A DNA stretch of 64,000 nt from an uncultured Chloroflexia bacterium (GCA_963813335.1 CAWEYL010000003.1:352001-416000); one strand, 5' to 3'; counted from the stretch's first letter, positions 1-64,000 are shown. The notes: generated by a model not told the origin, from the sequence alone. Made by a program: numbers and translations.

Positions 1-95
1 AAGCGGACAGCCTCGAGTCGGCCCGACGCATGGTGAGCCTGGCCCTCCTACCACCCGGGCGGATCCGCGAGATCACCAACCTCGCGGACGCGCAC

Positions 96-2408
96 CTACT
101 CGGTGGTCGACACCCACGAGGCGATGCTGACTCTGGAGTTGAAGCCGAGCTTGTTGAGGATGTTGTAGACGTGGGTCTCGACGGTCCGCTCGGACAGGAA
201 TAGCCGAGTGGCGATCTCCTTGTTGCTCAATCCCTCGGCAATGAGCGTCGCGACCTCTCGCTCACGCTTGCCAAGCGGATCGGGCGCACTGGCGGTCGGG
301 GACCCAGCATCTCGCACGACCTTCTTCCCGAGGGCGAGACCCACGGCACCGTCCCGGTCGAGGCTCGCCCCCGCCTCGAATGCCTTGTTGAAGCGGGCCT
401 CGCCGAGCACGGCAGTGGACTGCTGTCGAGACTTCGCGACCAGGGGCATCGTGAACGGGCTCGGCTGGGCCCCGATCGCTCGACGCAACATCTCCGACGC
501 ACCCAAGAGCTCTGCCGCACGCTGCGCGCTTCCCGCCATCGCGGCGGCACTTGCGAGCGCTTCCATCCGCATCGCCAATCCGGGGCGGTCGTCGACGACC
601 AGGCTGGCATCCAGTGCTTCGATCAACGCCGCCTCGGCCGCAGCGTGATCACCGAGCATCAGGGCACCCATGCCGGCGCTGGTGAGATGCACGCTGAGCA
701 TGAAGATCTCGTTGCACTTGCGCGAACGCGCAGCGGCGGCGAGCCCGACGTCCCGCATCCGGGTGAAGTCGGCGTCGACGAAGGCCACGAAGGCCTCAGA
801 CTGGGCGGCCGCGATGAACGACATGTCGTCCCCGAGGCGCGTCGCGAGCGCCGTCGCTTCCGCGGACGTCGCGCGGGCTGCCGGCATGTCGCCGGCGAGG
901 ACCTCCAAGGCCGCCTGGTTCGCGAGGATCCGCACGAGGAGGCCGTCGTCCTTCGACCGGCGTGCGATCGCGGTCGCTTCCGCGACGGCCTCCAGTCCCG
1001 CCGCATGGTCACCCTGGACGACCGCGAGGGTGATCTTCACGTAGAGCGCATGGCTTCGGATGGCCTCGTCGCCACCGCGCCGGGCGAGGAGGTCGTCGAT
1101 CCAGTAGACGCCTTCGCTCACGGCGCGGTGTCTCCAGTGTTGGCCTAGTCCGGCCGCCATCGCCAGACCGAGGTCCGTCCCGTCTGGGTCAGCCAGGCAG
1201 TGCCGCAATGCGGCGCGGATGTTGTCGGCTTCGAGATCCAGCTCCTCGAGCCATGCGAGCTGGGATGCCACATCAGGTCTGGCCAGATCGAACTCGGTGG
1301 GTCGGCAGAGGCTCGAGTAGAACGAACGGTGTGCGTCCTTCGCGATCGCCTCCTCGCCCGCTTCACGGAGCCGAAGCAGCGCGAACTCACGCATGGTCTC
1401 GTGGAGTCGATAGCGCGCCCTTCCTGACGTGCCCTCGCGGACGACGAATGAGCGCTCAACGAGATTGGTCAGGACGTCCAGCGCGCTGAACTGCGTCGCT
1501 GTGCCCGCCTGGCCCACCTTCTCGGCTGCCTCCAAGCCGAACGAGCCGGCGAACACGGACAGGCGCCGGAGGACTGCTCGATCGTCGGGACCCAGCAGGG
1601 CGTGACTCCAGGCGATGGTGGCTTCGAGTGTCTGGTGGCGCAGGGGAGCGGTTCTGCTGCTACCAACAAGCAACTGGAAACGGTCGTTGAGACGCTCGAC
1701 GAGCTGCTCGAGGCCGAGGGTCCGCAGTCGCACCGACGCAAGCTCGATCGCCAGGGGGATGCCGTCGAGGCGGCGCGCCAGCTCCATGACGGCGGCCTGA
1801 TTGTCCGGGGTGATCTCGAAGGGTGCGCCGGCTTCCCGTGCACGCTCCACGAGCAAGGCGACGGCTTCCGACTGGGCGATCCGGTCGGGCGCCGCATGCC
1901 CCTCGGCGTCCGGGACCGACAACGGGCCGACCTGGATGACTGTCTCTCCGTTGACGCCGAGTGCCTGTGTGCTGGTCGCCAAGATCCGGAGAGACGGCGC
2001 CTCCCGCAGAACCGCATCGGCGAGCACCGCGCAGGCGTCGAGAAGGTGCTCACAGTTGTCGAGGACGAGCAACAACCGTTTGGAGGAGACGTACTCGATC
2101 AACCGGGACAGAGGCCACTGGCTCGACTCATCGCGAAGCCCGAGCGATGTCATGACCGTCTTCGTGACGAGCTCTGCATCCTCCAGACCGGCGAGCTCCA
2201 CGAGCCACACACCGTCCGGAATGCCGCGCCGGAGGTCAGCTGCCGACCTCAGGGCGAGCCGTGTCTTGCCCACCCCGCCCGTCCCGACAAGCGTCACGAG
2301 ACGGGCGGTTGCCAGAGCGGCCTTGATCTCCTGCAGTTGGCGGCGTCGACCGACGAAGGTCGTCAACTCGGCGGGCAGATTCCCCCGCATCGCTGTGGGA
2401 GTGGACAT
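96..2408 (-). CDS. ATPase (NB-ARC/AAA)-TPR-LuxR HTH transcriptional regulator
   Basis: N-terminal GNLPAELTTFVGR, Walker A GTGGVGKT, LLVLDNCEHL, LDGIPLAIELA; C-terminal LuxR HTH (REREVATLIAEGLSNKEIA...TVETHV). Confidence 0.92.
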   Translation of the reverse strand: MSTPTAMRGNLPAELTTFVGRRRQLQEIKAALATARLVTLVGTGGVGKTRLALRSAADLRRGIPDGVWLVELAGLEDAELVTKTVMTSLGLRDESSQWPLSRLIEYVSSKRLLLVLDNCEHLLDACAVLADAVLREAPSLRILATSTQALGVNGETVIQVGPLSVPDAEGHAAPDRIAQSEAVALLVERAREAGAPFEITPDNQAAVMELARRLDGIPLAIELASVRLRTLGLEQLVERLNDRFQLLVGSSRTAPLRHQTLEATIAWSHALLGPDDRAVLRRLSVFAGSFGLEAAEKVGQAGTATQFSALDVLTNLVERSFVVREGTSGRARYRLHETMREFALLRLREAGEEAIAKDAHRSFYSSLCRPTEFDLARPDVASQLAWLEELDLEADNIRAALRHCLADPDGTDLGLAMAAGLGQHWRHRAVSEGVYWIDDLLARRGGDEAIRSHALYVKITLAVVQGDHAAGLEAVAEATAIARRSKDDGLLVRILANQAALEVLAGDMPAARATSAEATALATRLGDDMSFIAAAQSEAFVAFVDADFTRMRDVGLAAAARSRKCNEIFMLSVHLTSAGMGALMLGDHAAAEAALIEALDASLVVDDRPGLAMRMEALASAAAMAGSAQRAAELLGASEMLRRAIGAQPSPFTMPLVAKSRQQSTAVLGEARFNKAFEAGASLDRDGAVGLALGKKVVRDAGSPTASAPDPLGKREREVATLIAEGLSNKEIATRLFLSERTVETHVYNILNKLGFNSRVSIASWVSTTE

Positions 2409-2609
2409 CGTGCATCGCTCCGGGCGTCGGGTCGTTCGTAGTCTGACAGCAACGCCGTCCGTGGCCGCGACGGGTTCCGGCCCTCGCCTGATCGTCCAAG
2501 CGCCCCGTCGCCACGAAAGCGCCGGAGGCGATCGGCCCGCCCGCAGGCTTCGCTACCGACACGTGATCGACGGCTCGCGAGCGGAGCGAGGGTCGCTGCA
2601 CCCCGAGTC

Positions 2610-3725
2610 TCAGTTGACGAGCGGGTAGGTGCCCCAGTCGGCGGGGTAGTCGTCCTCGGGACCGTTCGTGACCCGGACGACATCCATGCCGTCGGCGCGC
2701 ATCTGGAAGAGGTTGGCTTTGGTCTGGCCGCCGCCGATGTCGACCTGCCGGGTGAACAGGATCCGGGTGCCGTCGGGCGACCACTGCGGGTTCCCGAGGT
2801 TCGCCTCATCCGGGCTCGCGGCGATGACGATGGCCGTCGCCGCGCCCGACGCGATGTCGACGCTGTACAGCCGGCCGGCGCTCTCGACAGCGATCGACCG
2901 GCCGTCTGGTGCCCAGTCGCCATCCTCGACCGGGATGTCGCCGACCTGGCGTGCGTTCGTTCCGTCGGCGTCGGCAAGGAAGAGGCGGGGGCGGTCTTGT
3001 GGGGTCACCACCCGCGTGAACGCGATCGAGCTTCCGTCCGGCGCGAAGCCGATCGGGATGTCGTGTCCCCCGTTCGTCGAGGTCGTCAGTTGACGGAGGC
3101 CGCCGCCGTCAGAGCTGCGCAGCGACCACAGACCGGTCTGGCTCGGATCGGTGTCGTTCCATCCTTCGGCCACGATCGACGTCTGATCCACCGACCAGAC
3201 CCCGCAGAAGATGTTGAGCGGGCCGGTCGGGCTCGCGAGGAGACGGAAGCCGGTCCCGTCCCCGTTCATCACGGCGCCGGGGGTGGTGATGAGCTTGCCG
3301 TCGGGCGACCAGTACGGGCACGCGTGCGGCTCGGGCCGAAGCTGGCGCAGACGGGATCCGTCGGGGTTCACGGTGTACAGGACGACGTCGTTCTGCGCCG
3401 GGTCCCACCGGCCGAAGACGATCCGACCATTGGACGGTGGGCCGAAGGGGCGCCCACCGCCGGCAAGCAACGTCGCGAGGATCAGGGCGAGGATCAGTGC
3501 CGCGACCGCGAGCATCGTCCAGGCCGGACTCAGCGCGACTCGCGGGAACCCGATCGTCTTGGCAGTCATCGAGGAACTGCTCAGCGTCGCCCGCCAAGTG
3601 GGCCGCTGCCGACGGTGCGCGACGTGATCGAGGACCGCGTCGAGTTGGCCATCGACCACGGTCCGGTCGGCAAGGCCGTCAAGCGTTGCGCGGAGGGCAC
3701 GTTCGAGATCAGGCGAGGTATTCAT
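2610..3725 (-). CDS. Putative anti-sigma factor: cytoplasmic N-terminus, TM helix, TolB/PD40 beta-propeller
   Basis: Overlaps the stop of the upstream ECF gene; hydrophobic segment; repeated WSPDG motifs. Confidence 0.8.
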   Translation of the reverse strand: MNTSPDLERALRATLDGLADRTVVDGQLDAVLDHVAHRRQRPTWRATLSSSSMTAKTIGFPRVALSPAWTMLAVAALILALILATLLAGGGRPFGPPSNGRIVFGRWDPAQNDVVLYTVNPDGSRLRQLRPEPHACPYWSPDGKLITTPGAVMNGDGTGFRLLASPTGPLNIFCGVWSVDQTSIVAEGWNDTDPSQTGLWSLRSSDGGGLRQLTTSTNGGHDIPIGFAPDGSSIAFTRVVTPQDRPRLFLADADGTNARQVGDIPVEDGDWAPDGRSIAVESAGRLYSVDIASGAATAIVIAASPDEANLGNPQWSPDGTRILFTRQVDIGGGQTKANLFQMRADGMDVVRVTNGPEDDYPADWGTYPLVN

Positions 3726-4279
3726 GCCAGATGCTCCGCGGTCATTGACGGGATCCGCGCGTCGGCCTCGAGCGAGGCTCTCAACGCGGTCAGGGACCGG
3801 TTGAGCCGTGACTTCATCGTCCCGAGCGGGACGCCCAGCGTCGCGGCCGCGTCGGTCAACGGCAGGTCGAGGTAATAGACGAGGACGATCACGCTGCGTT
3901 GCTCGATCGTCAGGCGACGAAAGCCTCGCTCGATCTCGTCTGAGACCGCATTCGAGTACTCGATGTCGGGGCCGACCGGCTCGTGGATCGGCTCCAGTGG
4001 GACCTCGAGCCGCACGCGCCGGCTGGCGCGCCTGGCCACGTCCTGACAGGCGTGGACCAGGACCCGGTTCAGCCAGGCATCGAAGCGGTCCGGATCCCGC
4101 AGTCCACGCAGGTCGAGCCAGGCGTCAACCAGCGCGTCCTGGACCGCATCCTCGGCTCGACCCTCGTCGCGACAGATGAGCCGGGCGACGGCGTTGAGGC
4201 GACCGATGGACGCCATCGCGAGTTGCGAGAAGGCGTCGCGATCGCCTGCTCGAGCCCGGACGACGAGGTCCCGATCCAT
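3722..4279 (-). CDS. ECF RNA polymerase sigma factor
   Basis: Region 2 (AEDAVQDAL...FDAWL) and region 4 (LGVPLGTMKSRL). Confidence 0.93.
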   Translation of the reverse strand: MDRDLVVRARAGDRDAFSQLAMASIGRLNAVARLICRDEGRAEDAVQDALVDAWLDLRGLRDPDRFDAWLNRVLVHACQDVARRASRRVRLEVPLEPIHEPVGPDIEYSNAVSDEIERGFRRLTIEQRSVIVLVYYLDLPLTDAAATLGVPLGTMKSRLNRSLTALRASLEADARIPSMTAEHLA

Positions 4280-4311
4280 CTCACCACCTGACGAAGGTGC
4301 GGACGCGTTCC

Positions 4312-4361
4312 GCTGTCATGGTGAACGGCCGAAGCTCGCAGGAAAAGGTTCCATCTTGTCC
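4312..4361 (-). promoter_or_regulatory. Candidate ECF-dependent promoter, copy 1 (GGAACC...CGTT on minus strand)
   Basis: 50-bp block 43/50 identical to 5468-5517; lies directly upstream of the ECF gene. Confidence 0.65.
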
Positions 4362-4377
4362 ACGCGATAGGCCCGGA

Positions 4378-5447
4378 TCAACTCGGCGAGATCCGCAGCA
4401 CATACGGCTGACCTTCGGCCGCGACCCAGACCGCTCCACCCGCCACGACGACGTTACCGCACTCGCCATCGAGTATCGAGGTGCCCGACGATGCGTCCCG
4501 TCGCGGCGTCGATCCGCGTCAACCCGCCGTCGGCGACCCAGACGGATCCGAGGCCGACGGCCAGGCCGCCGATGCCTACCTCGGTACCCAGGTCGACCGC
4601 GGTGATGGCCTTGCCCGAGTCGGGATCGATGCGGGACCGACCAGCCCGTGCGGCCCGTGCCGACGCCGATCCAGACCTCCTTGCCGTCGCTCGCCACCGG
4701 GCCGTCCAGCGGTACCCGCAGCCCGACCTTGTTGGTCGCGGCATCGATCCGCACCACCTCATCCATGTTGTCGACGTCCACCCAGACGCCACCGGGTCCA
4801 GCCGTCATGATCTGCGGCCCATTCGGTCGCGATCGGCCCGACCGGGATCGTCGCGACGACCTTGTTGGTCGCGGGATCGATCGCGCGTGACCGCGCCACT
4901 GTGCTCGTCGGCCACCCATACCGACGCCCGCGGTCACGGCCACGCCCAGCGGCTGCGATCCGACCGGGATCGACGCAACCACCTTGCCGGCGACCGGGTC
5001 GATCCTCAGGAGGGCGTCGTGCTCGTAGTCCGACTGCCAGACGGCACCTGCTCCGGTCGTCACGTAGCCGTACTCCATCCAGTCCAAGGGGAATCGTCCC
5101 GTGATGGCGGACGTCGCCAGATCCACGCGCACCAGGCTCGTGGGCTCGTGGACCCAGAGCGACTGGTCGTCGGCAGCGAACCAGCGCGGTCTCGACTGGC
5201 TGACCGACCTGGATCCGGCTCTCGATCTGCGCGCCGGCCGGGATGGACGCGGACGATGACGGAGCCGCACTCGCGATGCCGGTGGCGACTCGACAACGGC
5301 CGTGAAGCTCGTGGCTGACACGCTCGCGGAAGCCGCCGGCGTGGTCTCACGGGACGAAGGACTCGTCGGCGTCGCCGCACAGGCTCCGACTGAGATCGCG
5401 ACCAAGGCGGCGACGCTCGCCCCCACGACCAATGACGGATATCGCAT
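4378..5447 (-). CDS. Lipoprotein with YVTN-like beta-propeller repeats (several frameshifts)
   Basis: Signal/lipobox-like SVGAC; repeats LVRVDLAT, LLRIDPVAGKVVASIPVG, VVRIDAATNKV continue in alternate frames (4454-4792); TGA at 4378. Confidence 0.7.
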
Positions 5448-5467
5448 GGAACGGCTCCTCGGTTCGG

Positions 5468-5517
5468 GCTGTCATGGGGAACGGCCGACGTTCGAGGGGA
5501 AAGGTTCCATCTCGTCC
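5468..5517 (-). promoter_or_regulatory. Candidate ECF-dependent promoter, copy 2
   Basis: Near-identical to 4312-4361; about 20 nt upstream of the lipoprotein start. Confidence 0.65.
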
Positions 5518-5595
5518 GCGGGAAGGTCCCGACGCGCACGGTGCGGGCCGAGGAGTCCAGTCGATCGGAGCGATCGCTCGACGATCAGGCAGGTA

Positions 5596-5639
5596 TGGTC
5601 GGGGCGAGAGGACTGGACCCGACAGAACCTACCTCATCG
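5596..5639 (-). repeat. tRNA-Pro 3'-end-derived att-like palindromic site (copy 3)
   Basis: TGGTCGGGGCGAGAGGA identical to 18754-18770; 41/44 identical to 12821-12864. Confidence 0.9.
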
Positions 5640-5806
5640 ACGGTCGCCGACCGGGTCTCCGGCGTGCTGTGATCCATCCAGTGAAGCGACCAGCGTTCCC
5701 GAAATCGGGATGGATCCCGAGTGTCCCAAACGGTCATGACTCAGGACACAGCCGACCGCCGTCGACTGACTGGCCGCGAGACGCTGGATGGACACTGGTC
5801 GGCCTG

Positions 5807-6205
5807 TCAGCCGGCGAGGACGCTGTCCACGCGGATGACCGGCGGATGCTCGAAATGCTTCTTCACCGCACATTGCTCCGCCGACCTGACGACTGCGTCG
5901 GCGTACTTGGCCGGGAACCCTTCGGGCAGCTCGATCGTGACCTGCACGTCGTTGACCAGGTGGGTCGCCGGGTCGAGCTGCATGCGCTGGACCAGACGGA
6001 TGCCCTCCGGCGAGATCCCCCGCTGCCGGCAGAAGCCCAGGACGTAGATGCCCGCGCAGGTGCCGATCGTCGAGAGGAACGTCGCGAAGGGCGTCGGGGC
6101 AGAACTCTCGCCGCCGCCCGCAGCGGGCTGATCGGTGGGCACGACGAATCCGCCGAAGTGCGCGTCGACGCGCGCGCCGCCGGGGAAGTCGATGGTCATC
6201 TCCAT
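5807..6205 (-). CDS. OsmC family protein
   Basis: TDQP...GGESSAPTPF...GTCAG and CAVK motifs. Confidence 0.88.
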   Translation of the reverse strand: MEMTIDFPGGARVDAHFGGFVVPTDQPAAGGGESSAPTPFATFLSTIGTCAGIYVLGFCRQRGISPEGIRLVQRMQLDPATHLVNDVQVTIELPEGFPAKYADAVVRSAEQCAVKKHFEHPPVIRVDSVLAG

Positions 6206-6232
6206 GGCATGAAACCTCGTTCTGTGGATGTC

Positions 6233-6631
6233 CTATTCAAGGGGTGCGCCGGCCGCGGCGAGGTCCGCCATCCCACCGGCGTCGACGATGTCGCTGAAGC
6301 CAGCCGCGACCATCTGGTCAGCGGCGACAGCGCTCCGCCGGCCGGAGTGGCAGTAGACGAGATAGGCGGCCGACTGGTCGAGGGACGAGATCCGCGACGC
6401 GAAATCGGCGGCCTCGACGCTGATGTTCTGCGCCCCGGCGATATGGCCGGCCGCGTATTCCGCATGGGTGCGGACGTCGATGACGACCCGCGAGTCCAGC
6501 ATGCGCACCGCCTCGCTCGGGTCGACCTTCTGGATGGCGGACCGTGCCGAGGAACCGCCGCATGCGGCAATGGCGATCGCCGCCAGGGCGAGAAGGACGA
6601 CGAGGCCGAAACGAGTGGAACGGTGGTTCAT
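6233..6631 (-). CDS. Rhodanese-domain lipoprotein
   Basis: Start MNHRSTRF at 6631; lipobox IAACGG; IDVRT..EY..GHIAGA; active site YCHSGRRS. Confidence 0.9.
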   Translation of the reverse strand: MNHRSTRFGLVVLLALAAIAIAACGGSSARSAIQKVDPSEAVRMLDSRVVIDVRTHAEYAAGHIAGAQNISVEAADFASRISSLDQSAAYLVYCHSGRRSAVAADQMVAAGFSDIVDAGGMADLAAAGAPLE

Positions 6632-6759
6632 CCTGATGCTCCGAGTGTCGTGGTCCGTCGGACCTGTCGGTCGACGGGGGGTGGTCGGTTCCTGGGCGAG
6701 GCGACGGTCGTGCCCATCGGCGATGCCATCGACGTGATCGGGCGGCCGCACGAGTCCAT

Positions 6760-7290
6760 TCATCGGTAGCAGATGCCCCCTCTGGCGCGCATCCGAAATC
6801 GCCAGGCCAGCGTGCCGGCAAGGAGGATCAGCGAGACGGCTCCGATGACGGGCTGGAGGGGCGCGAAGACCGTCATGGCCCCGCTGGTCCCGAGCAGGAC
6901 CAGGGCGATCTTGTTGCACACCGGGCAACCGATCGCCAGGAACGCACCGAGGCTGGCGACGGCCCCGAGGGTCGTCCCGTCGCCACCTCCGGCGGCCGTG
7001 CTGGCAGCGAGGAGGAACGCGTCTGGCTCGGCCGGGACGATCGGGCCGGGCGCCGTGTAGGTCGCGCCCAGCAGGCCCATGAGCGGAGCCGACATCAGCC
7101 ATATGGCGATCGCGAACGGCTCGACGGGCACCTGCCGACCGAACACCGGGTTGGGGATGATGGCCGCGACCACGCCGAAGGCGACGACCGACGCGGCCGT
7201 CCAGAGCACGGCATGCACGGCGAAGCGCCGGTCGATGGTTGCGAGCACCGCAGCCGCTGGACAGCCGACCGGCAGTGAACGACCGATCAC
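6760..7290 (-). CDS. Membrane protein with GCPVCNK motif
   Basis: Several TM segments, IIPNPVFGR, AIGCPVCNK; GTG start overlaps the DUF302 stop. Confidence 0.75.
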   Translation of the reverse strand: MIGRSLPVGCPAAAVLATIDRRFAVHAVLWTAASVVAFGVVAAIIPNPVFGRQVPVEPFAIAIWLMSAPLMGLLGATYTAPGPIVPAEPDAFLLAASTAAGGGDGTTLGAVASLGAFLAIGCPVCNKIALVLLGTSGAMTVFAPLQPVIGAVSLILLAGTLAWRFRMRARGGICYR

Positions 7291-7700
7291 GGCCGGTCCA
7301 GCGTCGCGATCACGCGTTGAAGGCGGGCCCTCGCCTCCTCGGCCACCAGCCGGATCGCCGGCAAGTCGACGATACCGAGGATGGCCATCGGATCCATCGC
7401 CTCGACGATCGTGCCCGTGCCGTCTTGGCGGAGGACGACGTTGCAGGGGAGCAGGGCGCCCACGGACGGATCGGCTTCGAGCGCCCGGTGAGCGAGCGGA
7501 GGGTTGCAGGCTCCGAGGATCACGTACGGTGGCCGCTCGATTCCCAGCTTGTCCCGCATCGTCGCCTTGATGTCGATCTCGGTCACGACGCCAAAGCCCT
7601 CGGCGCGAAGGGCGGCCTCGACGGCCGAGCGTGCGCTTGGGAGATCGCTCTTCATGCGCGTGCCGAAGGTGAAGCTGGTGGCGATTGCCATGGGGCTCAC
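7287..7700 (-). CDS. DUF302 domain protein
   Basis: GFGVVTEIDI, YVILGACNP, LLPCNV motifs. Confidence 0.9.
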   Translation of the reverse strand: MSPMAIATSFTFGTRMKSDLPSARSAVEAALRAEGFGVVTEIDIKATMRDKLGIERPPYVILGACNPPLAHRALEADPSVGALLPCNVVLRQDGTGTIVEAMDPMAILGIVDLPAIRLVAEEARARLQRVIATLDRP

Positions 7701-8056
7701 CTCGCGCTGGCCCGGAGAGCAGGCCCATTCGGGCGACGTGCAGGCGGCAGGACCCGCTCCAGGCGGCGCGCCACGATCGCATGGATGATGTCGCAGGCAT
7801 CGGTGATCGCCGGCTCGGCGAGCCGGTAGTACACGGTCGTCCCGGTGCGGCGGCCATCGACGAGTCCCGCCGATCGCATGACGGCGAGGTGTTGGCTCAC
7901 GTTCGGCAGTGCCACGCCGATCGCGGCAGCCAATCCGCCGACGGATCGCTCGCCTCCCCGCAAGGTATCGAGAAGCATGAGCCGTTTCGGGTCCGTCAGG
8001 ACTTTGCAGAGCTCTGCGTGGAGGCGGTACGTCTCCGACTTGTCGTCAAGGTCCAC
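7697..8056 (-). CDS. ArsR/SmtB family repressor with two Cys
   Basis: LCKVLTDPKRL, NVSQHLAVMRSAGLV, YYRL, DACD; GGAGG precedes GTG at 8056. Confidence 0.9.
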   Translation of the reverse strand: MDLDDKSETYRLHAELCKVLTDPKRLMLLDTLRGGERSVGGLAAAIGVALPNVSQHLAVMRSAGLVDGRRTGTTVYYRLAEPAITDACDIIHAIVARRLERVLPPARRPNGPALRASAR

Positions 8057-8112
8057 GGGATCGGGTGTCCTCCAGGAGGCGGTGCGTGGCGTAGTCCCTA
8101 CGGTACGCCTAT

Positions 8113-8128
8113 TTGCGTACTTGCGCAA
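8113..8128. promoter_or_regulatory. Candidate ArsR operator, TTGCGTA-CT-TGCGCAA
   Basis: Imperfect 7-2-7 inverted repeat in the AT-richer region upstream of the ArsR gene. Confidence 0.5.
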
Positions 8129-8287
8129 CTAACGTACTAATCGGTGCACCTGGAACCTCGCACGGACTCCGACTGGAATGAGCAACCGCGCGCGACTCGA
8201 CGGCGTCCCATCGACGCGGGCGCGACATGGGCGCACCAACCTAGGACCGCGATCGCGGGGACGTTCCCACGTGGCTCGCACAGAAAG

Positions 8288-8342
8288 TGGTCGGGGCGAG
8301 AGGGATAGCCCCGCCACCAACGACCTTCCCATCACGATGCGC
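8288..8342 (-). repeat. tRNA-Pro 3'-end-derived att-like palindromic site (copy 2, divergent)
   Basis: TGGTCGGGGCGAGAGG (16 nt identical to the tRNA end), then GCCCCG..ACCA forming an inverted repeat, then ACGATGCGC also found in the tRNA. Confidence 0.8.
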
Positions 8343-8432
8343 CTCGCCGAGCCGCCGGAGCCTTTCGACTGGCTCAAGAGCGCATGACGAGACGGCCATC
8401 CCGCCGAGCGCGCCACCGACCGCGAGGTCCGG

Positions 8433-8639
8433 GTGGTCGAAGCCGTCCTGGTCGCCGGGTCGGAGAAGGCCGCCGCCTACCGCCTCGGCCTGTCGCACTC
8501 GACCGTCAAGCACCACCTGGCGAACGCACGGACGAAGGTGGGGGCGGAGACGACGGCGCAGCTCGTGTGGATCCTGGCGGAGCGGCTGCCCGAGGCCGAA
8601 GACCTGGCCCCACCGGACGACGAACAGCAGTCCGCATGA
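8433..8639 (+). CDS. Small stand-alone LuxR-type HTH protein (5' end uncertain)
   Basis: (ATDREVR)VVEAVLVAGSEKAAAYRLGLSHSTVKHHLANARTKVG; ATG at 8384 is 1 nt out of frame. Confidence 0.6.
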   Translation: MVEAVLVAGSEKAAAYRLGLSHSTVKHHLANARTKVGAETTAQLVWILAERLPEAEDLAPPDDEQQSA

Positions 8640-8667
8640 CGAGGTCGTAGGGCTACTCGCGCTACCC

Positions 8668-8796
8668 CGAGGACTCTTCTTGGCACCCAAGACCGTCGAG
8701 GCGGACATCGCCAGCATCTTCTCGGAGCTCGAGCTCCTGCCCGCGCCGGACGATCACCTCGGGGTGCTTGCCGTCCTTGCCGATCTTCGAGGGGCG
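8668..8796 (+). pseudogene. C-terminal remnant of a NarL-type response regulator
   Basis: LFLAPKTVEADIASIFSELEL.P.PDDH..VLAVL resembles the NarL-family C-terminus; no receiver domain or start codon. Confidence 0.6.
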
Positions 8797-9062
8797 GGTG
8801 ACGCCGTCCTTCATGGTCACGTCGACCGCACAGCTCGGCCCGTTTCGCTCGCGCGGCTCGTGCTGTGGGTCCTGCGTTCAGGCGGGCTCGCGCTCCGACT
8901 CCTCCGTCGTCTCGACGCCGCCCGTTCCTTCGGTGCTCCCATGCCACGTGGATCCTGGGAGGGGCCCACGACGGCGGCGCCCGCCGGCTGGCGTTGCCGG
9001 CGCGCGGTGAAGATGGTCGGGGACGGGATGGTCGACGATCTGCGTGCCCAGGAGCTACCTCG

Positions 9063-9636
9063 CTAGGGGTTGGCCACGCGCCACGATTGGCTCACGCCGA
9101 CCCCATTGGTGTCGCCCGCCCCGTGGTCGCCGGCCGAGAAGTACAGGGGCGCGCCGTTGTAGGTGAGCTGCACGGTCCCGTCTGGCCGCGTCACCTGGGC
9201 CAACTTGCCGGTGATCCCGCTGACACCCGCGGTGGCGCCGTCACTCAGGAGCAGCGGCGGCCAGGTCTTCGAGCAGCTCGCGTTGCAGGCGCTCGTCCCA
9301 GAACCGGGCACGTCCTTGTTGAAGACGTAGACGGTCAGGGGATCCTCGCCAGTCGTCGAATTCGGCCACGAGGTACGTGCCCACCCCGGCCTTCGTTGTT
9401 GACGACAGGGTCCACACCGCGACGTTGTTGCCCTCCCCGCCAGCTGCCGTGGGAGCGGCCGATGCCGGTGCGACCGTGGTGGTCGCCGCTGGCACCGACG
9501 AGGCGCCGTTCGACGCACAAGCGCTGAGCGTCAGAGCGAGGGCCGCGACGATCACGATGAGCGCTCGGGCATGCAGGCGTTGGTTTGGTGCGCGCCCGGT
9601 TCCGGATCCCTTCTCATGCTGTGCGTTCATCTTCAT
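9063..9636 (-). CDS. COG4315-like secreted repeat lipoprotein (frameshift near 9360)
   Basis: Lipobox LSAC in one frame; TVYVFNKD...C...C..TWPP...QLTYNGAPLY..GD..GDTNG in the next frame. Confidence 0.8.
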
Positions 9637-9880
9637 GGTCCTTCCTCTCGGCTCCCCGCGCCGCTCTCCACGACGTGGATCTGGCCTAGTCAATTCGAGG
9701 TTGCTGCCGGCCCAGCCGACGCCGGGGCGCAGCGAACGCGTGCGTGGCACATTGCTGACATCACACCGCCGCCTTACAGGCGCACGGATCGTGGATCCGA
9801 AGCCCGGTCACTCAGCTCGCGGTCGTTCCCGTGCGCAGGACGACCGCGTCCGGGTTGCGAAGGGCGAGGCAGATCGGGCA

Positions 9881-10246
9881 CTACGCGAAGGCGACCGTCT
9901 TCGCGCCGGCCACGATCTCCTCGACCACCTTGGCCGCCCCGACGATCCTCGCGCCGTCGGCCACCTGCTCCTCGCCGATCCCGCGCGGCTTGGTGCAGGC
10001 GCCGCACAGCCAGACCTCGCCGCCGTTGCCGATGAACTGCGCATACAGGTCGGCCAGCACCGGCAGGCCCGGGGAGGCGATCCCGTCGAGGCCGCCGTGC
10101 GTTCCGAGCCAGACGGCGTCGATCGTGCACAAGACAACCGCGCTTTGTCCCGCGGTCGCCGCGATATTCGCCGCGACGAACGGGAGCGTCGCCCGCTCGG
10201 CCTCGTCCTTGCCGTGCGTGCAATTGAAGATCAGCATGTCGCTCAT
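9881..10246 (-). CDS. DsrE family protein
   Basis: THGKDEAERATLPF, VWLCGACTKPRGI. Confidence 0.88.
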   Translation of the reverse strand: MSDMLIFNCTHGKDEAERATLPFVAANIAATAGQSAVVLCTIDAVWLGTHGGLDGIASPGLPVLADLYAQFIGNGGEVWLCGACTKPRGIGEEQVADGARIVGAAKVVEEIVAGAKTVAFA

Positions 10247-10929
10247 CGGGTCCTCTCGATCGTGAACTGGTGGCGCCCGTCGCCGGTCGCCTCGGTGGAA
10301 CGGACCGTCTGGCCCAGCATCCGGGCCAGCGGCGGCAGGTCCTCCTTCGCCGCCGGGTCGCGCGCGACGACCACGAGGACGTCGCCTAGGGGGATGGCGC
10401 CGATGCGCCGGCGGAACTCGTCCGCCAGGCCGTCGGCGCAACCCATGGCCCCGGCGTCGAAGTGGTGGACGCCCGACTGTGCCGCGGCCCTGGGCGCGTC
10501 CCCCTCGCCAGCCGGCCGGAAGCCGGAGCAGAGGACGTCAAGCCGGGCGATGCGCCCGTCGGGGTCGACGTCGAGGTAGACCTGCTGCTCGACGAGCTCC
10601 CAGGCGCCGTCGGCGTAGGTGCGGAACTGGTACCGGGCCGAGGTGCGGTCGGCCATCCGCTCGGTGAGGACCTCCCGGACCTCGACGGCGTCCGCGTCGC
10701 CGAACCAGTCTGTGTACCTGGCGACGACCTCGGCGGCGCCGGTGACTGCCCCCGGGCCGCTCGGGATGAGGTATCGGAGGGCGGCGTCGCGAGCCAGGAG
10801 GTCGAACATGCCGCGGAAGTCGCGGGCCGCGACGGCCGCGACGAACTGCCGGGCTGCGGCGCGGGCTGGGTCGCCGCCGCTGGGTGCGGCCGGTGCGATT
10901 GTGGCCTGGCCGCCTGCCTGGGATGTCAA
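10243..10929 (-). CDS. SnoaL/NTF2-like domain fused to TusA-like sulfur carrier
   Basis: NTF2-like N-half ending VLCSGF; C-terminal FDAGAMGC...DPAAKEDL; TTG start after a purine-rich RBS. Confidence 0.78.
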   Translation of the reverse strand: MTSQAGGQATIAPAAPSGGDPARAAARQFVAAVAARDFRGMFDLLARDAALRYLIPSGPGAVTGAAEVVARYTDWFGDADAVEVREVLTERMADRTSARYQFRTYADGAWELVEQQVYLDVDPDGRIARLDVLCSGFRPAGEGDAPRAAAQSGVHHFDAGAMGCADGLADEFRRRIGAIPLGDVLVVVARDPAAKEDLPPLARMLGQTVRSTEATGDGRHQFTIERTR

Positions 10930-11004
10930 CTGCGTTTCTCCCCTGCTGGTTGGTGCAGGGGGCACGCTACGGGCTGGGCAACCCCGTGTCGTCCGGCGTT
11001 CGCC

Positions 11005-12660
11005 CTACGAATTGAGCGGTTCGAGCGAGTCGAGCAGGCCCTGCTGCATCGCGAACAGCGTGGCCGTCGAGCGCGTGGAGGCGCCGATCTTGGAGTAGAT
11101 GCGCTCGATGTGGGTGCCCGCCGTCTTGGGCGTGATCCCCAGGAGCCCGGCCACCTGCTTGTTCGACGCGCCCCGGGCGATCAGCAGCAGCACTTCCACC
11201 TCGCGCGCGGTGAGCCCGCCTGGCCCCGTGTGGCGGCGGGCCCGCCGCTGCCCCGCGGCCTCGAGCACCGCGTCAACCGCATCGGCCGCGAGGCGCCCAG
11301 CCCGGACCTCGCCCCGGAGCTGGTCGGCGGCCGCCCTCTCGGTCAGGGCCTCGCGGTACGGTCGTGCCTCGCTCATGGCGGCGAAGGCATCCGCGGCGGC
11401 GAGGATGCGGCCTGTGGCTGGGATCGCCGAGCCGGCGAGCCCGCGGTGGTACCCGGAGCCGTCGAGGCGTTCGTTCGCGAGCGCGGCGATCGCGCCGATC
11501 CGCCCGAGGGCGGGCGGTCGGGAGAGCATCCGGTGCGTGTAGTAGGCGTGCATCCGCATCCGCTCTGCCTCGCTCTTGGACAGCGGGCCGGGCTTCTCGA
11601 GGATCGTGGCCGGCAGGCCGTTCATCCCCAGGTCGTGAAGCAGTCCGGCCCGGCGGAGCGTTGCGGCGTCAGCGGGCGGCAGGCCAGAGAGCTCGGCCGC
11701 CAGCGCCGCCAGCGCCGCCACCCTGCGCGAGTGTCCGCCGCGCGAGGACGACCGGAGGTCGGTGAAGTCCGCCAGGGCCTCCATGGCCGTGTCGATCTCC
11801 GCTTCCGGCAGGCGACGCTGCAGGCCGACCTGGTCCGCGATCTCGTCGTTCCAGTCGCCGACCTTGTCGAGGCCAGCGAGGACGGCCTCGGCGTCGGCTA
11901 AGAAGGCGTCCACCACGTCGGGGGCGAACTGCGTGCCCCGCCACTCCTTGGCCAGCTTGACGGCGCCGGGACGGCCGTGGATGCGGTGCAGGACCTCTAC
12001 GCTGTCGGCGACGTGGAAGAGGCGCACGGCTGGTGCGATCTGCTCCCCGCCGACCCCCTCGGGCACGCCCTTTCCGTCCCACCGCGTGAACACCTGCAGG
12101 AGCTGGTGCGCGACGCCGGCGCCCAACCCGAGGCGCTCGGCCATCCGGGCGGTGGAGATGCAGTGCGACATGAAGCCGCGGGCGACCGGGGCCCCACCGG
12201 TGGACACGAGCGCGACGCCCAGCCTGAGCCGCTGGACGAGGGGCGCGCCGGCTCCCACCTTGCGCAGCGAGTAGGCCATCATCGGCAGGCCGGCCCGGTC
12301 CACGCCGAAGCTGTCACGCCGAAAGGCGATGTCGTCGCCGAACCAGTGCGCCACCTCGGGCGTGTCCGCGACGCAGCCCACCCAGGCAAGCGTCACGACG
12401 TAGTAGAGATCCTGGCGGTCGGCCGCTCCGAGGCCCATCCGCGCGGCGAGGCGGTCGGCGATCAGCCACGAGCGGAGGGCGTGCTCCATGGGCAGGCCGA
12501 GGCCAAGGTCGGTGGCCAGCGAGAAGGCGGCCACGAGGTCGGCCGAGCGGATCCCCGGATCGAGCTCGAGGTCGGGCGAATGGGGCGCAGCGGGTCGCAC
12601 TGCTGCAGTATCCCCCACCGACAGCGCCGGGCCGACGAGCGTCGGCCGGGCCCTGTTCAC
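11005..12660 (-). CDS. HD-domain (HD-GYP-like) protein with C-terminal LuxR HTH
   Basis: SLATDLGLG, RWDGKG.P, LLHDLG, ERLDGSGY, ILAAAD, LTAREVEVL. Confidence 0.9.
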   Translation of the reverse strand: MNRARPTLVGPALSVGDTAAVRPAAPHSPDLELDPGIRSADLVAAFSLATDLGLGLPMEHALRSWLIADRLAARMGLGAADRQDLYYVVTLAWVGCVADTPEVAHWFGDDIAFRRDSFGVDRAGLPMMAYSLRKVGAGAPLVQRLRLGVALVSTGGAPVARGFMSHCISTARMAERLGLGAGVAHQLLQVFTRWDGKGVPEGVGGEQIAPAVRLFHVADSVEVLHRIHGRPGAVKLAKEWRGTQFAPDVVDAFLADAEAVLAGLDKVGDWNDEIADQVGLQRRLPEAEIDTAMEALADFTDLRSSSRGGHSRRVAALAALAAELSGLPPADAATLRRAGLLHDLGMNGLPATILEKPGPLSKSEAERMRMHAYYTHRMLSRPPALGRIGAIAALANERLDGSGYHRGLAGSAIPATGRILAAADAFAAMSEARPYREALTERAAADQLRGEVRAGRLAADAVDAVLEAAGQRRARRHTGPGGLTAREVEVLLLIARGASNKQVAGLLGITPKTAGTHIERIYSKIGASTRSTATLFAMQQGLLDSLEPLNS

Positions 12661-12820
12661 CAGCCGGCCGGCGCCAGATCGACACTCAAGGCGAGCGGAT
12701 GCCTGTGCCAGGTCCTGCGCTCAGCCGGGCGCCGGCCCGGGACGCGCACCAGCAGGCCCGGCCGGAGGGCTCGGTGGGCCGCAGCCTATTTGCCTTCGTC
12801 CGCGTGCCAGAAGGTCAGTC

Positions 12821-12864
12821 TGGTCGGGGCGAGAGGACTCGGCCCGACGGAACCTACCTCATCG
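12821..12864 (-). repeat. tRNA-Pro 3'-end-derived att-like palindromic site (copy 1)
   Basis: TGGTCGGGGCGAGAGGA identical to the tRNA end; GTCGGGGCGAG-AGGA-CTCGGCCCGAC inverted repeat (1 mismatch). Confidence 0.9.
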
Positions 12865-12927
12865 CTGCGAACGCGTTGAGGCTCTCTCGAGCGGGAGAAG
12901 GTCTCGAACTCCACTTGCCCCTTGATC

Positions 12928-15858
12928 TCAGCCCGTCGTCGCCGGGGTAAGCAGCCCCAGGGTCGCCAGACGTTGGACGGCCTCCGCACGCGTCTGACAG
13001 TCGAGCTTCAGGAGCGCGCTGCCGACGTGCATCTCGACGGTGCGCGGGCTGATGAAGAGCGACTGGCCCATCTGACGGCTCGTCATGCCCCGGGCGACGA
13101 GGCGCACGACCTCGAGCTCGCGCCGAGTCAGGCCATGGTCCGCGAGCCTGCGTGCCTCGCGTGGCCCCAGCCGACGCTCGACGGACTCGCCGATCATCGC
13201 GAGGTCGGCGGCGATCGCCCGCCCCAGTGGGATCGCGCCGAGGCGGCGGGCCGTGCGGGCCGCGGCCACGAGCAGCGCGACGCCCTCGTCGCGGCGGCCG
13301 GCGCGAACGACCGCGATCCCGGCGCGGCGCCCGATCTCGGCCCGGTCCAGCGGCAGGTCGCGGGAGGAGACCGCTTCGAGGGCGCTGACGAGATGCTGCG
13401 CCGCGGTTTCGACTTCCCCGTCGATCCAGGCTGCGGCGCCGAGCGTCGCGCCGAGAGCCGCTACCGCCTCGGGCTGGGCAGTCTGGGCGGCGATCCGGGC
13501 GAGGGCTTCGGCGCAGGCCCGGACGCCAGCGCCGTCCCCGAGATCTCCGTAGACGGTGGCCGCCCAGCGCAGCGCGGGCACGATGTAGTGGCGCTCCTCC
13601 GTCCGGCTCCACCGCTCGCGCAGTCGGGCACAGCGCTCCAGCACGGCGGCCTCGTCACCGTCGAGTCGGTCGCACAGGGCTAGCCCCCACGTCGACGTCA
13701 GGTCCATGGCCGCGAGCTCGATGTGGCGGGCGAGCTGGACCGATGCCTCCAGATGTGGGCGCGCTCGCGTCGCGCTTCCGCGTAGCGCGGCGATGATGCC
13801 GACGATGCCTTCGGCGACGGCGCGGGCATGGAGCGTCGCGTCCCCCGAGCGGATCACGTCGCGCCCCATCTGCTCGGCGCGCGACCATTGCCCGGTCTGC
13901 CAGAGAACCATCGTCATGCACGCTACGCACAGTTGCGCCGATGACCCGAGCGCCTGGGTCCGGCAGTACTCGGCGCCTTCGACGTAGGCCGACCGCGCCG
14001 GATCGTAGTGACCGCCGTGCTCGAGCGAGTCGGCGAGCCGCTGGTACAGCTCGGCGGCCGCCGCGACGTGGCCCCCGTCGAGCGCCAGCGACAGACCCTC
14101 GCGGACAAGGGCGAGACCTTCCTCGAACCGGCCGAGTCGCGCCCGCACATTGCCGTCGAGTCCGGTCGCCCGGGCCACCAGGTCGACCCGCCCGGCGGCA
14201 GCAGCCTCCGTCCGCGTCACCGTCAGGAGCTCCTGTGCGGCGCTGAAGCTCCCAGCGGAACGGAGATGGGCGGCAGCCGCGAGGCGCTCGGTCGCCGCTT
14301 CTGCCGGGAGACCGGCCGCGGCGAAGGCGTCAGCGGCGGCGAGGCGGGCGTCGATCGCTCGCGCCCACCGGCCGAGGACTTCGAGGCAGCGGGCCCGGCG
14401 CGCATGCGCCTGCGCGGCGAGGTCGCCCCGGCCCTCCTCAGCCCGCTCGGCTGCCGCCCGCTCCCACGCCCGGGAGGCATCGGCTGGCGAGCCCGCCAGC
14501 TCCGCGGACTCGGCCAGCCGCTCGGTGATGGCGACCCGGGACGCGAGCGTGCCGCGGTCCTCCTCGAGCGCGCGGCGGTAACCGTCCGCGGCATCACGAT
14601 AGGCGTGGACGCGACGCGACGCATCGGCGCTCGAGAGGAGCCAGGGGATGGCCTCCTGAGGCTCGCCGCCGCGGAGCCAGTGCTCGGCGATGACCAGCGG
14701 CTCGGCTTCCCGATCCGCGAGCAACGCCGCGGCGTGACGGTGTCGCGAGCGGCGCTCGGGAGCCGGCAGCTCGTCGACCAGCACCTCGCGAACGAGCGCG
14801 TGGCGGAACCCCACGACCCCGTCCCGATCGGTGAGGATGCCGCACTCGAGACCCTCCCTCGACCACGCACCGGCGTCCGGGACGAGCTCGTCGATGAGCG
14901 ACCCGTCGATCGGATCGCCCAGCAGCGCCGCCGTCACGAGCGCCCGACGGGCCGCGGGGCTCAGGCCGTCCGTGCGCGCGAGGATACTGTCGCGCAGGGT
15001 GTCGGGGATCGGCAGGTCGGCCCGGGCGAGCGTGGCCCGGTCGCCCGAGACGGATACGGCGTCATCTCGGAGCAGGGCAGCGGCGAGCTCCTCCACGAAG
15101 AGCGGAAGGCCCTGACTCCGATCGACGAGCCGCCCGGCCAGTGTGTCGTCCGGCCGGGCGCCCAGCACCTGACTTGCCAGCTCGATGGTCGCCTCGGCAT
15201 CCAACGCGCCGAGCTCCACCTCCTCGAACCGTCCGATCCTGCGGAGTTCCACCCGCAGGCGCCGGACCCCACTGCCGCGCGGGATCTCGTCGGTGCGGTA
15301 TGCGCCGATCGCCAGAAGGGGCTCGTGGGCGGCTCGCGCGGCGATCACCGCGAGGGCCTCCAGGGTGGCATGGTCGGCATCCTGGAGATCCTCCACGACG
15401 AGCACGAGCGGGCGGCGTCGGGCGAGCTCGACGAGGACCTCGCATACGACCTCGAGGACATCAGCTCGGCCCTCGGCGATGACCGGCGACGCAGGCTCGA
15501 GGACCCGCGACGGGACTTCCGTCGATGGATCCAGGCCCAGCAGGATGCGGGCCGCGTCGCCGCCAGGCCTGCCACGCCCGACCCGCTCGATGACGGCTGG
15601 ACCGATCTCGGGCCAGGCGGGGTGGAAGCGGATCGCCGCCACGAGAGGCCCCAGCGGCATGGCGCCGGCACGACCCGCCGTGCCGCCCAGGACCACCAGG
15701 CCTCGCCGGTCGAGGGCGTGCTCGATCAGCGCCGTCTTGCCGATCCCCGCCTCACCGGCGACCAGGAGCACGCCACCGCGGCGCCGCCGAGCGTCAGTGA
15801 CCGCGCGACGAACGGTGGCGAGCTCTCGATCTCGACCGACCAGCGTGGAGGACCGCAT
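12928..15858 (-). CDS. Large ATP-binding LuxR-family regulator (AAA-TPR-HTH)
   Basis: LVGRDREL, GEAGIGKT, VEDLQDAD, GLPLFVEEL; C-terminal LTRRELEV HTH. Confidence 0.92.
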   Translation of the reverse strand: MRSSTLVGRDRELATVRRAVTDARRRRGGVLLVAGEAGIGKTALIEHALDRRGLVVLGGTAGRAGAMPLGPLVAAIRFHPAWPEIGPAVIERVGRGRPGGDAARILLGLDPSTEVPSRVLEPASPVIAEGRADVLEVVCEVLVELARRRPLVLVVEDLQDADHATLEALAVIAARAAHEPLLAIGAYRTDEIPRGSGVRRLRVELRRIGRFEEVELGALDAEATIELASQVLGARPDDTLAGRLVDRSQGLPLFVEELAAALLRDDAVSVSGDRATLARADLPIPDTLRDSILARTDGLSPAARRALVTAALLGDPIDGSLIDELVPDAGAWSREGLECGILTDRDGVVGFRHALVREVLVDELPAPERRSRHRHAAALLADREAEPLVIAEHWLRGGEPQEAIPWLLSSADASRRVHAYRDAADGYRRALEEDRGTLASRVAITERLAESAELAGSPADASRAWERAAAERAEEGRGDLAAQAHARRARCLEVLGRWARAIDARLAAADAFAAAGLPAEAATERLAAAAHLRSAGSFSAAQELLTVTRTEAAAAGRVDLVARATGLDGNVRARLGRFEEGLALVREGLSLALDGGHVAAAAELYQRLADSLEHGGHYDPARSAYVEGAEYCRTQALGSSAQLCVACMTMVLWQTGQWSRAEQMGRDVIRSGDATLHARAVAEGIVGIIAALRGSATRARPHLEASVQLARHIELAAMDLTSTWGLALCDRLDGDEAAVLERCARLRERWSRTEERHYIVPALRWAATVYGDLGDGAGVRACAEALARIAAQTAQPEAVAALGATLGAAAWIDGEVETAAQHLVSALEAVSSRDLPLDRAEIGRRAGIAVVRAGRRDEGVALLVAAARTARRLGAIPLGRAIAADLAMIGESVERRLGPREARRLADHGLTRRELEVVRLVARGMTSRQMGQSLFISPRTVEMHVGSALLKLDCQTRAEAVQRLATLGLLTPATTG

Positions 15859-15864
15859 CCTGGG

Positions 15865-16224
15865 TCAGAAGGTTAACGAAGCGGCACCCGATGCGAGGAG
15901 CTCCACGACCTGCGCCGCGCTGACGATGGACGCGCCGTCGACCAGGTCGTCCGCGGTGATCGCGCGTGGCTTCGTGCACGCGCCGCAGGCCCAGATCCGA
16001 CCGCCGGCCGCAACGAACTGGGCCATGACATCCGAAAGCGCCGGGAGCGTATCGGCCACGACGCCGTCGGCACGGCCCTTCACGGCGAGCCAGGCTCCTT
16101 CGATGGTCAGAAGCACGATCGCATCCTGATCGGCGGTCGCCGCGACGTTCGCCACGACGAAGGGGAGGGTCGCGCGCTCCGGGTCTTCCGGTCCGTGCGT
16201 CGCGTTGACGATGATCGTAGCCAT
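15865..16224 (-). CDS. DsrE family protein (paralog of 9881-10246)
   Basis: THGPEDPERATLPF, IWACGACTKPR. Confidence 0.88.
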   Translation of the reverse strand: MATIIVNATHGPEDPERATLPFVVANVAATADQDAIVLLTIEGAWLAVKGRADGVVADTLPALSDVMAQFVAAGGRIWACGACTKPRAITADDLVDGASIVSAAQVVELLASGAASLTF

Positions 16225-16931
16225 CAGTTCGTGCCTCCTGAGGTCGATTCGTTTCCCGGCGCAGCAGCGCGTCGGATGAAGTAGCGGGCAGCGGCCTCGC
16301 CGGCCTGCTCGCGGCCGACCACGTGGTGGCCGGTCATGCGCCCCCATGAACGGAGGCCGTCCTCCGCCGAGGGGTCGTCGGTCAGGATCTCGAGCGTCTG
16401 GCCCGGCTCGAGGGCAAGGACCTCCGCCCGGATCGTCGGGGTCAGCGTGGCGCAGCTCAGGCCGAGTCCATCGAGCCGACGATCGGCGCGAACGCCAGCC
16501 GATGGCGCGGTGGCGATCGGACCAGCCTCTTCGACGATCGCGAAGCCCGAGCAGACCAGGGCGACGTCCGTCAGGCGGCCGTCGGCCACCCGTGCCACGA
16601 CGCGCTGCTCGACGACCCGGCGGATGCCCTCCTCCCAGAGCCGGATGCGGAAGCCAACCAGGAGCCGGTCGACGATCGAGTCCACGCTCGAGGCCAGCAG
16701 CTCCCGGTCCGAGGTCCCTTCGAACCAGCCCTCGATGACGGCGCGCGTGGCCGCGGCGGTCGATTCCTGGCGGATCGTCCGCGGGGTCAGCGCCCGGAAC
16801 CGGACATCCGGCGCAAGAAGCTGCTCGAACGCGTCGAAGTCCCCGGCGACGACGTCGTCGATGAGCGTCTGGCCGAGCCGCTCGGCGGCCGGGTCGTGTG
16901 GGATCGCGCGGTCGGGCGCGGAAGCGGTCAT
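16224..16931 (-). CDS. SnoaL/NTF2-like domain fused to TusA-like sulfur carrier (paralog of 10243-10929)
   Basis: LLAPDVRFRALTP, LVCSGF, LDGLGLSC...LEILTDDP. Confidence 0.8.
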   Translation of the reverse strand: MTASAPDRAIPHDPAAERLGQTLIDDVVAGDFDAFEQLLAPDVRFRALTPRTIRQESTAAATRAVIEGWFEGTSDRELLASSVDSIVDRLLVGFRIRLWEEGIRRVVEQRVVARVADGRLTDVALVCSGFAIVEEAGPIATAPSAGVRADRRLDGLGLSCATLTPTIRAEVLALEPGQTLEILTDDPSAEDGLRSWGRMTGHHVVGREQAGEAAARYFIRRAAAPGNESTSGGTN

Positions 16932-17109
16932 CTCGGTACCTCCGGGCGTGCGGTCGAGGTCGACTCGACGGTATGTCGCGCGCACGACCCGAACAACCGG
17001 AGCACTACGGGGTTTCCGGTGCGAGGGCGCGCCCGACAGCTGCCGTCCGTCGCGTGACTCGGCGGCCGTGGGAGTAGCATCACCGCCTCGCGGGAGGAGG
17101 TCGTTGTCG

Positions 17110-17976
17110 ATGTCGACATCGGAGGTTCGGGTCTTCGACCCAGTCGCATACAAGAGCACCACCCGCGAGCAATGGCAGACGACCGCCGAGGCGTGGCACC
17201 GGTGGGGGCCGACGCTGGAGGCCTGGCTTGGCCATGCGACCCAGGCGATGCTCGACATGGCTGGCATCAAGGGCGGTGCTCGGGTCCTGGACGTCGCCGC
17301 GGGTGCGGGCGGGCAGACGATCGCGGCGGCCCAACGGGTCGGGCCGAGCGGGACTGTTCTCGCCACCGACATCTCCCCCGTGATCCTCGAATTTGCCCAG
17401 GCTGAGGCCTCGACGGCCGGACTGTCGAACGTGACGACCCGAGTGATGGACGGCGAGGACCTCGAGGTGGAGCCCGGATCGTTCGATGCCGTGATCTCGC
17501 GCCTCGGACTGACCTACTTCCCCGACCAGCAAGAGGCGCTCGGGAACATGCGCCGCGCATTGCGCGACGGCGGACGGGTCGCGGCCATCGTCTACTCGAC
17601 GCCCGAACGCAATCAGTTCAACTCGATCCCGATGTCGATCATCAGGCGACGTGCTGCGCTGCCGCCGCTGCTCCCAGGACAGCCCGGGCCGTTCAGCCTC
17701 GGAGCGCCGGGCGTGGTCGCGGCCGCCTTAGAGACCGCCGGCTTTCACGACGTCGAGACCCGCCTGGTCGACGCGCCACTTCGGCTGACGTCGGCCGCCG
17801 AGTGTGTTCTGCTCGAACGGGAGTCGTTCGGAGCGCTGCGCCAGATGCTCTCCGGCTTGTCCGAGTCCGAACGCAACGAGGCTTGGGTCGAGATCGAAAC
17901 GGCTTTGGCCACGTTCGAGGGTGCGAACGGTTTTGTCGGGCCGTGCCAGCTGCTTGTCGCCGCAGGGATCAGGTAG
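17110..17976 (+). CDS. Class I SAM-dependent methyltransferase (UbiE-like)
   Basis: VLDVAAGAG, TDIS, FDAVISR; GGAGG RBS upstream. Confidence 0.9.
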   Translation: MSTSEVRVFDPVAYKSTTREQWQTTAEAWHRWGPTLEAWLGHATQAMLDMAGIKGGARVLDVAAGAGGQTIAAAQRVGPSGTVLATDISPVILEFAQAEASTAGLSNVTTRVMDGEDLEVEPGSFDAVISRLGLTYFPDQQEALGNMRRALRDGGRVAAIVYSTPERNQFNSIPMSIIRRRAALPPLLPGQPGPFSLGAPGVVAAALETAGFHDVETRLVDAPLRLTSAAECVLLERESFGALRQMLSGLSESERNEAWVEIETALATFEGANGFVGPCQLLVAAGIR

Positions 17977-18130
17977 CTCGGCAACATCCACCGCCATCGG
18001 CTTGGACGGGTCGGCCAGCACGCAGCGACGAGCGGCATGGCCCGGACCTGAAGGTATCCTCCTCGCGCCCACCCCGCGCAAGAACGCGCTATGGTTGGTG
18101 CACGCGGAGGAGGCCCACCACAAGTTGCGA

Positions 18131-18403
18131 ATGGCGGATCTCCAGCCCGGCTGGGCGGTGGTCGGGAATGATGGAAAGCGGGTCGGCGCCGTGCAGCGGG
18201 TCGGCCAGAACTACGTGCTCACCTCGATCGACGGGCGGGCCGGTGAGATCTACATTCCCGCTTCTGCGATCGCCAACGTCGACCACGACGTCATCCATCT
18301 CTCGATGCCGCAGGGAGACGTCGCACAGATGGGATGGGGGCAGCCGCCGCGGGACGACGACGTCCCGACCACGTCCGAGTCCGACCTCCACCGACATGTC
18401 TGA
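18131..18403 (+). CDS. Small PRC-barrel/DUF2171-like protein
   Basis: GWAVVGNDGKRVGAV...IYIPASAI; GGAGGAGG upstream. Confidence 0.7.
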   Translation: MADLQPGWAVVGNDGKRVGAVQRVGQNYVLTSIDGRAGEIYIPASAIANVDHDVIHLSMPQGDVAQMGWGQPPRDDDVPTTSESDLHRHV

Positions 18404-18420
18404 CTCGGCGTCGACCGCGA

Positions 18421-18744
18421 TCAGCGGTGAAGCGTCGGCCGGTAGGTGAGCTCCTGGGTGTGGCCGTCGAGGGTCCTGCCCGCGATCAACTCGAGGTCGA
18501 AGTCGGCTGCACCTTCGAAGATCGGGCGCGCTCCGGTCTGGCCTGTGACCACGGGGAAGATGGTGACCTGCACGCGGTCGACCAAGCCGGCTGCCAAGAG
18601 CGCTCGGTTCATCGACAGGCTGCCGTGCGCGCGTAGAGGCACGTCGGACTCTTCCTTGAGCCGGGCGACCACATCGACGGCGTCGCCGCGCACCAAGGTC
18701 GCGTCCGGCCAATCGAGTGGCTCATCGAGCGTCCTCGAGACGAG
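18421..18744 (-). pseudogene. 5'-truncated dihydrofolate reductase/RibD C-terminal family gene
   Basis: VSRTLDEPLDWPDAT...GSLSMNRALLAAGLVDRVQVTIFPV; N-terminal half is missing and the frame runs into the tRNA. Confidence 0.8.
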
Positions 18745-18751
18745 AGGCAGG

Positions 18752-18830
<79 letters not shown>

Positions 18831-19028
18831 ACCGAGGTGCCCGTTGTACAGGGCCTGCGGATGATAGCGCACCAGGCCGCAATGCCACCGCGAGCACGGA
18901 TCAGTGCGTGCCGTGCCCGTACCTGCCCATGACCATGGTCCCATCGGGTACCGGACCACCGCGACCCTGACCCGGCCTCGCGCGCGAGCCTATGGTGCAG
19001 AGAGGCGACACCCCGGGGCGGGTGCCGC

Positions 19029-21461
19029 ATGCCATACGGAGCGCCTGGCTTGCCCGATACCGGATCGGACGACCGACCACACCGCGGACGCCGCATCCGA
19101 CCGCCGCACTGGCTGGGACCTCGCGCGGTCCTCGTCGCGGCGGTGGTCGGCTCGGTGCTGGGCGCCTCCCTGCTCACGGCGGAGGTCGTCACCGACCACG
19201 TCCGCGATTCGGCCACCGACGAGGCCGTGCGCAGCGCCGAATCGGTGGTCCGCGCCTTCGTCGACCCGATCCTGACCGAGGGCGCGATGGGCACCCCCGA
19301 CAGCGCCGGCGGCCGGCAGATCGATGCCCAGCTCGAACGGCTGGTCGGGTCGGGCAACCTCCTCCGCATCAAGATCTGGGGTTCGGACGGCACCGTGCTG
19401 TTCTCCGACCTGCCGGCGCTGCGCGGCCAGCGCTTCGATGTCGATGCCGACCTGCAGGAAGCCTTCGCCGGCGAGATCTCGCACGACATCTCGGACGCCT
19501 CGGCAGCCGAGAACGAGTTCGAGCACGGCATCGCCGACCGGCTTGCTGGAGGTCTACCTCCCGGTCACCGGTCCGGATGGCAAGGTCATCGCCGCCTACG
19601 AGATCTACCAGGATGCGGCGGCCATCGACGCCAACATCGCTGCCACCGGCGCGATGTCTTCCTGATCGCGGCCGCGATCGCGATCCTGCTCGCGGCCCTG
19701 CTGATCGCCGCGTTCGACGGCACCTCGCGGCGACTCGACCGCCAGAACCGACGGCTCCGCCAGCTGACCGACACGCTGGCCGACAGCGAAGCGCGCTTCC
19801 GCTCCCTGGTCCAGCACGCCTCGGACCTCTTCGTGGTCGTCGACCGCGACGGACGGATCATGTACGAGAGCGTCGCGGTCGAACGGCTCCTCGGCTACAG
19901 CCCGGACGACCGGGTCGGCCAGGCCTTCGTCGACGAGGTCCATCCCGACGATCGCGACATCTTCCTGCGCCATCTCGCGGCCATCGCGGAGCGTCCTGAC
20001 GGGGAGATCGTGGGCGAGACACGGCTCCTGCATCGCGACGGCCGCTGGCTTGCCTTCGAATGGACCGCGCACAACCTGCTCGACGACCCGGCTGTCGGCG
20101 GCCTGGTCATCAACGCGCACGACGTGACCGAACGCACGGACCTCGAGGCCCAGCTCCGCCACCAGTCGTTCCACGACCCGCTGACCGGGCTCGCCAACCG
20201 CGGCCTCTTCACCGACCGCGTCGCCCACTCGCTCGCCCGGCGCCGCCGCGGCCGGGCGATGCCGGCGGTCCTGCTGATCGACCTCGACGACTTCAAGAAC
20301 GTCAACGACACCCTCGGCCACGGCTCCGGCGACCGCCTCCTCGTCGAGGTGTCGCGGCGCCTCACGGACACGATCCGCCCGGGCGACACCGCCTGCCGGC
20401 TGTCCGGCGACGAGTTCGCGGTCCTGCTCGAGGAGATCGGCGATGTCGCCCACGCCGTGGAGATCGCCGACCGGCTCCTCGCGCAGCTGGCGAGCCCCGT
20501 GGACATCGGTCGCGAGGTCTCCGTGACCGCCAGCGTCGGCATCGCCATGGTGGACACCGAGGTCGACGACGCGGACGACCTGCTCGCCCGGGCCGACGTC
20601 GCGATGTACGCGGCCAAGACCGCCGGCAAGGGCCGCCACGAGTGCTACGAGCCCGCGATGCGGGCACGGGCCTGGTCGCGCCTGGAGCTGGAGGCGGAGC
20701 TCCGCCGGGCGATCGGCGCCGGCCAGATCGCCGTCGTCTACCAGCCGATCATCGACCTGCGCAACCGCGCCCCGGTCGAGATGGAGGCGCTCATCCGCTG
20801 GGACCACCCGCAGCGCGGCCGCCTCGCCCCGGCCGACTTCATCGGCGTCGCCGAGGAGAGCGGGCTGATCGTGCCGCTCGGACGGTTCGTCCTCGAGGAG
20901 GCCTGCCGGCAGGCGAGCGCGTGGCCCCGCCAGCCCGGCGGCCGTCCGATCGACCTGAGCGTCAACCTCTCGAGCCGCCAGTTCCGCGACCCCGGGCTGC
21001 TCGAGACGATCTCGTCGGCGCTCGAACGGGCGGACCTCTCGCCGTCGAACCTCAAGCTCGAGATCACCGAGTCCGCGATGCTCGACGCCGACGCCTCGGA
21101 CCTCCTGATGCGGCGCATCCGGGACCTCGGGGTGCGCATCGCCGTCGACGACTTCGGGACCGGGTTCTCCGGCCTCAGCTACTTCCAGCGCTTCCCGCTC
21201 GACACGCTCAAGATCGACCGGTCCTTCGTCGCCGGGCTGGGCCGCGACCCGCGCAGTGGTGCCATCGTCCACGCCACGATCGCGTTCGCGAAGGCGCTCG
21301 GGCTGACGGTCACCGCCGAGGGCATCGAGACCGAGGACCAGTTCGAGCGGGTCCGCGCGCTCGGCGCCGACCTCGGCCAGGGCTACCTGTTCTCGAAGCC
21401 GCTCGAGGCGGCCGCCGTCGCGCCGTACCTCGCCGCCGCCCGGAAGGCCAGCGCCGCCTAG
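19029..21461 (+). CDS. Membrane PAS-GGDEF-EAL protein (compensating frameshifts near 19540-19650)
   Basis: HDPLTGLANR, SGDEF, MEALIRW, DDFGTG, LKIDRSF, AEGIET, QGY. Confidence 0.93.
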   Translation: MPYGAPGLPDTGSDDRPHRGRRIRPPHWLGPRAVLVAAVVGSVLGASLLTAEVVTDHVRDSATDEAVRSAESVVRAFVDPILTEGAMGTPDSAGGRQIDAQLERLVGSGNLLRIKIWGSDGTVLFSDLPALRGQRFDVDADLQEAFAGEISHDISDASAAENEFEHGIADRLAGGLPPGHRSGWQGHRRLRDLPGCGGHRRQHRCHRRDVFLIAAAIAILLAALLIAAFDGTSRRLDRQNRRLRQLTDTLADSEARFRSLVQHASDLFVVVDRDGRIMYESVAVERLLGYSPDDRVGQAFVDEVHPDDRDIFLRHLAAIAERPDGEIVGETRLLHRDGRWLAFEWTAHNLLDDPAVGGLVINAHDVTERTDLEAQLRHQSFHDPLTGLANRGLFTDRVAHSLARRRRGRAMPAVLLIDLDDFKNVNDTLGHGSGDRLLVEVSRRLTDTIRPGDTACRLSGDEFAVLLEEIGDVAHAVEIADRLLAQLASPVDIGREVSVTASVGIAMVDTEVDDADDLLARADVAMYAAKTAGKGRHECYEPAMRARAWSRLELEAELRRAIGAGQIAVVYQPIIDLRNRAPVEMEALIRWDHPQRGRLAPADFIGVAEESGLIVPLGRFVLEEACRQASAWPRQPGGRPIDLSVNLSSRQFRDPGLLETISSALERADLSPSNLKLEITESAMLDADASDLLMRRIRDLGVRIAVDDFGTGFSGLSYFQRFPLDTLKIDRSFVAGLGRDPRSGAIVHATIAFAKALGLTVTAEGIETEDQFERVRALGADLGQGYLFSKPLEAAAVAPYLAAARKASAA

Positions 21462-22747
21462 TCGCCGATGGCCGTCTCGGCCTCGTGCGCCGCGTTCGAG
21501 CGGGCGCGCGCGTCGGCGTGGATCGGCAGCGTGCCGAGCGCGGCGAGCAGGAACGTCACGGCCATGAGCCCGAAGACGATCGGGACGCCGGCCGCCTTTC
21601 CGGCGCTCTGGATCACCACCCCGTAGAGGGCGGTCCACAACGAGCCGATGCCGAACGCGAACGCGAAGTAGACCGCATACGACGCGTCGCGGATCGATGG
21701 CGGCGCGATATCCCCCAGCAGCGCCTGGAGCTGCGGACTCTCGGCGAAGCTGAACAGCCCCATCAGGATGATCCCGGCCCACAGCCCGACGAGGGATGTG
21801 CCGGCGAGGAGGAACACGACGAACCCGAGCGCCCCGCCGAGGTAGACCCCCACGATCAGCGGCTTCCGGCCGATCCGGTCCGAGAGCCAGCCGGCCACCA
21901 GCGGCATCGGCACGGAAAAGACGATGAGCGCCCCGTACATCAACCCGGCTGTGGCCTCGTCGAAGCCGAGGACCTCGGTCAGGTAGATGAGCACGAACAG
22001 GTTGACCACGCCGAGGCCGCGGCCGCCGCCGCCCAGCGCCGACGTCAGGTACAGCCAGCGCAGGTCGCGGTCGCGCATGACCCGCCCGAGCGCGGTCCGG
22101 ACGCTGCCGCTCGCGATGGCGGCGGCGCGGTCCGTCCCGCGCTCCTTCACGAACGCCAGGATCAGCAGCGCGATGACGATCGCCGGGATGCCGAAGATGA
22201 CCGAGGTCCAGCGCCAGCCGACGAGGGCGATGAGCGGGACGCCCACGATGGCCACGACCACGGTCCCCACGTTGCCGCCGGCGATATGGGCGCTGATGGC
22301 GAACCCGCGCCGATCCGTCGGGAACTGCTCGGCCAGCAGGCCGTTGCCCACCGGGTGCTGCGGGGAGCCGCCGATCCGCGACGCGATATTCGGGATGGCG
22401 AACGTGGGCATGTTGACCGCGAGCGCCTGGAGGGCGAACCCGCCGCCGAACAGGATGCCGCCGCCGGCCAGGAGGCGCCGCCGCGAGACGAGTCGGGTCA
22501 GCGACGCGTAGCTCAGCTGGACGAGCCCGGACGCCACCGCCCCGATCGCCGCCAGGAAGGCGATGCTCTCCACGCTGACCCCGAACTCGTCGATGATCTT
22601 GAGGTAGATCAGCGGCAGCAGGACGGCCTGAGCGTGGTTGACGGCGTGCGCGACGGAGAGCAGGCCGAGCGAGCGCATCGGCCGGATCTCGGCCACGTCG
22701 TGCATCCGCGTATCGTGCGGCATCGTTGGCCTATCGCGTCGGTCCAA
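21458..22747 (-). CDS. MFS transporter
   Basis: Multiple TM helices; AHAVNH; GWLSDRIGRK. Confidence 0.9.
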   Translation of the reverse strand: MDRRDRPTMPHDTRMHDVAEIRPMRSLGLLSVAHAVNHAQAVLLPLIYLKIIDEFGVSVESIAFLAAIGAVASGLVQLSYASLTRLVSRRRLLAGGGILFGGGFALQALAVNMPTFAIPNIASRIGGSPQHPVGNGLLAEQFPTDRRGFAISAHIAGGNVGTVVVAIVGVPLIALVGWRWTSVIFGIPAIVIALLILAFVKERGTDRAAAIASGSVRTALGRVMRDRDLRWLYLTSALGGGGRGLGVVNLFVLIYLTEVLGFDEATAGLMYGALIVFSVPMPLVAGWLSDRIGRKPLIVGVYLGGALGFVVFLLAGTSLVGLWAGIILMGLFSFAESPQLQALLGDIAPPSIRDASYAVYFAFAFGIGSLWTALYGVVIQSAGKAAGVPIVFGLMAVTFLLAALGTLPIHADARARSNAAHEAETAIGD

Positions 22748-22799
22748 GATGCGCGCCGCCGCACGACGCGGTTGCCGCGCCGGGGGGCCGGCGCGGCCG

Positions 22800-23309
22800 T
22801 CACGATCGCGCGAGGCGCTCCTTCAGGCTGGCCCGGCCGCGCGACAGCCAGCTGGCGACGGTCCCCTGCGGCACCTGGAGGATCGACGCGATCTCGGCGT
22901 GGGTGTAGCCGTCGACCGCACTGAGGAGGAGCGCGGTGCGCGTCCGCGGCTCGAGGGACGAGAGCGCCACCCACAGGTCCGGGTCCACTGGATCGACCCA
23001 GGGCACCGGGTCGAGCCGCGCGAGCGCGGCGACGAGCCGGCGGCGCCCGCGGAGCTGGTTGAATGCCAGGCGCAGCGCGATCGTGTATAGCCAGGCGCGG
23101 ACATCGGTGCCGTCGAACCGGTCCCACGACCGGAACGCCCGCAGGTACGCATCCTGGGCGACGTCCTCGGCGTCGTGCTCGTTGCCCAGGACCAGCACGA
23201 GCCGACGCAGGAGTGCGGGGTAGTGAGGCTGGACGGCCGCCTCGAACGCGGCCGTGTCCTCCCGGCCCGAACCGGTCACGACGGCGAGGGGCTGTCGGAC
23301 GGTCTCCAT
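22800..23309 (-). CDS. ECF RNA polymerase sigma factor
   Basis: DAEDVAQDAY, AWLYTIA, EIASILQVPQGTVASWLSR. Confidence 0.9.
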   Translation of the reverse strand: METVRQPLAVVTGSGREDTAAFEAAVQPHYPALLRRLVLVLGNEHDAEDVAQDAYLRAFRSWDRFDGTDVRAWLYTIALRLAFNQLRGRRRLVAALARLDPVPWVDPVDPDLWVALSSLEPRTRTALLLSAVDGYTHAEIASILQVPQGTVASWLSRGRASLKERLARS

Positions 23310-23821
23310 CACGGCATCGGCAGGTCCGGGCAGGCCCCGGTCCCGGTGGCACCGACCCGCTGGTCGACGACCATGATCACGCTGCCGTCCTCCAGGAGCG
23401 AGCCCGGCACGACGTAGCCGTGCGCCGGCGGCGTCGTCCGCTGGATGCTCGACCCCTCGCCCTTGACGCCCGCGGTCCCGGACTCCACCTGCCAGGTGAC
23501 CGTCGTGAAGCCGTGCGCGGCGAGCAGCGCCGCGGCCTGCGGCGGTGTCAGGCATTCCATGTGGGCGCCGGCCATCGGCTGGCCGTCGTTCTGGATGCCC
23601 GGGTAGCCCCTGACCAGCCCGCTGGCCACGACCGCGGCGCCAGCGGTCGCGGCGATGGCGAGGACGAGGACGGGTGCCGCGCTGAGCGACAGGGCGAACC
23701 GGCGGGATCGCCGACCGGTCGCACCGAGCGCCGGTGGGGCGCCGGCGACCGGCACGCGTGATTCCATCGCCGCGAGGCGCCGGTCGAGACCGGCGTCGAG
23801 ATCCAGGTCGAGGTCGTGCAT
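23309..23821 (-). CDS. Putative membrane-anchored anti-sigma/hypothetical protein
   Basis: Short N-terminus, TM helix, small extracytoplasmic domain with 2 Cys; abuts the ECF gene. Confidence 0.6.
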   Translation of the reverse strand: MHDLDLDLDAGLDRRLAAMESRVPVAGAPPALGATGRRSRRFALSLSAAPVLVLAIAATAGAAVVASGLVRGYPGIQNDGQPMAGAHMECLTPPQAAALLAAHGFTTVTWQVESGTAGVKGEGSSIQRTTPPAHGYVVPGSLLEDGSVIMVVDQRVGATGTGACPDLPMP

Positions 23822-23955
23822 GTCAGGTCTCCAGTGACCCGGGGCCGCCGGTCCAGCCCGGCCATCTTCCCCTGTCGACCTCTACAACACCGCAGCGCCG
23901 CAGATCCATGCAGCCCGCCGCGGCCGGGGGCGCGATCCCCGGCCCGGCGCCGGTC

Positions 23956-24213
23956 CTACTTGTGCTTGGGGACCTCGTAGAGGTCGGCCTGCGTCGTCTT
24001 GTGGCTCGACCCGGACCCGCTCGACCCCGTGCCGCCCTGCTTCGGGAGGATGTACAGGATCATCAGGGCGATCGGGCCGAAGATGATCCCCATGGCCCCC
24101 CAGACCGCGGCGCGTCGCCCGAACTTCGGGGCGCCGCGATACGCGTAGATCGCGCACACGACCCAGACGACGGCTCCGGTGATGAGCAGTCCACCGGTGT
24201 AGATCGGGTCCAT
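23956..24213 (-). CDS. Small two-TM membrane protein
   Basis: MDPIYTGG...GRRAAVWGAMGIIFGPIAL; GGAGG RBS. Confidence 0.75.
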   Translation of the reverse strand: MDPIYTGGLLITGAVVWVVCAIYAYRGAPKFGRRAAVWGAMGIIFGPIALMILYILPKQGGTGSSGSGSSHKTTQADLYEVPKHK

Positions 24214-24288
24214 GGATCCTCCATTCGGCCGACGGCCTTGGCTCAGTCGAGTCGCGGTCGCCTCCGGGCACCGTCGCGCGACAAGGAT

Positions 24289-24320
24289 ACCGCCCGGCCG
24301 GGAAGCCCCGGCCGGGCGGT
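24289..24320 (-). terminator. Stem-loop downstream of the glutamine synthetase gene
   Basis: Perfect 14-bp stem ACCGCCCGGCCGGG/CCCGGCCGGGCGGT with a 4-nt loop. Confidence 0.7.
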
Positions 24321-24359
24321 CGTGCGGCGGTCGACGGCCCGCTCGACGCGGGCCAGCTC

Positions 24360-26504
<2,145 letters not shown>

Positions 26505-26649
26505 GGGTCTCCTGTCGGTGCCTCGGCGTCGCGGGACGCCGCACTGCTCGTCGTGTCGTAACGGTAGCAGCGGGTCGGGTTGCGGTTCAGTACCCGTCCG
26601 TCCGTCGCAACCTTGTGCATCGGCGTTAGCGTGCCGCTCCGGGCCGGCG

Positions 26650-28116
26650 TCAGGCGCCGCCCGGGGCGGGCGTCTCCCCCGGCCGGCGGACCGCCACCAG
26701 GTCGTCGAGCAGCCGGCCGAACTCCCGCTCGACGTCGACGTAGCGGTCCGAGCGCCACACGACCGCCAGGCGTCCGTCCGCGGTCAGCCGCGTCCAGACG
26801 CGGCGGCGCGGCAGGTAGAACGTGATCGTGATCCCGGCGATCAGCGAGATGAACGCGAGCCAGATGATGCCCTGCCCCGGGTCGTGCTTGGCGATCAGCA
26901 GCGTGTACGCCCCGACGTCCTGCAGCTGGACCGACAGCCCCAGCTGATCCGACACGCGGGTGTCGCCGGGACTGAGGGTCGTGGCGTCGTAGTTCCGGGT
27001 GATCGGCGTCCCGTCCGGGTTCTCGCCGACCACCTGGTACGGCAGCATCAGCACGACCGTCGTCCCGTCGTCCGCCTTGCGCAGCAGGAGCTGGAGGCCG
27101 ATGTCCCGGCCGGGGACGGCGAGGATGCCGTAGGGGGAGCCGTCCGCCGCGTCGGTCAGCGGCACGGCGCCGTCCCACAGCGGCCGCCCCGCCGCGTCCT
27201 TGACGATGAGGTACGGCGCCGGTCCGAAGCCGTTCTGGTGGAACGTGTAGCCGCCGATCGAGAGCGGGTCGTTGACGCGGATGGTCTTGCGCGCGATCTC
27301 CTGGCCGTTCTGGTAGACCGCGAGATCCGTGGTGAAGTCGGACGCCTGGCCGGTCTCGAACCCGGGCGCCTCGAAATCGAGGTTCTTCACCAGCAGCAGG
27401 CCGGGCGTGCCGATCGGCTGGACCGTGAGCGACTCGCCCTCGGGCACGACCAGGCCCTGCTCGTCGCCGAGCCGCGACGTCACCGCCGCCGCGACGAGGA
27501 ATAGCACCAGCCCGGTGTGGGTGAGCAGCGTCGCCATCTTGGTGAACTGGTGGCGGTCGCCGTAGAGGAACGTCGTGCCGTCCTCGCCGGTCGCCTCGCG
27601 GACCCGGAAGTGGTTGCGCCGCAGGACCGAGCGGGCGTCCGCTGCGGCCACGCCGGTCATCGCCGCGCGGTCCGGGAGCCGCGGGTCGAAGTACGGCTCC
27701 GGCTGGTCCACCCGGATGTCCGCGACGCCGCGCCACAGCTTGGGCGTGCGGTCGAGCGTGCACACGACGATGGAGACGACCAGCAGCGTGAGGCCGGCGC
27801 TGAACCAGACGGAACGGAAGATCGAGAAGACCGACAGCCGCTCCAGGACGTCGACGAGCGCGGTGCCCATGACCGGGTCGTAGCGGCCGTGGATGTCGTC
27901 CATCGCGGCGGCATAGTCGCCGGCCGAGCGGAAGGCGAAGTCCGGGAGCTGCTTGATGGTCATCCCGACGATGGCCATGACCAGCAGCACGATGATCTGC
28001 GCGACCGCGAAGTCGACCGAGGTCAGCAGGCGCCAGATCCCGCGCCCGACCCGGGCGAGGGGGTTCGACGGGGCGGGTCGGGTGATGGCGGCCGGGACGG
28101 CCGTCCGGGTCGCGAT
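26650..28116 (-). CDS. resB: Cytochrome c biogenesis protein ResB/CcsB
   Basis: WRLLTS, IFRSVWF, TIRVNDPL, DPG, LPRRRVW; start codon uncertain. Confidence 0.85.
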   Translation of the reverse strand: MATRTAVPAAITRPAPSNPLARVGRGIWRLLTSVDFAVAQIIVLLVMAIVGMTIKQLPDFAFRSAGDYAAAMDDIHGRYDPVMGTALVDVLERLSVFSIFRSVWFSAGLTLLVVSIVVCTLDRTPKLWRGVADIRVDQPEPYFDPRLPDRAAMTGVAAADARSVLRRNHFRVREATGEDGTTFLYGDRHQFTKMATLLTHTGLVLFLVAAAVTSRLGDEQGLVVPEGESLTVQPIGTPGLLLVKNLDFEAPGFETGQASDFTTDLAVYQNGQEIARKTIRVNDPLSIGGYTFHQNGFGPAPYLIVKDAAGRPLWDGAVPLTDAADGSPYGILAVPGRDIGLQLLLRKADDGTTVVLMLPYQVVGENPDGTPITRNYDATTLSPGDTRVSDQLGLSVQLQDVGAYTLLIAKHDPGQGIIWLAFISLIAGITITFYLPRRRVWTRLTADGRLAVVWRSDRYVDVEREFGRLLDDLVAVRRPGETPAPGGA

Positions 28117-28126
28117 GGCGGGACTC

Positions 28127-29380
28127 CTAGACGGCGGCCGGGGTCGCGGGAGGGGCGGCGGCGCGCGCGGTCGCGAGGGCGTCCGCGATGTCCGCCTCGA
28201 TGTCCTCGACGTCCTCGAGACCGACCGAGACGCGGAGCAGGCCCGGCGAGATGCCGGCCGCCAGCAGCTCGGCCTCGGACATCTGGCGCTGCGAGGTGGA
28301 CGGCGGGTGGACGACCATCGTGTGGACACTGCCGAGCGAGGCGGTCAGCTCGGGGAGGGTCAGCGCGTCGATGAGCGCCTGGCCCGCCGCACGGCCGCCG
28401 GCGACCTCGAAGGCGAGCATGCCGCCCGCGGCGCCTGGCCGGAACTGGCGGATGGCGGTGGCGTGCTGGGGGTGGCTCGGGAGGCCGGGGTAGAGCACGC
28501 GGTCGACGCCGTCCTGACGCTCGAGCCACTCGGCGAGGGCCAGCGCGTTGCGGGCGTGCTGTGCGCCGCGCACGCCCAGGGTCAGCATGCCGCGCAGGAC
28601 CAGGAACGCCTCGAACGGGCCGAGCGTGGCCCCGGTCTCGATCTGGACCCGCTCGACCTCGGCGACCCACGCGGCCGGGCCGGCGACGACGCCGGCGATC
28701 AGATCGCTGTGCCCGCCCAGGAACTTGGTGGCGGACTCGACCACCAGGTCGGCGCCCAGCTCCAACGGCCGGCAGATGTACGGGCTGGCGAACGTGTTGT
28801 CGACGACGTACGCCGCCCCATGGCGATGGGCCAGCTCGGACAGGGCGGCGTGGTCGCTGACGAACGTCGTCGGGTTCGCGATGGTCTCGGCGTAGAGGAC
28901 CCGGGTGGGGGCGGCCTCGAGCGCGGTGGCCACGGCGTCGAGATCGGTCATGTCGACGATGTCGATGCGGACCCCGAACCCGCCGAAGGTGCGCAGCATC
29001 TGAGTCCGGGTGGAGCCGTAGACGGCCGCCGGCGCGACGATCCGGTCGCCGGTGCGGACCAGGGACGCGAGCGCGGCGTGGATCGCGCCCATGCCGGAGG
29101 CCAACGCGACCCCTGCCTCGCCCGAGGCGATCTCCGCGTAGGCCGCGCCGAGGGCGGCCGTGGTCGGGTTGGCGATCCGGCTGTAGGCGTAGCCGCCGCG
29201 CGGGTCGGCGGCTGCCCGGCCGAGCTCCTCGGCGTCGGCGGAGGCGAAGGTGGCGGTCTGGTAGATCGGGACGCTGGTCGGCGTCTGCTCGATCCGGGGG
29301 ATGCGCGACGCGGCGCGGATCGCGCGGGTCGAGAAGCCACGGGCCGGTCCGTCCGGGCCGCGCACGTCGGGGTCGCTCAC
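28127..29380 (-). CDS. PLP-dependent trans-sulfuration enzyme (cystathionine gamma-synthase/lyase family)
   Basis: PIYQTATF, YSRIANPT, SGMGAI, VDNTFA, SATKFLGGHSD, LRVSVGLE. Confidence 0.93.
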   Translation of the reverse strand: MSDPDVRGPDGPARGFSTRAIRAASRIPRIEQTPTSVPIYQTATFASADAEELGRAAADPRGGYAYSRIANPTTAALGAAYAEIASGEAGVALASGMGAIHAALASLVRTGDRIVAPAAVYGSTRTQMLRTFGGFGVRIDIVDMTDLDAVATALEAAPTRVLYAETIANPTTFVSDHAALSELAHRHGAAYVVDNTFASPYICRPLELGADLVVESATKFLGGHSDLIAGVVAGPAAWVAEVERVQIETGATLGPFEAFLVLRGMLTLGVRGAQHARNALALAEWLERQDGVDRVLYPGLPSHPQHATAIRQFRPGAAGGMLAFEVAGGRAAGQALIDALTLPELTASLGSVHTMVVHPPSTSQRQMSEAELLAAGISPGLLRVSVGLEDVEDIEADIADALATARAAAPPATPAAV

Positions 29381-29424
29381 GGCCGGATGCTACACCGGTC
29401 TCGCGCGGCGGGGGTCGAGCCCGC

Positions 29425-30651
29425 CTAGACCGCCCGCTGGAGCGGCATCGCCACGCCGGTGACGCGGTCCTTGCCGGCCCGCTTGGACACGTACATCGCG
29501 TTGTCCGCGCTGATCATCAGCTCGTCGACGCTGCGGCCGTCATCGGGGTAGGCCACGACCCCGACGGAGAGCGACGGGCGCGGCGCCCCGATGGGCAGTT
29601 CCAGCGGCATCGTGCGGACCCCGATCCGGATCTTCTCGGCCAGGACGAATGCCCCGGTCGGGTCGGTCTCGGGGAGCACCACCACGAACTCGTCGCCGCC
29701 GTAGCGGGCGGCAGTGTCGATGCGCCGGATGCTGGTCTCGATCACCTCGCCGACCGCGCGCAGGACGCGGTCGCCGTGGAAGTGCCCCGCCCGGTCGTTG
29801 ACGGTCTTGAGCTCGTCGACGTCCATCATCAGCAGGCAGAACCCGCGGCCCGAGCGCGCCGAGCGGGCGATCTCGCGGTCGATCGCGGCGAAGAAGAACG
29901 TCCGGTTGAAGAGCCCGGTGAGCGGGTCCACGGTCGAGAGCCGGATGGCCGCGTCGCGGGCGCGGCGCTGTTCCCGGCCGATGACCATCGACACGAACGC
30001 CAGCAGGACGAGGGCCGTCAGGTTGACCGTCACGTACGCCAGCTCGGTGGAGCCGAGCGATCCGGACGCCGAGCCGGCCAGCACCGCGATCACGTAGCCG
30101 AGGGCCGCGATCAGCGTGAGGACCACCGTGATCCGCCCCGGGACGACCAGCGCCGCGCCGGCCACGACCAGCGGGAAGGCGAAGAAGAACGGGCTCGCCG
30201 CGCCACCGGTCAGGGCGACCAGCAGTGAGGCACCGATGAGCGCGGCCGCGCCCTCGAGGACGTACCGGGCGGACCCGAGCACGTCGGACGGCATCAGGTC
30301 GTGGACGAGGACGATGAACAGGCCGCCGAGGGCGAGGAGGACGAGGATCGCGGGCTGCGTGTCCGGCCAGAGGCCGCTGACCGCCACGATGACGGTGGTC
30401 GCCATCAAGAAGGTCCAGGCCACGATGCGCACGACCCGGTCGTAGCCGGGCATCGGATCGCCCTCGGGCGGGACGATGTCGTCGACCCCGAGGATGGCCG
30501 CCGCCTCGGCGTGGCGCGGCGGGCTCTGGGCGACGCCGCCGGTCCCCCATCCGGACGCGTCGACCAGCACGGGGACGACGAGGGCGGCCATCAGCCCGAA
30601 GTTCGCTGCCACCGCGACCACGATGAGGGCGAGGATCGCCTCGACCGGCAA
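29425..30651 (-). CDS. Membrane diguanylate cyclase
   Basis: Multiple TMs; DPLTGLFNR; RYGGDEF. Confidence 0.92.
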   Translation of the reverse strand: MPVEAILALIVVAVAANFGLMAALVVPVLVDASGWGTGGVAQSPPRHAEAAAILGVDDIVPPEGDPMPGYDRVVRIVAWTFLMATTVIVAVSGLWPDTQPAILVLLALGGLFIVLVHDLMPSDVLGSARYVLEGAAALIGASLLVALTGGAASPFFFAFPLVVAGAALVVPGRITVVLTLIAALGYVIAVLAGSASGSLGSTELAYVTVNLTALVLLAFVSMVIGREQRRARDAAIRLSTVDPLTGLFNRTFFFAAIDREIARSARSGRGFCLLMMDVDELKTVNDRAGHFHGDRVLRAVGEVIETSIRRIDTAARYGGDEFVVVLPETDPTGAFVLAEKIRIGVRTMPLELPIGAPRPSLSVGVVAYPDDGRSVDELMISADNAMYVSKRAGKDRVTGVAMPLQRAV

Positions 30652-30790
30652 CGTCCAACCTCACGACAGGGTGCGTCGAACGCCGCCAGCGCGCGCCCGA
30701 CAGAGGGTCATCTTAGCGGCTGGACGGGTGGGCTCCGGGGCGGAGCGGACGCCTCCGGTGCGGTGGGGCACCAGCTTGCGCGACGGGTCC

Positions 30791-31288
30791 CTAGCGGACC
30801 CCCCACTGGTAGCTCTGCTTCACGAGCCGGAGGTAGACGAACGTCTCCGTCTCGCGCACGCCCTCGATCGCCCGCAGGCGCTCGGCGAGGAAGCGCAGGA
30901 GCGATTCGTTGTCCTCGCAGACGGTCTCCACGAGGAGGTCGTACGTCCCCGCGGTGATGACCACGTAGTCGACCTCCGGCATGGCCGCGAGCTCCTCGGC
31001 CACGGCCACCAGCCGGTCGCTCTGGCAGCGGACGCCGACCATGGCCATCTGGTGGAAGCCGAGCTTGAGGGGGTCCGTCACCCCGACCACCTGGAGGATC
31101 CCGCGCTCGATGAGGCGGTTCGTGCGGGCGCGGACCGCCGCTTCCGACACCCCGAGCTCGGCGGCGATCTGGGTGAACGGGCGCCGCCCATCGGCCTGGA
31201 GGTGCTCGATGATCCGCTTGTCGAGGTCGGACACGTCCTCGACGTTCCTGCCGTTGCGAGATCGAGCTGGGCGTCCATTGGCGGTCAT
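30791..31288 (-). CDS. Lrp/AsnC family regulator
   Basis: DLDKRIIEHLQADGRRPFTQIA...SEAAVRAR; AGTYDLL. Confidence 0.92.
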   Translation of the reverse strand: MTANGRPARSRNGRNVEDVSDLDKRIIEHLQADGRRPFTQIAAELGVSEAAVRARTNRLIERGILQVVGVTDPLKLGFHQMAMVGVRCQSDRLVAVAEELAAMPEVDYVVITAGTYDLLVETVCEDNESLLRFLAERLRAIEGVRETETFVYLRLVKQSYQWGVR

Positions 31289-31989
31289 GGTCCCGTGGTC
31301 TCCCGTGGCGATGGGCTGACGCCGATCGGTCCGCCGGCACCTCCGGTGTCGCCGGCCGTCGACGATGGCGCGGGGCTGGGAGCGGCAGCGTGGCTGGGAA
31401 GCGTGACCTTGATGATCGTCCGAGTCTGCAGCGGCGCGGCGAGTCCGTCCATGGCCTTGATCAGCGCCGCGAGCGCCGGCCGCTGACCGGTGCTCGGCTT
31501 CTGCGGCTTCGCCCCGGTCGACGGCCCCCATTCGATGAGGATGTTCATGCCCTTGAGCGCGATCGGCGATTCGCCCTGACCGGGCTTCGAGCCGGACTTC
31601 CAGGCGGTCGCCTTGGCCAGCGCCTTGGCCGAACTGTACTGGCTGATGATGATGGGCCAGCCGGCGTACGTCGCGACGATCCGCTTGACGAGGCCGCCCT
31701 TGCCCTTGCCGCCGGCGTTCGTGGGGACCAGCCTCAGGCCGGCGGCGTTGAGCGCGGTGTAGACGGCATCGGCCGTCGCGGGCGAGGTCAGGTGGGTGAC
31801 CGGGGCCGCGGACGTGACGGTCGTGGGGTGGGCCGTGGGCGTCTCGTCCGGCGTCGTGGTGCCGCCGCAGGCCGCCGCCGCACACGCGAGGACCACGCCG
31901 ACGGCGATGGGCCGTACCGACCAGTCGCCGTGGCCACGGCCCGTTCCCCGACCGCGTCCCCGTCGCGCGAGTCGATTCGAGATTCGCAT
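31285..31989 (-). CDS. Hypothetical lipoprotein
   Basis: Lipobox-like AAACGG and Thr/Pro linker; start uncertain. Confidence 0.6.
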   Translation of the reverse strand: MRISNRLARRGRGRGTGRGHGDWSVRPIAVGVVLACAAAACGGTTTPDETPTAHPTTVTSAAPVTHLTSPATADAVYTALNAAGLRLVPTNAGGKGKGGLVKRIVATYAGWPIIISQYSSAKALAKATAWKSGSKPGQGESPIALKGMNILIEWGPSTGAKPQKPSTGQRPALAALIKAMDGLAAPLQTRTIIKVTLPSHAAAPSPAPSSTAGDTGGAGGPIGVSPSPRETTGP

Positions 31990-32062
31990 CGCGGGCCGGA
32001 TGCTAGCACCGGGTTCGCACGCTGCCGCCCGTACGGAGGTCCCGGTACCGGCGCCGCGGCGC

Positions 32063-32983
32063 TCAGCCGCGGTCGAGCTCCACGAGGGCCTTGGCGACCG
32101 CGCGGATCGATGGCAGCGTGATCGGGTCGAGGACCAGCTGCACGGTCCCGATGCCCTCGCGGGCGTAGGCGCGGAAGCCGTCGGCCAACGCCGCCGGGTC
32201 GCCGGTCAGGGATGGGATCGCGGCCTGGCTCGCGTCCCCCGACAGGCGGCCGGTGCCGCCCGGCAGCCCCACGAGGACGGCCACCGTGCGCTCGATGTCC
32301 GCGGGGTCGCGGCCCACGTCGCGGCAGGCGTCGTCGACGATGTCGCGCAGCGGGGCGACGCCCTCCGGTCGATTGCCGATGTCCGCGTACCAGGTGTTCC
32401 ACGCGCTCGCGTACGGCAGCGCGATCCGGAGCATCCTCGGGCCGTTGGACCCGATCAGCAGCGGCGGCCCGCCGGGGCGGGAGCTCGGCGGCAGCAACTC
32501 GCAGTCGCGTGCCTGGTAGTAGCGCCCGTCGAAGTCGATCGCGCCTTCGCCGAGGAGCGTGCGGATGATCGTGAACGCCTCCTCGAAGCGGTCGACCCGG
32601 TGGTCGTACGGGAAGCCGAAGGCCTTGAACTCCGTCTCGTTCCAGCCGGCACCCAGGCCGAGGATGAACCGCCCGCCGCTGATCTCGTCGATCGTCGCGG
32701 CCTGCTTGGCCAGCAGCGCCGGGTTGTGGAAGCTGGTGCAGGCCACGAACGGGCCGAACTCCACCCGACTGGTCGTCGCAGCGATAGCCGCCATCAGCGT
32801 CCATGCCTCCCACGGCCCGCGCGGCGGCCGGTCCGCCCAGCGGTAGAGCAGGTGCTCACCGAGCCAGATCGAATCGAAGCCGAGGTCCTCGATCGCGCGG
32901 ATCATGTCGAGGAGCTCCGGCCAGCGGACCTCGCGCTCGACCTCGGGCAGCTGGACGCCGACCTTGATCGGGCGGGCCGCCAT
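32063..32983 (-). CDS. LLM-class flavin-dependent oxidoreductase
   Basis: GFDSIWLGEH, ISGGRFILGLGAGW. Confidence 0.92.
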   Translation of the reverse strand: MAARPIKVGVQLPEVEREVRWPELLDMIRAIEDLGFDSIWLGEHLLYRWADRPPRGPWEAWTLMAAIAATTSRVEFGPFVACTSFHNPALLAKQAATIDEISGGRFILGLGAGWNETEFKAFGFPYDHRVDRFEEAFTIIRTLLGEGAIDFDGRYYQARDCELLPPSSRPGGPPLLIGSNGPRMLRIALPYASAWNTWYADIGNRPEGVAPLRDIVDDACRDVGRDPADIERTVAVLVGLPGGTGRLSGDASQAAIPSLTGDPAALADGFRAYAREGIGTVQLVLDPITLPSIRAVAKALVELDRG

Positions 32984-34041
32984 CAGCCGCGGGTCGCGAC
33001 GGCCGCCGCGATCGCGCGCAGGTGGTCGGGCGTGCTGCCGCAGCAGCCGCCGACGATCGTCGCCCCGGCGTCGCGCATCTCGCAGACCTGGCCCGCCATC
33101 GTGTCGGGGTCGGCGCGATAGACCGCGCGCATGTCGACGAGCTCGGGCATGCCGGCGTTGGACTTGGCGACGAGGACGACGTCGGGCCGGGCCGCGTGCA
33201 TCTTCGCGATGACCGGGATCAGCTCGTCCGGACCGTTCCCGCAGTTGCCCCCGACCGCGTCGGCGCCCCACGCGTCGAGCGCCGCGACCGCCTGCTCAGG
33301 GGTGACGCCCATCATCGTGTGCCCGCGGGTGTCGAAGGTCATCGTGGCGATCAGCGCGATGCTCGGCGACGCGCGGCGGACCCCCTCGATGGCGGCCTTG
33401 ATCTCGTTGAGGTCCGACATGGTCTCGATCCAGATCAGGTCCACGCCGCCGGCGATCAGCGACGCGGCCTGCTCGTGGAAGATGTCGACGGCCTCCGCGT
33501 AGGGGAGCGTGCCCAGCGGCTCCACGATCTCGCCGGACGGGCCGATGTCGCCGGCCACCAGCGCCGTGCCGCCGGCGGCGTCCACCTCGGCGCGGAGCAG
33601 GATCGCCGCGGTCCGGTTGAGCTCGTCGACCGAGTCGGCATGCCCGCTCAGCTTCAGCCTTGCCCGGTTGCCGCCGAACGTGTTGGTGAGCAGGATCTGC
33701 GAGCCCGCCTCGATGTAGGCGCGCTGGATCCGGCGGATGACATCGGGGTGGGCGAGGTTCCAGACCTCGGGCGGGTCGCCGAACTGCAGGCCGTTGGCGA
33801 ACAGCATCGTGCCCATCGCGCCGTCGGCAACGATCGGGCCGCCCTGGGCGAGCAGCGCGCGGAACTTCGCGCTCGCCGCGCCGCCGTCGATCGAGCGGCG
33901 GGTCGCGAGGTCGGGGAAGGCCGCGCGGTCGACGTCCTCGACCTGCGCGGCAGGGCCGCCATCGTGGCTCGCGCCGTTCGAGGCGCGCACAGCCGCCTCG
34001 TCGAGCCGCCGGGTCCTGGTGCCGCGTCGAACGCCGTCCAT
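32983..34041 (-). CDS. Homocysteine S-methyltransferase family protein (stand-alone)
   Basis: DGAMGT, TNTFG, GDIGPSG, ETMSD, GGNC, GGCCG. Confidence 0.92.
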   Translation of the reverse strand: MDGVRRGTRTRRLDEAAVRASNGASHDGGPAAQVEDVDRAAFPDLATRRSIDGGAASAKFRALLAQGGPIVADGAMGTMLFANGLQFGDPPEVWNLAHPDVIRRIQRAYIEAGSQILLTNTFGGNRARLKLSGHADSVDELNRTAAILLRAEVDAAGGTALVAGDIGPSGEIVEPLGTLPYAEAVDIFHEQAASLIAGGVDLIWIETMSDLNEIKAAIEGVRRASPSIALIATMTFDTRGHTMMGVTPEQAVAALDAWGADAVGGNCGNGPDELIPVIAKMHAARPDVVLVAKSNAGMPELVDMRAVYRADPDTMAGQVCEMRDAGATIVGGCCGSTPDHLRAIAAAVATRG

Positions 34042-34068
34042 GCCCGGCATCATCCCACGCCCGGTGGG

Positions 34069-34098
34069 TTGACAGCGATGTGGCGTGTCCCGCACCCT
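34069..34098 (+). promoter_or_regulatory. Candidate housekeeping-sigma promoter for the leader/LysE transcript
   Basis: TTGACA at 34069 and weak -10 CACCCT 18 nt downstream. Confidence 0.45.
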
Positions 34099-34107
34099 GC
34101 GCCCGAC

Positions 34108-34179
34108 ATGCATCACGCCATCGCGTCGACCTTCGCGACCACGTCGCAGCAGCAGCCCTGGAGGGCCTGCTCGACCTGA
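34108..34179 (+). CDS. Putative leader peptide MHHAIASTFATTSQQQPWRACST
   Basis: 23-codon ORF between the candidate promoter and the terminator hairpin upstream of the LysE gene. Confidence 0.5.
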   Translation: MHHAIASTFATTSQQQPWRACST

Positions 34180-34220
34180 TACGCCGCGCCCGGACCGGGC
34201 GCCACGACCACGGTGAGACG

Positions 34221-34258
34221 ACCGCCCTCAGCTGAGATGCTGGGGGCGGTTTCCTTTT
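34221..34258 (+). terminator. Attenuator-type intrinsic terminator upstream of the LysE gene
   Basis: Stem ACCGCCCTCAGC/GCTGGGGGCGGT (one G-U), then TTCCTTTT, immediately before GGAGG and ATG. Confidence 0.7.
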
Positions 34259-34269
34259 GGAGGCAGAAC

Positions 34270-34896
34270 ATGGATCCCGCGCTCCTCGTCAGGGGCTTCA
34301 TCCTCGGGTTCACGATCGCGGCCGCGGTCGGACCGATCTCGGTGCTCGTCATCCGCCGCACGCTGGCGGAGGGACAGGCGGTCGGGCTCGCGTCCGGCCT
34401 GGGCGTGGCGACCGCGGACGCCACGTACGGCGCGATCGCGGCGTTCGGCCTGTCGGCCATCACCGACGTGCTCGTCGGCGGCGGTCGATGGTTGGGGCTG
34501 ATCGGCGGGCTGTTCCTGCTCTGGCTCGCCTGGAAGACCGTGCGTGCCGAGCCGGGTGCGGCCGCGACCGTGACCGAGCGCCGCGGCGGGCTGCCCGGCG
34601 CCTACCTCTCGATCCTGGGCCTGACGATGACCAACCCGATGACCATCCTCTCGTTCGGGGCGCTGTTCGCCGGGCTCGGGGTGACCGGCGAGAACGCACT
34701 GGAGTCGGCGCTGATCACGCTTGGCGTCTTCTCCGGCTCGGGCGCCTGGTGGGTGATCCTGACGACGGTCGTCGGCCGGCTGCGCGCGCGGGTCACGCCG
34801 CGCGGGCTGCGCATCGTCAACGTCGTGTCCGGCGTGGTGATCGGGACCTTCGCGATCGCGGCCATCGTGCTGGCCGTGCGCGGCCCGGCGGCCTAG
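34270..34896 (+). CDS. LysE/RhtB family amino-acid exporter
   Basis: GFTIAAAVGPI...IRRTL, GVATADATY, LTMTNPMTI. Confidence 0.92.
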   Translation: MDPALLVRGFILGFTIAAAVGPISVLVIRRTLAEGQAVGLASGLGVATADATYGAIAAFGLSAITDVLVGGGRWLGLIGGLFLLWLAWKTVRAEPGAAATVTERRGGLPGAYLSILGLTMTNPMTILSFGALFAGLGVTGENALESALITLGVFSGSGAWWVILTTVVGRLRARVTPRGLRIVNVVSGVVIGTFAIAAIVLAVRGPAA

Positions 34897-35297
34897 GCGT
34901 CGGCCGGCTTCTCCTGGATCGTCCAGCTGTTGCCGTCCGGGTCGTCGAAGAACAGGAACGAGTTCCACGGCTCGCCCGGGCCGTCGACCCACGTGCCGGC
35001 GTCGTTGTGGCGGACCGGAGTGACGTCGAGGCCGCGGGCGACGAGCTCCTCACGGCAGGCGGCGATGTCCGCGACCACCAGCTGCATGCCCTTGACCGAG
35101 CCCGGCACGGCATCGGTGAGCCCTGTGCCGATCGTCACGGAGCAGGCGGAGCCCGGCGGGGTCATCTGGACGACGCGGAACGAATCGCCGAACGACCGGT
35201 CGACGTCGACGACGAACCCGACCTGCTCGGCGTAGAACGCCTTCGATCGGTCGACGTCCGAGACGGGGATGACGACGACCTCGAGCTTCATGTCCAT
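34893..35297 (-). CDS. VOC/glyoxalase family protein
   Basis: IPVSDVDRSKAFY, QMTPPGSAC, FDDPDGNSW. Confidence 0.9.
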   Translation of the reverse strand: MDMKLEVVVIPVSDVDRSKAFYAEQVGFVVDVDRSFGDSFRVVQMTPPGSACSVTIGTGLTDAVPGSVKGMQLVVADIAACREELVARGLDVTPVRHNDAGTWVDGPGEPWNSFLFFDDPDGNSWTIQEKPADA

Positions 35298-35425
35298 CGG
35301 GCGGTCTCCTTCGACGTTGTGGCGGCGCGGCGGGCAGGGCGCCGATCTGCGGCACGACCCGCCCGATGGTACGGCCGCAGGACGATGGGTCGGCCGGCGA
35401 CCCGAGGGGGCCACCGGCCGAAGCG

Positions 35426-36316
35426 CTATTCGAACTCGATGGTCGATACGACAGCCTCGACGTCCGCCACATCGGCAGCGGGGGTGTCAGCGAAGTGGAT
35501 CGCGTCGATGACGATCGGGGTGCCGTTGACATCGACGACCCACAGGCGATCCGTCGCGCCACCGTTGGTGCCCGGTCCGGCGTCGGTGCCGGTCGGCGTC
35601 GGGAACCGCCAGAAGTTGAGCAGGCCGCCGGCGGGACACTCCGGGGAGTCAGCGTTGATCGCGTTCGTCAGCACGAACGTCTTCGCGGCACGGCCACCGA
35701 TGCTCGTGTCGGTCACCGGCCCGGGATCGAAACCGGTCATGGTCGTGAGCGAGGTGACGAGCGACGCGACCGAGGGCGGCGCGGGCGACCCCCCGGGGGC
35801 GGGATCCACGTGGCATGGATCGGGAATGACGGTCTGCGCCTGCTCGACGACCAGCCACGGCATGCTCGCCCCCGGCTTGGTGAGCTGCACCGACGCGAGC
35901 TGGATCCGGGTGGCGCGCCAGCCGAGACCCAGCGACAGGGAGAACGGGTGCGCGAAGGGATCGCCGGCACGATAGGTGCCTGGTACCAGACGGTTGTCGA
36001 TCTGCTCAACGTACAGGGCGGGCAGTGTCGCGGTCGGGGCCGTCGGGCTCGCGGTGGGACCAGGCACGCCGACGCTGGCGTTCCGGGGCAGGAGGGCATA
36101 GCCGGCGACGGCCACGACGGCGATCGCTGCGGCGGCGACACCCAGTCGAGCTGGGGTAGACATGGTCGAGAACCTCCACGCCGGCCACGTGTGGCGGCGC
36201 TGTGGGGTCGATGGCACCTCGTCGAGGACGGCGTCCAGGACGCGCTCAGGCATCCGGTCGACCCCTTCGGAGAGCCAGGACCGAACGATGGTGGTGACCT
36301 CGGGATCCGTTCTCAT
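35426..36316 (-). CDS. Putative anti-sigma factor (N-terminal domain, TM, extracytoplasmic domain)
   Basis: Coupled to the ECF gene; VRSWL...VLDAVLDEV...QRR, TM helix, Pro/Thr linker. Confidence 0.7.
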   Translation of the reverse strand: MRTDPEVTTIVRSWLSEGVDRMPERVLDAVLDEVPSTPQRRHTWPAWRFSTMSTPARLGVAAAAIAVVAVAGYALLPRNASVGVPGPTASPTAPTATLPALYVEQIDNRLVPGTYRAGDPFAHPFSLSLGLGWRATRIQLASVQLTKPGASMPWLVVEQAQTVIPDPCHVDPAPGGSPAPPSVASLVTSLTTMTGFDPGPVTDTSIGGRAAKTFVLTNAINADSPECPAGGLLNFWRFPTPTGTDAGPGTNGGATDRLWVVDVNGTPIVIDAIHFADTPAADVADVEAVVSTIEFE

Positions 36317-36861
36317 CGAGTCGCCTCCCGGGCGGTCGGTCGCGCGTCGGCCTCGAGGGCCGCGCGCAGGCCACGCATCGCATGATGTAGGCGGGATCTG
36401 ACCGTCCCGACGGGGACGCCGAGGGTCTCGGCGACCTCGTCGAGCGGCAGGTCGAGGTAGTGGTGCAGCACGACCACCACGCGGTGGTCGATGGAAAGTC
36501 GGCGGAAGCCGCGCTCGAGCTGGTCGCGATCGACGACCGAGCCCAGGCCCTCGCCCGCCGCCGGCTCATCGGCCGGGAGCAGGCGGAGGTTCGGCGCCCA
36601 ATGGCGGGTTCGACGGCCCTCGCTGTAGCAGGCGCGGACGAGGAGCCGGTACGACCAGGCGTCGAAGCGCGCCGGGTCGCGGAGCTGCGGGAGGTCCCGC
36701 CAGATCGCGAGCAGCGCCTGCTGCGTCGCATCCTCGGCGAGGTCGGTGTCGCGCAGGATCCTGTGCGCCACCGCGTGGAGACGGTCGCCCACGGCCACAG
36801 CGAGGCTCGCGAAGGCCTCCTCGTCGCCGCGCTGTGCCAGAAGCACGAGCTGGGTGTCCAT
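36313..36861 (-). CDS. ECF RNA polymerase sigma factor (paralog of 3722-4279)
   Basis: AEDATQQAL...LRDPARFDAW; LGVPVGTVRSRL. Confidence 0.93.
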   Translation of the reverse strand: MDTQLVLLAQRGDEEAFASLAVAVGDRLHAVAHRILRDTDLAEDATQQALLAIWRDLPQLRDPARFDAWSYRLLVRACYSEGRRTRHWAPNLRLLPADEPAAGEGLGSVVDRDQLERGFRRLSIDHRVVVVLHHYLDLPLDEVAETLGVPVGTVRSRLHHAMRGLRAALEADARPTAREATR

Positions 36862-36976
36862 ACGCTCCACACCTGCGGCGTCGATCATCGTCGACGTCTG
36901 AACGGTATGGGCAACGCACCGGCGACGGGGATGCAATCTTCGTCGGATCGTGCCCGGCCGACGCTACAGTGCGCCG

Positions 36977-37636
36977 ATGGCCGCCTCGTCGCGCGCGTTC
37001 GTCCTGCGCCACACCCACCTCCGCCCGGTCGCCGGGCTCGAGGACGTGCGGCTCCACCTGGCCGACGAGATCCTGCCGCTGTGGCACGCCGCCCAGGTCG
37101 AGACCGGCGACCCGGACGCCGCCCTGCCCTACTGGGCGTTCGCGTGGGGCGGTGGACTGGCCATCGGGCGCTACCTGCGGGACCGTCCCGAGGCCGTCGC
37201 CGGGCGGCGGGTCTTCGACCTCGGCTCAGGCTCCGGGCTCGGCGCGATCGCGGCGATGCGTGCTGGGGCGAGCATGGCCGTGGCCAGCGACATCGACCGG
37301 TTCGCGGTCGCGGCGATCCCCCTCAACGCGCGCGCCAACGACGTCCGCGTCGACAGCATCCGGCGCGACGTCCTCGATGAGGACCCGCCCGACGCGGACG
37401 TCATCCTCGCCGCGGACACCTGGTACGAGGCCGGGCTGGCGCGACGGGTGCTGCCGTGGCTCCAGCGGGCGCAGGCGCAGGGCATCGACGTCCTGGTCGG
37501 CGACCCCGGCCGCCGCGACCTGCCGACCGACGAGCTGGTCGAGCTCGCCGCCTACGACGTCCGCACGACCACCGAGCTCGAAGACCTCAAGCTGACCCAG
37601 GCTCGCGCCTACCGGTTGCGCGGCCCGTCCCGCTGA
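36977..37636 (+). CDS. Class I SAM methyltransferase (nicotinamide N-methyase/PrmA-like)
   Basis: PYWAFAWGGG, DLGSGSGL, GDPGR. Confidence 0.88.
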   Translation: MAASSRAFVLRHTHLRPVAGLEDVRLHLADEILPLWHAAQVETGDPDAALPYWAFAWGGGLAIGRYLRDRPEAVAGRRVFDLGSGSGLGAIAAMRAGASMAVASDIDRFAVAAIPLNARANDVRVDSIRRDVLDEDPPDADVILAADTWYEAGLARRVLPWLQRAQAQGIDVLVGDPGRRDLPTDELVELAAYDVRTTTELEDLKLTQARAYRLRGPSR

Positions 37637-37655
37637 GGGCAAGTGGCCCGGCCGG

Positions 37656-38474
37656 TCATCCGGCTCCGGTCGAGAGGGACGCCCGCAGCGCCGCGATCTC
37701 GGCCCGCAGGCCAGCGAGCTCATGGGCGATCGCGTCGGTCGACATCGCCGCGCCTGCGGCCGTCGTCGCGGACACGGGTTCGGGCTCGGGCTCCGGCGTC
37801 CCGGGGGCCACCAGCAGGCTGGCGAGGATGCTGGCGAGCGCGCCGATGATGCCGATGCCCGCGAACATCACGAACACGGCCGTGACCCGCCCGAGGAGCG
37901 TCACCGGGTAGTGGTCGCCATAGCCGACCGTGGTGATGGTGACGATCCCCCACCACAAGGCGTCGCCGCCAGAGTGGATGTTGGCGGCGTCGCCCGCGCG
38001 GCTCTCCTGCTGGAGGACCAGGATGCTCGCGATGCTGAGCACCATCCCGGCGAGCAGGATCGTGATGAACGTCGCGTACGAGCTGCGGTTGTCGAGGACG
38101 TCCTTGACCAGCGCTGCGCGGTTCTGGCCACCGAGCAGTCGGGTGATGCGGGCCAGTCGGCTGAGGCGGGCCAGGCGGAAGAGCGCGGTGAACGGCAGGA
38201 CGCCGAAACTCGGGATCGACCCCAGCAGGTCGAGCCAGCCCCGCCGCGAGATGAAGTACGCGCGCCTCGGCCGTGAGCCGGCGAGGTTCATCGCGAAGTC
38301 GACCAGGAAGATCGCACAGATCGCATTGTCATAGACCGTGACGAGATCGCGGGTCTCCTTGTCCAGCGGCAGGATCAGCAGGACCATGAGCGCGAGCGAG
38401 AAGATCGTCAGGACCAGGATGAAGATGTTGTAGGCGTTGCCGTGCTCGCGGAATGCCGGCTGCTCGGCCGTCAT
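37656..38474 (-). CDS. Voltage-gated-type potassium channel/ion transporter
   Basis: S4-like RLARLSRLARI; pore TITTVGYGD. Confidence 0.92.
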   Translation of the reverse strand: MTAEQPAFREHGNAYNIFILVLTIFSLALMVLLILPLDKETRDLVTVYDNAICAIFLVDFAMNLAGSRPRRAYFISRRGWLDLLGSIPSFGVLPFTALFRLARLSRLARITRLLGGQNRAALVKDVLDNRSSYATFITILLAGMVLSIASILVLQQESRAGDAANIHSGGDALWWGIVTITTVGYGDHYPVTLLGRVTAVFVMFAGIGIIGALASILASLLVAPGTPEPEPEPVSATTAAGAAMSTDAIAHELAGLRAEIAALRASLSTGAG

Positions 38475-38590
38475 GGGCGCTACCTCCTCACATGTGGGAC
38501 CCCGGGGCGGGGCGCGCCCATCGTAGGGTCCCGGGGTGACCCCGGTGAGGGACGGGTAGCGGCGGGCGAGGCTGGTGGTGGTCGGGAGGC

Positions 38591-38667
38591 TGGTCGGGGA
38601 GGCGGGATTCGAACCCACGATCTCGTGCTCCCAAAGCACGCGCGTTGCCAGGCTACGCTACTCCCCG
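38591..38667 (-). tRNA. tRNA-Pro (anticodon TGG), CCA encoded
   Basis: CGGGGAG.../CTCCCCG-ACCA; anticodon stem CGTGC-TTTGGGA-GCACG; GGTTCGAATCC. Confidence 0.97.
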
Positions 38668-38749
38668 GTGGCCCGGCCGATGATACGACCTCATCGCCGG
38701 CGGCCCGTCCCGCGGCGCGCGAACGAGTGTCGGCGCTCGTCGACGACCG

Positions 38750-39643
38750 TCAGGCCGGCGTCGCCAGCGCTCCCGCGAGCCAGGCCAGCTCGCGTTCCGC
38801 GTCGGCGTCCTCGCCGAAGTGCCCGAAGTCGCTGGCAAAGACCTCCACCCCCGGGATGTGGGCCGCCAGCCAGTCGCCGTGGGCGGCGGGCACGAGCGTG
38901 TCGGCGCGGCCGTACCAGAGCGAGGTCCGGACCGCGATCGAGGCGACGTCGAAGCCCCACGGGACGACGAATGCGAGGTCGTCGTCGACCCAGCCGTCGA
39001 CGCCGTCGCGCAGCGTGTCGGTCATGACCTCGTCGAACACGACCCGGTCCTTGCGCTGCTGCTCGCGGTCCGATTCGGACAGCTGGTAGGCCTCGGGCAG
39101 GGCGTCGACCACGCCGCCGGCGATGCTCTCGAGGATGATCCGCCGGTCGTCCAGCAGCTGCTCGCGCAGGGCGGCCTCGCCGACCAGTGAGAGCTCGCCC
39201 TCTCGAACGTTCCCGGCCGTCTGGCCCGCGAACCAGTCGAGGCCGTCGGCACCGAACGGTGCGACCGCGACGACCGCGGCGCAGCGGATCACGCGCTCCG
39301 GCAGGAGCGCGGCGCACGCCAGCGAGTGTGGGCCGCCGCCAGAACGGCCCGTGACGGCGAACCGCTCCATGCCGAGCGCATCGGCGATCGTGCGGACATC
39401 CTCGGCGATGTCGGCGACGCGGCGGCCCGGCCGGCGGGTCGACGCGCCGTACCCGGCCCGGTCGAACGTGACGCGCCGGACGCCCATGCGCTCGTAGATC
39501 GAGGCGTCGCGCCAGCGGCCGAGCCGGCTGCCCGGCGTGCCGTGGATGGCCACGATCGGGAACCCGTCCGGATCGCCCCACTCGGCGACCGCGAGGGTCC
39601 GGCCGTCCGCGGCCGGGATCCGATGCTCGATCCGGTCGCTCAT
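38750..39643 (-). CDS. Alpha/beta hydrolase
   Basis: HGTPGSR, GRSGGGPH, GH. Confidence 0.9.
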   Translation of the reverse strand: MSDRIEHRIPAADGRTLAVAEWGDPDGFPIVAIHGTPGSRLGRWRDASIYERMGVRRVTFDRAGYGASTRRPGRRVADIAEDVRTIADALGMERFAVTGRSGGGPHSLACAALLPERVIRCAAVVAVAPFGADGLDWFAGQTAGNVREGELSLVGEAALREQLLDDRRIILESIAGGVVDALPEAYQLSESDREQQRKDRVVFDEVMTDTLRDGVDGWVDDDLAFVVPWGFDVASIAVRTSLWYGRADTLVPAAHGDWLAAHIPGVEVFASDFGHFGEDADAERELAWLAGALATPA

Positions 39644-39648
39644 CGCGC

Positions 39649-40281
39649 TCACAGGGCCCACGCGGCACCGCCGCTGCGCTCGCGGACCACGTTCCCGAGC
39701 CACATGATGGCCGTGCCGATCGCCAGGAAGCCGACGGTGATGCCGACGCCATAGACCACCACGCTCGCATAGCCGCCGTTCGCCGGGTCGAGGAACGGAT
39801 ACGGATACCAGCCGTCGATGGCGCCGCGGACCAGCGTGAAGGTCAGCCACACGAGCGGGAAGACCAGCCAAACGAGGGTCTGGCGTGGCCGGAGCCGCGT
39901 CGACGGCGGGGCGATCAGCCAGTCGGCGACCAGGTAGACGGGGACCGCCTTGTGGACCACGAAGTCGACCCAGGCCACCGCCACCTGGAGGTCCTCGCCG
40001 GACAGGAACAGGATCACGACGAAGAAGGTGACGACCAGGTAGACCACGGCTGCGCCGCGGAGCAGGTCGACCCGACGGGAGCGGACATCGCGCCAGACGG
40101 TCGCCATGGCCAACAGCAGGAACGCCGCGAACAGGTTGCTCAGCACCGTGAAGAACGCGAAGAACCGGGACGGGTCGAACGTCCCGGCCTGCGCCGAGGT
40201 GACGATCTGGTAGCCGAGCGCGAACAGCCCGAGCGCGCCGAACGTGGCGCGCACCACGGGGAGTGCCCCTCGACGATCCAT
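39649..40281 (-). CDS. Pr6Pr family membrane protein
   Basis: FFTVLSN, VVH, WYPYPFLDP. Confidence 0.85.
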   Translation of the reverse strand: MDRRGALPVVRATFGALGLFALGYQIVTSAQAGTFDPSRFFAFFTVLSNLFAAFLLLAMATVWRDVRSRRVDLLRGAAVVYLVVTFFVVILFLSGEDLQVAVAWVDFVVHKAVPVYLVADWLIAPPSTRLRPRQTLVWLVFPLVWLTFTLVRGAIDGWYPYPFLDPANGGYASVVVYGVGITVGFLAIGTAIMWLGNVVRERSGGAAWAL

Positions 40282-40303
40282 CGCGACCGATCGTAGCGGG
40301 TCG

Positions 40304-40729
40304 TCAGCCCTCGGGCGGGGTCTCCGGGTCGAGCGTGAGCGCGGCGGAGTTGATGCAGTAGCGCAGTCCGGTCGGGTTCGGCCCGTCCTCGAAGACGTGG
40401 CCGAGGTGGCCGCCACAGGCCGCGCACATCGCCTCGGTCCGGGTCATGAAGAACGAACGGTCGGTTTCGGTCGCCACAGCGGCCGGGTCGGCCGGGGCGA
40501 AGAAGCTCGGCCAGCCGGTCCCCGACTCGAACTTCGTCCCGGAGGAGAACAGCGGGGCGCCGCAGCCGGCGCACCGGTAGGTCCCGGCTCGGTGCTCGTC
40601 CCACAGCTCGCCGGTGAAGGCTCGCTCGGTGCCCTTCTGGCGGAGCACCCGGTACTGCTCGGGGGTGAGGTCGGCACGCCATTCGGCGTCGGTCCTGGTC
40701 TGGGCGGACGGGCCCTTGGTCTCATGCAT
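40304..40729 (-). CDS. msrB: Peptide-methionine (R)-S-oxide reductase
   Basis: [33 protein letters not shown]. Confidence 0.96.
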
Positions 40730-40941
40730 GGGCCGATGATGCGCCACGACTGTCTCGCCACGATGACGAGCCGTGGCGTCACGCCGGCAGCGGACCGGTC
40801 GTCCATGAGCCAGACGCCGGGTGGTCAAGGCAGGCTAAATCGACCGCCCGGCGTCACCACGTCACGGTCTGGCAGTCGCAGCTACAATCGGGTGCGACCA
40901 CCGGCGCCTGGCGCCCCTCGAACGGAGGAACCTCAGCCCGC

Positions 40942-42342
40942 GTGCAAGCCCGCCGGATCCGGCCTGACACCGGACCAACCGACCGTCGCCGCCTCGCCGC
41001 GGCCGGTCTGTCGGCGGTCCTCCCCGGACTCGGCCAGGCGTTCAACCAGCGGCGCCGCCTCGCCCTCTGGTTCCTGATCCCGTCGCTGATCGTCCTCGTC
41101 GTCGCGTTCGTCGTCGTGCGCACGCAGTCCCTGACGCACCTTGCCGCGTGGGCCATCACGCCGGCCGTGCTGGGCATGCTCCTGACCGTCAACCTGGCGA
41201 TCCTCGCCTGGCGGTTGACCTCGGTCGGACAGGCCTACCTCGACACCCGCCGCCAGGGCCCGACCGGCAAGCTCGGGATCGTCGGGCTGGCCGTGATCGT
41301 CGTGGCCGTGATCGTGCCGCATGCGCTGGCCTGGCAGTACGGGAGCATCCTGGGGAACACCTTCAGCAAGGTCTTCGCGGGGCACGACGTCAGCGCCGCG
41401 GCCGATGGCGGCGCGCCGACGGCCTCGCCCGGCCCGGGGATCACGGAGCGGCTCAACATCCTGCTCATCGGCGTGGATTCGACGTCGAAGCGGACCACCG
41501 ACCTGACCGACACGATGATGGTCGCTTCGCTCGACCCGGTCGGCCACACCATCTCGATGGTGTCCATCCCGCGCGATCTCGTGAACGTTCCGCTCAGCCA
41601 CGGCGACGTCTACGGGCCGAAGCTCAACTCCCTGATGTCGTACGCCGACCGCCACAAGGACGCCTTCCCGGCAGGTGGCATCGCCGCCCTCGAGGACGCG
41701 GTCGGGTCGCTGCTCGGGATCCCCATCCACTACTACGCGCGGATCGACTTCGTGGGCTTCATGAAGATGGTCGATGCCGTGGGCGGCGTCGACATCGATG
41801 TCGCCAGGGGCTTCTCGGACCCGAACTACGACGGGGTCGGCCTCGACGGCCGCGGGTACACCGTGACCAAGGGCCCGCACCACTTCACGGGCGCCGAGGC
41901 GCTCGCCTACGCCCGGGTGCGCAAGGCCCCCGGCGAGAGCGACTTCACCCGCGCGGCCCGGCAGCAGGAGGTCATCGTCGCGCTGCGCGCCCGCGTGCTC
42001 CGCGGCGGGAGCGTGCTCTGGGAGCTGCCGAAGCTGCTCGACGTGGTCGGCGACACGGTCCACTCGGACCTGCCCGTGGAGCGGCTGCCGGACCTCGCGG
42101 CCGTCGTGGACGAGATGGGCCGCGGGTCGATGGTCCGGGCCGTCATCAAGTGGCCGCTCGTCCACCCGATCAGTACCCGCTACGGCGACTCGCAGGACCC
42201 GGACCTGCCGGCGATCCGGGCCATGGCGGCGGAGCTCTTCTCCCCGCCGGGCGTCACGCCGGTCCCGTGGCCGACCCCGAAGCCGACCCCGACCCCCAAG
42301 CCAACGAAGGCACCGAAGGCGACGCCGACCGCCCAGTCCTAG
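40942..42342 (+). CDS. LCP (LytR-CpsA-Psr) family protein
   Basis: ILLIGVD, TDTMMV, SIPRD, ALAYARVR, SDFTRAARQ. Confidence 0.93.
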   Translation: MQARRIRPDTGPTDRRRLAAAGLSAVLPGLGQAFNQRRRLALWFLIPSLIVLVVAFVVVRTQSLTHLAAWAITPAVLGMLLTVNLAILAWRLTSVGQAYLDTRRQGPTGKLGIVGLAVIVVAVIVPHALAWQYGSILGNTFSKVFAGHDVSAAADGGAPTASPGPGITERLNILLIGVDSTSKRTTDLTDTMMVASLDPVGHTISMVSIPRDLVNVPLSHGDVYGPKLNSLMSYADRHKDAFPAGGIAALEDAVGSLLGIPIHYYARIDFVGFMKMVDAVGGVDIDVARGFSDPNYDGVGLDGRGYTVTKGPHHFTGAEALAYARVRKAPGESDFTRAARQQEVIVALRARVLRGGSVLWELPKLLDVVGDTVHSDLPVERLPDLAAVVDEMGRGSMVRAVIKWPLVHPISTRYGDSQDPDLPAIRAMAAELFSPPGVTPVPWPTPKPTPTPKPTKAPKATPTAQS

Positions 42343-42345
42343 GCT

Positions 42346-42641
42346 GGCCAGCGCGAGCCGTGGGCGCCGTGCCGCGGTCGCGCGCGATGTGGCACAGCGC
42401 TCATGAGCGGAACGTTATGGCCGGTCGGTACCCCGTCGACGCCAGGATTCGCGACTCTCACGCCGCTCTTGGCCGGGATCCACGCACGAAACCGGCCATC
42501 GGCCCCGGTCCGCTCGCAGCTCGATGGGCCAGATCGAGGTGGTTTCGGCCATTACGTTCTATGGATGGTCGTTGTGCCAGGTTCCGGGTGCCGCGTTGGC
42601 CGATGCGGCCGTGTGGTCAGGACGCGGGCCAGCGCGAGCCG
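42346..42641. repeat. Small insertion: 15-bp direct repeats around an element with imperfect 34-bp inverted ends (MITE-like or structured RNA)
   Basis: GGCCAGCGCGAGCCG at 42346 and 42627; inverted arms at 42390-42423 and 42546-42579. Confidence 0.55.
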
Positions 42642-43183
42642 GGCGGCACCCAGCGGGCGAATCGCTCGAGGAGCGCCGCCAGGTCGGCATCGACGGCCAC
42701 GAGCCGGCGATGGTCGGGGGAGATGAAGCCCTCGCGGACGGCCCCGTCGAGCCACGCCAGCAGCCCGTCCCAGTAGCCTGCCGGACCGAGCAGCCCGATC
42801 GGCTTGCGGTGGAGTTCCAGCTGCCCCCATGACGCGACCTCGGCCAGCTCCTCGAGCGTCCCGAGGCCACCGGGCAGGGCGATGAATCCATCGGCCAGCT
42901 CGGCCATGCGCGCCTTCCGCTCGTGGAGCGTGTCGACGACGTCGATCTCGGTCAGTCCGGGATGCGCGAGCTCCCGATCCGCGAGCCGGTGCGGGATCAC
43001 GCCGAAGACCTCGCCGCCGGCGGCGAGCGCGGCGTCCGCGAGCGCCCCCATCAGCCCGACCCGGCCGCCGCCATAGACGATGCCGATGCCGCGCTCCGCC
43101 AGCCCGCTGCCGACCGCCCGGGCGAGCGCGGCATAGGCCGGCGACCGGCCGGAGCTCGCGCCGCAGAACACGCAGAGGCGCAC
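42617..43183 (-). CDS. LOG family (TIGR00730) nucleotide phosphoribohydrolase
   Basis: [24 protein letters not shown]. Confidence 0.93.
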
Positions 43184-43199
43184 GGCGGTCCCCCTCCCG

Positions 43200-43832
43200 C
43201 TAGAAGCCGAGCGCCCGGAGGTGGGGCGTCATCCGCCGCGCCGCCGCCGAGCGGTGCGAGATCGCGTGCTTCTCGGCGGGCGTCCACAACCCGAGCGTCC
43301 GGCCGCCGGGCGGCTCGCTCGCCGGCTCGAAGATGGGGTCGTACCCGAACCCGCCGGTGCCGCGCGGCACGGCAGCGATCCGGCCGCGACAGGTCCCGCG
43401 GGCCAGCGTGACCGGCAGACCCCCGCGCGGCCCAGGGACGTCGGGCAGCGCCAGGGCCAGCACGCAGACATAGCGGGCGCCGCGGCGCAAGGGTGGCAGG
43501 CCTGCCAGGGCTTCGAGCAGCTTGCGGTTGTTGTCGGCGTCGGTGGCGTCCTCGCCGGCGTAGCGCCGGGTCCGGACGCCGGGACCCCCGTCCAGCGCGT
43601 CCACCTCGATCCCGGAGTCGTCGGCCAGGGTCGGCAGGCCGCTCGCCCGGGCGCCGAACCTGGCTTTCAGGGACGCGTTCGTCTCGAAGGTCTCGCCGTC
43701 CTCGACCGGGTCGCCGGGGACCCCGATCTCGTCGAGCGAGACCAGCTCGGCGCGCTCGAGGTGCAGCAGCTCGCGGAGTTCGCGCAGCTTGTGGGTCGAG
43801 CGCGTGGCGACGAGCAGGCGCGGACGAGCCAC
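43200..43832 (-). CDS. rdgB: Non-canonical purine NTP pyrophosphatase
   Basis: [32 protein letters not shown]. Confidence 0.92.
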
Positions 43833-43836
43833 CGCC

Positions 43837-44574
43837 CTACCGCTTGACGGTGGCGAGGATGGCGGCCTGGGCCGCGAAGAGCTGGGCCAGCCCGGCATCC
43901 GCGAGGTCGATCAGGCCGTTCGCGGCCGCGCGGTCGAACGGCAACCCCTCGGCCGTGCCCTGCAACTCGACGTAGGCGCCGCTGTCGGTGCCGACCACGT
44001 TGAAGTCGACGTCCGCCCGCGAATCCTCCGAGTAGTCGAGATCGAGGAGCGGGACGCCGTCGACGAGCCCGACCGAGACCGCGGCGACCTTGCCCACGAG
44101 GTGGCGGTCCATCCCGTAGGTGATGAGCGCGGCCGCGAGCGCGACGTAGCCGCCGGTGATCGACGCGGTCCGGGTGCCGCCGTCGGCCTGGAGCACGTCG
44201 CAGTCGACGGTGATCGAGCGCTCGCCGAGGCGGGTCAGGTCCACGACGCCGCGGAGCGAGCGGCCGATGAGCCGCTGGATCTCATGCGTCCGCCCGCCGA
44301 TCCGGCCCTTCGCCGATTCGCGGTCGGTGCGCTCCGCGGTCGCCCGCGGCAGCATCGAATACTCGGCGGTCACCCAGCCGGTCCCCTTGCCGCGGAGGTG
44401 GGGCGGGACGCGGTCGACGACCGTGGCCGCGCACAGGACCTCCGTGTCGCCCATCCGGACCCGGCACGAGCCCTCGGCCCACTTCTGGACCCCGAGCTCG
44501 AAGCTGACCGGTCGGAGGTCGCGGGGGCCGCGTCCGTCGGCTCGCACCGTCGGGGGTCGGTTGCCGATGCTCAT
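43837..44574 (-). CDS. rph: Ribonuclease PH
   Basis: [45 protein letters not shown]. Confidence 0.96.
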
Positions 44575-45717
44575 GTCGTCGCCTTCTCCTCTGCCTTGGC
44601 CGCATCCCACAGCGCGTCGAGCGACGCGAAGTCCATGTCGCGCAGGGCGACGCCCACCTCGGCCGCCTGCCGTTCCACGCTGCCGAACCGGCGCCGGAAC
44701 TTGGCGTTCGCCGCGCGCATCGCGGCCTCGGCGTCGACCTCCTGCTTGCGGGCCACGTTGACCAGCACGAACAGGAGGTCGCCGAACTCCTCGGCCCATG
44801 CCCGGTCGTCGCCGTCGGCGGCGGCCTCGCGCAGCTCCTGCGTCTCCTCGATGACCTTGTCGAGCACGCCGTCGAGCGACGGCCAGTCGTACCCGAGGTG
44901 GGCGGCCCGCTCCTGCATCTCCTGGCTGGCCGCCAGGGCCGGGAGCGAGGCGCTGATGCCGTCGAGGGCGCTCTTCGCGGCGGTGTCGCCGCCGGCGTCC
45001 GCCCGCTCCGCGGCCTTGATCCGCTCCCACTGGCGGTTGACGTCCGACGCGGTCTTCGCCTCCGCCTCGCCGAAGACGTGCGGGTGGCGGCGGACGATCT
45101 TGGTGGCGAGCGCCGCCTGCACGTCGGTCAGGTCGAAGACGCCCTCCTCCGCCGCCAGCTGCGCGTGCAGGATGACCTGCAGCAGCAGGTCGCCGAGCTC
45201 GTCCGCCAGCTCCGGGGTCGCACCGCCCTCGAGCGCGTCGTAGACCTCGTAGGCCTCCTCGAGCAGGTGGTTGCGCAGCGAGGCGTGGGTCTGCTCGCGG
45301 TCCCAGGGGCAGCCATCCGGCTGGCGGAGCCGGTCGGCTGATCCAGGGCATCGCCCACGGCCCGGCGACGGCCGCCTCAGGCGCGAGCGGGGCGAGGTAG
45401 CACGGCGCGGTCAGGGCAGCCTCGTCGAGGGCGCCGACGGTCGTCGCCTCGGCCGCCCCGAAGCGGCCCACGGGATGGTCCGCCGGGTACAGGCGGCGCA
45501 GGACGGCGAGGGGGTCGCTGCCGCCCGGGCCGTGCCGTCCCGGGAGCGGCGCCGCCGCGGCCGGAGACGCCCCGAGCAGGACCGCGGGCACGATCAGCAC
45601 CGGGCGCGACGGCTCGATCGGCGTGCCGATGAGCCGCTCGGCCGCGACGAGCTGGACGCCCGCGCCTGGATCCAGTCCCCAGCGCAGCCGCGCCTCGGCC
45701 AGGAGGGCATCCAGCAT
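44571..45717 (-). CDS. mazG: Nucleoside triphosphate pyrophosphohydrolase MazG with N-terminal extension (frameshift near 45335)
   Basis: [10 protein letters not shown]...[26 protein letters not shown]. Confidence 0.88.
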
Positions 45718-45727
45718 GCGCCGCTCG

Positions 45728-47476
45728 CTAGCCCGCGCTGGATCCCGTGATCGACGGATCGCGCTCGATCTTGACCACGGCCTTCTGGGCCGTGTACCAG
45801 TTGGCGAACGCGGTCGACTTGATCGCCTCGAGCTGGCGGCCTTCGGGCGTCCTGTTCTCCTCGGCGAAGACCTTGAACGAGGTAGGTCCCGTCACCGGTG
45901 ATCGAGACCACGTTGCTGGTCTTGCCGACCTCCGCCGCGAAGATCGCGTCGGTCAGGCGCGGGTCGAGCTGGTTCGGGCGCGACCCAGCCGAGGTCGCCG
46001 CCCTTGCTGGCGGTCTCGGCCTCGGAGTTGTCGCGGGCGAGCGCGGCGAAGTCGGCGCCGCCGTCGGCCGCGGTCTTGAGCTTGGCCATCTGGGCCGCGT
46101 CCGGAGCGTGGTACATGATCTGGATCACGTGCCAGCCGATGGACGTCTTGACCGGCGCCAGGAGCTCGCCCGTCCTGGAGGCCGGGGGCGAGGATCGCGG
46201 TCTTGAAGTCCTCGGCCTGCGACAGGTCCGAATCCTTGTCGATGTAGCCCAGCTTGCCGCCGGTGCCCGTGTCGCCCTTGGCGCTCGCCTCGTCGCTCGA
46301 GGTCCGGGCCATCGAGTCGAACAGGCTGGGGTCGGCCTGGAGCTTGGCGTACGCCGCGTCGGCCTCGGCCTTCGCGGCGGCCCACGCGGGGTCGGTGGCG
46401 GCGAGGGCGGCGGCGCCCTCCGGGTCGTCCTTGGGGGAGTACTGGATGTGGCGGACCTTGACGGCGTCCGTCGCCGGCGTCGGCGACGTCTCCACGATGT
46501 AGATCTCGCTGACCTGCCGCTGCGGGCCCTCCTTGGAAGCGTCGGCGACGATCTTGTCCTCGAGCTTCTGATGGATGACGTCGCCGGCGACCACCGCGCG
46601 GTACTTGGCGAGCTCGATGCCGTTGTTCTGGATCTTGGCCTGGTAGGCCGAGTCGACGGTCTCGGCGACGATCTCGCTCGCCCGCCCGATGCGGTAGATC
46701 CCGTCCGCGCCCTCGACGACGGCCGTCGGCGTGTTCACCGGGGCGCCGAAGACCGCGTTGACGAACGCCTCGTCGCTGCCGCTGTCGTCCTTCTGGATCC
46801 AGCCCATGTCACCGGCCTGCGGCGCGGTGGACGTGTCGGTCGAGACGACCTTGGCGACCTCGTCCCAGGCCTTGCCGGCCTGGAGGTCGACGAGGGCCGC
46901 GTCGGCCTTCGCCTTGGCGGCCGCCTTCTGCGCCTCGGTCGGCGCGGTCGCACCGGCGTCGGTCGCGGGGGCGACCTCGATGACCCACGCGTGGCGCGAC
47001 TCGGGCGTCGTGGCCTCGGTCACGAGCCGCGCATCGATGTCCGGATCGGTGGCGGCGATCCCCTGCCCCGCCGCGAGCGTCGCCTGGAGCTTGGTGTCGA
47101 TGATCCGCTCGAGCGTGTTCGGCGCGAGCTGCTGGGTCTGCTGGTCGAGGTACTGCTGCGCCGTCTGCGCCTGGGCGTCGGTCAGACGGCCCACCTGGCG
47201 CTGGTTGACGATCCGGCTGGCGGCCTCGCTGATCCGCCACTGCTCGATGAGGTAGCGGTCCTTGAACTCGTCCTTGGTGATCGACTGGCCGTCGACGCTG
47301 CCGACCGACGCCCAGTGCGTGTTGTACCAGGACAGCCCTGCGGCGAAGAGCAGGATGAGGACGGCCGCCAGGACGACGAGGCCGAAGGCGAGGTTGGTGT
47401 AGAAGTTCCGCCGGTCCTGGCTCTCCCACTGCGCCTTGTGGGTGCGCTTGACGACGGGTTTGGCTCGAAAGGTCAT
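45728..47476 (-). CDS. SurA/PrsA-like peptidyl-prolyl isomerase with several parvulin domains (frameshifted)
   Basis: N-terminal TM; GDMGWI, VRHI, GGKLGY, GGDLGWV in successive frames; TAG at 45728. Confidence 0.82.
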
Positions 47477-47583
47477 GGGGTGGCTGGATCCTGTTCGAAT
47501 GGCGTGGCCGGTCGGCTCCGGGGAGAGACGGGGCGCGTATCGTACCGCAACCTCGCGCGAGGCCAGTCCGTGCGCGGAGCCGC

Positions 47584-48807
47584 TCACCGGCGCATCGTCC
47601 GCTCGACCAGGTCGAGGTACCCGCGGGCCTCGTGCTCCCAGGCCAGGGCGGCCACCCTCGCCCGGGCGCGCGCGATCCGCGCCTCGCGGGCCACGGGATC
47701 GTCGACGATGCCCTCCAGCGCCGTCGCGAGGTCGGCAGCGTCGCCGGGTGCGTAGGTCACGACATCGTCGCCGAACGTGCGCTCGACGAGCGGCAGCCGG
47801 CTGGCGACGACCGTCCGGCCCATCGCGGCGTACTCGTACGCCTTCGTGGACAGCGAGTAGTCGGTGAACTCCGTGCGGCGGGTCGGCGCCAGGCCGACGT
47901 CGGCGGCCGCGATGGCCGCCGGGACCTCGCCGATCGGGATACGCCCGTGGAACGCCACCCGGTCGGCGATGCCGAGGCGGTCGGCCTGGTCGTGGAGCGG
48001 CACCTCCTCGAAGTCGCGGCCGTACAGCTCGAGGGCGACCACGAGGGCCGGCCGGCGCTCGCGCAGGATCGCGATCGCGTCGAGGACCACGTCGAGCTCG
48101 TAGATCGGGCTGAGCCCGCCGGCATAGACCAGGACGAGCCGGCCGTCGGCCATGAACGGGCGGGCCGGGCTCGCGGCGGGGTCGAACCGCGCCAGCGATG
48201 GCACGTTGCGGACGACCGTCAGCTTGGCGGCGGGGACGCCCAGCGCGAGAAGCCGCTCGCCGAGTGCCTCGTTCACGGTGACGACCGCGCTGGCATACCG
48301 CGTCGCCAGCCGCTCCTGGAGCAGGAGGATGCGCCGTGCCAGTCCGCCGAGCCGGGAGCGGAAGCGGCTGCCGAAGAAGACCGGCATCGCCTCGTGCAGG
48401 TCGAGGATCACCGGGACGCCGACCAGCCGGAGCGGCAGCGTGGCGAACACGAGGAAGTCCGGCAGCGTGTGCACCTGGACGAGGCCGTAGCGGCGGCGGG
48501 CGTGGGCACGCACGAGGGCGAAGCCGGCGCGCAGGAAGAAGGCCAGGTACTCCGCGAGGTACACGCCGAGCCCGGCACCCTGGTGACGCTGCACGCCGAG
48601 CCGGCGGACCGTGACGCCGGCGATGGTCTCCTGCCCCGGATCGGCCGACCGTCGCAGGGCGAAGACGTCGACCGCGTGGCCGGCCGCGGCGAGGGCCTCG
48701 GCCTCGCGCCGGACGCGCGGGTCCTCCTCGTAATAGGAGTGGGTCAGCATCGCGATGGGACGGCGTGCCGAGCCGCTCGCGCCTGACCGGTCGGTCGCCG
48801 TGTCCAT
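47584..48807 (-). CDS. Glycosyltransferase family 4
   Basis: DPRVRREA, LDLHE, TKAYEYAAMG. Confidence 0.9.
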   Translation of the reverse strand: MDTATDRSGASGSARRPIAMLTHSYYEEDPRVRREAEALAAAGHAVDVFALRRSADPGQETIAGVTVRRLGVQRHQGAGLGVYLAEYLAFFLRAGFALVRAHARRRYGLVQVHTLPDFLVFATLPLRLVGVPVILDLHEAMPVFFGSRFRSRLGGLARRILLLQERLATRYASAVVTVNEALGERLLALGVPAAKLTVVRNVPSLARFDPAASPARPFMADGRLVLVYAGGLSPIYELDVVLDAIAILRERRPALVVALELYGRDFEEVPLHDQADRLGIADRVAFHGRIPIGEVPAAIAAADVGLAPTRRTEFTDYSLSTKAYEYAAMGRTVVASRLPLVERTFGDDVVTYAPGDAADLATALEGIVDDPVAREARIARARARVAALAWEHEARGYLDLVERTMRR

Positions 48808-48987
48808 GCCGGAAGAGCGTACCGCAGCGCGTGGCGGCCGGGCCGTCCGAGCGACGGCGGCCGGGCCGTCGGAGCCCGCCGTGTTACCCTCCGCGCCGAT
48901 GAACGAGACGGCCCAGGTGTCTGCCCACTTCCGCACGACCGCCGTCCGCCCGGACCCCTCGGCCTGCTCCGCGAGGCAGTCACCGAG

Positions 48988-49764
48988 ATGCTCGGGCGGC
49001 GGCGGCTGATCGCGTATCTCGTCCAGGCGGACATGAAGAAGAAGGGCGCCGACACGCTGCTCGGCAACATCTGGTGGGTCCTCGACCCGCTCCTCCAGAT
49101 GATCGTCTACGTGGTCTTCGTGTCGGTCGTGCTCCAGCGCGGCGGACCCGACTATCCGCTGTTCATCTTCTCCGCGATCCTGCCCTGGAAGTGGTTCCAG
49201 ACGTCGGTGCAGGACGGCATCACGTCGGTGACGAGCGCGGACAAGCTGATCCGCCAGATCCAGTTCCCCAAGCTCGTGCTCCCGGTCTCGACGGTCGTCG
49301 CGGGGATCATCAACTTCGCGTTCGGCCTCATCCCGCTCGTCGGCCTGATCCTGCTGCTCTACCGCGACCGGCTGACCGCGACGCTCTTCCTGATCCCGGT
49401 CATCGCCGCGGTCCAGTTCTTCCTCAACCTCGGTCTGGCCATCGGGCTGGGCGCCCTCAACGTCTTCTATCGCGACGTCGGCAACGTCTCGCGCCACGTC
49501 CTCCGCATGTGGTTCTACCTGTCCCCGGCGCTCTACTCGATCGAGTCGCTCCAGAAGGGCACCGAGAATCTGCCGATCCTCGGACCGCTCCTGCTCCTCA
49601 ACCCGTGGACGACGCTCTTCACGGCCTACCGCGACGTCATCTACTACAGCCGCATGCCGAACTGGGTCGGCCTCGCCGAGGTCCTCGTCGGCTCGCTCGT
49701 GCTGTTCGCGCTGCTGACGTACGCCTTCAAGCGGGCCGAGCCGTCGTTCGCCAAGGTCCTGTGA
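48988..49764 (+). CDS. Polysaccharide ABC transporter permease (Wzm-like); true start probably upstream across a frameshift
   Basis: LGNIWWVLDPL, ILPWKWF, YRDV, FYLSP, LNP. Confidence 0.9.
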   Translation: MLGRRRLIAYLVQADMKKKGADTLLGNIWWVLDPLLQMIVYVVFVSVVLQRGGPDYPLFIFSAILPWKWFQTSVQDGITSVTSADKLIRQIQFPKLVLPVSTVVAGIINFAFGLIPLVGLILLLYRDRLTATLFLIPVIAAVQFFLNLGLAIGLGALNVFYRDVGNVSRHVLRMWFYLSPALYSIESLQKGTENLPILGPLLLLNPWTTLFTAYRDVIYYSRMPNWVGLAEVLVGSLVLFALLTYAFKRAEPSFAKVL

Positions 49765-50648
49765 TGGACGATCCGGAGCGGCTCAGTTCAGCCGCGCCGG
49801 CGATCATCCGGCCGGATGCGCCGGTCGCTATCGAGGCGCAGGGGCTCGGCGTCAAGTACAGCCTCAAGTTCACCCGCAAGACGACCATCCACCGCTCGTT
49901 CGTGAACCTGCTCAAGGGCCAGCCGTCCGACGACTTCTGGGCGCTGAGCGACGTCAGCTTCAAGCTCGTCCACGGGGAGTCCCTCGCGGTCATCGGTCCG
50001 AACGGGGCCGGCAAGAGCACGCTGCTCCAGGTCCTCGCCGGGATCATCACCCCGTCCGCCGGGGTGGTCGAGGTCAACGGGCGCATCTCCAGCCTGCTGA
50101 CCCTCGGGGCCGGGTTCGACCAGGACCTGACCGGCCGCGAGAACGTCCGCCTCGCCGGGGCGTTCATCGGCATCGAGGGCGCCGAGATGGCGCGGATGAC
50201 GCCGGGGATCATCGCCTTCGCGGACCTCGGGCCGTTCATCGACGCGCCGATCAAGACGTATTCGTCGGGCATGCGCGCCCGCCTCGGCTTCGCCATCGCG
50301 ACCTCGGTCGACCCGGACATCCTGCTCCTCGACGAGGTCCTCGCGACCGGCGACCAGGTGTTCCGGTCGAGATCCAAGGCCCGCGTCCTCGAGCTCGTCC
50401 ACGCGGCCAAGGGCGTCGTGTTCGTGACCCACGACCTCGGCTGGGTCCTGGAGTTCTGCAACCGCGCGATCCTGCTCGAGCGCGGCCGGATCGTGGCCGA
50501 GGGCGATCCCGCCGAGGTCGTGGCCATCCACCGCGAGCACTCGGAACGGGTGAAGATCGAGCGCGAGGCGGCGATCGCCGCGGCGCTCGCGGAGTCCGGC
50601 TCCGGGCCGCTGCCGCCCGACGCCGCGAAGAGCCGCCTCGCCGGCTAG
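49764..50648 (+). CDS. Polysaccharide ABC transporter ATPase (Wzt-like)
   Basis: FWALSDVSF, GPNGAGKST, YSSGMRARL, LLLDEVL. Confidence 0.93.
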   Translation: MDDPERLSSAAPAIIRPDAPVAIEAQGLGVKYSLKFTRKTTIHRSFVNLLKGQPSDDFWALSDVSFKLVHGESLAVIGPNGAGKSTLLQVLAGIITPSAGVVEVNGRISSLLTLGAGFDQDLTGRENVRLAGAFIGIEGAEMARMTPGIIAFADLGPFIDAPIKTYSSGMRARLGFAIATSVDPDILLLDEVLATGDQVFRSRSKARVLELVHAAKGVVFVTHDLGWVLEFCNRAILLERGRIVAEGDPAEVVAIHREHSERVKIEREAAIAAALAESGSGPLPPDAAKSRLAG

Positions 50649-51961
50649 GCGGGAGTCAACGCCTCGCGGGCCGACCAGCCCGCCCCGAGGCGCAGGACCT
50701 GGCGCGGCCGGACCGCACGGCCGCGCGAGCTGTCGACGGTGTCGACCACGAGCGTCGCCCGCTCGAACACCCGGTCCCAGTCGATCGCCCGGTGGGCCGT
50801 GACCACGACCACGACGTCCGAGACGGCGAGCAGCGCGTCCAGGCCGACCGAGGAACGTTCGATGCCGGCGGCGTCCCGGAACGTCGCCACGTGCGGATCG
50901 TGGAAGGCGACATCCGCCCCGCGCTCCGCCAGGCCCGCGAGGACGTCCGCCGCCGGCGAGTTCCGCGCGTCCTGGACGTTGGGCTTGAAGGCCACGCCGA
51001 GGACCCCGACCCGGGCGCCCTTCAGGGCCTTGCCCCGGTCGTTGAGCGCCTCGGCCGTGAGGTCCACCACGTGGCGCGGCATCGCGAAGTTGATGTCCCC
51101 GGCCAGCTCGACGAAGCGGTCGATGAAGTCGAACTCGCGCGCCCGCCAGCTCAGGTAGTACGGGTCGACCGGGATGCAGTGGCCGCCGACGCCCGGGCCC
51201 GGGGTGAAGCGCATGAACCCGAACGGCTTGGTCGCCGCGGCGTCGATGACCTCCCAGACGTCGAGGTCCATCCGCTCGCACAGCAGGGCCAGCTGGTTCA
51301 CGAACGCGATGTTGACGTTGCGGAAGACGTTCTCGAGCAGCTTGGCGAGCTCGGCGGCATCGGGCGACGACAGCGGCAGCACGTGGTCGTTGATCAGTCC
51401 CAGCAGGGCGGCGGCCCGCTTCGTCGCGGCGGGCGTGGTCGCGCCGACGAGGCGCGGCACGGTCTTCGACGCCGACGCGGGGTCGCCGGGGTTGACCCGC
51501 TCCGGCGCGAACGCGAGGTCGAAGTCGGTGCCGGCGACCAGGCCGGACCGCTCCAGCTCGAGGCGGAACGGGCCGGTCGTCGTGCCCGGGAACGTCGTCG
51601 ACTGGAGGACCACCAGCTGCCCCGCCCGGAGATGCTCGCGGATCATCGACGCCGCCGAGAGGACCGGGGCCAGGTCGGGATCCTTCGACTTGGTGATCGG
51701 CGTGGGGACGCACACGAAGATGACGTCCGCCTCGGCGAGGCCGGCCGCCTCGGGGGTGACGACGCGCAATCCGCTGCCGAGGGCCGCCACGAGGCGGTCG
51801 TCCGTGATGTCGTCGATCGGCGAGCTGCCGCCGGCGAGCTGGGCGACCCGGGTCGCGCTCGCATCGACGCCGTCGACGCGCAGGCCGGCTTCGACGAAGG
51901 AGATCGCCAGGGGCAGCCCGACATACCCAAGGCCGATGACCGCCAGTCTCGAGTCGCTCAC
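50645..51961 (-). CDS. Nucleotide sugar dehydrogenase (UDP-GlcNAc/ManNAc 6-dehydrogenase type)
   Basis: GLGYVGLP, CVPTP, KLLEN.FR.VNIA, GGHCIPVDP. Confidence 0.94.
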   Translation of the reverse strand: MSDSRLAVIGLGYVGLPLAISFVEAGLRVDGVDASATRVAQLAGGSSPIDDITDDRLVAALGSGLRVVTPEAAGLAEADVIFVCVPTPITKSKDPDLAPVLSAASMIREHLRAGQLVVLQSTTFPGTTTGPFRLELERSGLVAGTDFDLAFAPERVNPGDPASASKTVPRLVGATTPAATKRAAALLGLINDHVLPLSSPDAAELAKLLENVFRNVNIAFVNQLALLCERMDLDVWEVIDAAATKPFGFMRFTPGPGVGGHCIPVDPYYLSWRAREFDFIDRFVELAGDINFAMPRHVVDLTAEALNDRGKALKGARVGVLGVAFKPNVQDARNSPAADVLAGLAERGADVAFHDPHVATFRDAAGIERSSVGLDALLAVSDVVVVVTAHRAIDWDRVFERATLVVDTVDSSRGRAVRPRQVLRLGAGWSAREALTPA

Positions 51962-52046
51962 GGATCCTCCATGTCAGCCGAACGCGCCGTGCCGGCGCCG
52001 GGCCGGGTGCCCGGTCGAGAGGATAGCCCGTCCGGAACGACGACCG

Positions 52047-53432
52047 TCAGCGCGGCCGGGCGGCGGCCGCCCGGACCAGTCGCCGGTACGCCTCCGCGGC
52101 GGCGGCCCAGCTGAACTCGGCGCGGGCCGTGGCCCGGATGGCCGCGCGCCACGCCGCACGCTCGGCGGGCGGGCGGTCGACGACCGCGGCGATCGCCGCG
52201 GCCAGGTCGTCCGGCCGGAGCGAGCGCGCCACGACCCCCAGGTCGCGCGAGGTGACCAGCCGCTCCATGACGGGCAGGCCCGGCCCGATGACGACCGGCG
52301 TCCCCGCCGCGATCGACTCCCAGAACTTGTTCGGCGTCGCGTGCCGCTGGTTGTAGGAGATGGGCGGCAGCGGCACGAGCGAGACGTCGGCCGAGGCGGT
52401 CCAGGCGGCGAGGTCGTCGGGGTGGACCGGCGGCAGCGTGAAGTGGCGCCCGACGAACCGCGGATCGGCGTCACGCGCCTGGGAACGCGCCCGCCAGCGC
52501 CCGAAGCCGATCAGCACCAGCGCCGCGTCGGGAACGGCGAGGACGGCCTCGGCCGCCTCGTCGAGCCCGAGGTTGGGTCCCAGGCGTCCCTGGAACAGGA
52601 CGATCCTGGTGTCGGGCGGGAGCGAGAGGGCCGCCCGGATCCGGTCGTGGTCGCCGTCATCCACCGTGCCGGCCTCGGGGTAGTTGGGGACGACGAGCAG
52701 GGGCTCCGCCAGGCGCCAGCGCGCCTGGAGCCGTTCCGCCAGGGCGTCGTTGACCGTCATCCGGGCGTCGGACCGCGCAGCCCAGCCACGCTCTCGGCGG
52801 GCGTGCCAGGCGCGGAACGGCCGCGGCATGCCCAGGACGTTGTTGCCTTCGAAGACGTCGTCGATGGCGTCGTAGATGACCGTCGCCCGACCGCCGCCGC
52901 GCTCGCGGGCCGCCAGCGCCGGCGCGATGGCGAGGCTGCCGAACGCGTGATAGAGGTCCGCCGGCGGCAGCTCCCGGTCCAGCGTCCGCCACCAGCCGCG
53001 CACCGTGTGCGGCCAGAACGTCCAGCGGGCCAGCGCCATCACCCGGCGGCGGACCTTCGCGGCGATCCGCCGCGGGAGCCGGATCGCCCGCGCGGCGGCC
53101 GCCCGCGACCGGGAGCGCCGGGCGGGCGCGACCGCGGATGCCGCGGCCGCGGCGGGCGGCGGCGTCGGGACACCGCCCGGGCCCGTCTCGGGCGCCACGC
53201 CCTGGTGCCGTCCCGCCATGCCGGCGAACGGGCCGCTGGGCCGGTACCGGCGGATCTCGATGGCACCGTCCGATTCGCGCTCGGGGAGTCCGTCCACGGC
53301 GACCGCCGCGATCTCCACGGCGTAGCCCTCCGACGCGAGGGCGCGGGCGATGCGCAGACCGCGCGAATACGGCGCGGCGGGATTGCCCACCAGCACCACC
53401 GCACGCCGACCCGTCGAGGTCGCCGCCCTCAC
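52047..53432 (-). CDS. Glycosyltransferase family 4
   Basis: YDAID, PNKFWESIAAGTPV; start uncertain. Confidence 0.85.
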   Translation of the reverse strand: MRAATSTGRRAVVLVGNPAAPYSRGLRIARALASEGYAVEIAAVAVDGLPERESDGAIEIRRYRPSGPFAGMAGRHQGVAPETGPGGVPTPPPAAAAASAVAPARRSRSRAAAARAIRLPRRIAAKVRRRVMALARWTFWPHTVRGWWRTLDRELPPADLYHAFGSLAIAPALAARERGGGRATVIYDAIDDVFEGNNVLGMPRPFRAWHARRERGWAARSDARMTVNDALAERLQARWRLAEPLLVVPNYPEAGTVDDGDHDRIRAALSLPPDTRIVLFQGRLGPNLGLDEAAEAVLAVPDAALVLIGFGRWRARSQARDADPRFVGRHFTLPPVHPDDLAAWTASADVSLVPLPPISYNQRHATPNKFWESIAAGTPVVIGPGLPVMERLVTSRDLGVVARSLRPDDLAAAIAAVVDRPPAERAAWRAAIRATARAEFSWAAAAEAYRRLVRAAAARPR

Positions 53433-53439
53433 CCGGCCG

Positions 53440-54892
53440 TCACCAGGGCTTCCCGGTCAGCCGGCCGTACTCGGCCAGCAGGATCCCGACCTGGTCCTCC
53501 CAGTTGTACTCGGTGTGCGACGCCTCAAGGCCGCGCCGCCCATAGGCGAGCCGGTCCTCGTCGCCCGCGTCGAGGATCTCGCGCAGGGCTGCCGCGATGG
53601 CGACGCGGTCCGTCGGATCGCACAGGACCCCGCAGCCGGTGGCGCGGACGATCGTCGCCATCCCGGGGAGGTCGCTCGCGACGACCGGGACGCCGGCGGC
53701 CATGGCCTCGAACAGCTTGTTGGGCGTCGTCAGCCGGTGGTTGAGCGTGGAGGGCTGGATCGGCATCGCGGCGACGTCGGCGCAGGCGACCCAGTCGAGC
53801 AGCTCCTCGGGGCGGACCGCGGGAAGCACGTGGATCCTGCCCGCCGATTCGGGGGCCGCCGCGCGCTCGCGGAGGACGGTCTCGAGGACGCCGTAGCCCA
53901 TCAGGACGAGGGTCGCGGACGGGACCGCCGCGATGGCGTCCATCAGCTCCTCGATCCCGCGGTTCGGGAAGAGCCCACCGTGGTACAGGACGACGCGCTG
54001 GTCGGGAGCGAGGCCGAGGACGTCGTGGAACCGCCGCTCGCGCGGCTCGGGCGGGAAGAAGCGGTAGGAGCAGTTCATGACGATGAGCGGCAGCGGGACG
54101 CCGAAGCGCTCGGCCATGACCTCGGCGTACGGCTCGGTTCACCGTGATGACGCGGTCGGCGCGGTGCGCCCAGCCGCGCTCGGCGCGCGCGAGGACCCAG
54201 CGCGCGGGACCACGCATCCGGGCCAGGTTGCGCGCCTCGAGGTAGATGTCGCGCGCGTCGTAGACCACCCGCCCGCCGTGCCGGCGCCCCAGGTCGAGCG
54301 CGACCGGGATGCCCATGTACGCCATGCCGTGGTACAGGTCGGCCGCCGGCGCGACGACCCGCGCGCGGCGGACGTGCGAGCGGATGGTCAGCGGGATCGC
54401 CGCGCGCCGGATGGTGCCGGCCACGATCCGCCGCGGCAGGGATGCCCGCCTGGCCGATGCGGCAGGCGCGGGCGGGGCCGACGGCGTCGCGGTCGGGTCG
54501 TCGCCGAGCGTCGTGCCCGGCCCGGTGGCGGCAGCGGCGGTGGCGGATGGCGCGGTGGCGGCAGAGGTCGGACCGGGTGCCGGCGATCGCCCGACCGCCC
54601 CGCGGCTCCAGGCCACGATGCGCCGCAGCATCCCTTGCAGCCACGGGAACGGCACGCCGTCGGCCGCGGTGGGCGCAACGCGCAGGATGCGATACCCGGC
54701 GGGATGCTCCTCCTCCGCGACGGTGCCCGCGGTCTGGCGGGCGAGCACCGTCACGGTGTGGCCGCGCGCCACCAGGGTGCTGGCGATCCGATAGGTGCGC
54801 GAGTCGTACTCGCCGGTCGAGGGAAGGACGAGCACCGCGCGTTGGCGGACGGGTGCGCGACCGTCGACGGCCGAGGGGGGCATCGGGGTCAT
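53440..54892 (-). CDS. Glycosyltransferase family 4 (frameshift near 54135)
   Basis: DSRTYRIA, YDARD in one frame; PNKLFEAMAAGVPVV in the next. Confidence 0.85.
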
Positions 54893-56622
54893 CGTCCCAC
54901 AGCGTCCGCCGACGCGTCCTGCCGATCCGCCAGCCAGCGGAGCGAGCCGGGCGCGAGATCGTCGACCGCGGCCGAGCCGAGGGCATCGAGCACGGCGGCC
55001 ACGTCGTCGGCGTCGGCCGCCACGATGACCGGCCGGCCAGCGCCGGCGGCCGCGCGGACGTCGCTCCAGGTCGACCGGATCGAGGCGTGGAGGTCGGTCG
55101 TCCGATCCGGCGCGGGTGCCGGTCCGGCGCCGGGCAAGGAACGGGCGATCCGGCCCAGGGCGCGTGTCGCGAGCCCGGGCGCGGCGGCCGGGGTCGGAGC
55201 CCCGACCACGCGGACCGGGAGGGCGGTGCGGACCGGGAGCGCCGCGACGCGCGCGGCTGAGGACGGACGGGTGGCGACCACCATCGCCGAGCCGGGTTCG
55301 ACGCCGGGTCCCGAGGCATCCAGTCCCGGCCGCGCGGCCTCCGCTGTGGAGTCCATCGCCGACACGGGCCGCGCGGCGTCGTACACCGCGGCCGTGGCCG
55401 CCAGCACGGCATCCGGCCCGAATCGCGCCACGACGTCGCGACGGAGCCCGGCCCGGTCGATGGCGTCGATCCGGTCGCGGAGGGCCACGATCGCCTCGGC
55501 GAGGGCCTCGGGTCCGGGCGCGAGCGCGATCTCGCCGGCCGATCCGTCCGACCCGACGATCTCGGGCACGCCGCCGGACGGGGTCGCGGCGACCGGGAGA
55601 CCCGACGCGAGGGCCTCCGCGGCGACCATCCCGAACGTCTCCCACGGGCTGGCATGGACGAACAGGCCAGCGTGCCGCATCGCCCGGGCCACGGCCTCGC
55701 GCTCGGCCGCCGGCTCGACCACCACCGCGTCGCCGATCGAGAGCTCGCGGACGAGGGCCGCCCAGCGCGCCGACTCGGCCGCCGTCGCGCCTCCGATCAT
55801 CCGGAGGTGGAGCGCCGGTCGTCGGGCGCGGGCGATGGCGGCGGCGCGCAGGAGCGTCTCGATGCCCTTGTGCTCGGCGAGGGCACCCACCCACAGCAGC
55901 TCGTCATCGTCGCGCGGTTCCCCCGACGGGGCCGGGAATCGATCGAGCGGGACGAGGTTCGGCAGGACGGCCAGCGCCGGGACCGGGACGCCGGAACCCG
56001 CCATCGCGGCGCCGATCCGGTCGGCCAGGGCGCGGCTCACCGCGACGACCTGGGCCGAGGCCACGAGGCGCTGGTACGCGGCCGCGGCGCCCTCGTTCGA
56101 CAGCCGCCCGGGGAGCGTGGAGTCGTACTCGGTGACGACCAGCGGCAGGCCCAGCTCGCTCGCGAGGGACAGGGCGGCGAGGCCGTCCGGGAGCCCCGTG
56201 TGGGCGTGGATCAGCTCGAGCGGCCGGCCCGCGCGGACCGCCCGCGCGGCGTGGGCGCGCCCGAACGCCGCGAGGACCCCGGCGTGGCGTGCCGCCTGCT
56301 CGACGGCCTCCGAGCCGTCCGTCGGGCCCCAGGTCCGGACGACCGGCAGCCTGGCGACCCCGATGCCGGCCACGCCACGGTCGTGCGACGGGGTCAGCGC
56401 CGACGGGTCCGACACGGCGCGGGCCCAGGCGGCCTCCGCGACGGCCAGGCGGCGCGCTCGCTCGGCACTGCCGCCGCCGACCTGCACGGTCTCGAACGAC
56501 GCCACGTCGACCTCGGTCCCCGAAGCGCGGAGCGCGGCCACGTGATCGGCGACGAAGGACCCCCGGCCCGGCATGTCGTGGGACGGGAAGCCGCGCGCGA
56601 CCACGAGGACGCGGCGGATCAC
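54889..56622 (-). CDS. Glycosyltransferase family 4
   Basis: VLVVARGFP, IHAH, ETFGMVAAEALASGLPV. Confidence 0.85.
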   Translation of the reverse strand: MIRRVLVVARGFPSHDMPGRGSFVADHVAALRASGTEVDVASFETVQVGGGSAERARRLAVAEAAWARAVSDPSALTPSHDRGVAGIGVARLPVVRTWGPTDGSEAVEQAARHAGVLAAFGRAHAARAVRAGRPLELIHAHTGLPDGLAALSLASELGLPLVVTEYDSTLPGRLSNEGAAAAYQRLVASAQVVAVSRALADRIGAAMAGSGVPVPALAVLPNLVPLDRFPAPSGEPRDDDELLWVGALAEHKGIETLLRAAAIARARRPALHLRMIGGATAAESARWAALVRELSIGDAVVVEPAAEREAVARAMRHAGLFVHASPWETFGMVAAEALASGLPVAATPSGGVPEIVGSDGSAGEIALAPGPEALAEAIVALRDRIDAIDRAGLRRDVVARFGPDAVLAATAAVYDAARPVSAMDSTAEAARPGLDASGPGVEPGSAMVVATRPSSAARVAALPVRTALPVRVVGAPTPAAAPGLATRALGRIARSLPGAGPAPAPDRTTDLHASIRSTWSDVRAAAGAGRPVIVAADADDVAAVLDALGSAAVDDLAPGSLRWLADRQDASADAVGR

Positions 56623-58094
56623 CGGGACGCCGCCAGGGCCGGGCCGGACGCTGCGCTCAGGCCGTCGTAGACGGCGAGCAGCCGGGCCGACTCGAGCTCC
56701 CAGTTCCAGCGCTCCCGGGCCGCGTGCTGGCAGCGCCGGCGCAGGTCCGCCGCCGCCGCGGGATCGAGGGCCAGGATCTCGCCGAGCGCACGGGCGAGGT
56801 CCCTGGGCCGCGTCGGGTCGCAGACCCGCCCGAGCGGCCCGTCCGGGTCGTCGATCACGATCGCCCGTCGCTCGGGGAAGTCGCTCCCGACCACCGGTGT
56901 CCCGACGGCGAGGCTCTCGAACAGCTTGTTGGGCGTCGACGACCGCTCGTTCAGCGTCCGCGGCTGGTTGGGCATCGCCGACACGTCGGCGGAGGCCACC
57001 CAGTCCAGGAGCGAGTCGGGCGGGACCGCCGGCAGCACGTGGAGCCGGCCCTCGAAGCGGGCCTCGGACGCGAGGCCCTGCAGCGTGCCTTGCAGCGGCC
57101 CGGACCCCATGAAGACGAGGTGGGCCGTGCGGACCGCGGGCTCGAGCATCGCCTCGGCGAGGACCTGGAGGCCGCGGTCGCGCAGGAACCCGCCGTGGTA
57201 GAGGATGACGCCGGCTGCGGGCGGGATGCCGGCGGCGGCCCGGAGCAGGTCCGGGCGCGGGTCGCGGACGGGCTGGCGCGGCGGCGTGTTCCGGACGATC
57301 ACGGCCGGCGGTCCGCCGTATCGCCGTTGCAGCTCGTCGGCGATCGTCCGGTTCACCGTGACGATGGCCGCGACCGCATGGATCGAACGTCGCTCCTCGG
57401 CGGCGAGGATGCGCTTCAGCCACCACGGTCGGTCCGCGGTGTCGCCCGCCTCGACGAACAGCTCGTGGCTGTCGTAGACCACCGACGCCGTCCCGCCCTG
57501 GCGGCGCGCCGCCCGGAGGGCCGCCAGCAGGCCCGTCAGGTCGTGCCCGTGATGGACCTCCGCCGGCGGCGCAGCAGCCGCGCTGGCGTCCGCCCAGCCG
57601 TGGACCGACAGCCGCCACCACGCGAGCCGGTCGAGCCCGTCCACGTGGCCATGCGGCCGTGGCTGGGCACGGCCGCTCAGCATGTAGCGGATGGCCTGGA
57701 CCGCCGTGTACGGGAGGGTGACCAGGGCGAGGCCAGCGGTCGTGACCGCCGGGCCAACACCCGCCGACCCGCGGCCCGCCGCCCGCCGGATCTCGCCCGG
57801 CACGGTCCTCAGCGCGCGCCAGGGGTAGTAGCGCATGTCGCGCCAGCGCCGGCTCCAGTCGCCCGGGGACGGGGTTCGGATGATGGCGATGCCGTCGCGG
57901 ACCTCCGTCGCCGGCGGCCCGCCGTCGCCTCGGCCGGTCGCCAGGTGGGCCATGATCGTGACCGACCACCCGGCGTCACGCAGGGTCGCCGCCTCGCGCA
58001 GGACCCGGATGTCCGTCGTGCAGTCGTTGCGCACGTACATGACCGCGCGGCGGGCGACTCCCGGCGTCGCGGTGTCCGCCACGTGGTCCGCCAC
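56619..58094 (-). CDS. Glycosyltransferase family 4
   Basis: DIRVLREA, YDSHE, PNKLFESLAVGTPVV. Confidence 0.87.
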   Translation of the reverse strand: MADHVADTATPGVARRAVMYVRNDCTTDIRVLREAATLRDAGWSVTIMAHLATGRGDGGPPATEVRDGIAIIRTPSPGDWSRRWRDMRYYPWRALRTVPGEIRRAAGRGSAGVGPAVTTAGLALVTLPYTAVQAIRYMLSGRAQPRPHGHVDGLDRLAWWRLSVHGWADASAAAAPPAEVHHGHDLTGLLAALRAARRQGGTASVVYDSHELFVEAGDTADRPWWLKRILAAEERRSIHAVAAIVTVNRTIADELQRRYGGPPAVIVRNTPPRQPVRDPRPDLLRAAAGIPPAAGVILYHGGFLRDRGLQVLAEAMLEPAVRTAHLVFMGSGPLQGTLQGLASEARFEGRLHVLPAVPPDSLLDWVASADVSAMPNQPRTLNERSSTPNKLFESLAVGTPVVGSDFPERRAIVIDDPDGPLGRVCDPTRPRDLARALGEILALDPAAAADLRRRCQHAARERWNWELESARLLAVYDGLSAASGPALAASR

Positions 58095-58096
58095 GC

Positions 58097-59188
58097 TCAG
58101 CCGAATGCCCCGACGATGGCGTCGACGGCACCCGACGGCGCCAGCTCGACGGTCCGTGCCCGGTCCTCGGCACGCCGTCCCGCCTCGGTTTCCGGGGCGA
58201 GCCGCGCCAGCTCGGCCACCGCGCGGTCGCGGTCGAGCCCGATCACGACCATCCGCCCGTCGGACCCGGCGACGGCCTCCACCCACTCGGTCGTGCCGCG
58301 CAGGACCAGGCACGGCACGCCCAGCCAGGCCGCCTCGCGCTGGACCCCGCCAGAATCGGTCAGGACGGCCGCGGCGTGGAGCTGCAGCGCGAGGGTCGTG
58401 CGGTAGCCCTGCGGCTCGACGACGCGCACGTCGGCGGGCAGGGCGATGCCGGCCTGTTCGAGGGCGACCCGCGTCCCCGGGTGGAGCGCCAGGATGACCG
58501 GCCGCCGCGGCGTCGCGACGGCGCCGAGGAGGGCCGCCCAGGCCGTCATCGCCGCGACCGAGCGGTTCTCCGCCCGGTGGATGGTGGCGAAGCAGTAGCC
58601 GCCGGGACGGAGCCCGGGGTCGAGCGCCGCCAGCGCCCCGGGGTCGCGGATGGCCGGCACGGTCCGGGCGGCCAGGTCCTGCATGACGTCGCCGACCTCG
58701 GTCACGCCGTCCACGATCCCCTCGGCGGCGAGGTTGGCCACGGCGGTGGGCGTCGGCGCGAAGAGCCAGCTCGACAGGTGGTCGGCGACGACCCGGTTGA
58801 CCTCCTCCGGCATGCGCCGGTCGAAGGAGCGCAGCCCCGCCTCGACATGCGCGACCGGGACGTTCAGCTTGGCGGCGACGAGCGCGCCCGCCAGCGTCGA
58901 GTTCGTGTCGCCGTAGACCAGGACGGCGTCGGCGTTCGCGTCGCGGACGATCGGCTCGAGCGCCGCGAGCATCCGGGCCGTCTGCTCGGCCTGGCCGCCG
59001 CCGCCGATCCCCAGGCCGTGATCGGGTCGGGGCAGGCCGAGCTCGGCGAAGAACGCGCCGGCCATCGCCTCGTCCCAGTGCTGGCCGGTGTCGACGAGGA
59101 TCTCCTCGTGGCGGGCGCGCAGGACCGGCGTGAGCGCGGCTGCCTTGATGAGCTGGGGCCGCGTCCCGACGACGCTGACGATGCGCAT
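58097..59188 (-). CDS. wecB: UDP-N-acetylglucosamine 2-epimerase (non-hydrolysing; WecB/WbpI-like)
   Basis: VGTRPQ.IK, TGQH, YGDTNST, HVEAGLRS, TDSGGVQ.EA. Confidence 0.93.
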   Translation of the reverse strand: MRIVSVVGTRPQLIKAAALTPVLRARHEEILVDTGQHWDEAMAGAFFAELGLPRPDHGLGIGGGGQAEQTARMLAALEPIVRDANADAVLVYGDTNSTLAGALVAAKLNVPVAHVEAGLRSFDRRMPEEVNRVVADHLSSWLFAPTPTAVANLAAEGIVDGVTEVGDVMQDLAARTVPAIRDPGALAALDPGLRPGGYCFATIHRAENRSVAAMTAWAALLGAVATPRRPVILALHPGTRVALEQAGIALPADVRVVEPQGYRTTLALQLHAAAVLTDSGGVQREAAWLGVPCLVLRGTTEWVEAVAGSDGRMVVIGLDRDRAVAELARLAPETEAGRRAEDRARTVELAPSGAVDAIVGAFG

Positions 59189-59209
59189 GCCCAGAGGGTA
59201 GGCCGTCCG

Positions 59210-60655
59210 CTACGGGACGGGGACGCCGCCAGGTCGACCCCCGGTCCCGACACCCTGGAACCCGACCGACGCCGGGAGGGCCGCTCCCAGGTCCGCGAGG
59301 CTGTTGCGGCCGTCGTAGACCATCGCGAGGTTCGGGAACCAATCGGGGTCGAGCTCCCGCCAGAGCGGGTCCGCCGTCTGGGTCACGATGGCCCGGACGC
59401 CGGGTGCGGGCTCGCCCCACGGCCACGGCGTGGCGCCGGTCCGGGCGATCTCTTCGTCGCTGAGCAGCGGGTCGTGGGCCAGGACGTGCGCCCCGGCGAG
59501 GACCAGCCGCTCGATGAGCGGCATCGCCCGCGAGTAGGCGAGCTCCTTGACCCCGTGCCGGTAGGTGAGCCCGAGGACGAGGACCTCGACGCCGTCGAGC
59601 CCGCCGAGGGCGAGCTGCAGGCTGCGGATGGCGACGCCGACCTGGCCGTCGTTGACCCGCCGGCTGAGGGCGACGATCTCGAGCTCCGGCGCCCGGTCGA
59701 GGAGGAAGTGCGGGTAGACCGGGATGCAGTGCCCGCCCACGCCGATGCCCGGCTGGTGGATGTGGCTGTACGGCTGGCTGTTCGCGGCGGCGATGACCTC
59801 GGTGATGTCCACGCCGATGCGGTCGGCGTAGCGGCTGAACTCGTTGGCCAGCGCGATGTTGACGTCGCGATAGGTCGTGTCGGCCAGCTTGGCGAACTCG
59901 GCGGCCTCGGCCGAGCTCATGGCCACGACCTCGGCGTCGAGCACGCTCTCGTAGAAGGCCGCCGCCCGCGCGGTGCCGGCCGGGCCGAGCCCGCCCACGA
60001 GCTTGGGGTAGGTGGCCAGGTTGACGAGGGCCGCGCCGCTGTACAACCGTTCCGGCGAGAAGGCGACGTAGAAGTCGTCGGTGTCGGCGCCGCTCGAATG
60101 CAGGCCGGTGACGGCCTCGAGGCGCGGCGCATACCGGCCGCGCGTATCCCCGATCGGCAGGGTGGTCTCGAAGATGACCGTCGAACCGGCGTGGACGCCG
60201 GGCGCGATCGCCTCGACCGCCGAATCCATCCAGCGGTGGTCGGGCCGCGACTCATCGTCGAGGATGACCGGGACGATGAGCACGACGACATCGGCGGCCG
60301 CGGCGGCCTCACCGCCGTCGAGCGTGGCGCGCAGCCGGCCCTCGCCGTGCGCGTCGCGGACCAGGTCCGCGAGGCCGGGCTCCTCGCCCACGTGCGACTG
60401 CCCGGCATTGATCGAGTCGACGACGCGCGGGTCGATGTCGACCGCGATGACCGACCAGCCGTGCGAGGCGAACTGCCCGGCGAGCGGCAGGCCCATCTTG
60501 CCGGCACCGACGACCGCGACGGTCCCGGCCGTGCCGGGCTCGCCGACCCACGGCGACACGAGCCGGGCGGCGCCGTGGCGGCACGGGCTGGGCGGCAGCG
60601 AGATCGATCCGCCCAGGAGGCTGCTGGTCGTGCTGGGTCGCGTGCTCGGGCTCAT
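59210..60655 (-). CDS. Nucleotide sugar dehydrogenase
   Basis: GAGKMGLP, FSPER, YRDVNIA, GGHCIP. Confidence 0.92.
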   Translation of the reverse strand: MSPSTRPSTTSSLLGGSISLPPSPCRHGAARLVSPWVGEPGTAGTVAVVGAGKMGLPLAGQFASHGWSVIAVDIDPRVVDSINAGQSHVGEEPGLADLVRDAHGEGRLRATLDGGEAAAAADVVVLIVPVILDDESRPDHRWMDSAVEAIAPGVHAGSTVIFETTLPIGDTRGRYAPRLEAVTGLHSSGADTDDFYVAFSPERLYSGAALVNLATYPKLVGGLGPAGTARAAAFYESVLDAEVVAMSSAEAAEFAKLADTTYRDVNIALANEFSRYADRIGVDITEVIAAANSQPYSHIHQPGIGVGGHCIPVYPHFLLDRAPELEIVALSRRVNDGQVGVAIRSLQLALGGLDGVEVLVLGLTYRHGVKELAYSRAMPLIERLVLAGAHVLAHDPLLSDEEIARTGATPWPWGEPAPGVRAIVTQTADPLWRELDPDWFPNLAMVYDGRNSLADLGAALPASVGFQGVGTGGRPGGVPVP

Positions 60656-61683
60656 GCCGACACCAGCTCGACCGTCCGGCGGTCCTTCGCCGAGGTCAGG
60701 AGGGCATGCGCGAGGACGACGGCCCAGCGGCCGTCGTCGGCGTTCACGATCGGCCGGTCGCCGGTGCGCACGACGTGGATGAACGCCTCCAGCTCGGCCA
60801 GCAGCGGCTCCTCGTTCGAGACCGGGAGCTCGGCGACCTCGCCGGCGAACGTCGGCGCATAGCCGGCGATCAGCCGCGGGTTCGTCAGCTCGGACGAGCG
60901 GGTGAACGTGAGCCGCTGGGTGAGGAAATCGAGTTCGAACATGCCCTCCTCGCCGACGACGGTGAGCTGTCGTCGCTTCGCCGGGGTCAGCCAGTCGACA
61001 TCGAGCATCGCGACCGTGCCCGATTCGAAGGACATCAGCCCGAAGAGCAGGTCCTCGTGGTCGGCATGGATCCGCTGGGCGGTCTCCGCGAAGACGCGGA
61101 TGGGCCGCTCGCGGGCGATCCACGACAGGATGTCGACGTCATGGGTCGCGAGGTCGATGGTCACGCCGACGTCGCGGATGCGCGCCGGGAACGGGCCGGC
61201 ACGGCGGCTCGTGACCGCGTACACGGTGGAGAGCCAGCCGGCGCCGAGGAGCCGCCCGAGCTCGAGCACGGCCGGGTTGAAGCGCTCCACGTGGCCGACC
61301 TGGATGGGCACGCCCGTCGCCAGCGACGCGGCCACGATGGCCTCGGCCTCGGGTGGCGTGGCGGCCAGGGGCTTCTCGATCAGCGCCGCGATCCCGCGCT
61401 CGATGGCGGCCAGGGCCAGCCCGACGTGGGTCGTGGTCGGCGCCGCGATCACCACCGCGTCGAGCTCGGCCTCGGCCAGCAGCGCGAGCGGCTCCGCGAA
61501 CCCGAGGGCGCCGGTGGAGGCCGTGGCCGCCGCGAGGGCGGCCGCATCCGGGTCGGCGACCGCGACGAGCCGGGCGCCGTCCATCGAGGCGAGGATGCGA
61601 AGGTGGTTCCGTCCCATCGAGCCGAGCCCGATGAGCCCGACGCGGACCTCTCCGTCCCCCACCGGGGACCAGTGTGCCGTCAT
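60652..61683 (-). CDS. Gfo/Idh/MocA oxidoreductase (WbpB-like)
   Basis: GLGSMGRNH, EKP, GHVERFNP, DLATHD. Confidence 0.9.
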   Translation of the reverse strand: MTAHWSPVGDGEVRVGLIGLGSMGRNHLRILASMDGARLVAVADPDAAALAAATASTGALGFAEPLALLAEAELDAVVIAAPTTTHVGLALAAIERGIAALIEKPLAATPPEAEAIVAASLATGVPIQVGHVERFNPAVLELGRLLGAGWLSTVYAVTSRRAGPFPARIRDVGVTIDLATHDVDILSWIARERPIRVFAETAQRIHADHEDLLFGLMSFESGTVAMLDVDWLTPAKRRQLTVVGEEGMFELDFLTQRLTFTRSSELTNPRLIAGYAPTFAGEVAELPVSNEEPLLAELEAFIHVVRTGDRPIVNADDGRWAVVLAHALLTSAKDRRTVELVSA

Positions 61684-62789
61684 CCGGCGGCGACGCCCTG
61701 GGCCGGTCGGCGGGTCGAGACCTGGTCGCGGACGGCGGCGATGACCTCGTCCTGGTCGGCTTCGCCGAGACCGGGGTACATCGGCAGCGACAGGGTCCGG
61801 GCGGCGGTCCGGTCCGTGACCGGGAGGTCGGCGTGGATGCCGCGCTCGAGCACGTACGGCTGGCGGTGGACCGGGATGGGGTAGTAGATGCCGGTGCCGA
61901 TGCCCGCGGCGGTCAGGCCCGTGATGATCTCGTCGCGCCGCTCGCCCACGTCCACCGTGTACTGGTGGAAGACGTGGACCCGGCCCTCAGGGGTGACCGG
62001 GGTCCCGATCGGCAGGTCCGCGAAGGCGGCGTCGTAGCGCGCGGCGATCGCCTGGCGCTTCGCGGTGTTGCGTGCCAGCTTGTCCAGCTGGCAGAGCCCG
62101 ATGACCGCGGCGATGTCGGTCAGGCGGAAGTTGTAGCCGAGGATCTCGTGGTGGTAGCGCTCGCGCATCCCCTGGTTGCGGTACAGGCGGATCCAGTCGG
62201 CCAGGCGGTCGTCGTCGGTGGTGATGAGGCCGCCCTCGCCGGTGGTCATGTTCTTCGTGCCGTACAGGCTGAAGGCGCCATGCCCGAAGCTGCCGACCCG
62301 CTTGCCGCGGAATTCGGCGCCGTGGGCCTGGCAGGCATCCTCCACGACGGCCAGGCCGTGGCGGTCGGCGATGGCCTGGATCATCGCCATGTCGGCCGGG
62401 AGGCCGAACAGGTGGACCGGGCAGATCGCGCGCGTCCGCGGCGTGATGGCCGCCTCGATCCGCGCCGCATCGATGACGTAGGTGTCGGGCTCGATGTCGA
62501 TGAAGACCGGCGTCGCCCCGGTGAACAGGATCGCGGACACGGTCGCGTTGAACGTGTGGCCGACGGTGATCACCTCGTCGCCGGGACCGAGGGCGAGGGC
62601 CTCGAAGATGGCCATCAGCGCGACGGTGCCGTTGGAGACCGCGATCGCGTGGCGGGTCCCGATGAACTCGGCCCAGCGTTCCTCGAGCTCGACGACACGC
62701 TTGCCGCCGGCCAGCATCCCGCTGCGCAGGACGGCCGTGACGGCCTCGACCTCCTCATCGCCGATATCGGGGCGCGCGACCGGGATCAT
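61680..62789 (-). CDS. DegT/DnrJ/EryC1/StrS aminotransferase (WbpE-like)
   Basis: SNGT, VHLFG, EDACQAHG, SLYGTKNMTTGEGG. Confidence 0.94.
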   Translation of the reverse strand: MIPVARPDIGDEEVEAVTAVLRSGMLAGGKRVVELEERWAEFIGTRHAIAVSNGTVALMAIFEALALGPGDEVITVGHTFNATVSAILFTGATPVFIDIEPDTYVIDAARIEAAITPRTRAICPVHLFGLPADMAMIQAIADRHGLAVVEDACQAHGAEFRGKRVGSFGHGAFSLYGTKNMTTGEGGLITTDDDRLADWIRLYRNQGMRERYHHEILGYNFRLTDIAAVIGLCQLDKLARNTAKRQAIAARYDAAFADLPIGTPVTPEGRVHVFHQYTVDVGERRDEIITGLTAAGIGTGIYYPIPVHRQPYVLERGIHADLPVTDRTAARTLSLPMYPGLGEADQDEVIAAVRDQVSTRRPAQGVAAG

Positions 62790-63463
62790 GCTCGGGCTCC
62801 TTGTGGGACCGCCGCTGCTGGATGTTCGCGCAGCGACTCATCGTCGGGGACGTAGGTGTAGCGACGCCCGCAATCGGGGCAGGACAGGTCCGGGTCGCGC
62901 GCATAGCGCTCGACGTCCGGGGGTGCGGCGTGGCCGGTCGAATCGACCAGGCGGGCGCCACAGGCGCAGACCCAGCCGAGGCGCCGGGCCGGGTTGCCGA
63001 CCACGAGCGCGAAGCTGCCGACCGGCTTCGTGACGATGGCGCCGGCGCCGACCATCGCGAACGGGCCGATGTCGCAGCCGGCCACGACCACCGCGCCGGC
63101 GCCGATCGACGCGCCGTCGCTGATGGCGATCGGGGTCACGGTCCAGTCGGCGGCCCGGGCCAGGTCGCCGGTCGAGGTGACGGCGCGCGGGTGGCGGTCG
63201 TTGGTGAGGATGGCGCCGGGGCCGATGAAGACGCCGTTGCCGATCGTGACGCCGTGGTAGATGAGCGCCCCGTTCTGGATCTTCACCCGGTCGCCGATGA
63301 CGACGCCTTCGTCGATGAACGCGTCGCGGCCGACGACGCAGTCGGCGCCGAGCGTCGCGCCGGTCCGCACCTGGGCGCGCTGCCAGATGGCGGTGCCCGG
63401 GCCGACGGTCACGTCGGGTTCAAGGTCGGCACTCGCGTGGACGCGAGCCGAGGGATCGATCAC
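62786..63463 (-). CDS. Hexapeptide-repeat N-acetyltransferase (WbpD-like) with Cys-rich tail
   Basis: KIQN, FIGP...TND..PR, GNPAR..GWVCACG, CPDC. Confidence 0.9.
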   Translation of the reverse strand: MIDPSARVHASADLEPDVTVGPGTAIWQRAQVRTGATLGADCVVGRDAFIDEGVVIGDRVKIQNGALIYHGVTIGNGVFIGPGAILTNDRHPRAVTSTGDLARAADWTVTPIAISDGASIGAGAVVVAGCDIGPFAMVGAGAIVTKPVGSFALVVGNPARRLGWVCACGARLVDSTGHAAPPDVERYARDPDLSCPDCGRRYTYVPDDESLREHPAAAVPQGARA

Positions 63464-63560
63464 GGGGGCGTGGGCTCCTGACAGTCGTCGATGGGTGTTC
63501 GAGTATAGCCGAAGGCCCCCGCCGCCCCGGCGACGGCGGCCGCCTTGGCGGCGCGTGCGG

Positions 63561-64000
63561 TCAACGGCGACGCAGGAGGCCCATGGTCACGCCGAGCGCG
63601 GCCCCGAGGGCGAGCGCGCCGCGCCAGTCCAGCAGCGTGCGGACGTTGCCCTCGACGCGGCCCGCGATGAGCACGAGCACGCCGGTGTTTCGCTCGAAGG
63701 TGGCCTGCCCGGTGATGACCGTGCCGATGAGGCCCTGGTCGACGTGCGCCTGGCGGGCGAGCAGCGTGCGCGCCGCCCCCTGCGTCAGCCGGAGCTCGTC
63801 GGCCAGGCCGATCCCGAGCCCGCCCAGCTCGACCGAGACGCGCTTGCCGCGCGCGAGCGCGACGCCGCCCTGGCTGACGGCGACGTCCTCGGCTTCGACG
63901 CTCAGGATCCCGCCCTGGTGGACGTCGACGTGCTCGGCGGTGACGTTGCGCAGGCCGCCCTGGGTGACCGAGATGGATTCGGCGCGGGCGTCGCGTGCAC
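63561..64000 (-). CDS. Hypothetical protein, 3' part only (start outside window)
   Basis: Repeated V.QGG motifs, ending VRTLLDWRGALALGAALG...RRR-stop at 63561. Confidence 0.6.
   Translation of the reverse strand, partial: ARDARAESISVTQGGLRNVTAEHVDVHQGGILSVEAEDVAVSQGGVALARGKRVSVELGGLGIGLADELRLTQGAARTLLARQAHVDQGLIGTVITGQATFERNTGVLVLIAGRVEGNVRTLLDWRGALALGAALGVTMGLLRRR

Follow-up and report, generated by a model that had tools for sequence, protein, structure and literature searches.

Tyrosine integrases are the enzymes generally associated with tRNA genes as targets, and serine integrases are the preferred tools of genome engineering. The classical target of a tyrosine integrase is the 3' end of a tRNA gene, with an identity block of 16-17 bp; Williams is said to have distinguished, in 2002, sublocation classes of the tyrosine-integrase att sites within tRNA genes. 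The two enzyme families differ in how they cut: a tyrosine recombinase requires an identical overlap of 6-8 bp straddling the axis, whereas a serine recombinase, bound as a dimer to a palindrome, cuts at its centre with a 2-bp stagger. In the case of the SSV1-type archaeal integrase, which is a tyrosine recombinase, the int gene contains attP and is divided into two parts.

According to Rutherford et al. 2013 (PMC3783163), the sites of large serine recombinases (LSRs) such as those of A118/LI, Bxb1 and phiC31 are imperfect palindromes of roughly 50-60 bp with a central dinucleotide, and attP- and attB-type half-sites have an outer motif in common that is shifted by about half a helical turn. 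In the A118-type integrase of Listeria, as described there, the 9-bp motif of the zinc ribbon occupies half-site positions 16-24 in attP (PMC3783163); in attB the same motif was inferred, with support from mutagenesis, to be closer to the centre by 5 bp (Rutherford et al. 2013, PMC3783163), and the shift was proposed as the way in which the integrase tells attP from attB (PMC3783163). As for stacked elements, the report on Prochlorococcus tycheposons (bioRxiv 10.1101/2020.12.28.424599) describes successive integrations at one tRNA in which newer elements push older ones outward, leaving partial tRNA copies between segments, degraded integrases and cargo-only segments; 910 of 937 tycheposons carry tyrosine recombinases and the rest an LSR.

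The locus analysed here lies in a window of 64,000 nt from an uncultured Chloroflexia bacterium (GCA_963813335.1 CAWEYL010000003.1:352001-416000), and it is like these systems in several ways. Stacks of islands at a tRNA gene, with partial repeats of the tRNA, are familiar, for example from tycheposons; here too, partial tRNA repeats between successive elements and degraded integrases were both present, as were cargo-only segments. Unlike tycheposons, the arrays examined here yielded only serine recombinases, and the host is a Limnocylindria-type member of the Chloroflexota. With the classical sites of tyrosine integrases the locus has in common a target at the tRNA 3' end, an identity block reaching the CCA end and a restored gene; it differs from them in that no tyrosine integrase is associated and the axis falls on the border of the identity block and not within it. 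As in SSV1, the putative attP is inside the recombinase gene and integration would alter the gene end, although in the present case the exchange would be confined to the final 2-40 or more codons of a serine recombinase gene. The locus also resembles the LSR systems outlined above in its imperfect palindrome and, possibly, in a putative central dinucleotide and a shifted outer motif, and the enzyme of its relatives has Resolvase, Recombinase and (weakly) Zn-ribbon domains. Judged from their sequences, the sites nevertheless appear to differ from known LSR sites: the target is a tRNA 3' end, which the 16-bp identity block would rebuild; attP is embedded in the recombinase's own 3' reading frame; and at least two LSR lineages, 37-40% identical, have the core in common and read it in different frames. 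Among the papers examined on serine integrases and LSRs at tRNA genes, no description of such a system was found.

Copies of the tRNA-Pro(CGG) 3' end and their arms

The repeated core is the 3'-terminal 16 nt of a tRNA-Pro(CGG) gene, at 18754-18769 when read on the + strand. The sites of the window and their parts are as follows.

18754-18830, minus strand: tRNA-Pro(CGG), the putative integration target (ARAGORN; Rfam RF00005, 63.3 bits)
12793-12820, + strand: left arm L_a (..tccgcgtgccagaaggtcagtc), a flank also found in the relatives G010, G136, G120, G107, G087 and G005
12821-12836, + strand: core copy at the junction pointed out by an earlier note on this DNA, 16/16 identical to the tRNA 3' end
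12837-12864, + strand: right arm R_A, a candidate P'-type half-site, dyad 10/14
5583-5639, + strand: almost complete attP-like palindrome, composed of an L_b-like left arm (5583-5595), a core (5596-5611) and R_A (5612-5639)
8288-8360, + strand: core copy with right arm R_B (GATAGCCCCGCCACCAACGACCTTCC...), inner dyad 8/14

The 17-mer TGGTCGGGGCGAGAGGA (+ strand) takes in the CCA end of the tRNA, the 3' strands of its acceptor stem and T-stem, and a single base of the T-loop. It is present without mismatch at 5596, 12821 and 18754 and with one mismatch at 8288, where the core itself is identical at 16/16 positions and the 17th base is a G; all copies have one orientation. When three mismatches were allowed, 0.92 chance matches were expected in the window and 3 of 100 shuffles reached 4. 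The significance of the copies therefore rests on their quality of 0-1 mismatch. Throughout the assembly (2.54 Mb in 7 contigs, 81% complete) there are five matches with at most one mismatch, all on the + strand of contig C3 and within 38.4 kb, and the reversed 17-mer, used as a control over the same 2.54 Mb, gave 0 matches.

The fifth copy (C3:332389-332405, same strand, one mismatch) is located 20 kb left of the window and would stretch the array to 38 kb; the 25 kb that separate it from the copy at 5596 hold ordinary-looking metabolic and two-component genes. A second proline tRNA, with anticodon TGG, is found at 38591-38667 of the window, on the same strand and 20 kb to the right; its 3' end is unlike the core, and no repeats of that 3' end were seen. 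ARAGORN also reported long tRNA-like genes of 94-98 nt: Arg-CCT (C1:963942-964035), Pro-CGG (C3:553761-553855) and Gln-CTG (C3:95835-95932). The Arg-CCT gene lies 2.4 kb from a tyrosine recombinase match in a 1254-codon open frame and is possibly another integration site.

Among the genomes of the genus, the exact 16-mer core was found in 118 of 131 (256 exact matches, against 0 for the reversed control), and 52 of the 131 hold 2-11 copies. We fetched 15 arrays and 20 further stretches, plus recombinase loci. In the fetched arrays the copies are direct repeats, 0.56-25 kb apart, and the tRNA stands at one end wherever it was fetched. These yielded 113 distinct junctions, of which 24 continue into the tRNA body and 89 into other sequence; they are a chosen, non-random subset of the 256 matches, taken from multi-copy contigs and phylogenetically related. 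The left arms are of types L_a (..gaaagaaggtcagtc) and L_b (..cgacgatgaggtaggtt), and the right arms of types R_A (12 nt followed by GAACCTACCTCATCG), R_B (GATAGCCCCGCCACCAACGACCTTCC..), R_C (AGACAAGCCACCCTTAGGCACCTT..) and many rarer ones. R_B is the commonest right arm, with a cluster of 25 junctions, and many R_A arms fall into a cluster of 19. L_a is found with R_A, R_B, R_C and the tRNA, and L_b with R_A and the tRNA. Because the arms are reshuffled in this way between genomes, around an invariant core, these data indicate that the sites are junctions of site-specific recombination. A clear unoccupied attB flank was sought among the tRNA-proximal left flanks and none was found, all of them being element-derived in appearance or unclear.

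Two observations on individual arrays were made in passing. In locus L032 (G087:C3; 229-1437 and 11520-12728), an 11.3-kb unit is present twice in tandem, with identical 45-nt left flanks, near-identical R_B arms and identical scores for the two Fic-domain genes; it looks like one element integrated in tandem or like an unequal exchange between cores. At G005:C5:741564, G091:C6 (L083) and L096, the right arms start with AGTCGGGGCGAC or a close variant, which is a direct, not an inverted, repeat of core bases 3-12 and is not explained by the half-site model.

Symmetry of the junctions and probable position of the crossover

Across the 89 non-tRNA junctions, identity stays at 0.97 or more over positions 1-16 and falls to 0.55 at position 17. 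Scanning the possible axes of symmetry over 33 right-arm clusters revealed a lone peak at 15.5, that is, between G15 and G16, where 0.51 of the positions are complementary vs 0.21-0.39 for fourteen other axes. The mean arm score is 7.15/14, a value reached in 0 of 20,000 resamples, whereas random 14-mers of these arrays average 4.06; the arms and arrays were hand-chosen and are phylogenetically related, so that these P values overstate independence. The bulk of the dyad signal comes from T19, G21, C24, C25 and C28, which are kept at 0.75-0.85; all five are present in the tRNA arm, which has a score of 6/14, and the element-side arms therefore mirror the core better on average than the tRNA does. 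The arm of G126 is a perfect 11-bp mirror. Symmetry extends to the outer parts of the sites: the consensus of 53 left-arm clusters mirrors that of the 33 right-arm clusters at 12/14 outer positions (cluster-weighted), including AGGT at -8 to -5 vs ACCT at 36-39, and the inner and outer dyads have one common axis, between G15 and G16. Between the L_b/R_A type and the G090 type, two positions of the outer motifs appear to change in a compensatory manner. Coincidence of the axis with the end of identity is expected of a serine recombinase: a 2-bp crossover fits, whereas an overlap of 6-8 bp does not. Strand exchange would most likely take place at the G15-G16 dinucleotide.

The window's own sites follow this pattern to different degrees, with mirrored inner positions numbering 10/14 at 12821, 9/14 at 5596 and 8/14 at 8288; for a random 14-mer from these arrays, a score of 10/14 has a P of about 0.001, and 2.4% score 8/14 or more. 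At 12821, the bases at 12838-12848 (CTCGGCCCGAC) are the mirror of core bases 3-13, and the dyad is best read as 11-4-11, GTCGGGGCGAG-AGGA-CTCGGCCCGAC, with one G.G mismatch. They are followed at 12850-12864 by GAACCTACCTCATCG, a tRNA-like outer motif in which ACCT stands at 36-39 from the core start vs 30-33 in the tRNA; GAACCTACCTCATCG occurs twice in the window (5625 and 12850) vs 0.03 occurrences expected, and 0 of 100 shuffles had two. The site at 5596 is more complete. Its left flank, read in reverse complement, agrees with the GAACCTACCTCATCG on the right at 11/14 positions, forming an outer inverted repeat, and the site is thus an imperfect palindrome of 58 bp, whose full fold gives z values of -3.3 and -5.0 on the two strands; this left flank is identical to one junction of G107 at 123/134 positions. 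At 8288, GCCCCG in the arm mirrors CGGGGC in the core on the same axis, and CGACCT is shifted outwards by 6 bp relative to its place in the tRNA. The outer dyad of this site scores 1/14, showing that palindromy is not universal among the junctions. The R_B arm (8304-8360 of the window and 25 other junctions) is conserved over more than 50 nt and holds CGACCT and ACGATGCGC in tRNA order, as if it were a long, remodelled 3' half of tRNA-Pro.

Much of what the earlier note had described at these sites holds. All the strings that it quoted are present in the window as written, and its description of the right flanks at 5596 and 12821, a segment complementary to the core followed by a return of tRNA-like sequence, is confirmed, as is its remark that the copy at 8288 builds the dyad with different sequence. 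It had read the dyad at 12821 as 10-6-10; the dyad is there, but the 11-4-11 reading is better, and the outer inverted repeat had been missed. The right flank at 5596 likewise has an 11-4-11 dyad. The dyad is kept in the larger set of arms, as the axis-specific excess over 33 clusters shows. The selection on structure that had been suggested is borne out as a dyad symmetry of the DNA, differing arm families complementing the same core, and not in the sense of an RNA structure.

The outer motif appears to be displaced relative to the tRNA. The tRNA stretch CTCCGACCT occupies positions 25-33, and a similar stretch is found at 31-39 in the three commonest arm families: at +6, the match is 6/9 in R_A (AACCTACCT), 7/9 in R_B (CAACGACCT) and 4/9 in R_C (TAGGCACCT). 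When all 33 clusters were weighted equally, the +6 signal was weak (3.5/9 vs a background of about 2.5) and the value at -3 was higher (4.2/9), the latter because the motif overlaps the inner dyad there. The claim of a displacement is therefore confined to the three commonest families. On the element side, the motif falls on half-site positions 16-24. The putative displacement is 6 bp, compared with 5 bp in A118-type sites (PMC3783163). By analogy, the 12-nt 'insert' between core and tRNA-like sequence may be the inner, mirrored part of the recognition site, and the tRNA-like sequence that resumes after it the outer motif in attP register, where it would be the part contacted by the zinc ribbon.

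Recombinase genes beside the core and the origin of the junctions

A crude rule based on GC3 served to call ORFs in the 15 arrays, with a coverage of 50-90%, seven boundary-crossing ORFs being skipped. Among the 268 ORFs obtained (148 + 120), Pfam searches identified 0 Phage_integrase, 2 Resolvase and 2 rve_3 fragments; seven further ORFs of the window gave no integrase in Pfam. An LSR ORF is thus present in 2 of the 15 arrays examined, each time directly left of a core copy and reading through the core. In G136, the L_a flank is the end of a 544-aa ORF with a Resolvase domain. The G090-type LSR has, in this order, Resolvase (71.5 bits), Recombinase (24.2 bits, over the cut-off) and a sub-threshold Zn ribbon; compared with solved structures, LSR matches were weak and limited to the catalytic domain (resolvase family and phiC31 integrase, E 3e-7 to 3e-5). 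The first 487 residues of the G090-type enzyme, used as query, had matches in 31 of the 131 genus genomes, and the core lies downstream of the match on the same strand at 17 of 30 fetched loci, the other 13 being contig ends or more distant paralogues. In a species-wide collection, 9/9 close homologues (71-100% identity) end at the core, which they read as ..VG(L/M)VGARG..; some of these duplicate the genus set, and their records are MAGs of Candidatus Limnocylindrales, Chloroflexia or Chloroflexi and one 'Gaiellales'. The end at the core is lacking in an LSR of 28% identity that comes from another phylum.

C-terminal fragments of 50-220 residues of the G136-type LSR are found immediately left of cores in G136 and ten further arrays. 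From these fragments it follows that L_a is the 3' end of a G136-type gene, and L_b that of a G090-like gene. As the core falls in a different frame in each of the two LSR lineages (ORF nucleotide 1520 vs 1462), core and arms are conserved at the DNA level and not as protein. What follows the core also sets the end of the protein: the G136-type LSR has a tail of two codons past the core when joined to the tRNA vs 38 when joined to R_C, and the G090-type LSR gains at least 31 codons when joined to the tRNA.

In the genome to which the window belongs, 81% complete, a search with PF00239 gave 0 Resolvase-family matches. When the two LSRs were used as tblastn queries against this genome, the matches were to translations of the core or tRNA or to a lipoprotein gene, and in four left flanks, with E values up to 20, to noise and a few codons overlapping the core. 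Because this genome has neither a Resolvase match nor a significant remnant, the link with LSRs rests on its relatives. At 12793-12820, the left arm is similar to the terminal 3' bases of a serine recombinase gene of the G136 type, apparently shortened by a deletion; the protein-level remnant in this flank is too short for significance by itself (tblastn E = 0.18). Since the genome has no serine recombinase, its array is probably a fossil, and the three sites of the window are probably inert fossils bounding three cargo segments.

The comparison of these sequences makes it quite likely that the sites are attL-type or attP-like junction scars of LSR elements serially integrated at the tRNA-Pro(CGG) 3' end. 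Mobile elements with LSRs would integrate successively into this 3' end; as in intact relatives, the LSR gene would stand at the tRNA-proximal end of the element, its frame running through the core, and attP would lie inside the 3' end of the gene. The 16-bp core would be kept because the element must rebuild the tRNA 3' end. What the earlier note called an added arm would be the P' half-site of the element: its inner part is a mirror image of the core's acceptor-stem half and would offer the same bases to a second recombinase subunit, and its outer part would carry the tRNA-like motif (..CC.ACCT..), moved away from the centre by about 6 bp relative to the tRNA. Most likely, the mirror symmetry reflects the docking of a serine recombinase and is not an RNA signal. 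Two points do not sit easily with an origin by LSRs. An identity block of 16 bp is more typical of tyrosine integrases than of textbook LSR sites. To our knowledge, the attL and attR product sites of LSRs are not integration substrates, and the growth of tandem arrays is therefore not explained by integration through LSRs.

That a tyrosine integrase made the junctions, the dyad representing paired core-type sites around a 6-8-bp overlap of Xer/dif or lambda type, would agree with the target and the length of the identity block, and the genome does have three PF00589 genes. These lie elsewhere, none being on contig C3, and no PF00589 match was found on the array contigs of G005, G010 and G011 or among the 268 array ORFs; moreover, identity stops one base past the axis, whereas a symmetric overlap would take in the variable positions 17-19, and the genes that abut the core are LSR genes. 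We consider this origin improbable. In Xer/dif, a replicon has a single site of 28 bp, in which a spacer of 6-8 bp separates arms of 11 bp; the five copies within 38 kb and the 4-bp spacer of the 11-4-11 reading speak against the suggestion of such a site in the earlier note. Its broader proposal of a recombinase core site survives as far as the junctions and the fixed-axis dyad are concerned, with an LSR in place of the Xer or tyrosine enzyme and four bases in place of the 6-bp spacer. The alternative offered there, an attC-like single-strand hairpin, belongs with the idea that the sites are integron-like, or are REP- or MITE-like palindromic repeats or terminators derived from a tRNA. Arrays of cassette-like segments between imperfect palindromes of about 58 bp invite that idea, but an integron array has an IntI-type integrase, an attI and short cassettes, mostly of one gene and in one orientation. 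Here, no integron integrase was found by PF00589 in the genome or among the array ORFs, and the segments are 0.56-25 kb long, with several genes in mixed orientation. The copies are also not dispersed as REP or MITE repeats would be, the five matches in the genome all lying within 38.4 kb beside the tRNA, and some junctions, such as 8288, are not palindromic. An attC, REP, MITE or terminator origin is thus scarcely credible.

The sites could instead act as RNA, the arm and the acceptor 3' strand forming a hairpin that ends in ..ACCA and serves as a signal for processing, CCA addition or stability. On the tRNA-sense strand the hairpins are indeed stable (-17.1 kcal/mol, z -4.0, for the inner dyad of 12821; -31.0, z -5.0, for the full site at 5596), and their 3' end is the tRNA's own ACCA. 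However, a palindrome folds equally well on either strand, and ARAGORN and Rfam, the latter at a permissive threshold over 5000-19500, found only the true tRNA. G.U mismatches number 13 on the tRNA-sense strand vs 31 on the other, with 182 other mismatches, and so show no excess. In stems of 11 bp, the first C of CCA is paired, as is the discriminator base, and CA alone stays free; the symmetry reaches the left flank, past the tRNA 3' end, and is mirrored there at the population level; and in relatives the sites are coding, being inside recombinase frames. A function as RNA is therefore highly improbable, and the CCA-ended minihelix or processing signal proposed earlier finds no support, with no Rfam or ARAGORN match at the copies and no tRNA-sense G.U excess. 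It is hardly plausible either that the dyads of the window are chance complementarity in a genome of 72% G+C, superimposed on ordinary att scars. The share of random 14-mers reaching 8/14 and the 6/14 of the tRNA itself would allow it for a single site, but the excess over 33 clusters is specific to one axis and absent from the 20,000 resamples, the outer consensus mirrors at 12/14, the same five positions are kept, and one arm, that of G126, is a perfect mirror over 11 bp.

If the junctions were indeed made by LSRs, a serine integrase family appears to use a tRNA 3' end, its diverged arms pairing with one invariant host site; such sites would allow comparisons of which attP and attB positions are important and of how the outer motif comes to be shifted. 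Serial integration would also account for a large hotspot of accessory genes in an uncultured lineage of fresh water and soil, where it is seen in 52 of 131 genomes. More tentatively, and with some doubt on our part, the Limnocylindria-type Chloroflexota may harbour a radiation of LSRs specialised on the 3' end of one tRNA-Pro, with attP in the last codons in at least two frames and with P' arms that are 'stretched' copies of the tRNA. Were this true, dozens of natural P' arms for one attB would amount to a natural experiment on the discrimination of attP from attB. Integration would, moreover, swap the C-terminal tail of the recombinase, whose activity or stability could depend on the state of integration.

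Cargo of the segments

The core copies of the window delimit three segments, for which Pfam gave the following content.

5612-8287: segment 1, 2.7 kb, with OsmC, rhodanese, DUF302 and an ArsR-type regulator, and no recombinase
8304-12820: segment 2, 4.5 kb, with a Lipoprotein_15 repeat protein, a SnoaL/TusA protein and an HD-GYP-type HD_5 + LuxR regulator
12837-18753: segment 3, 5.9 kb, with an AAA_16/TPR/LuxR regulator, DsrE, TusA/SnoaL, a methyltransferase and a RibD_C fragment

Pfam found no recombinase in segment 2 (8304-12820) or in segment 3 (12837-18753), and tblastn of segment 3 with the two LSRs gave no significant remnant. The other ORFs of the 15 arrays likewise encode mixed accessory cargo: regulators, transporters, toxin-antitoxin-type domains and sulfur-transfer proteins. 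In the window, the cargo at 5807-8125, 10243-10962 and 15865-17372 is rich in genes for sulfur transfer and stress, comprising OsmC, rhodanese, DUF302, the ArsR regulator, DsrE and two TusA/SnoaL proteins. A gene pair encoding an ECF-type sigma factor and a PD40 beta-propeller protein is found at 2610-4276 of the window and recurs in or beside the arrays of G016, G107, G089 and G011.
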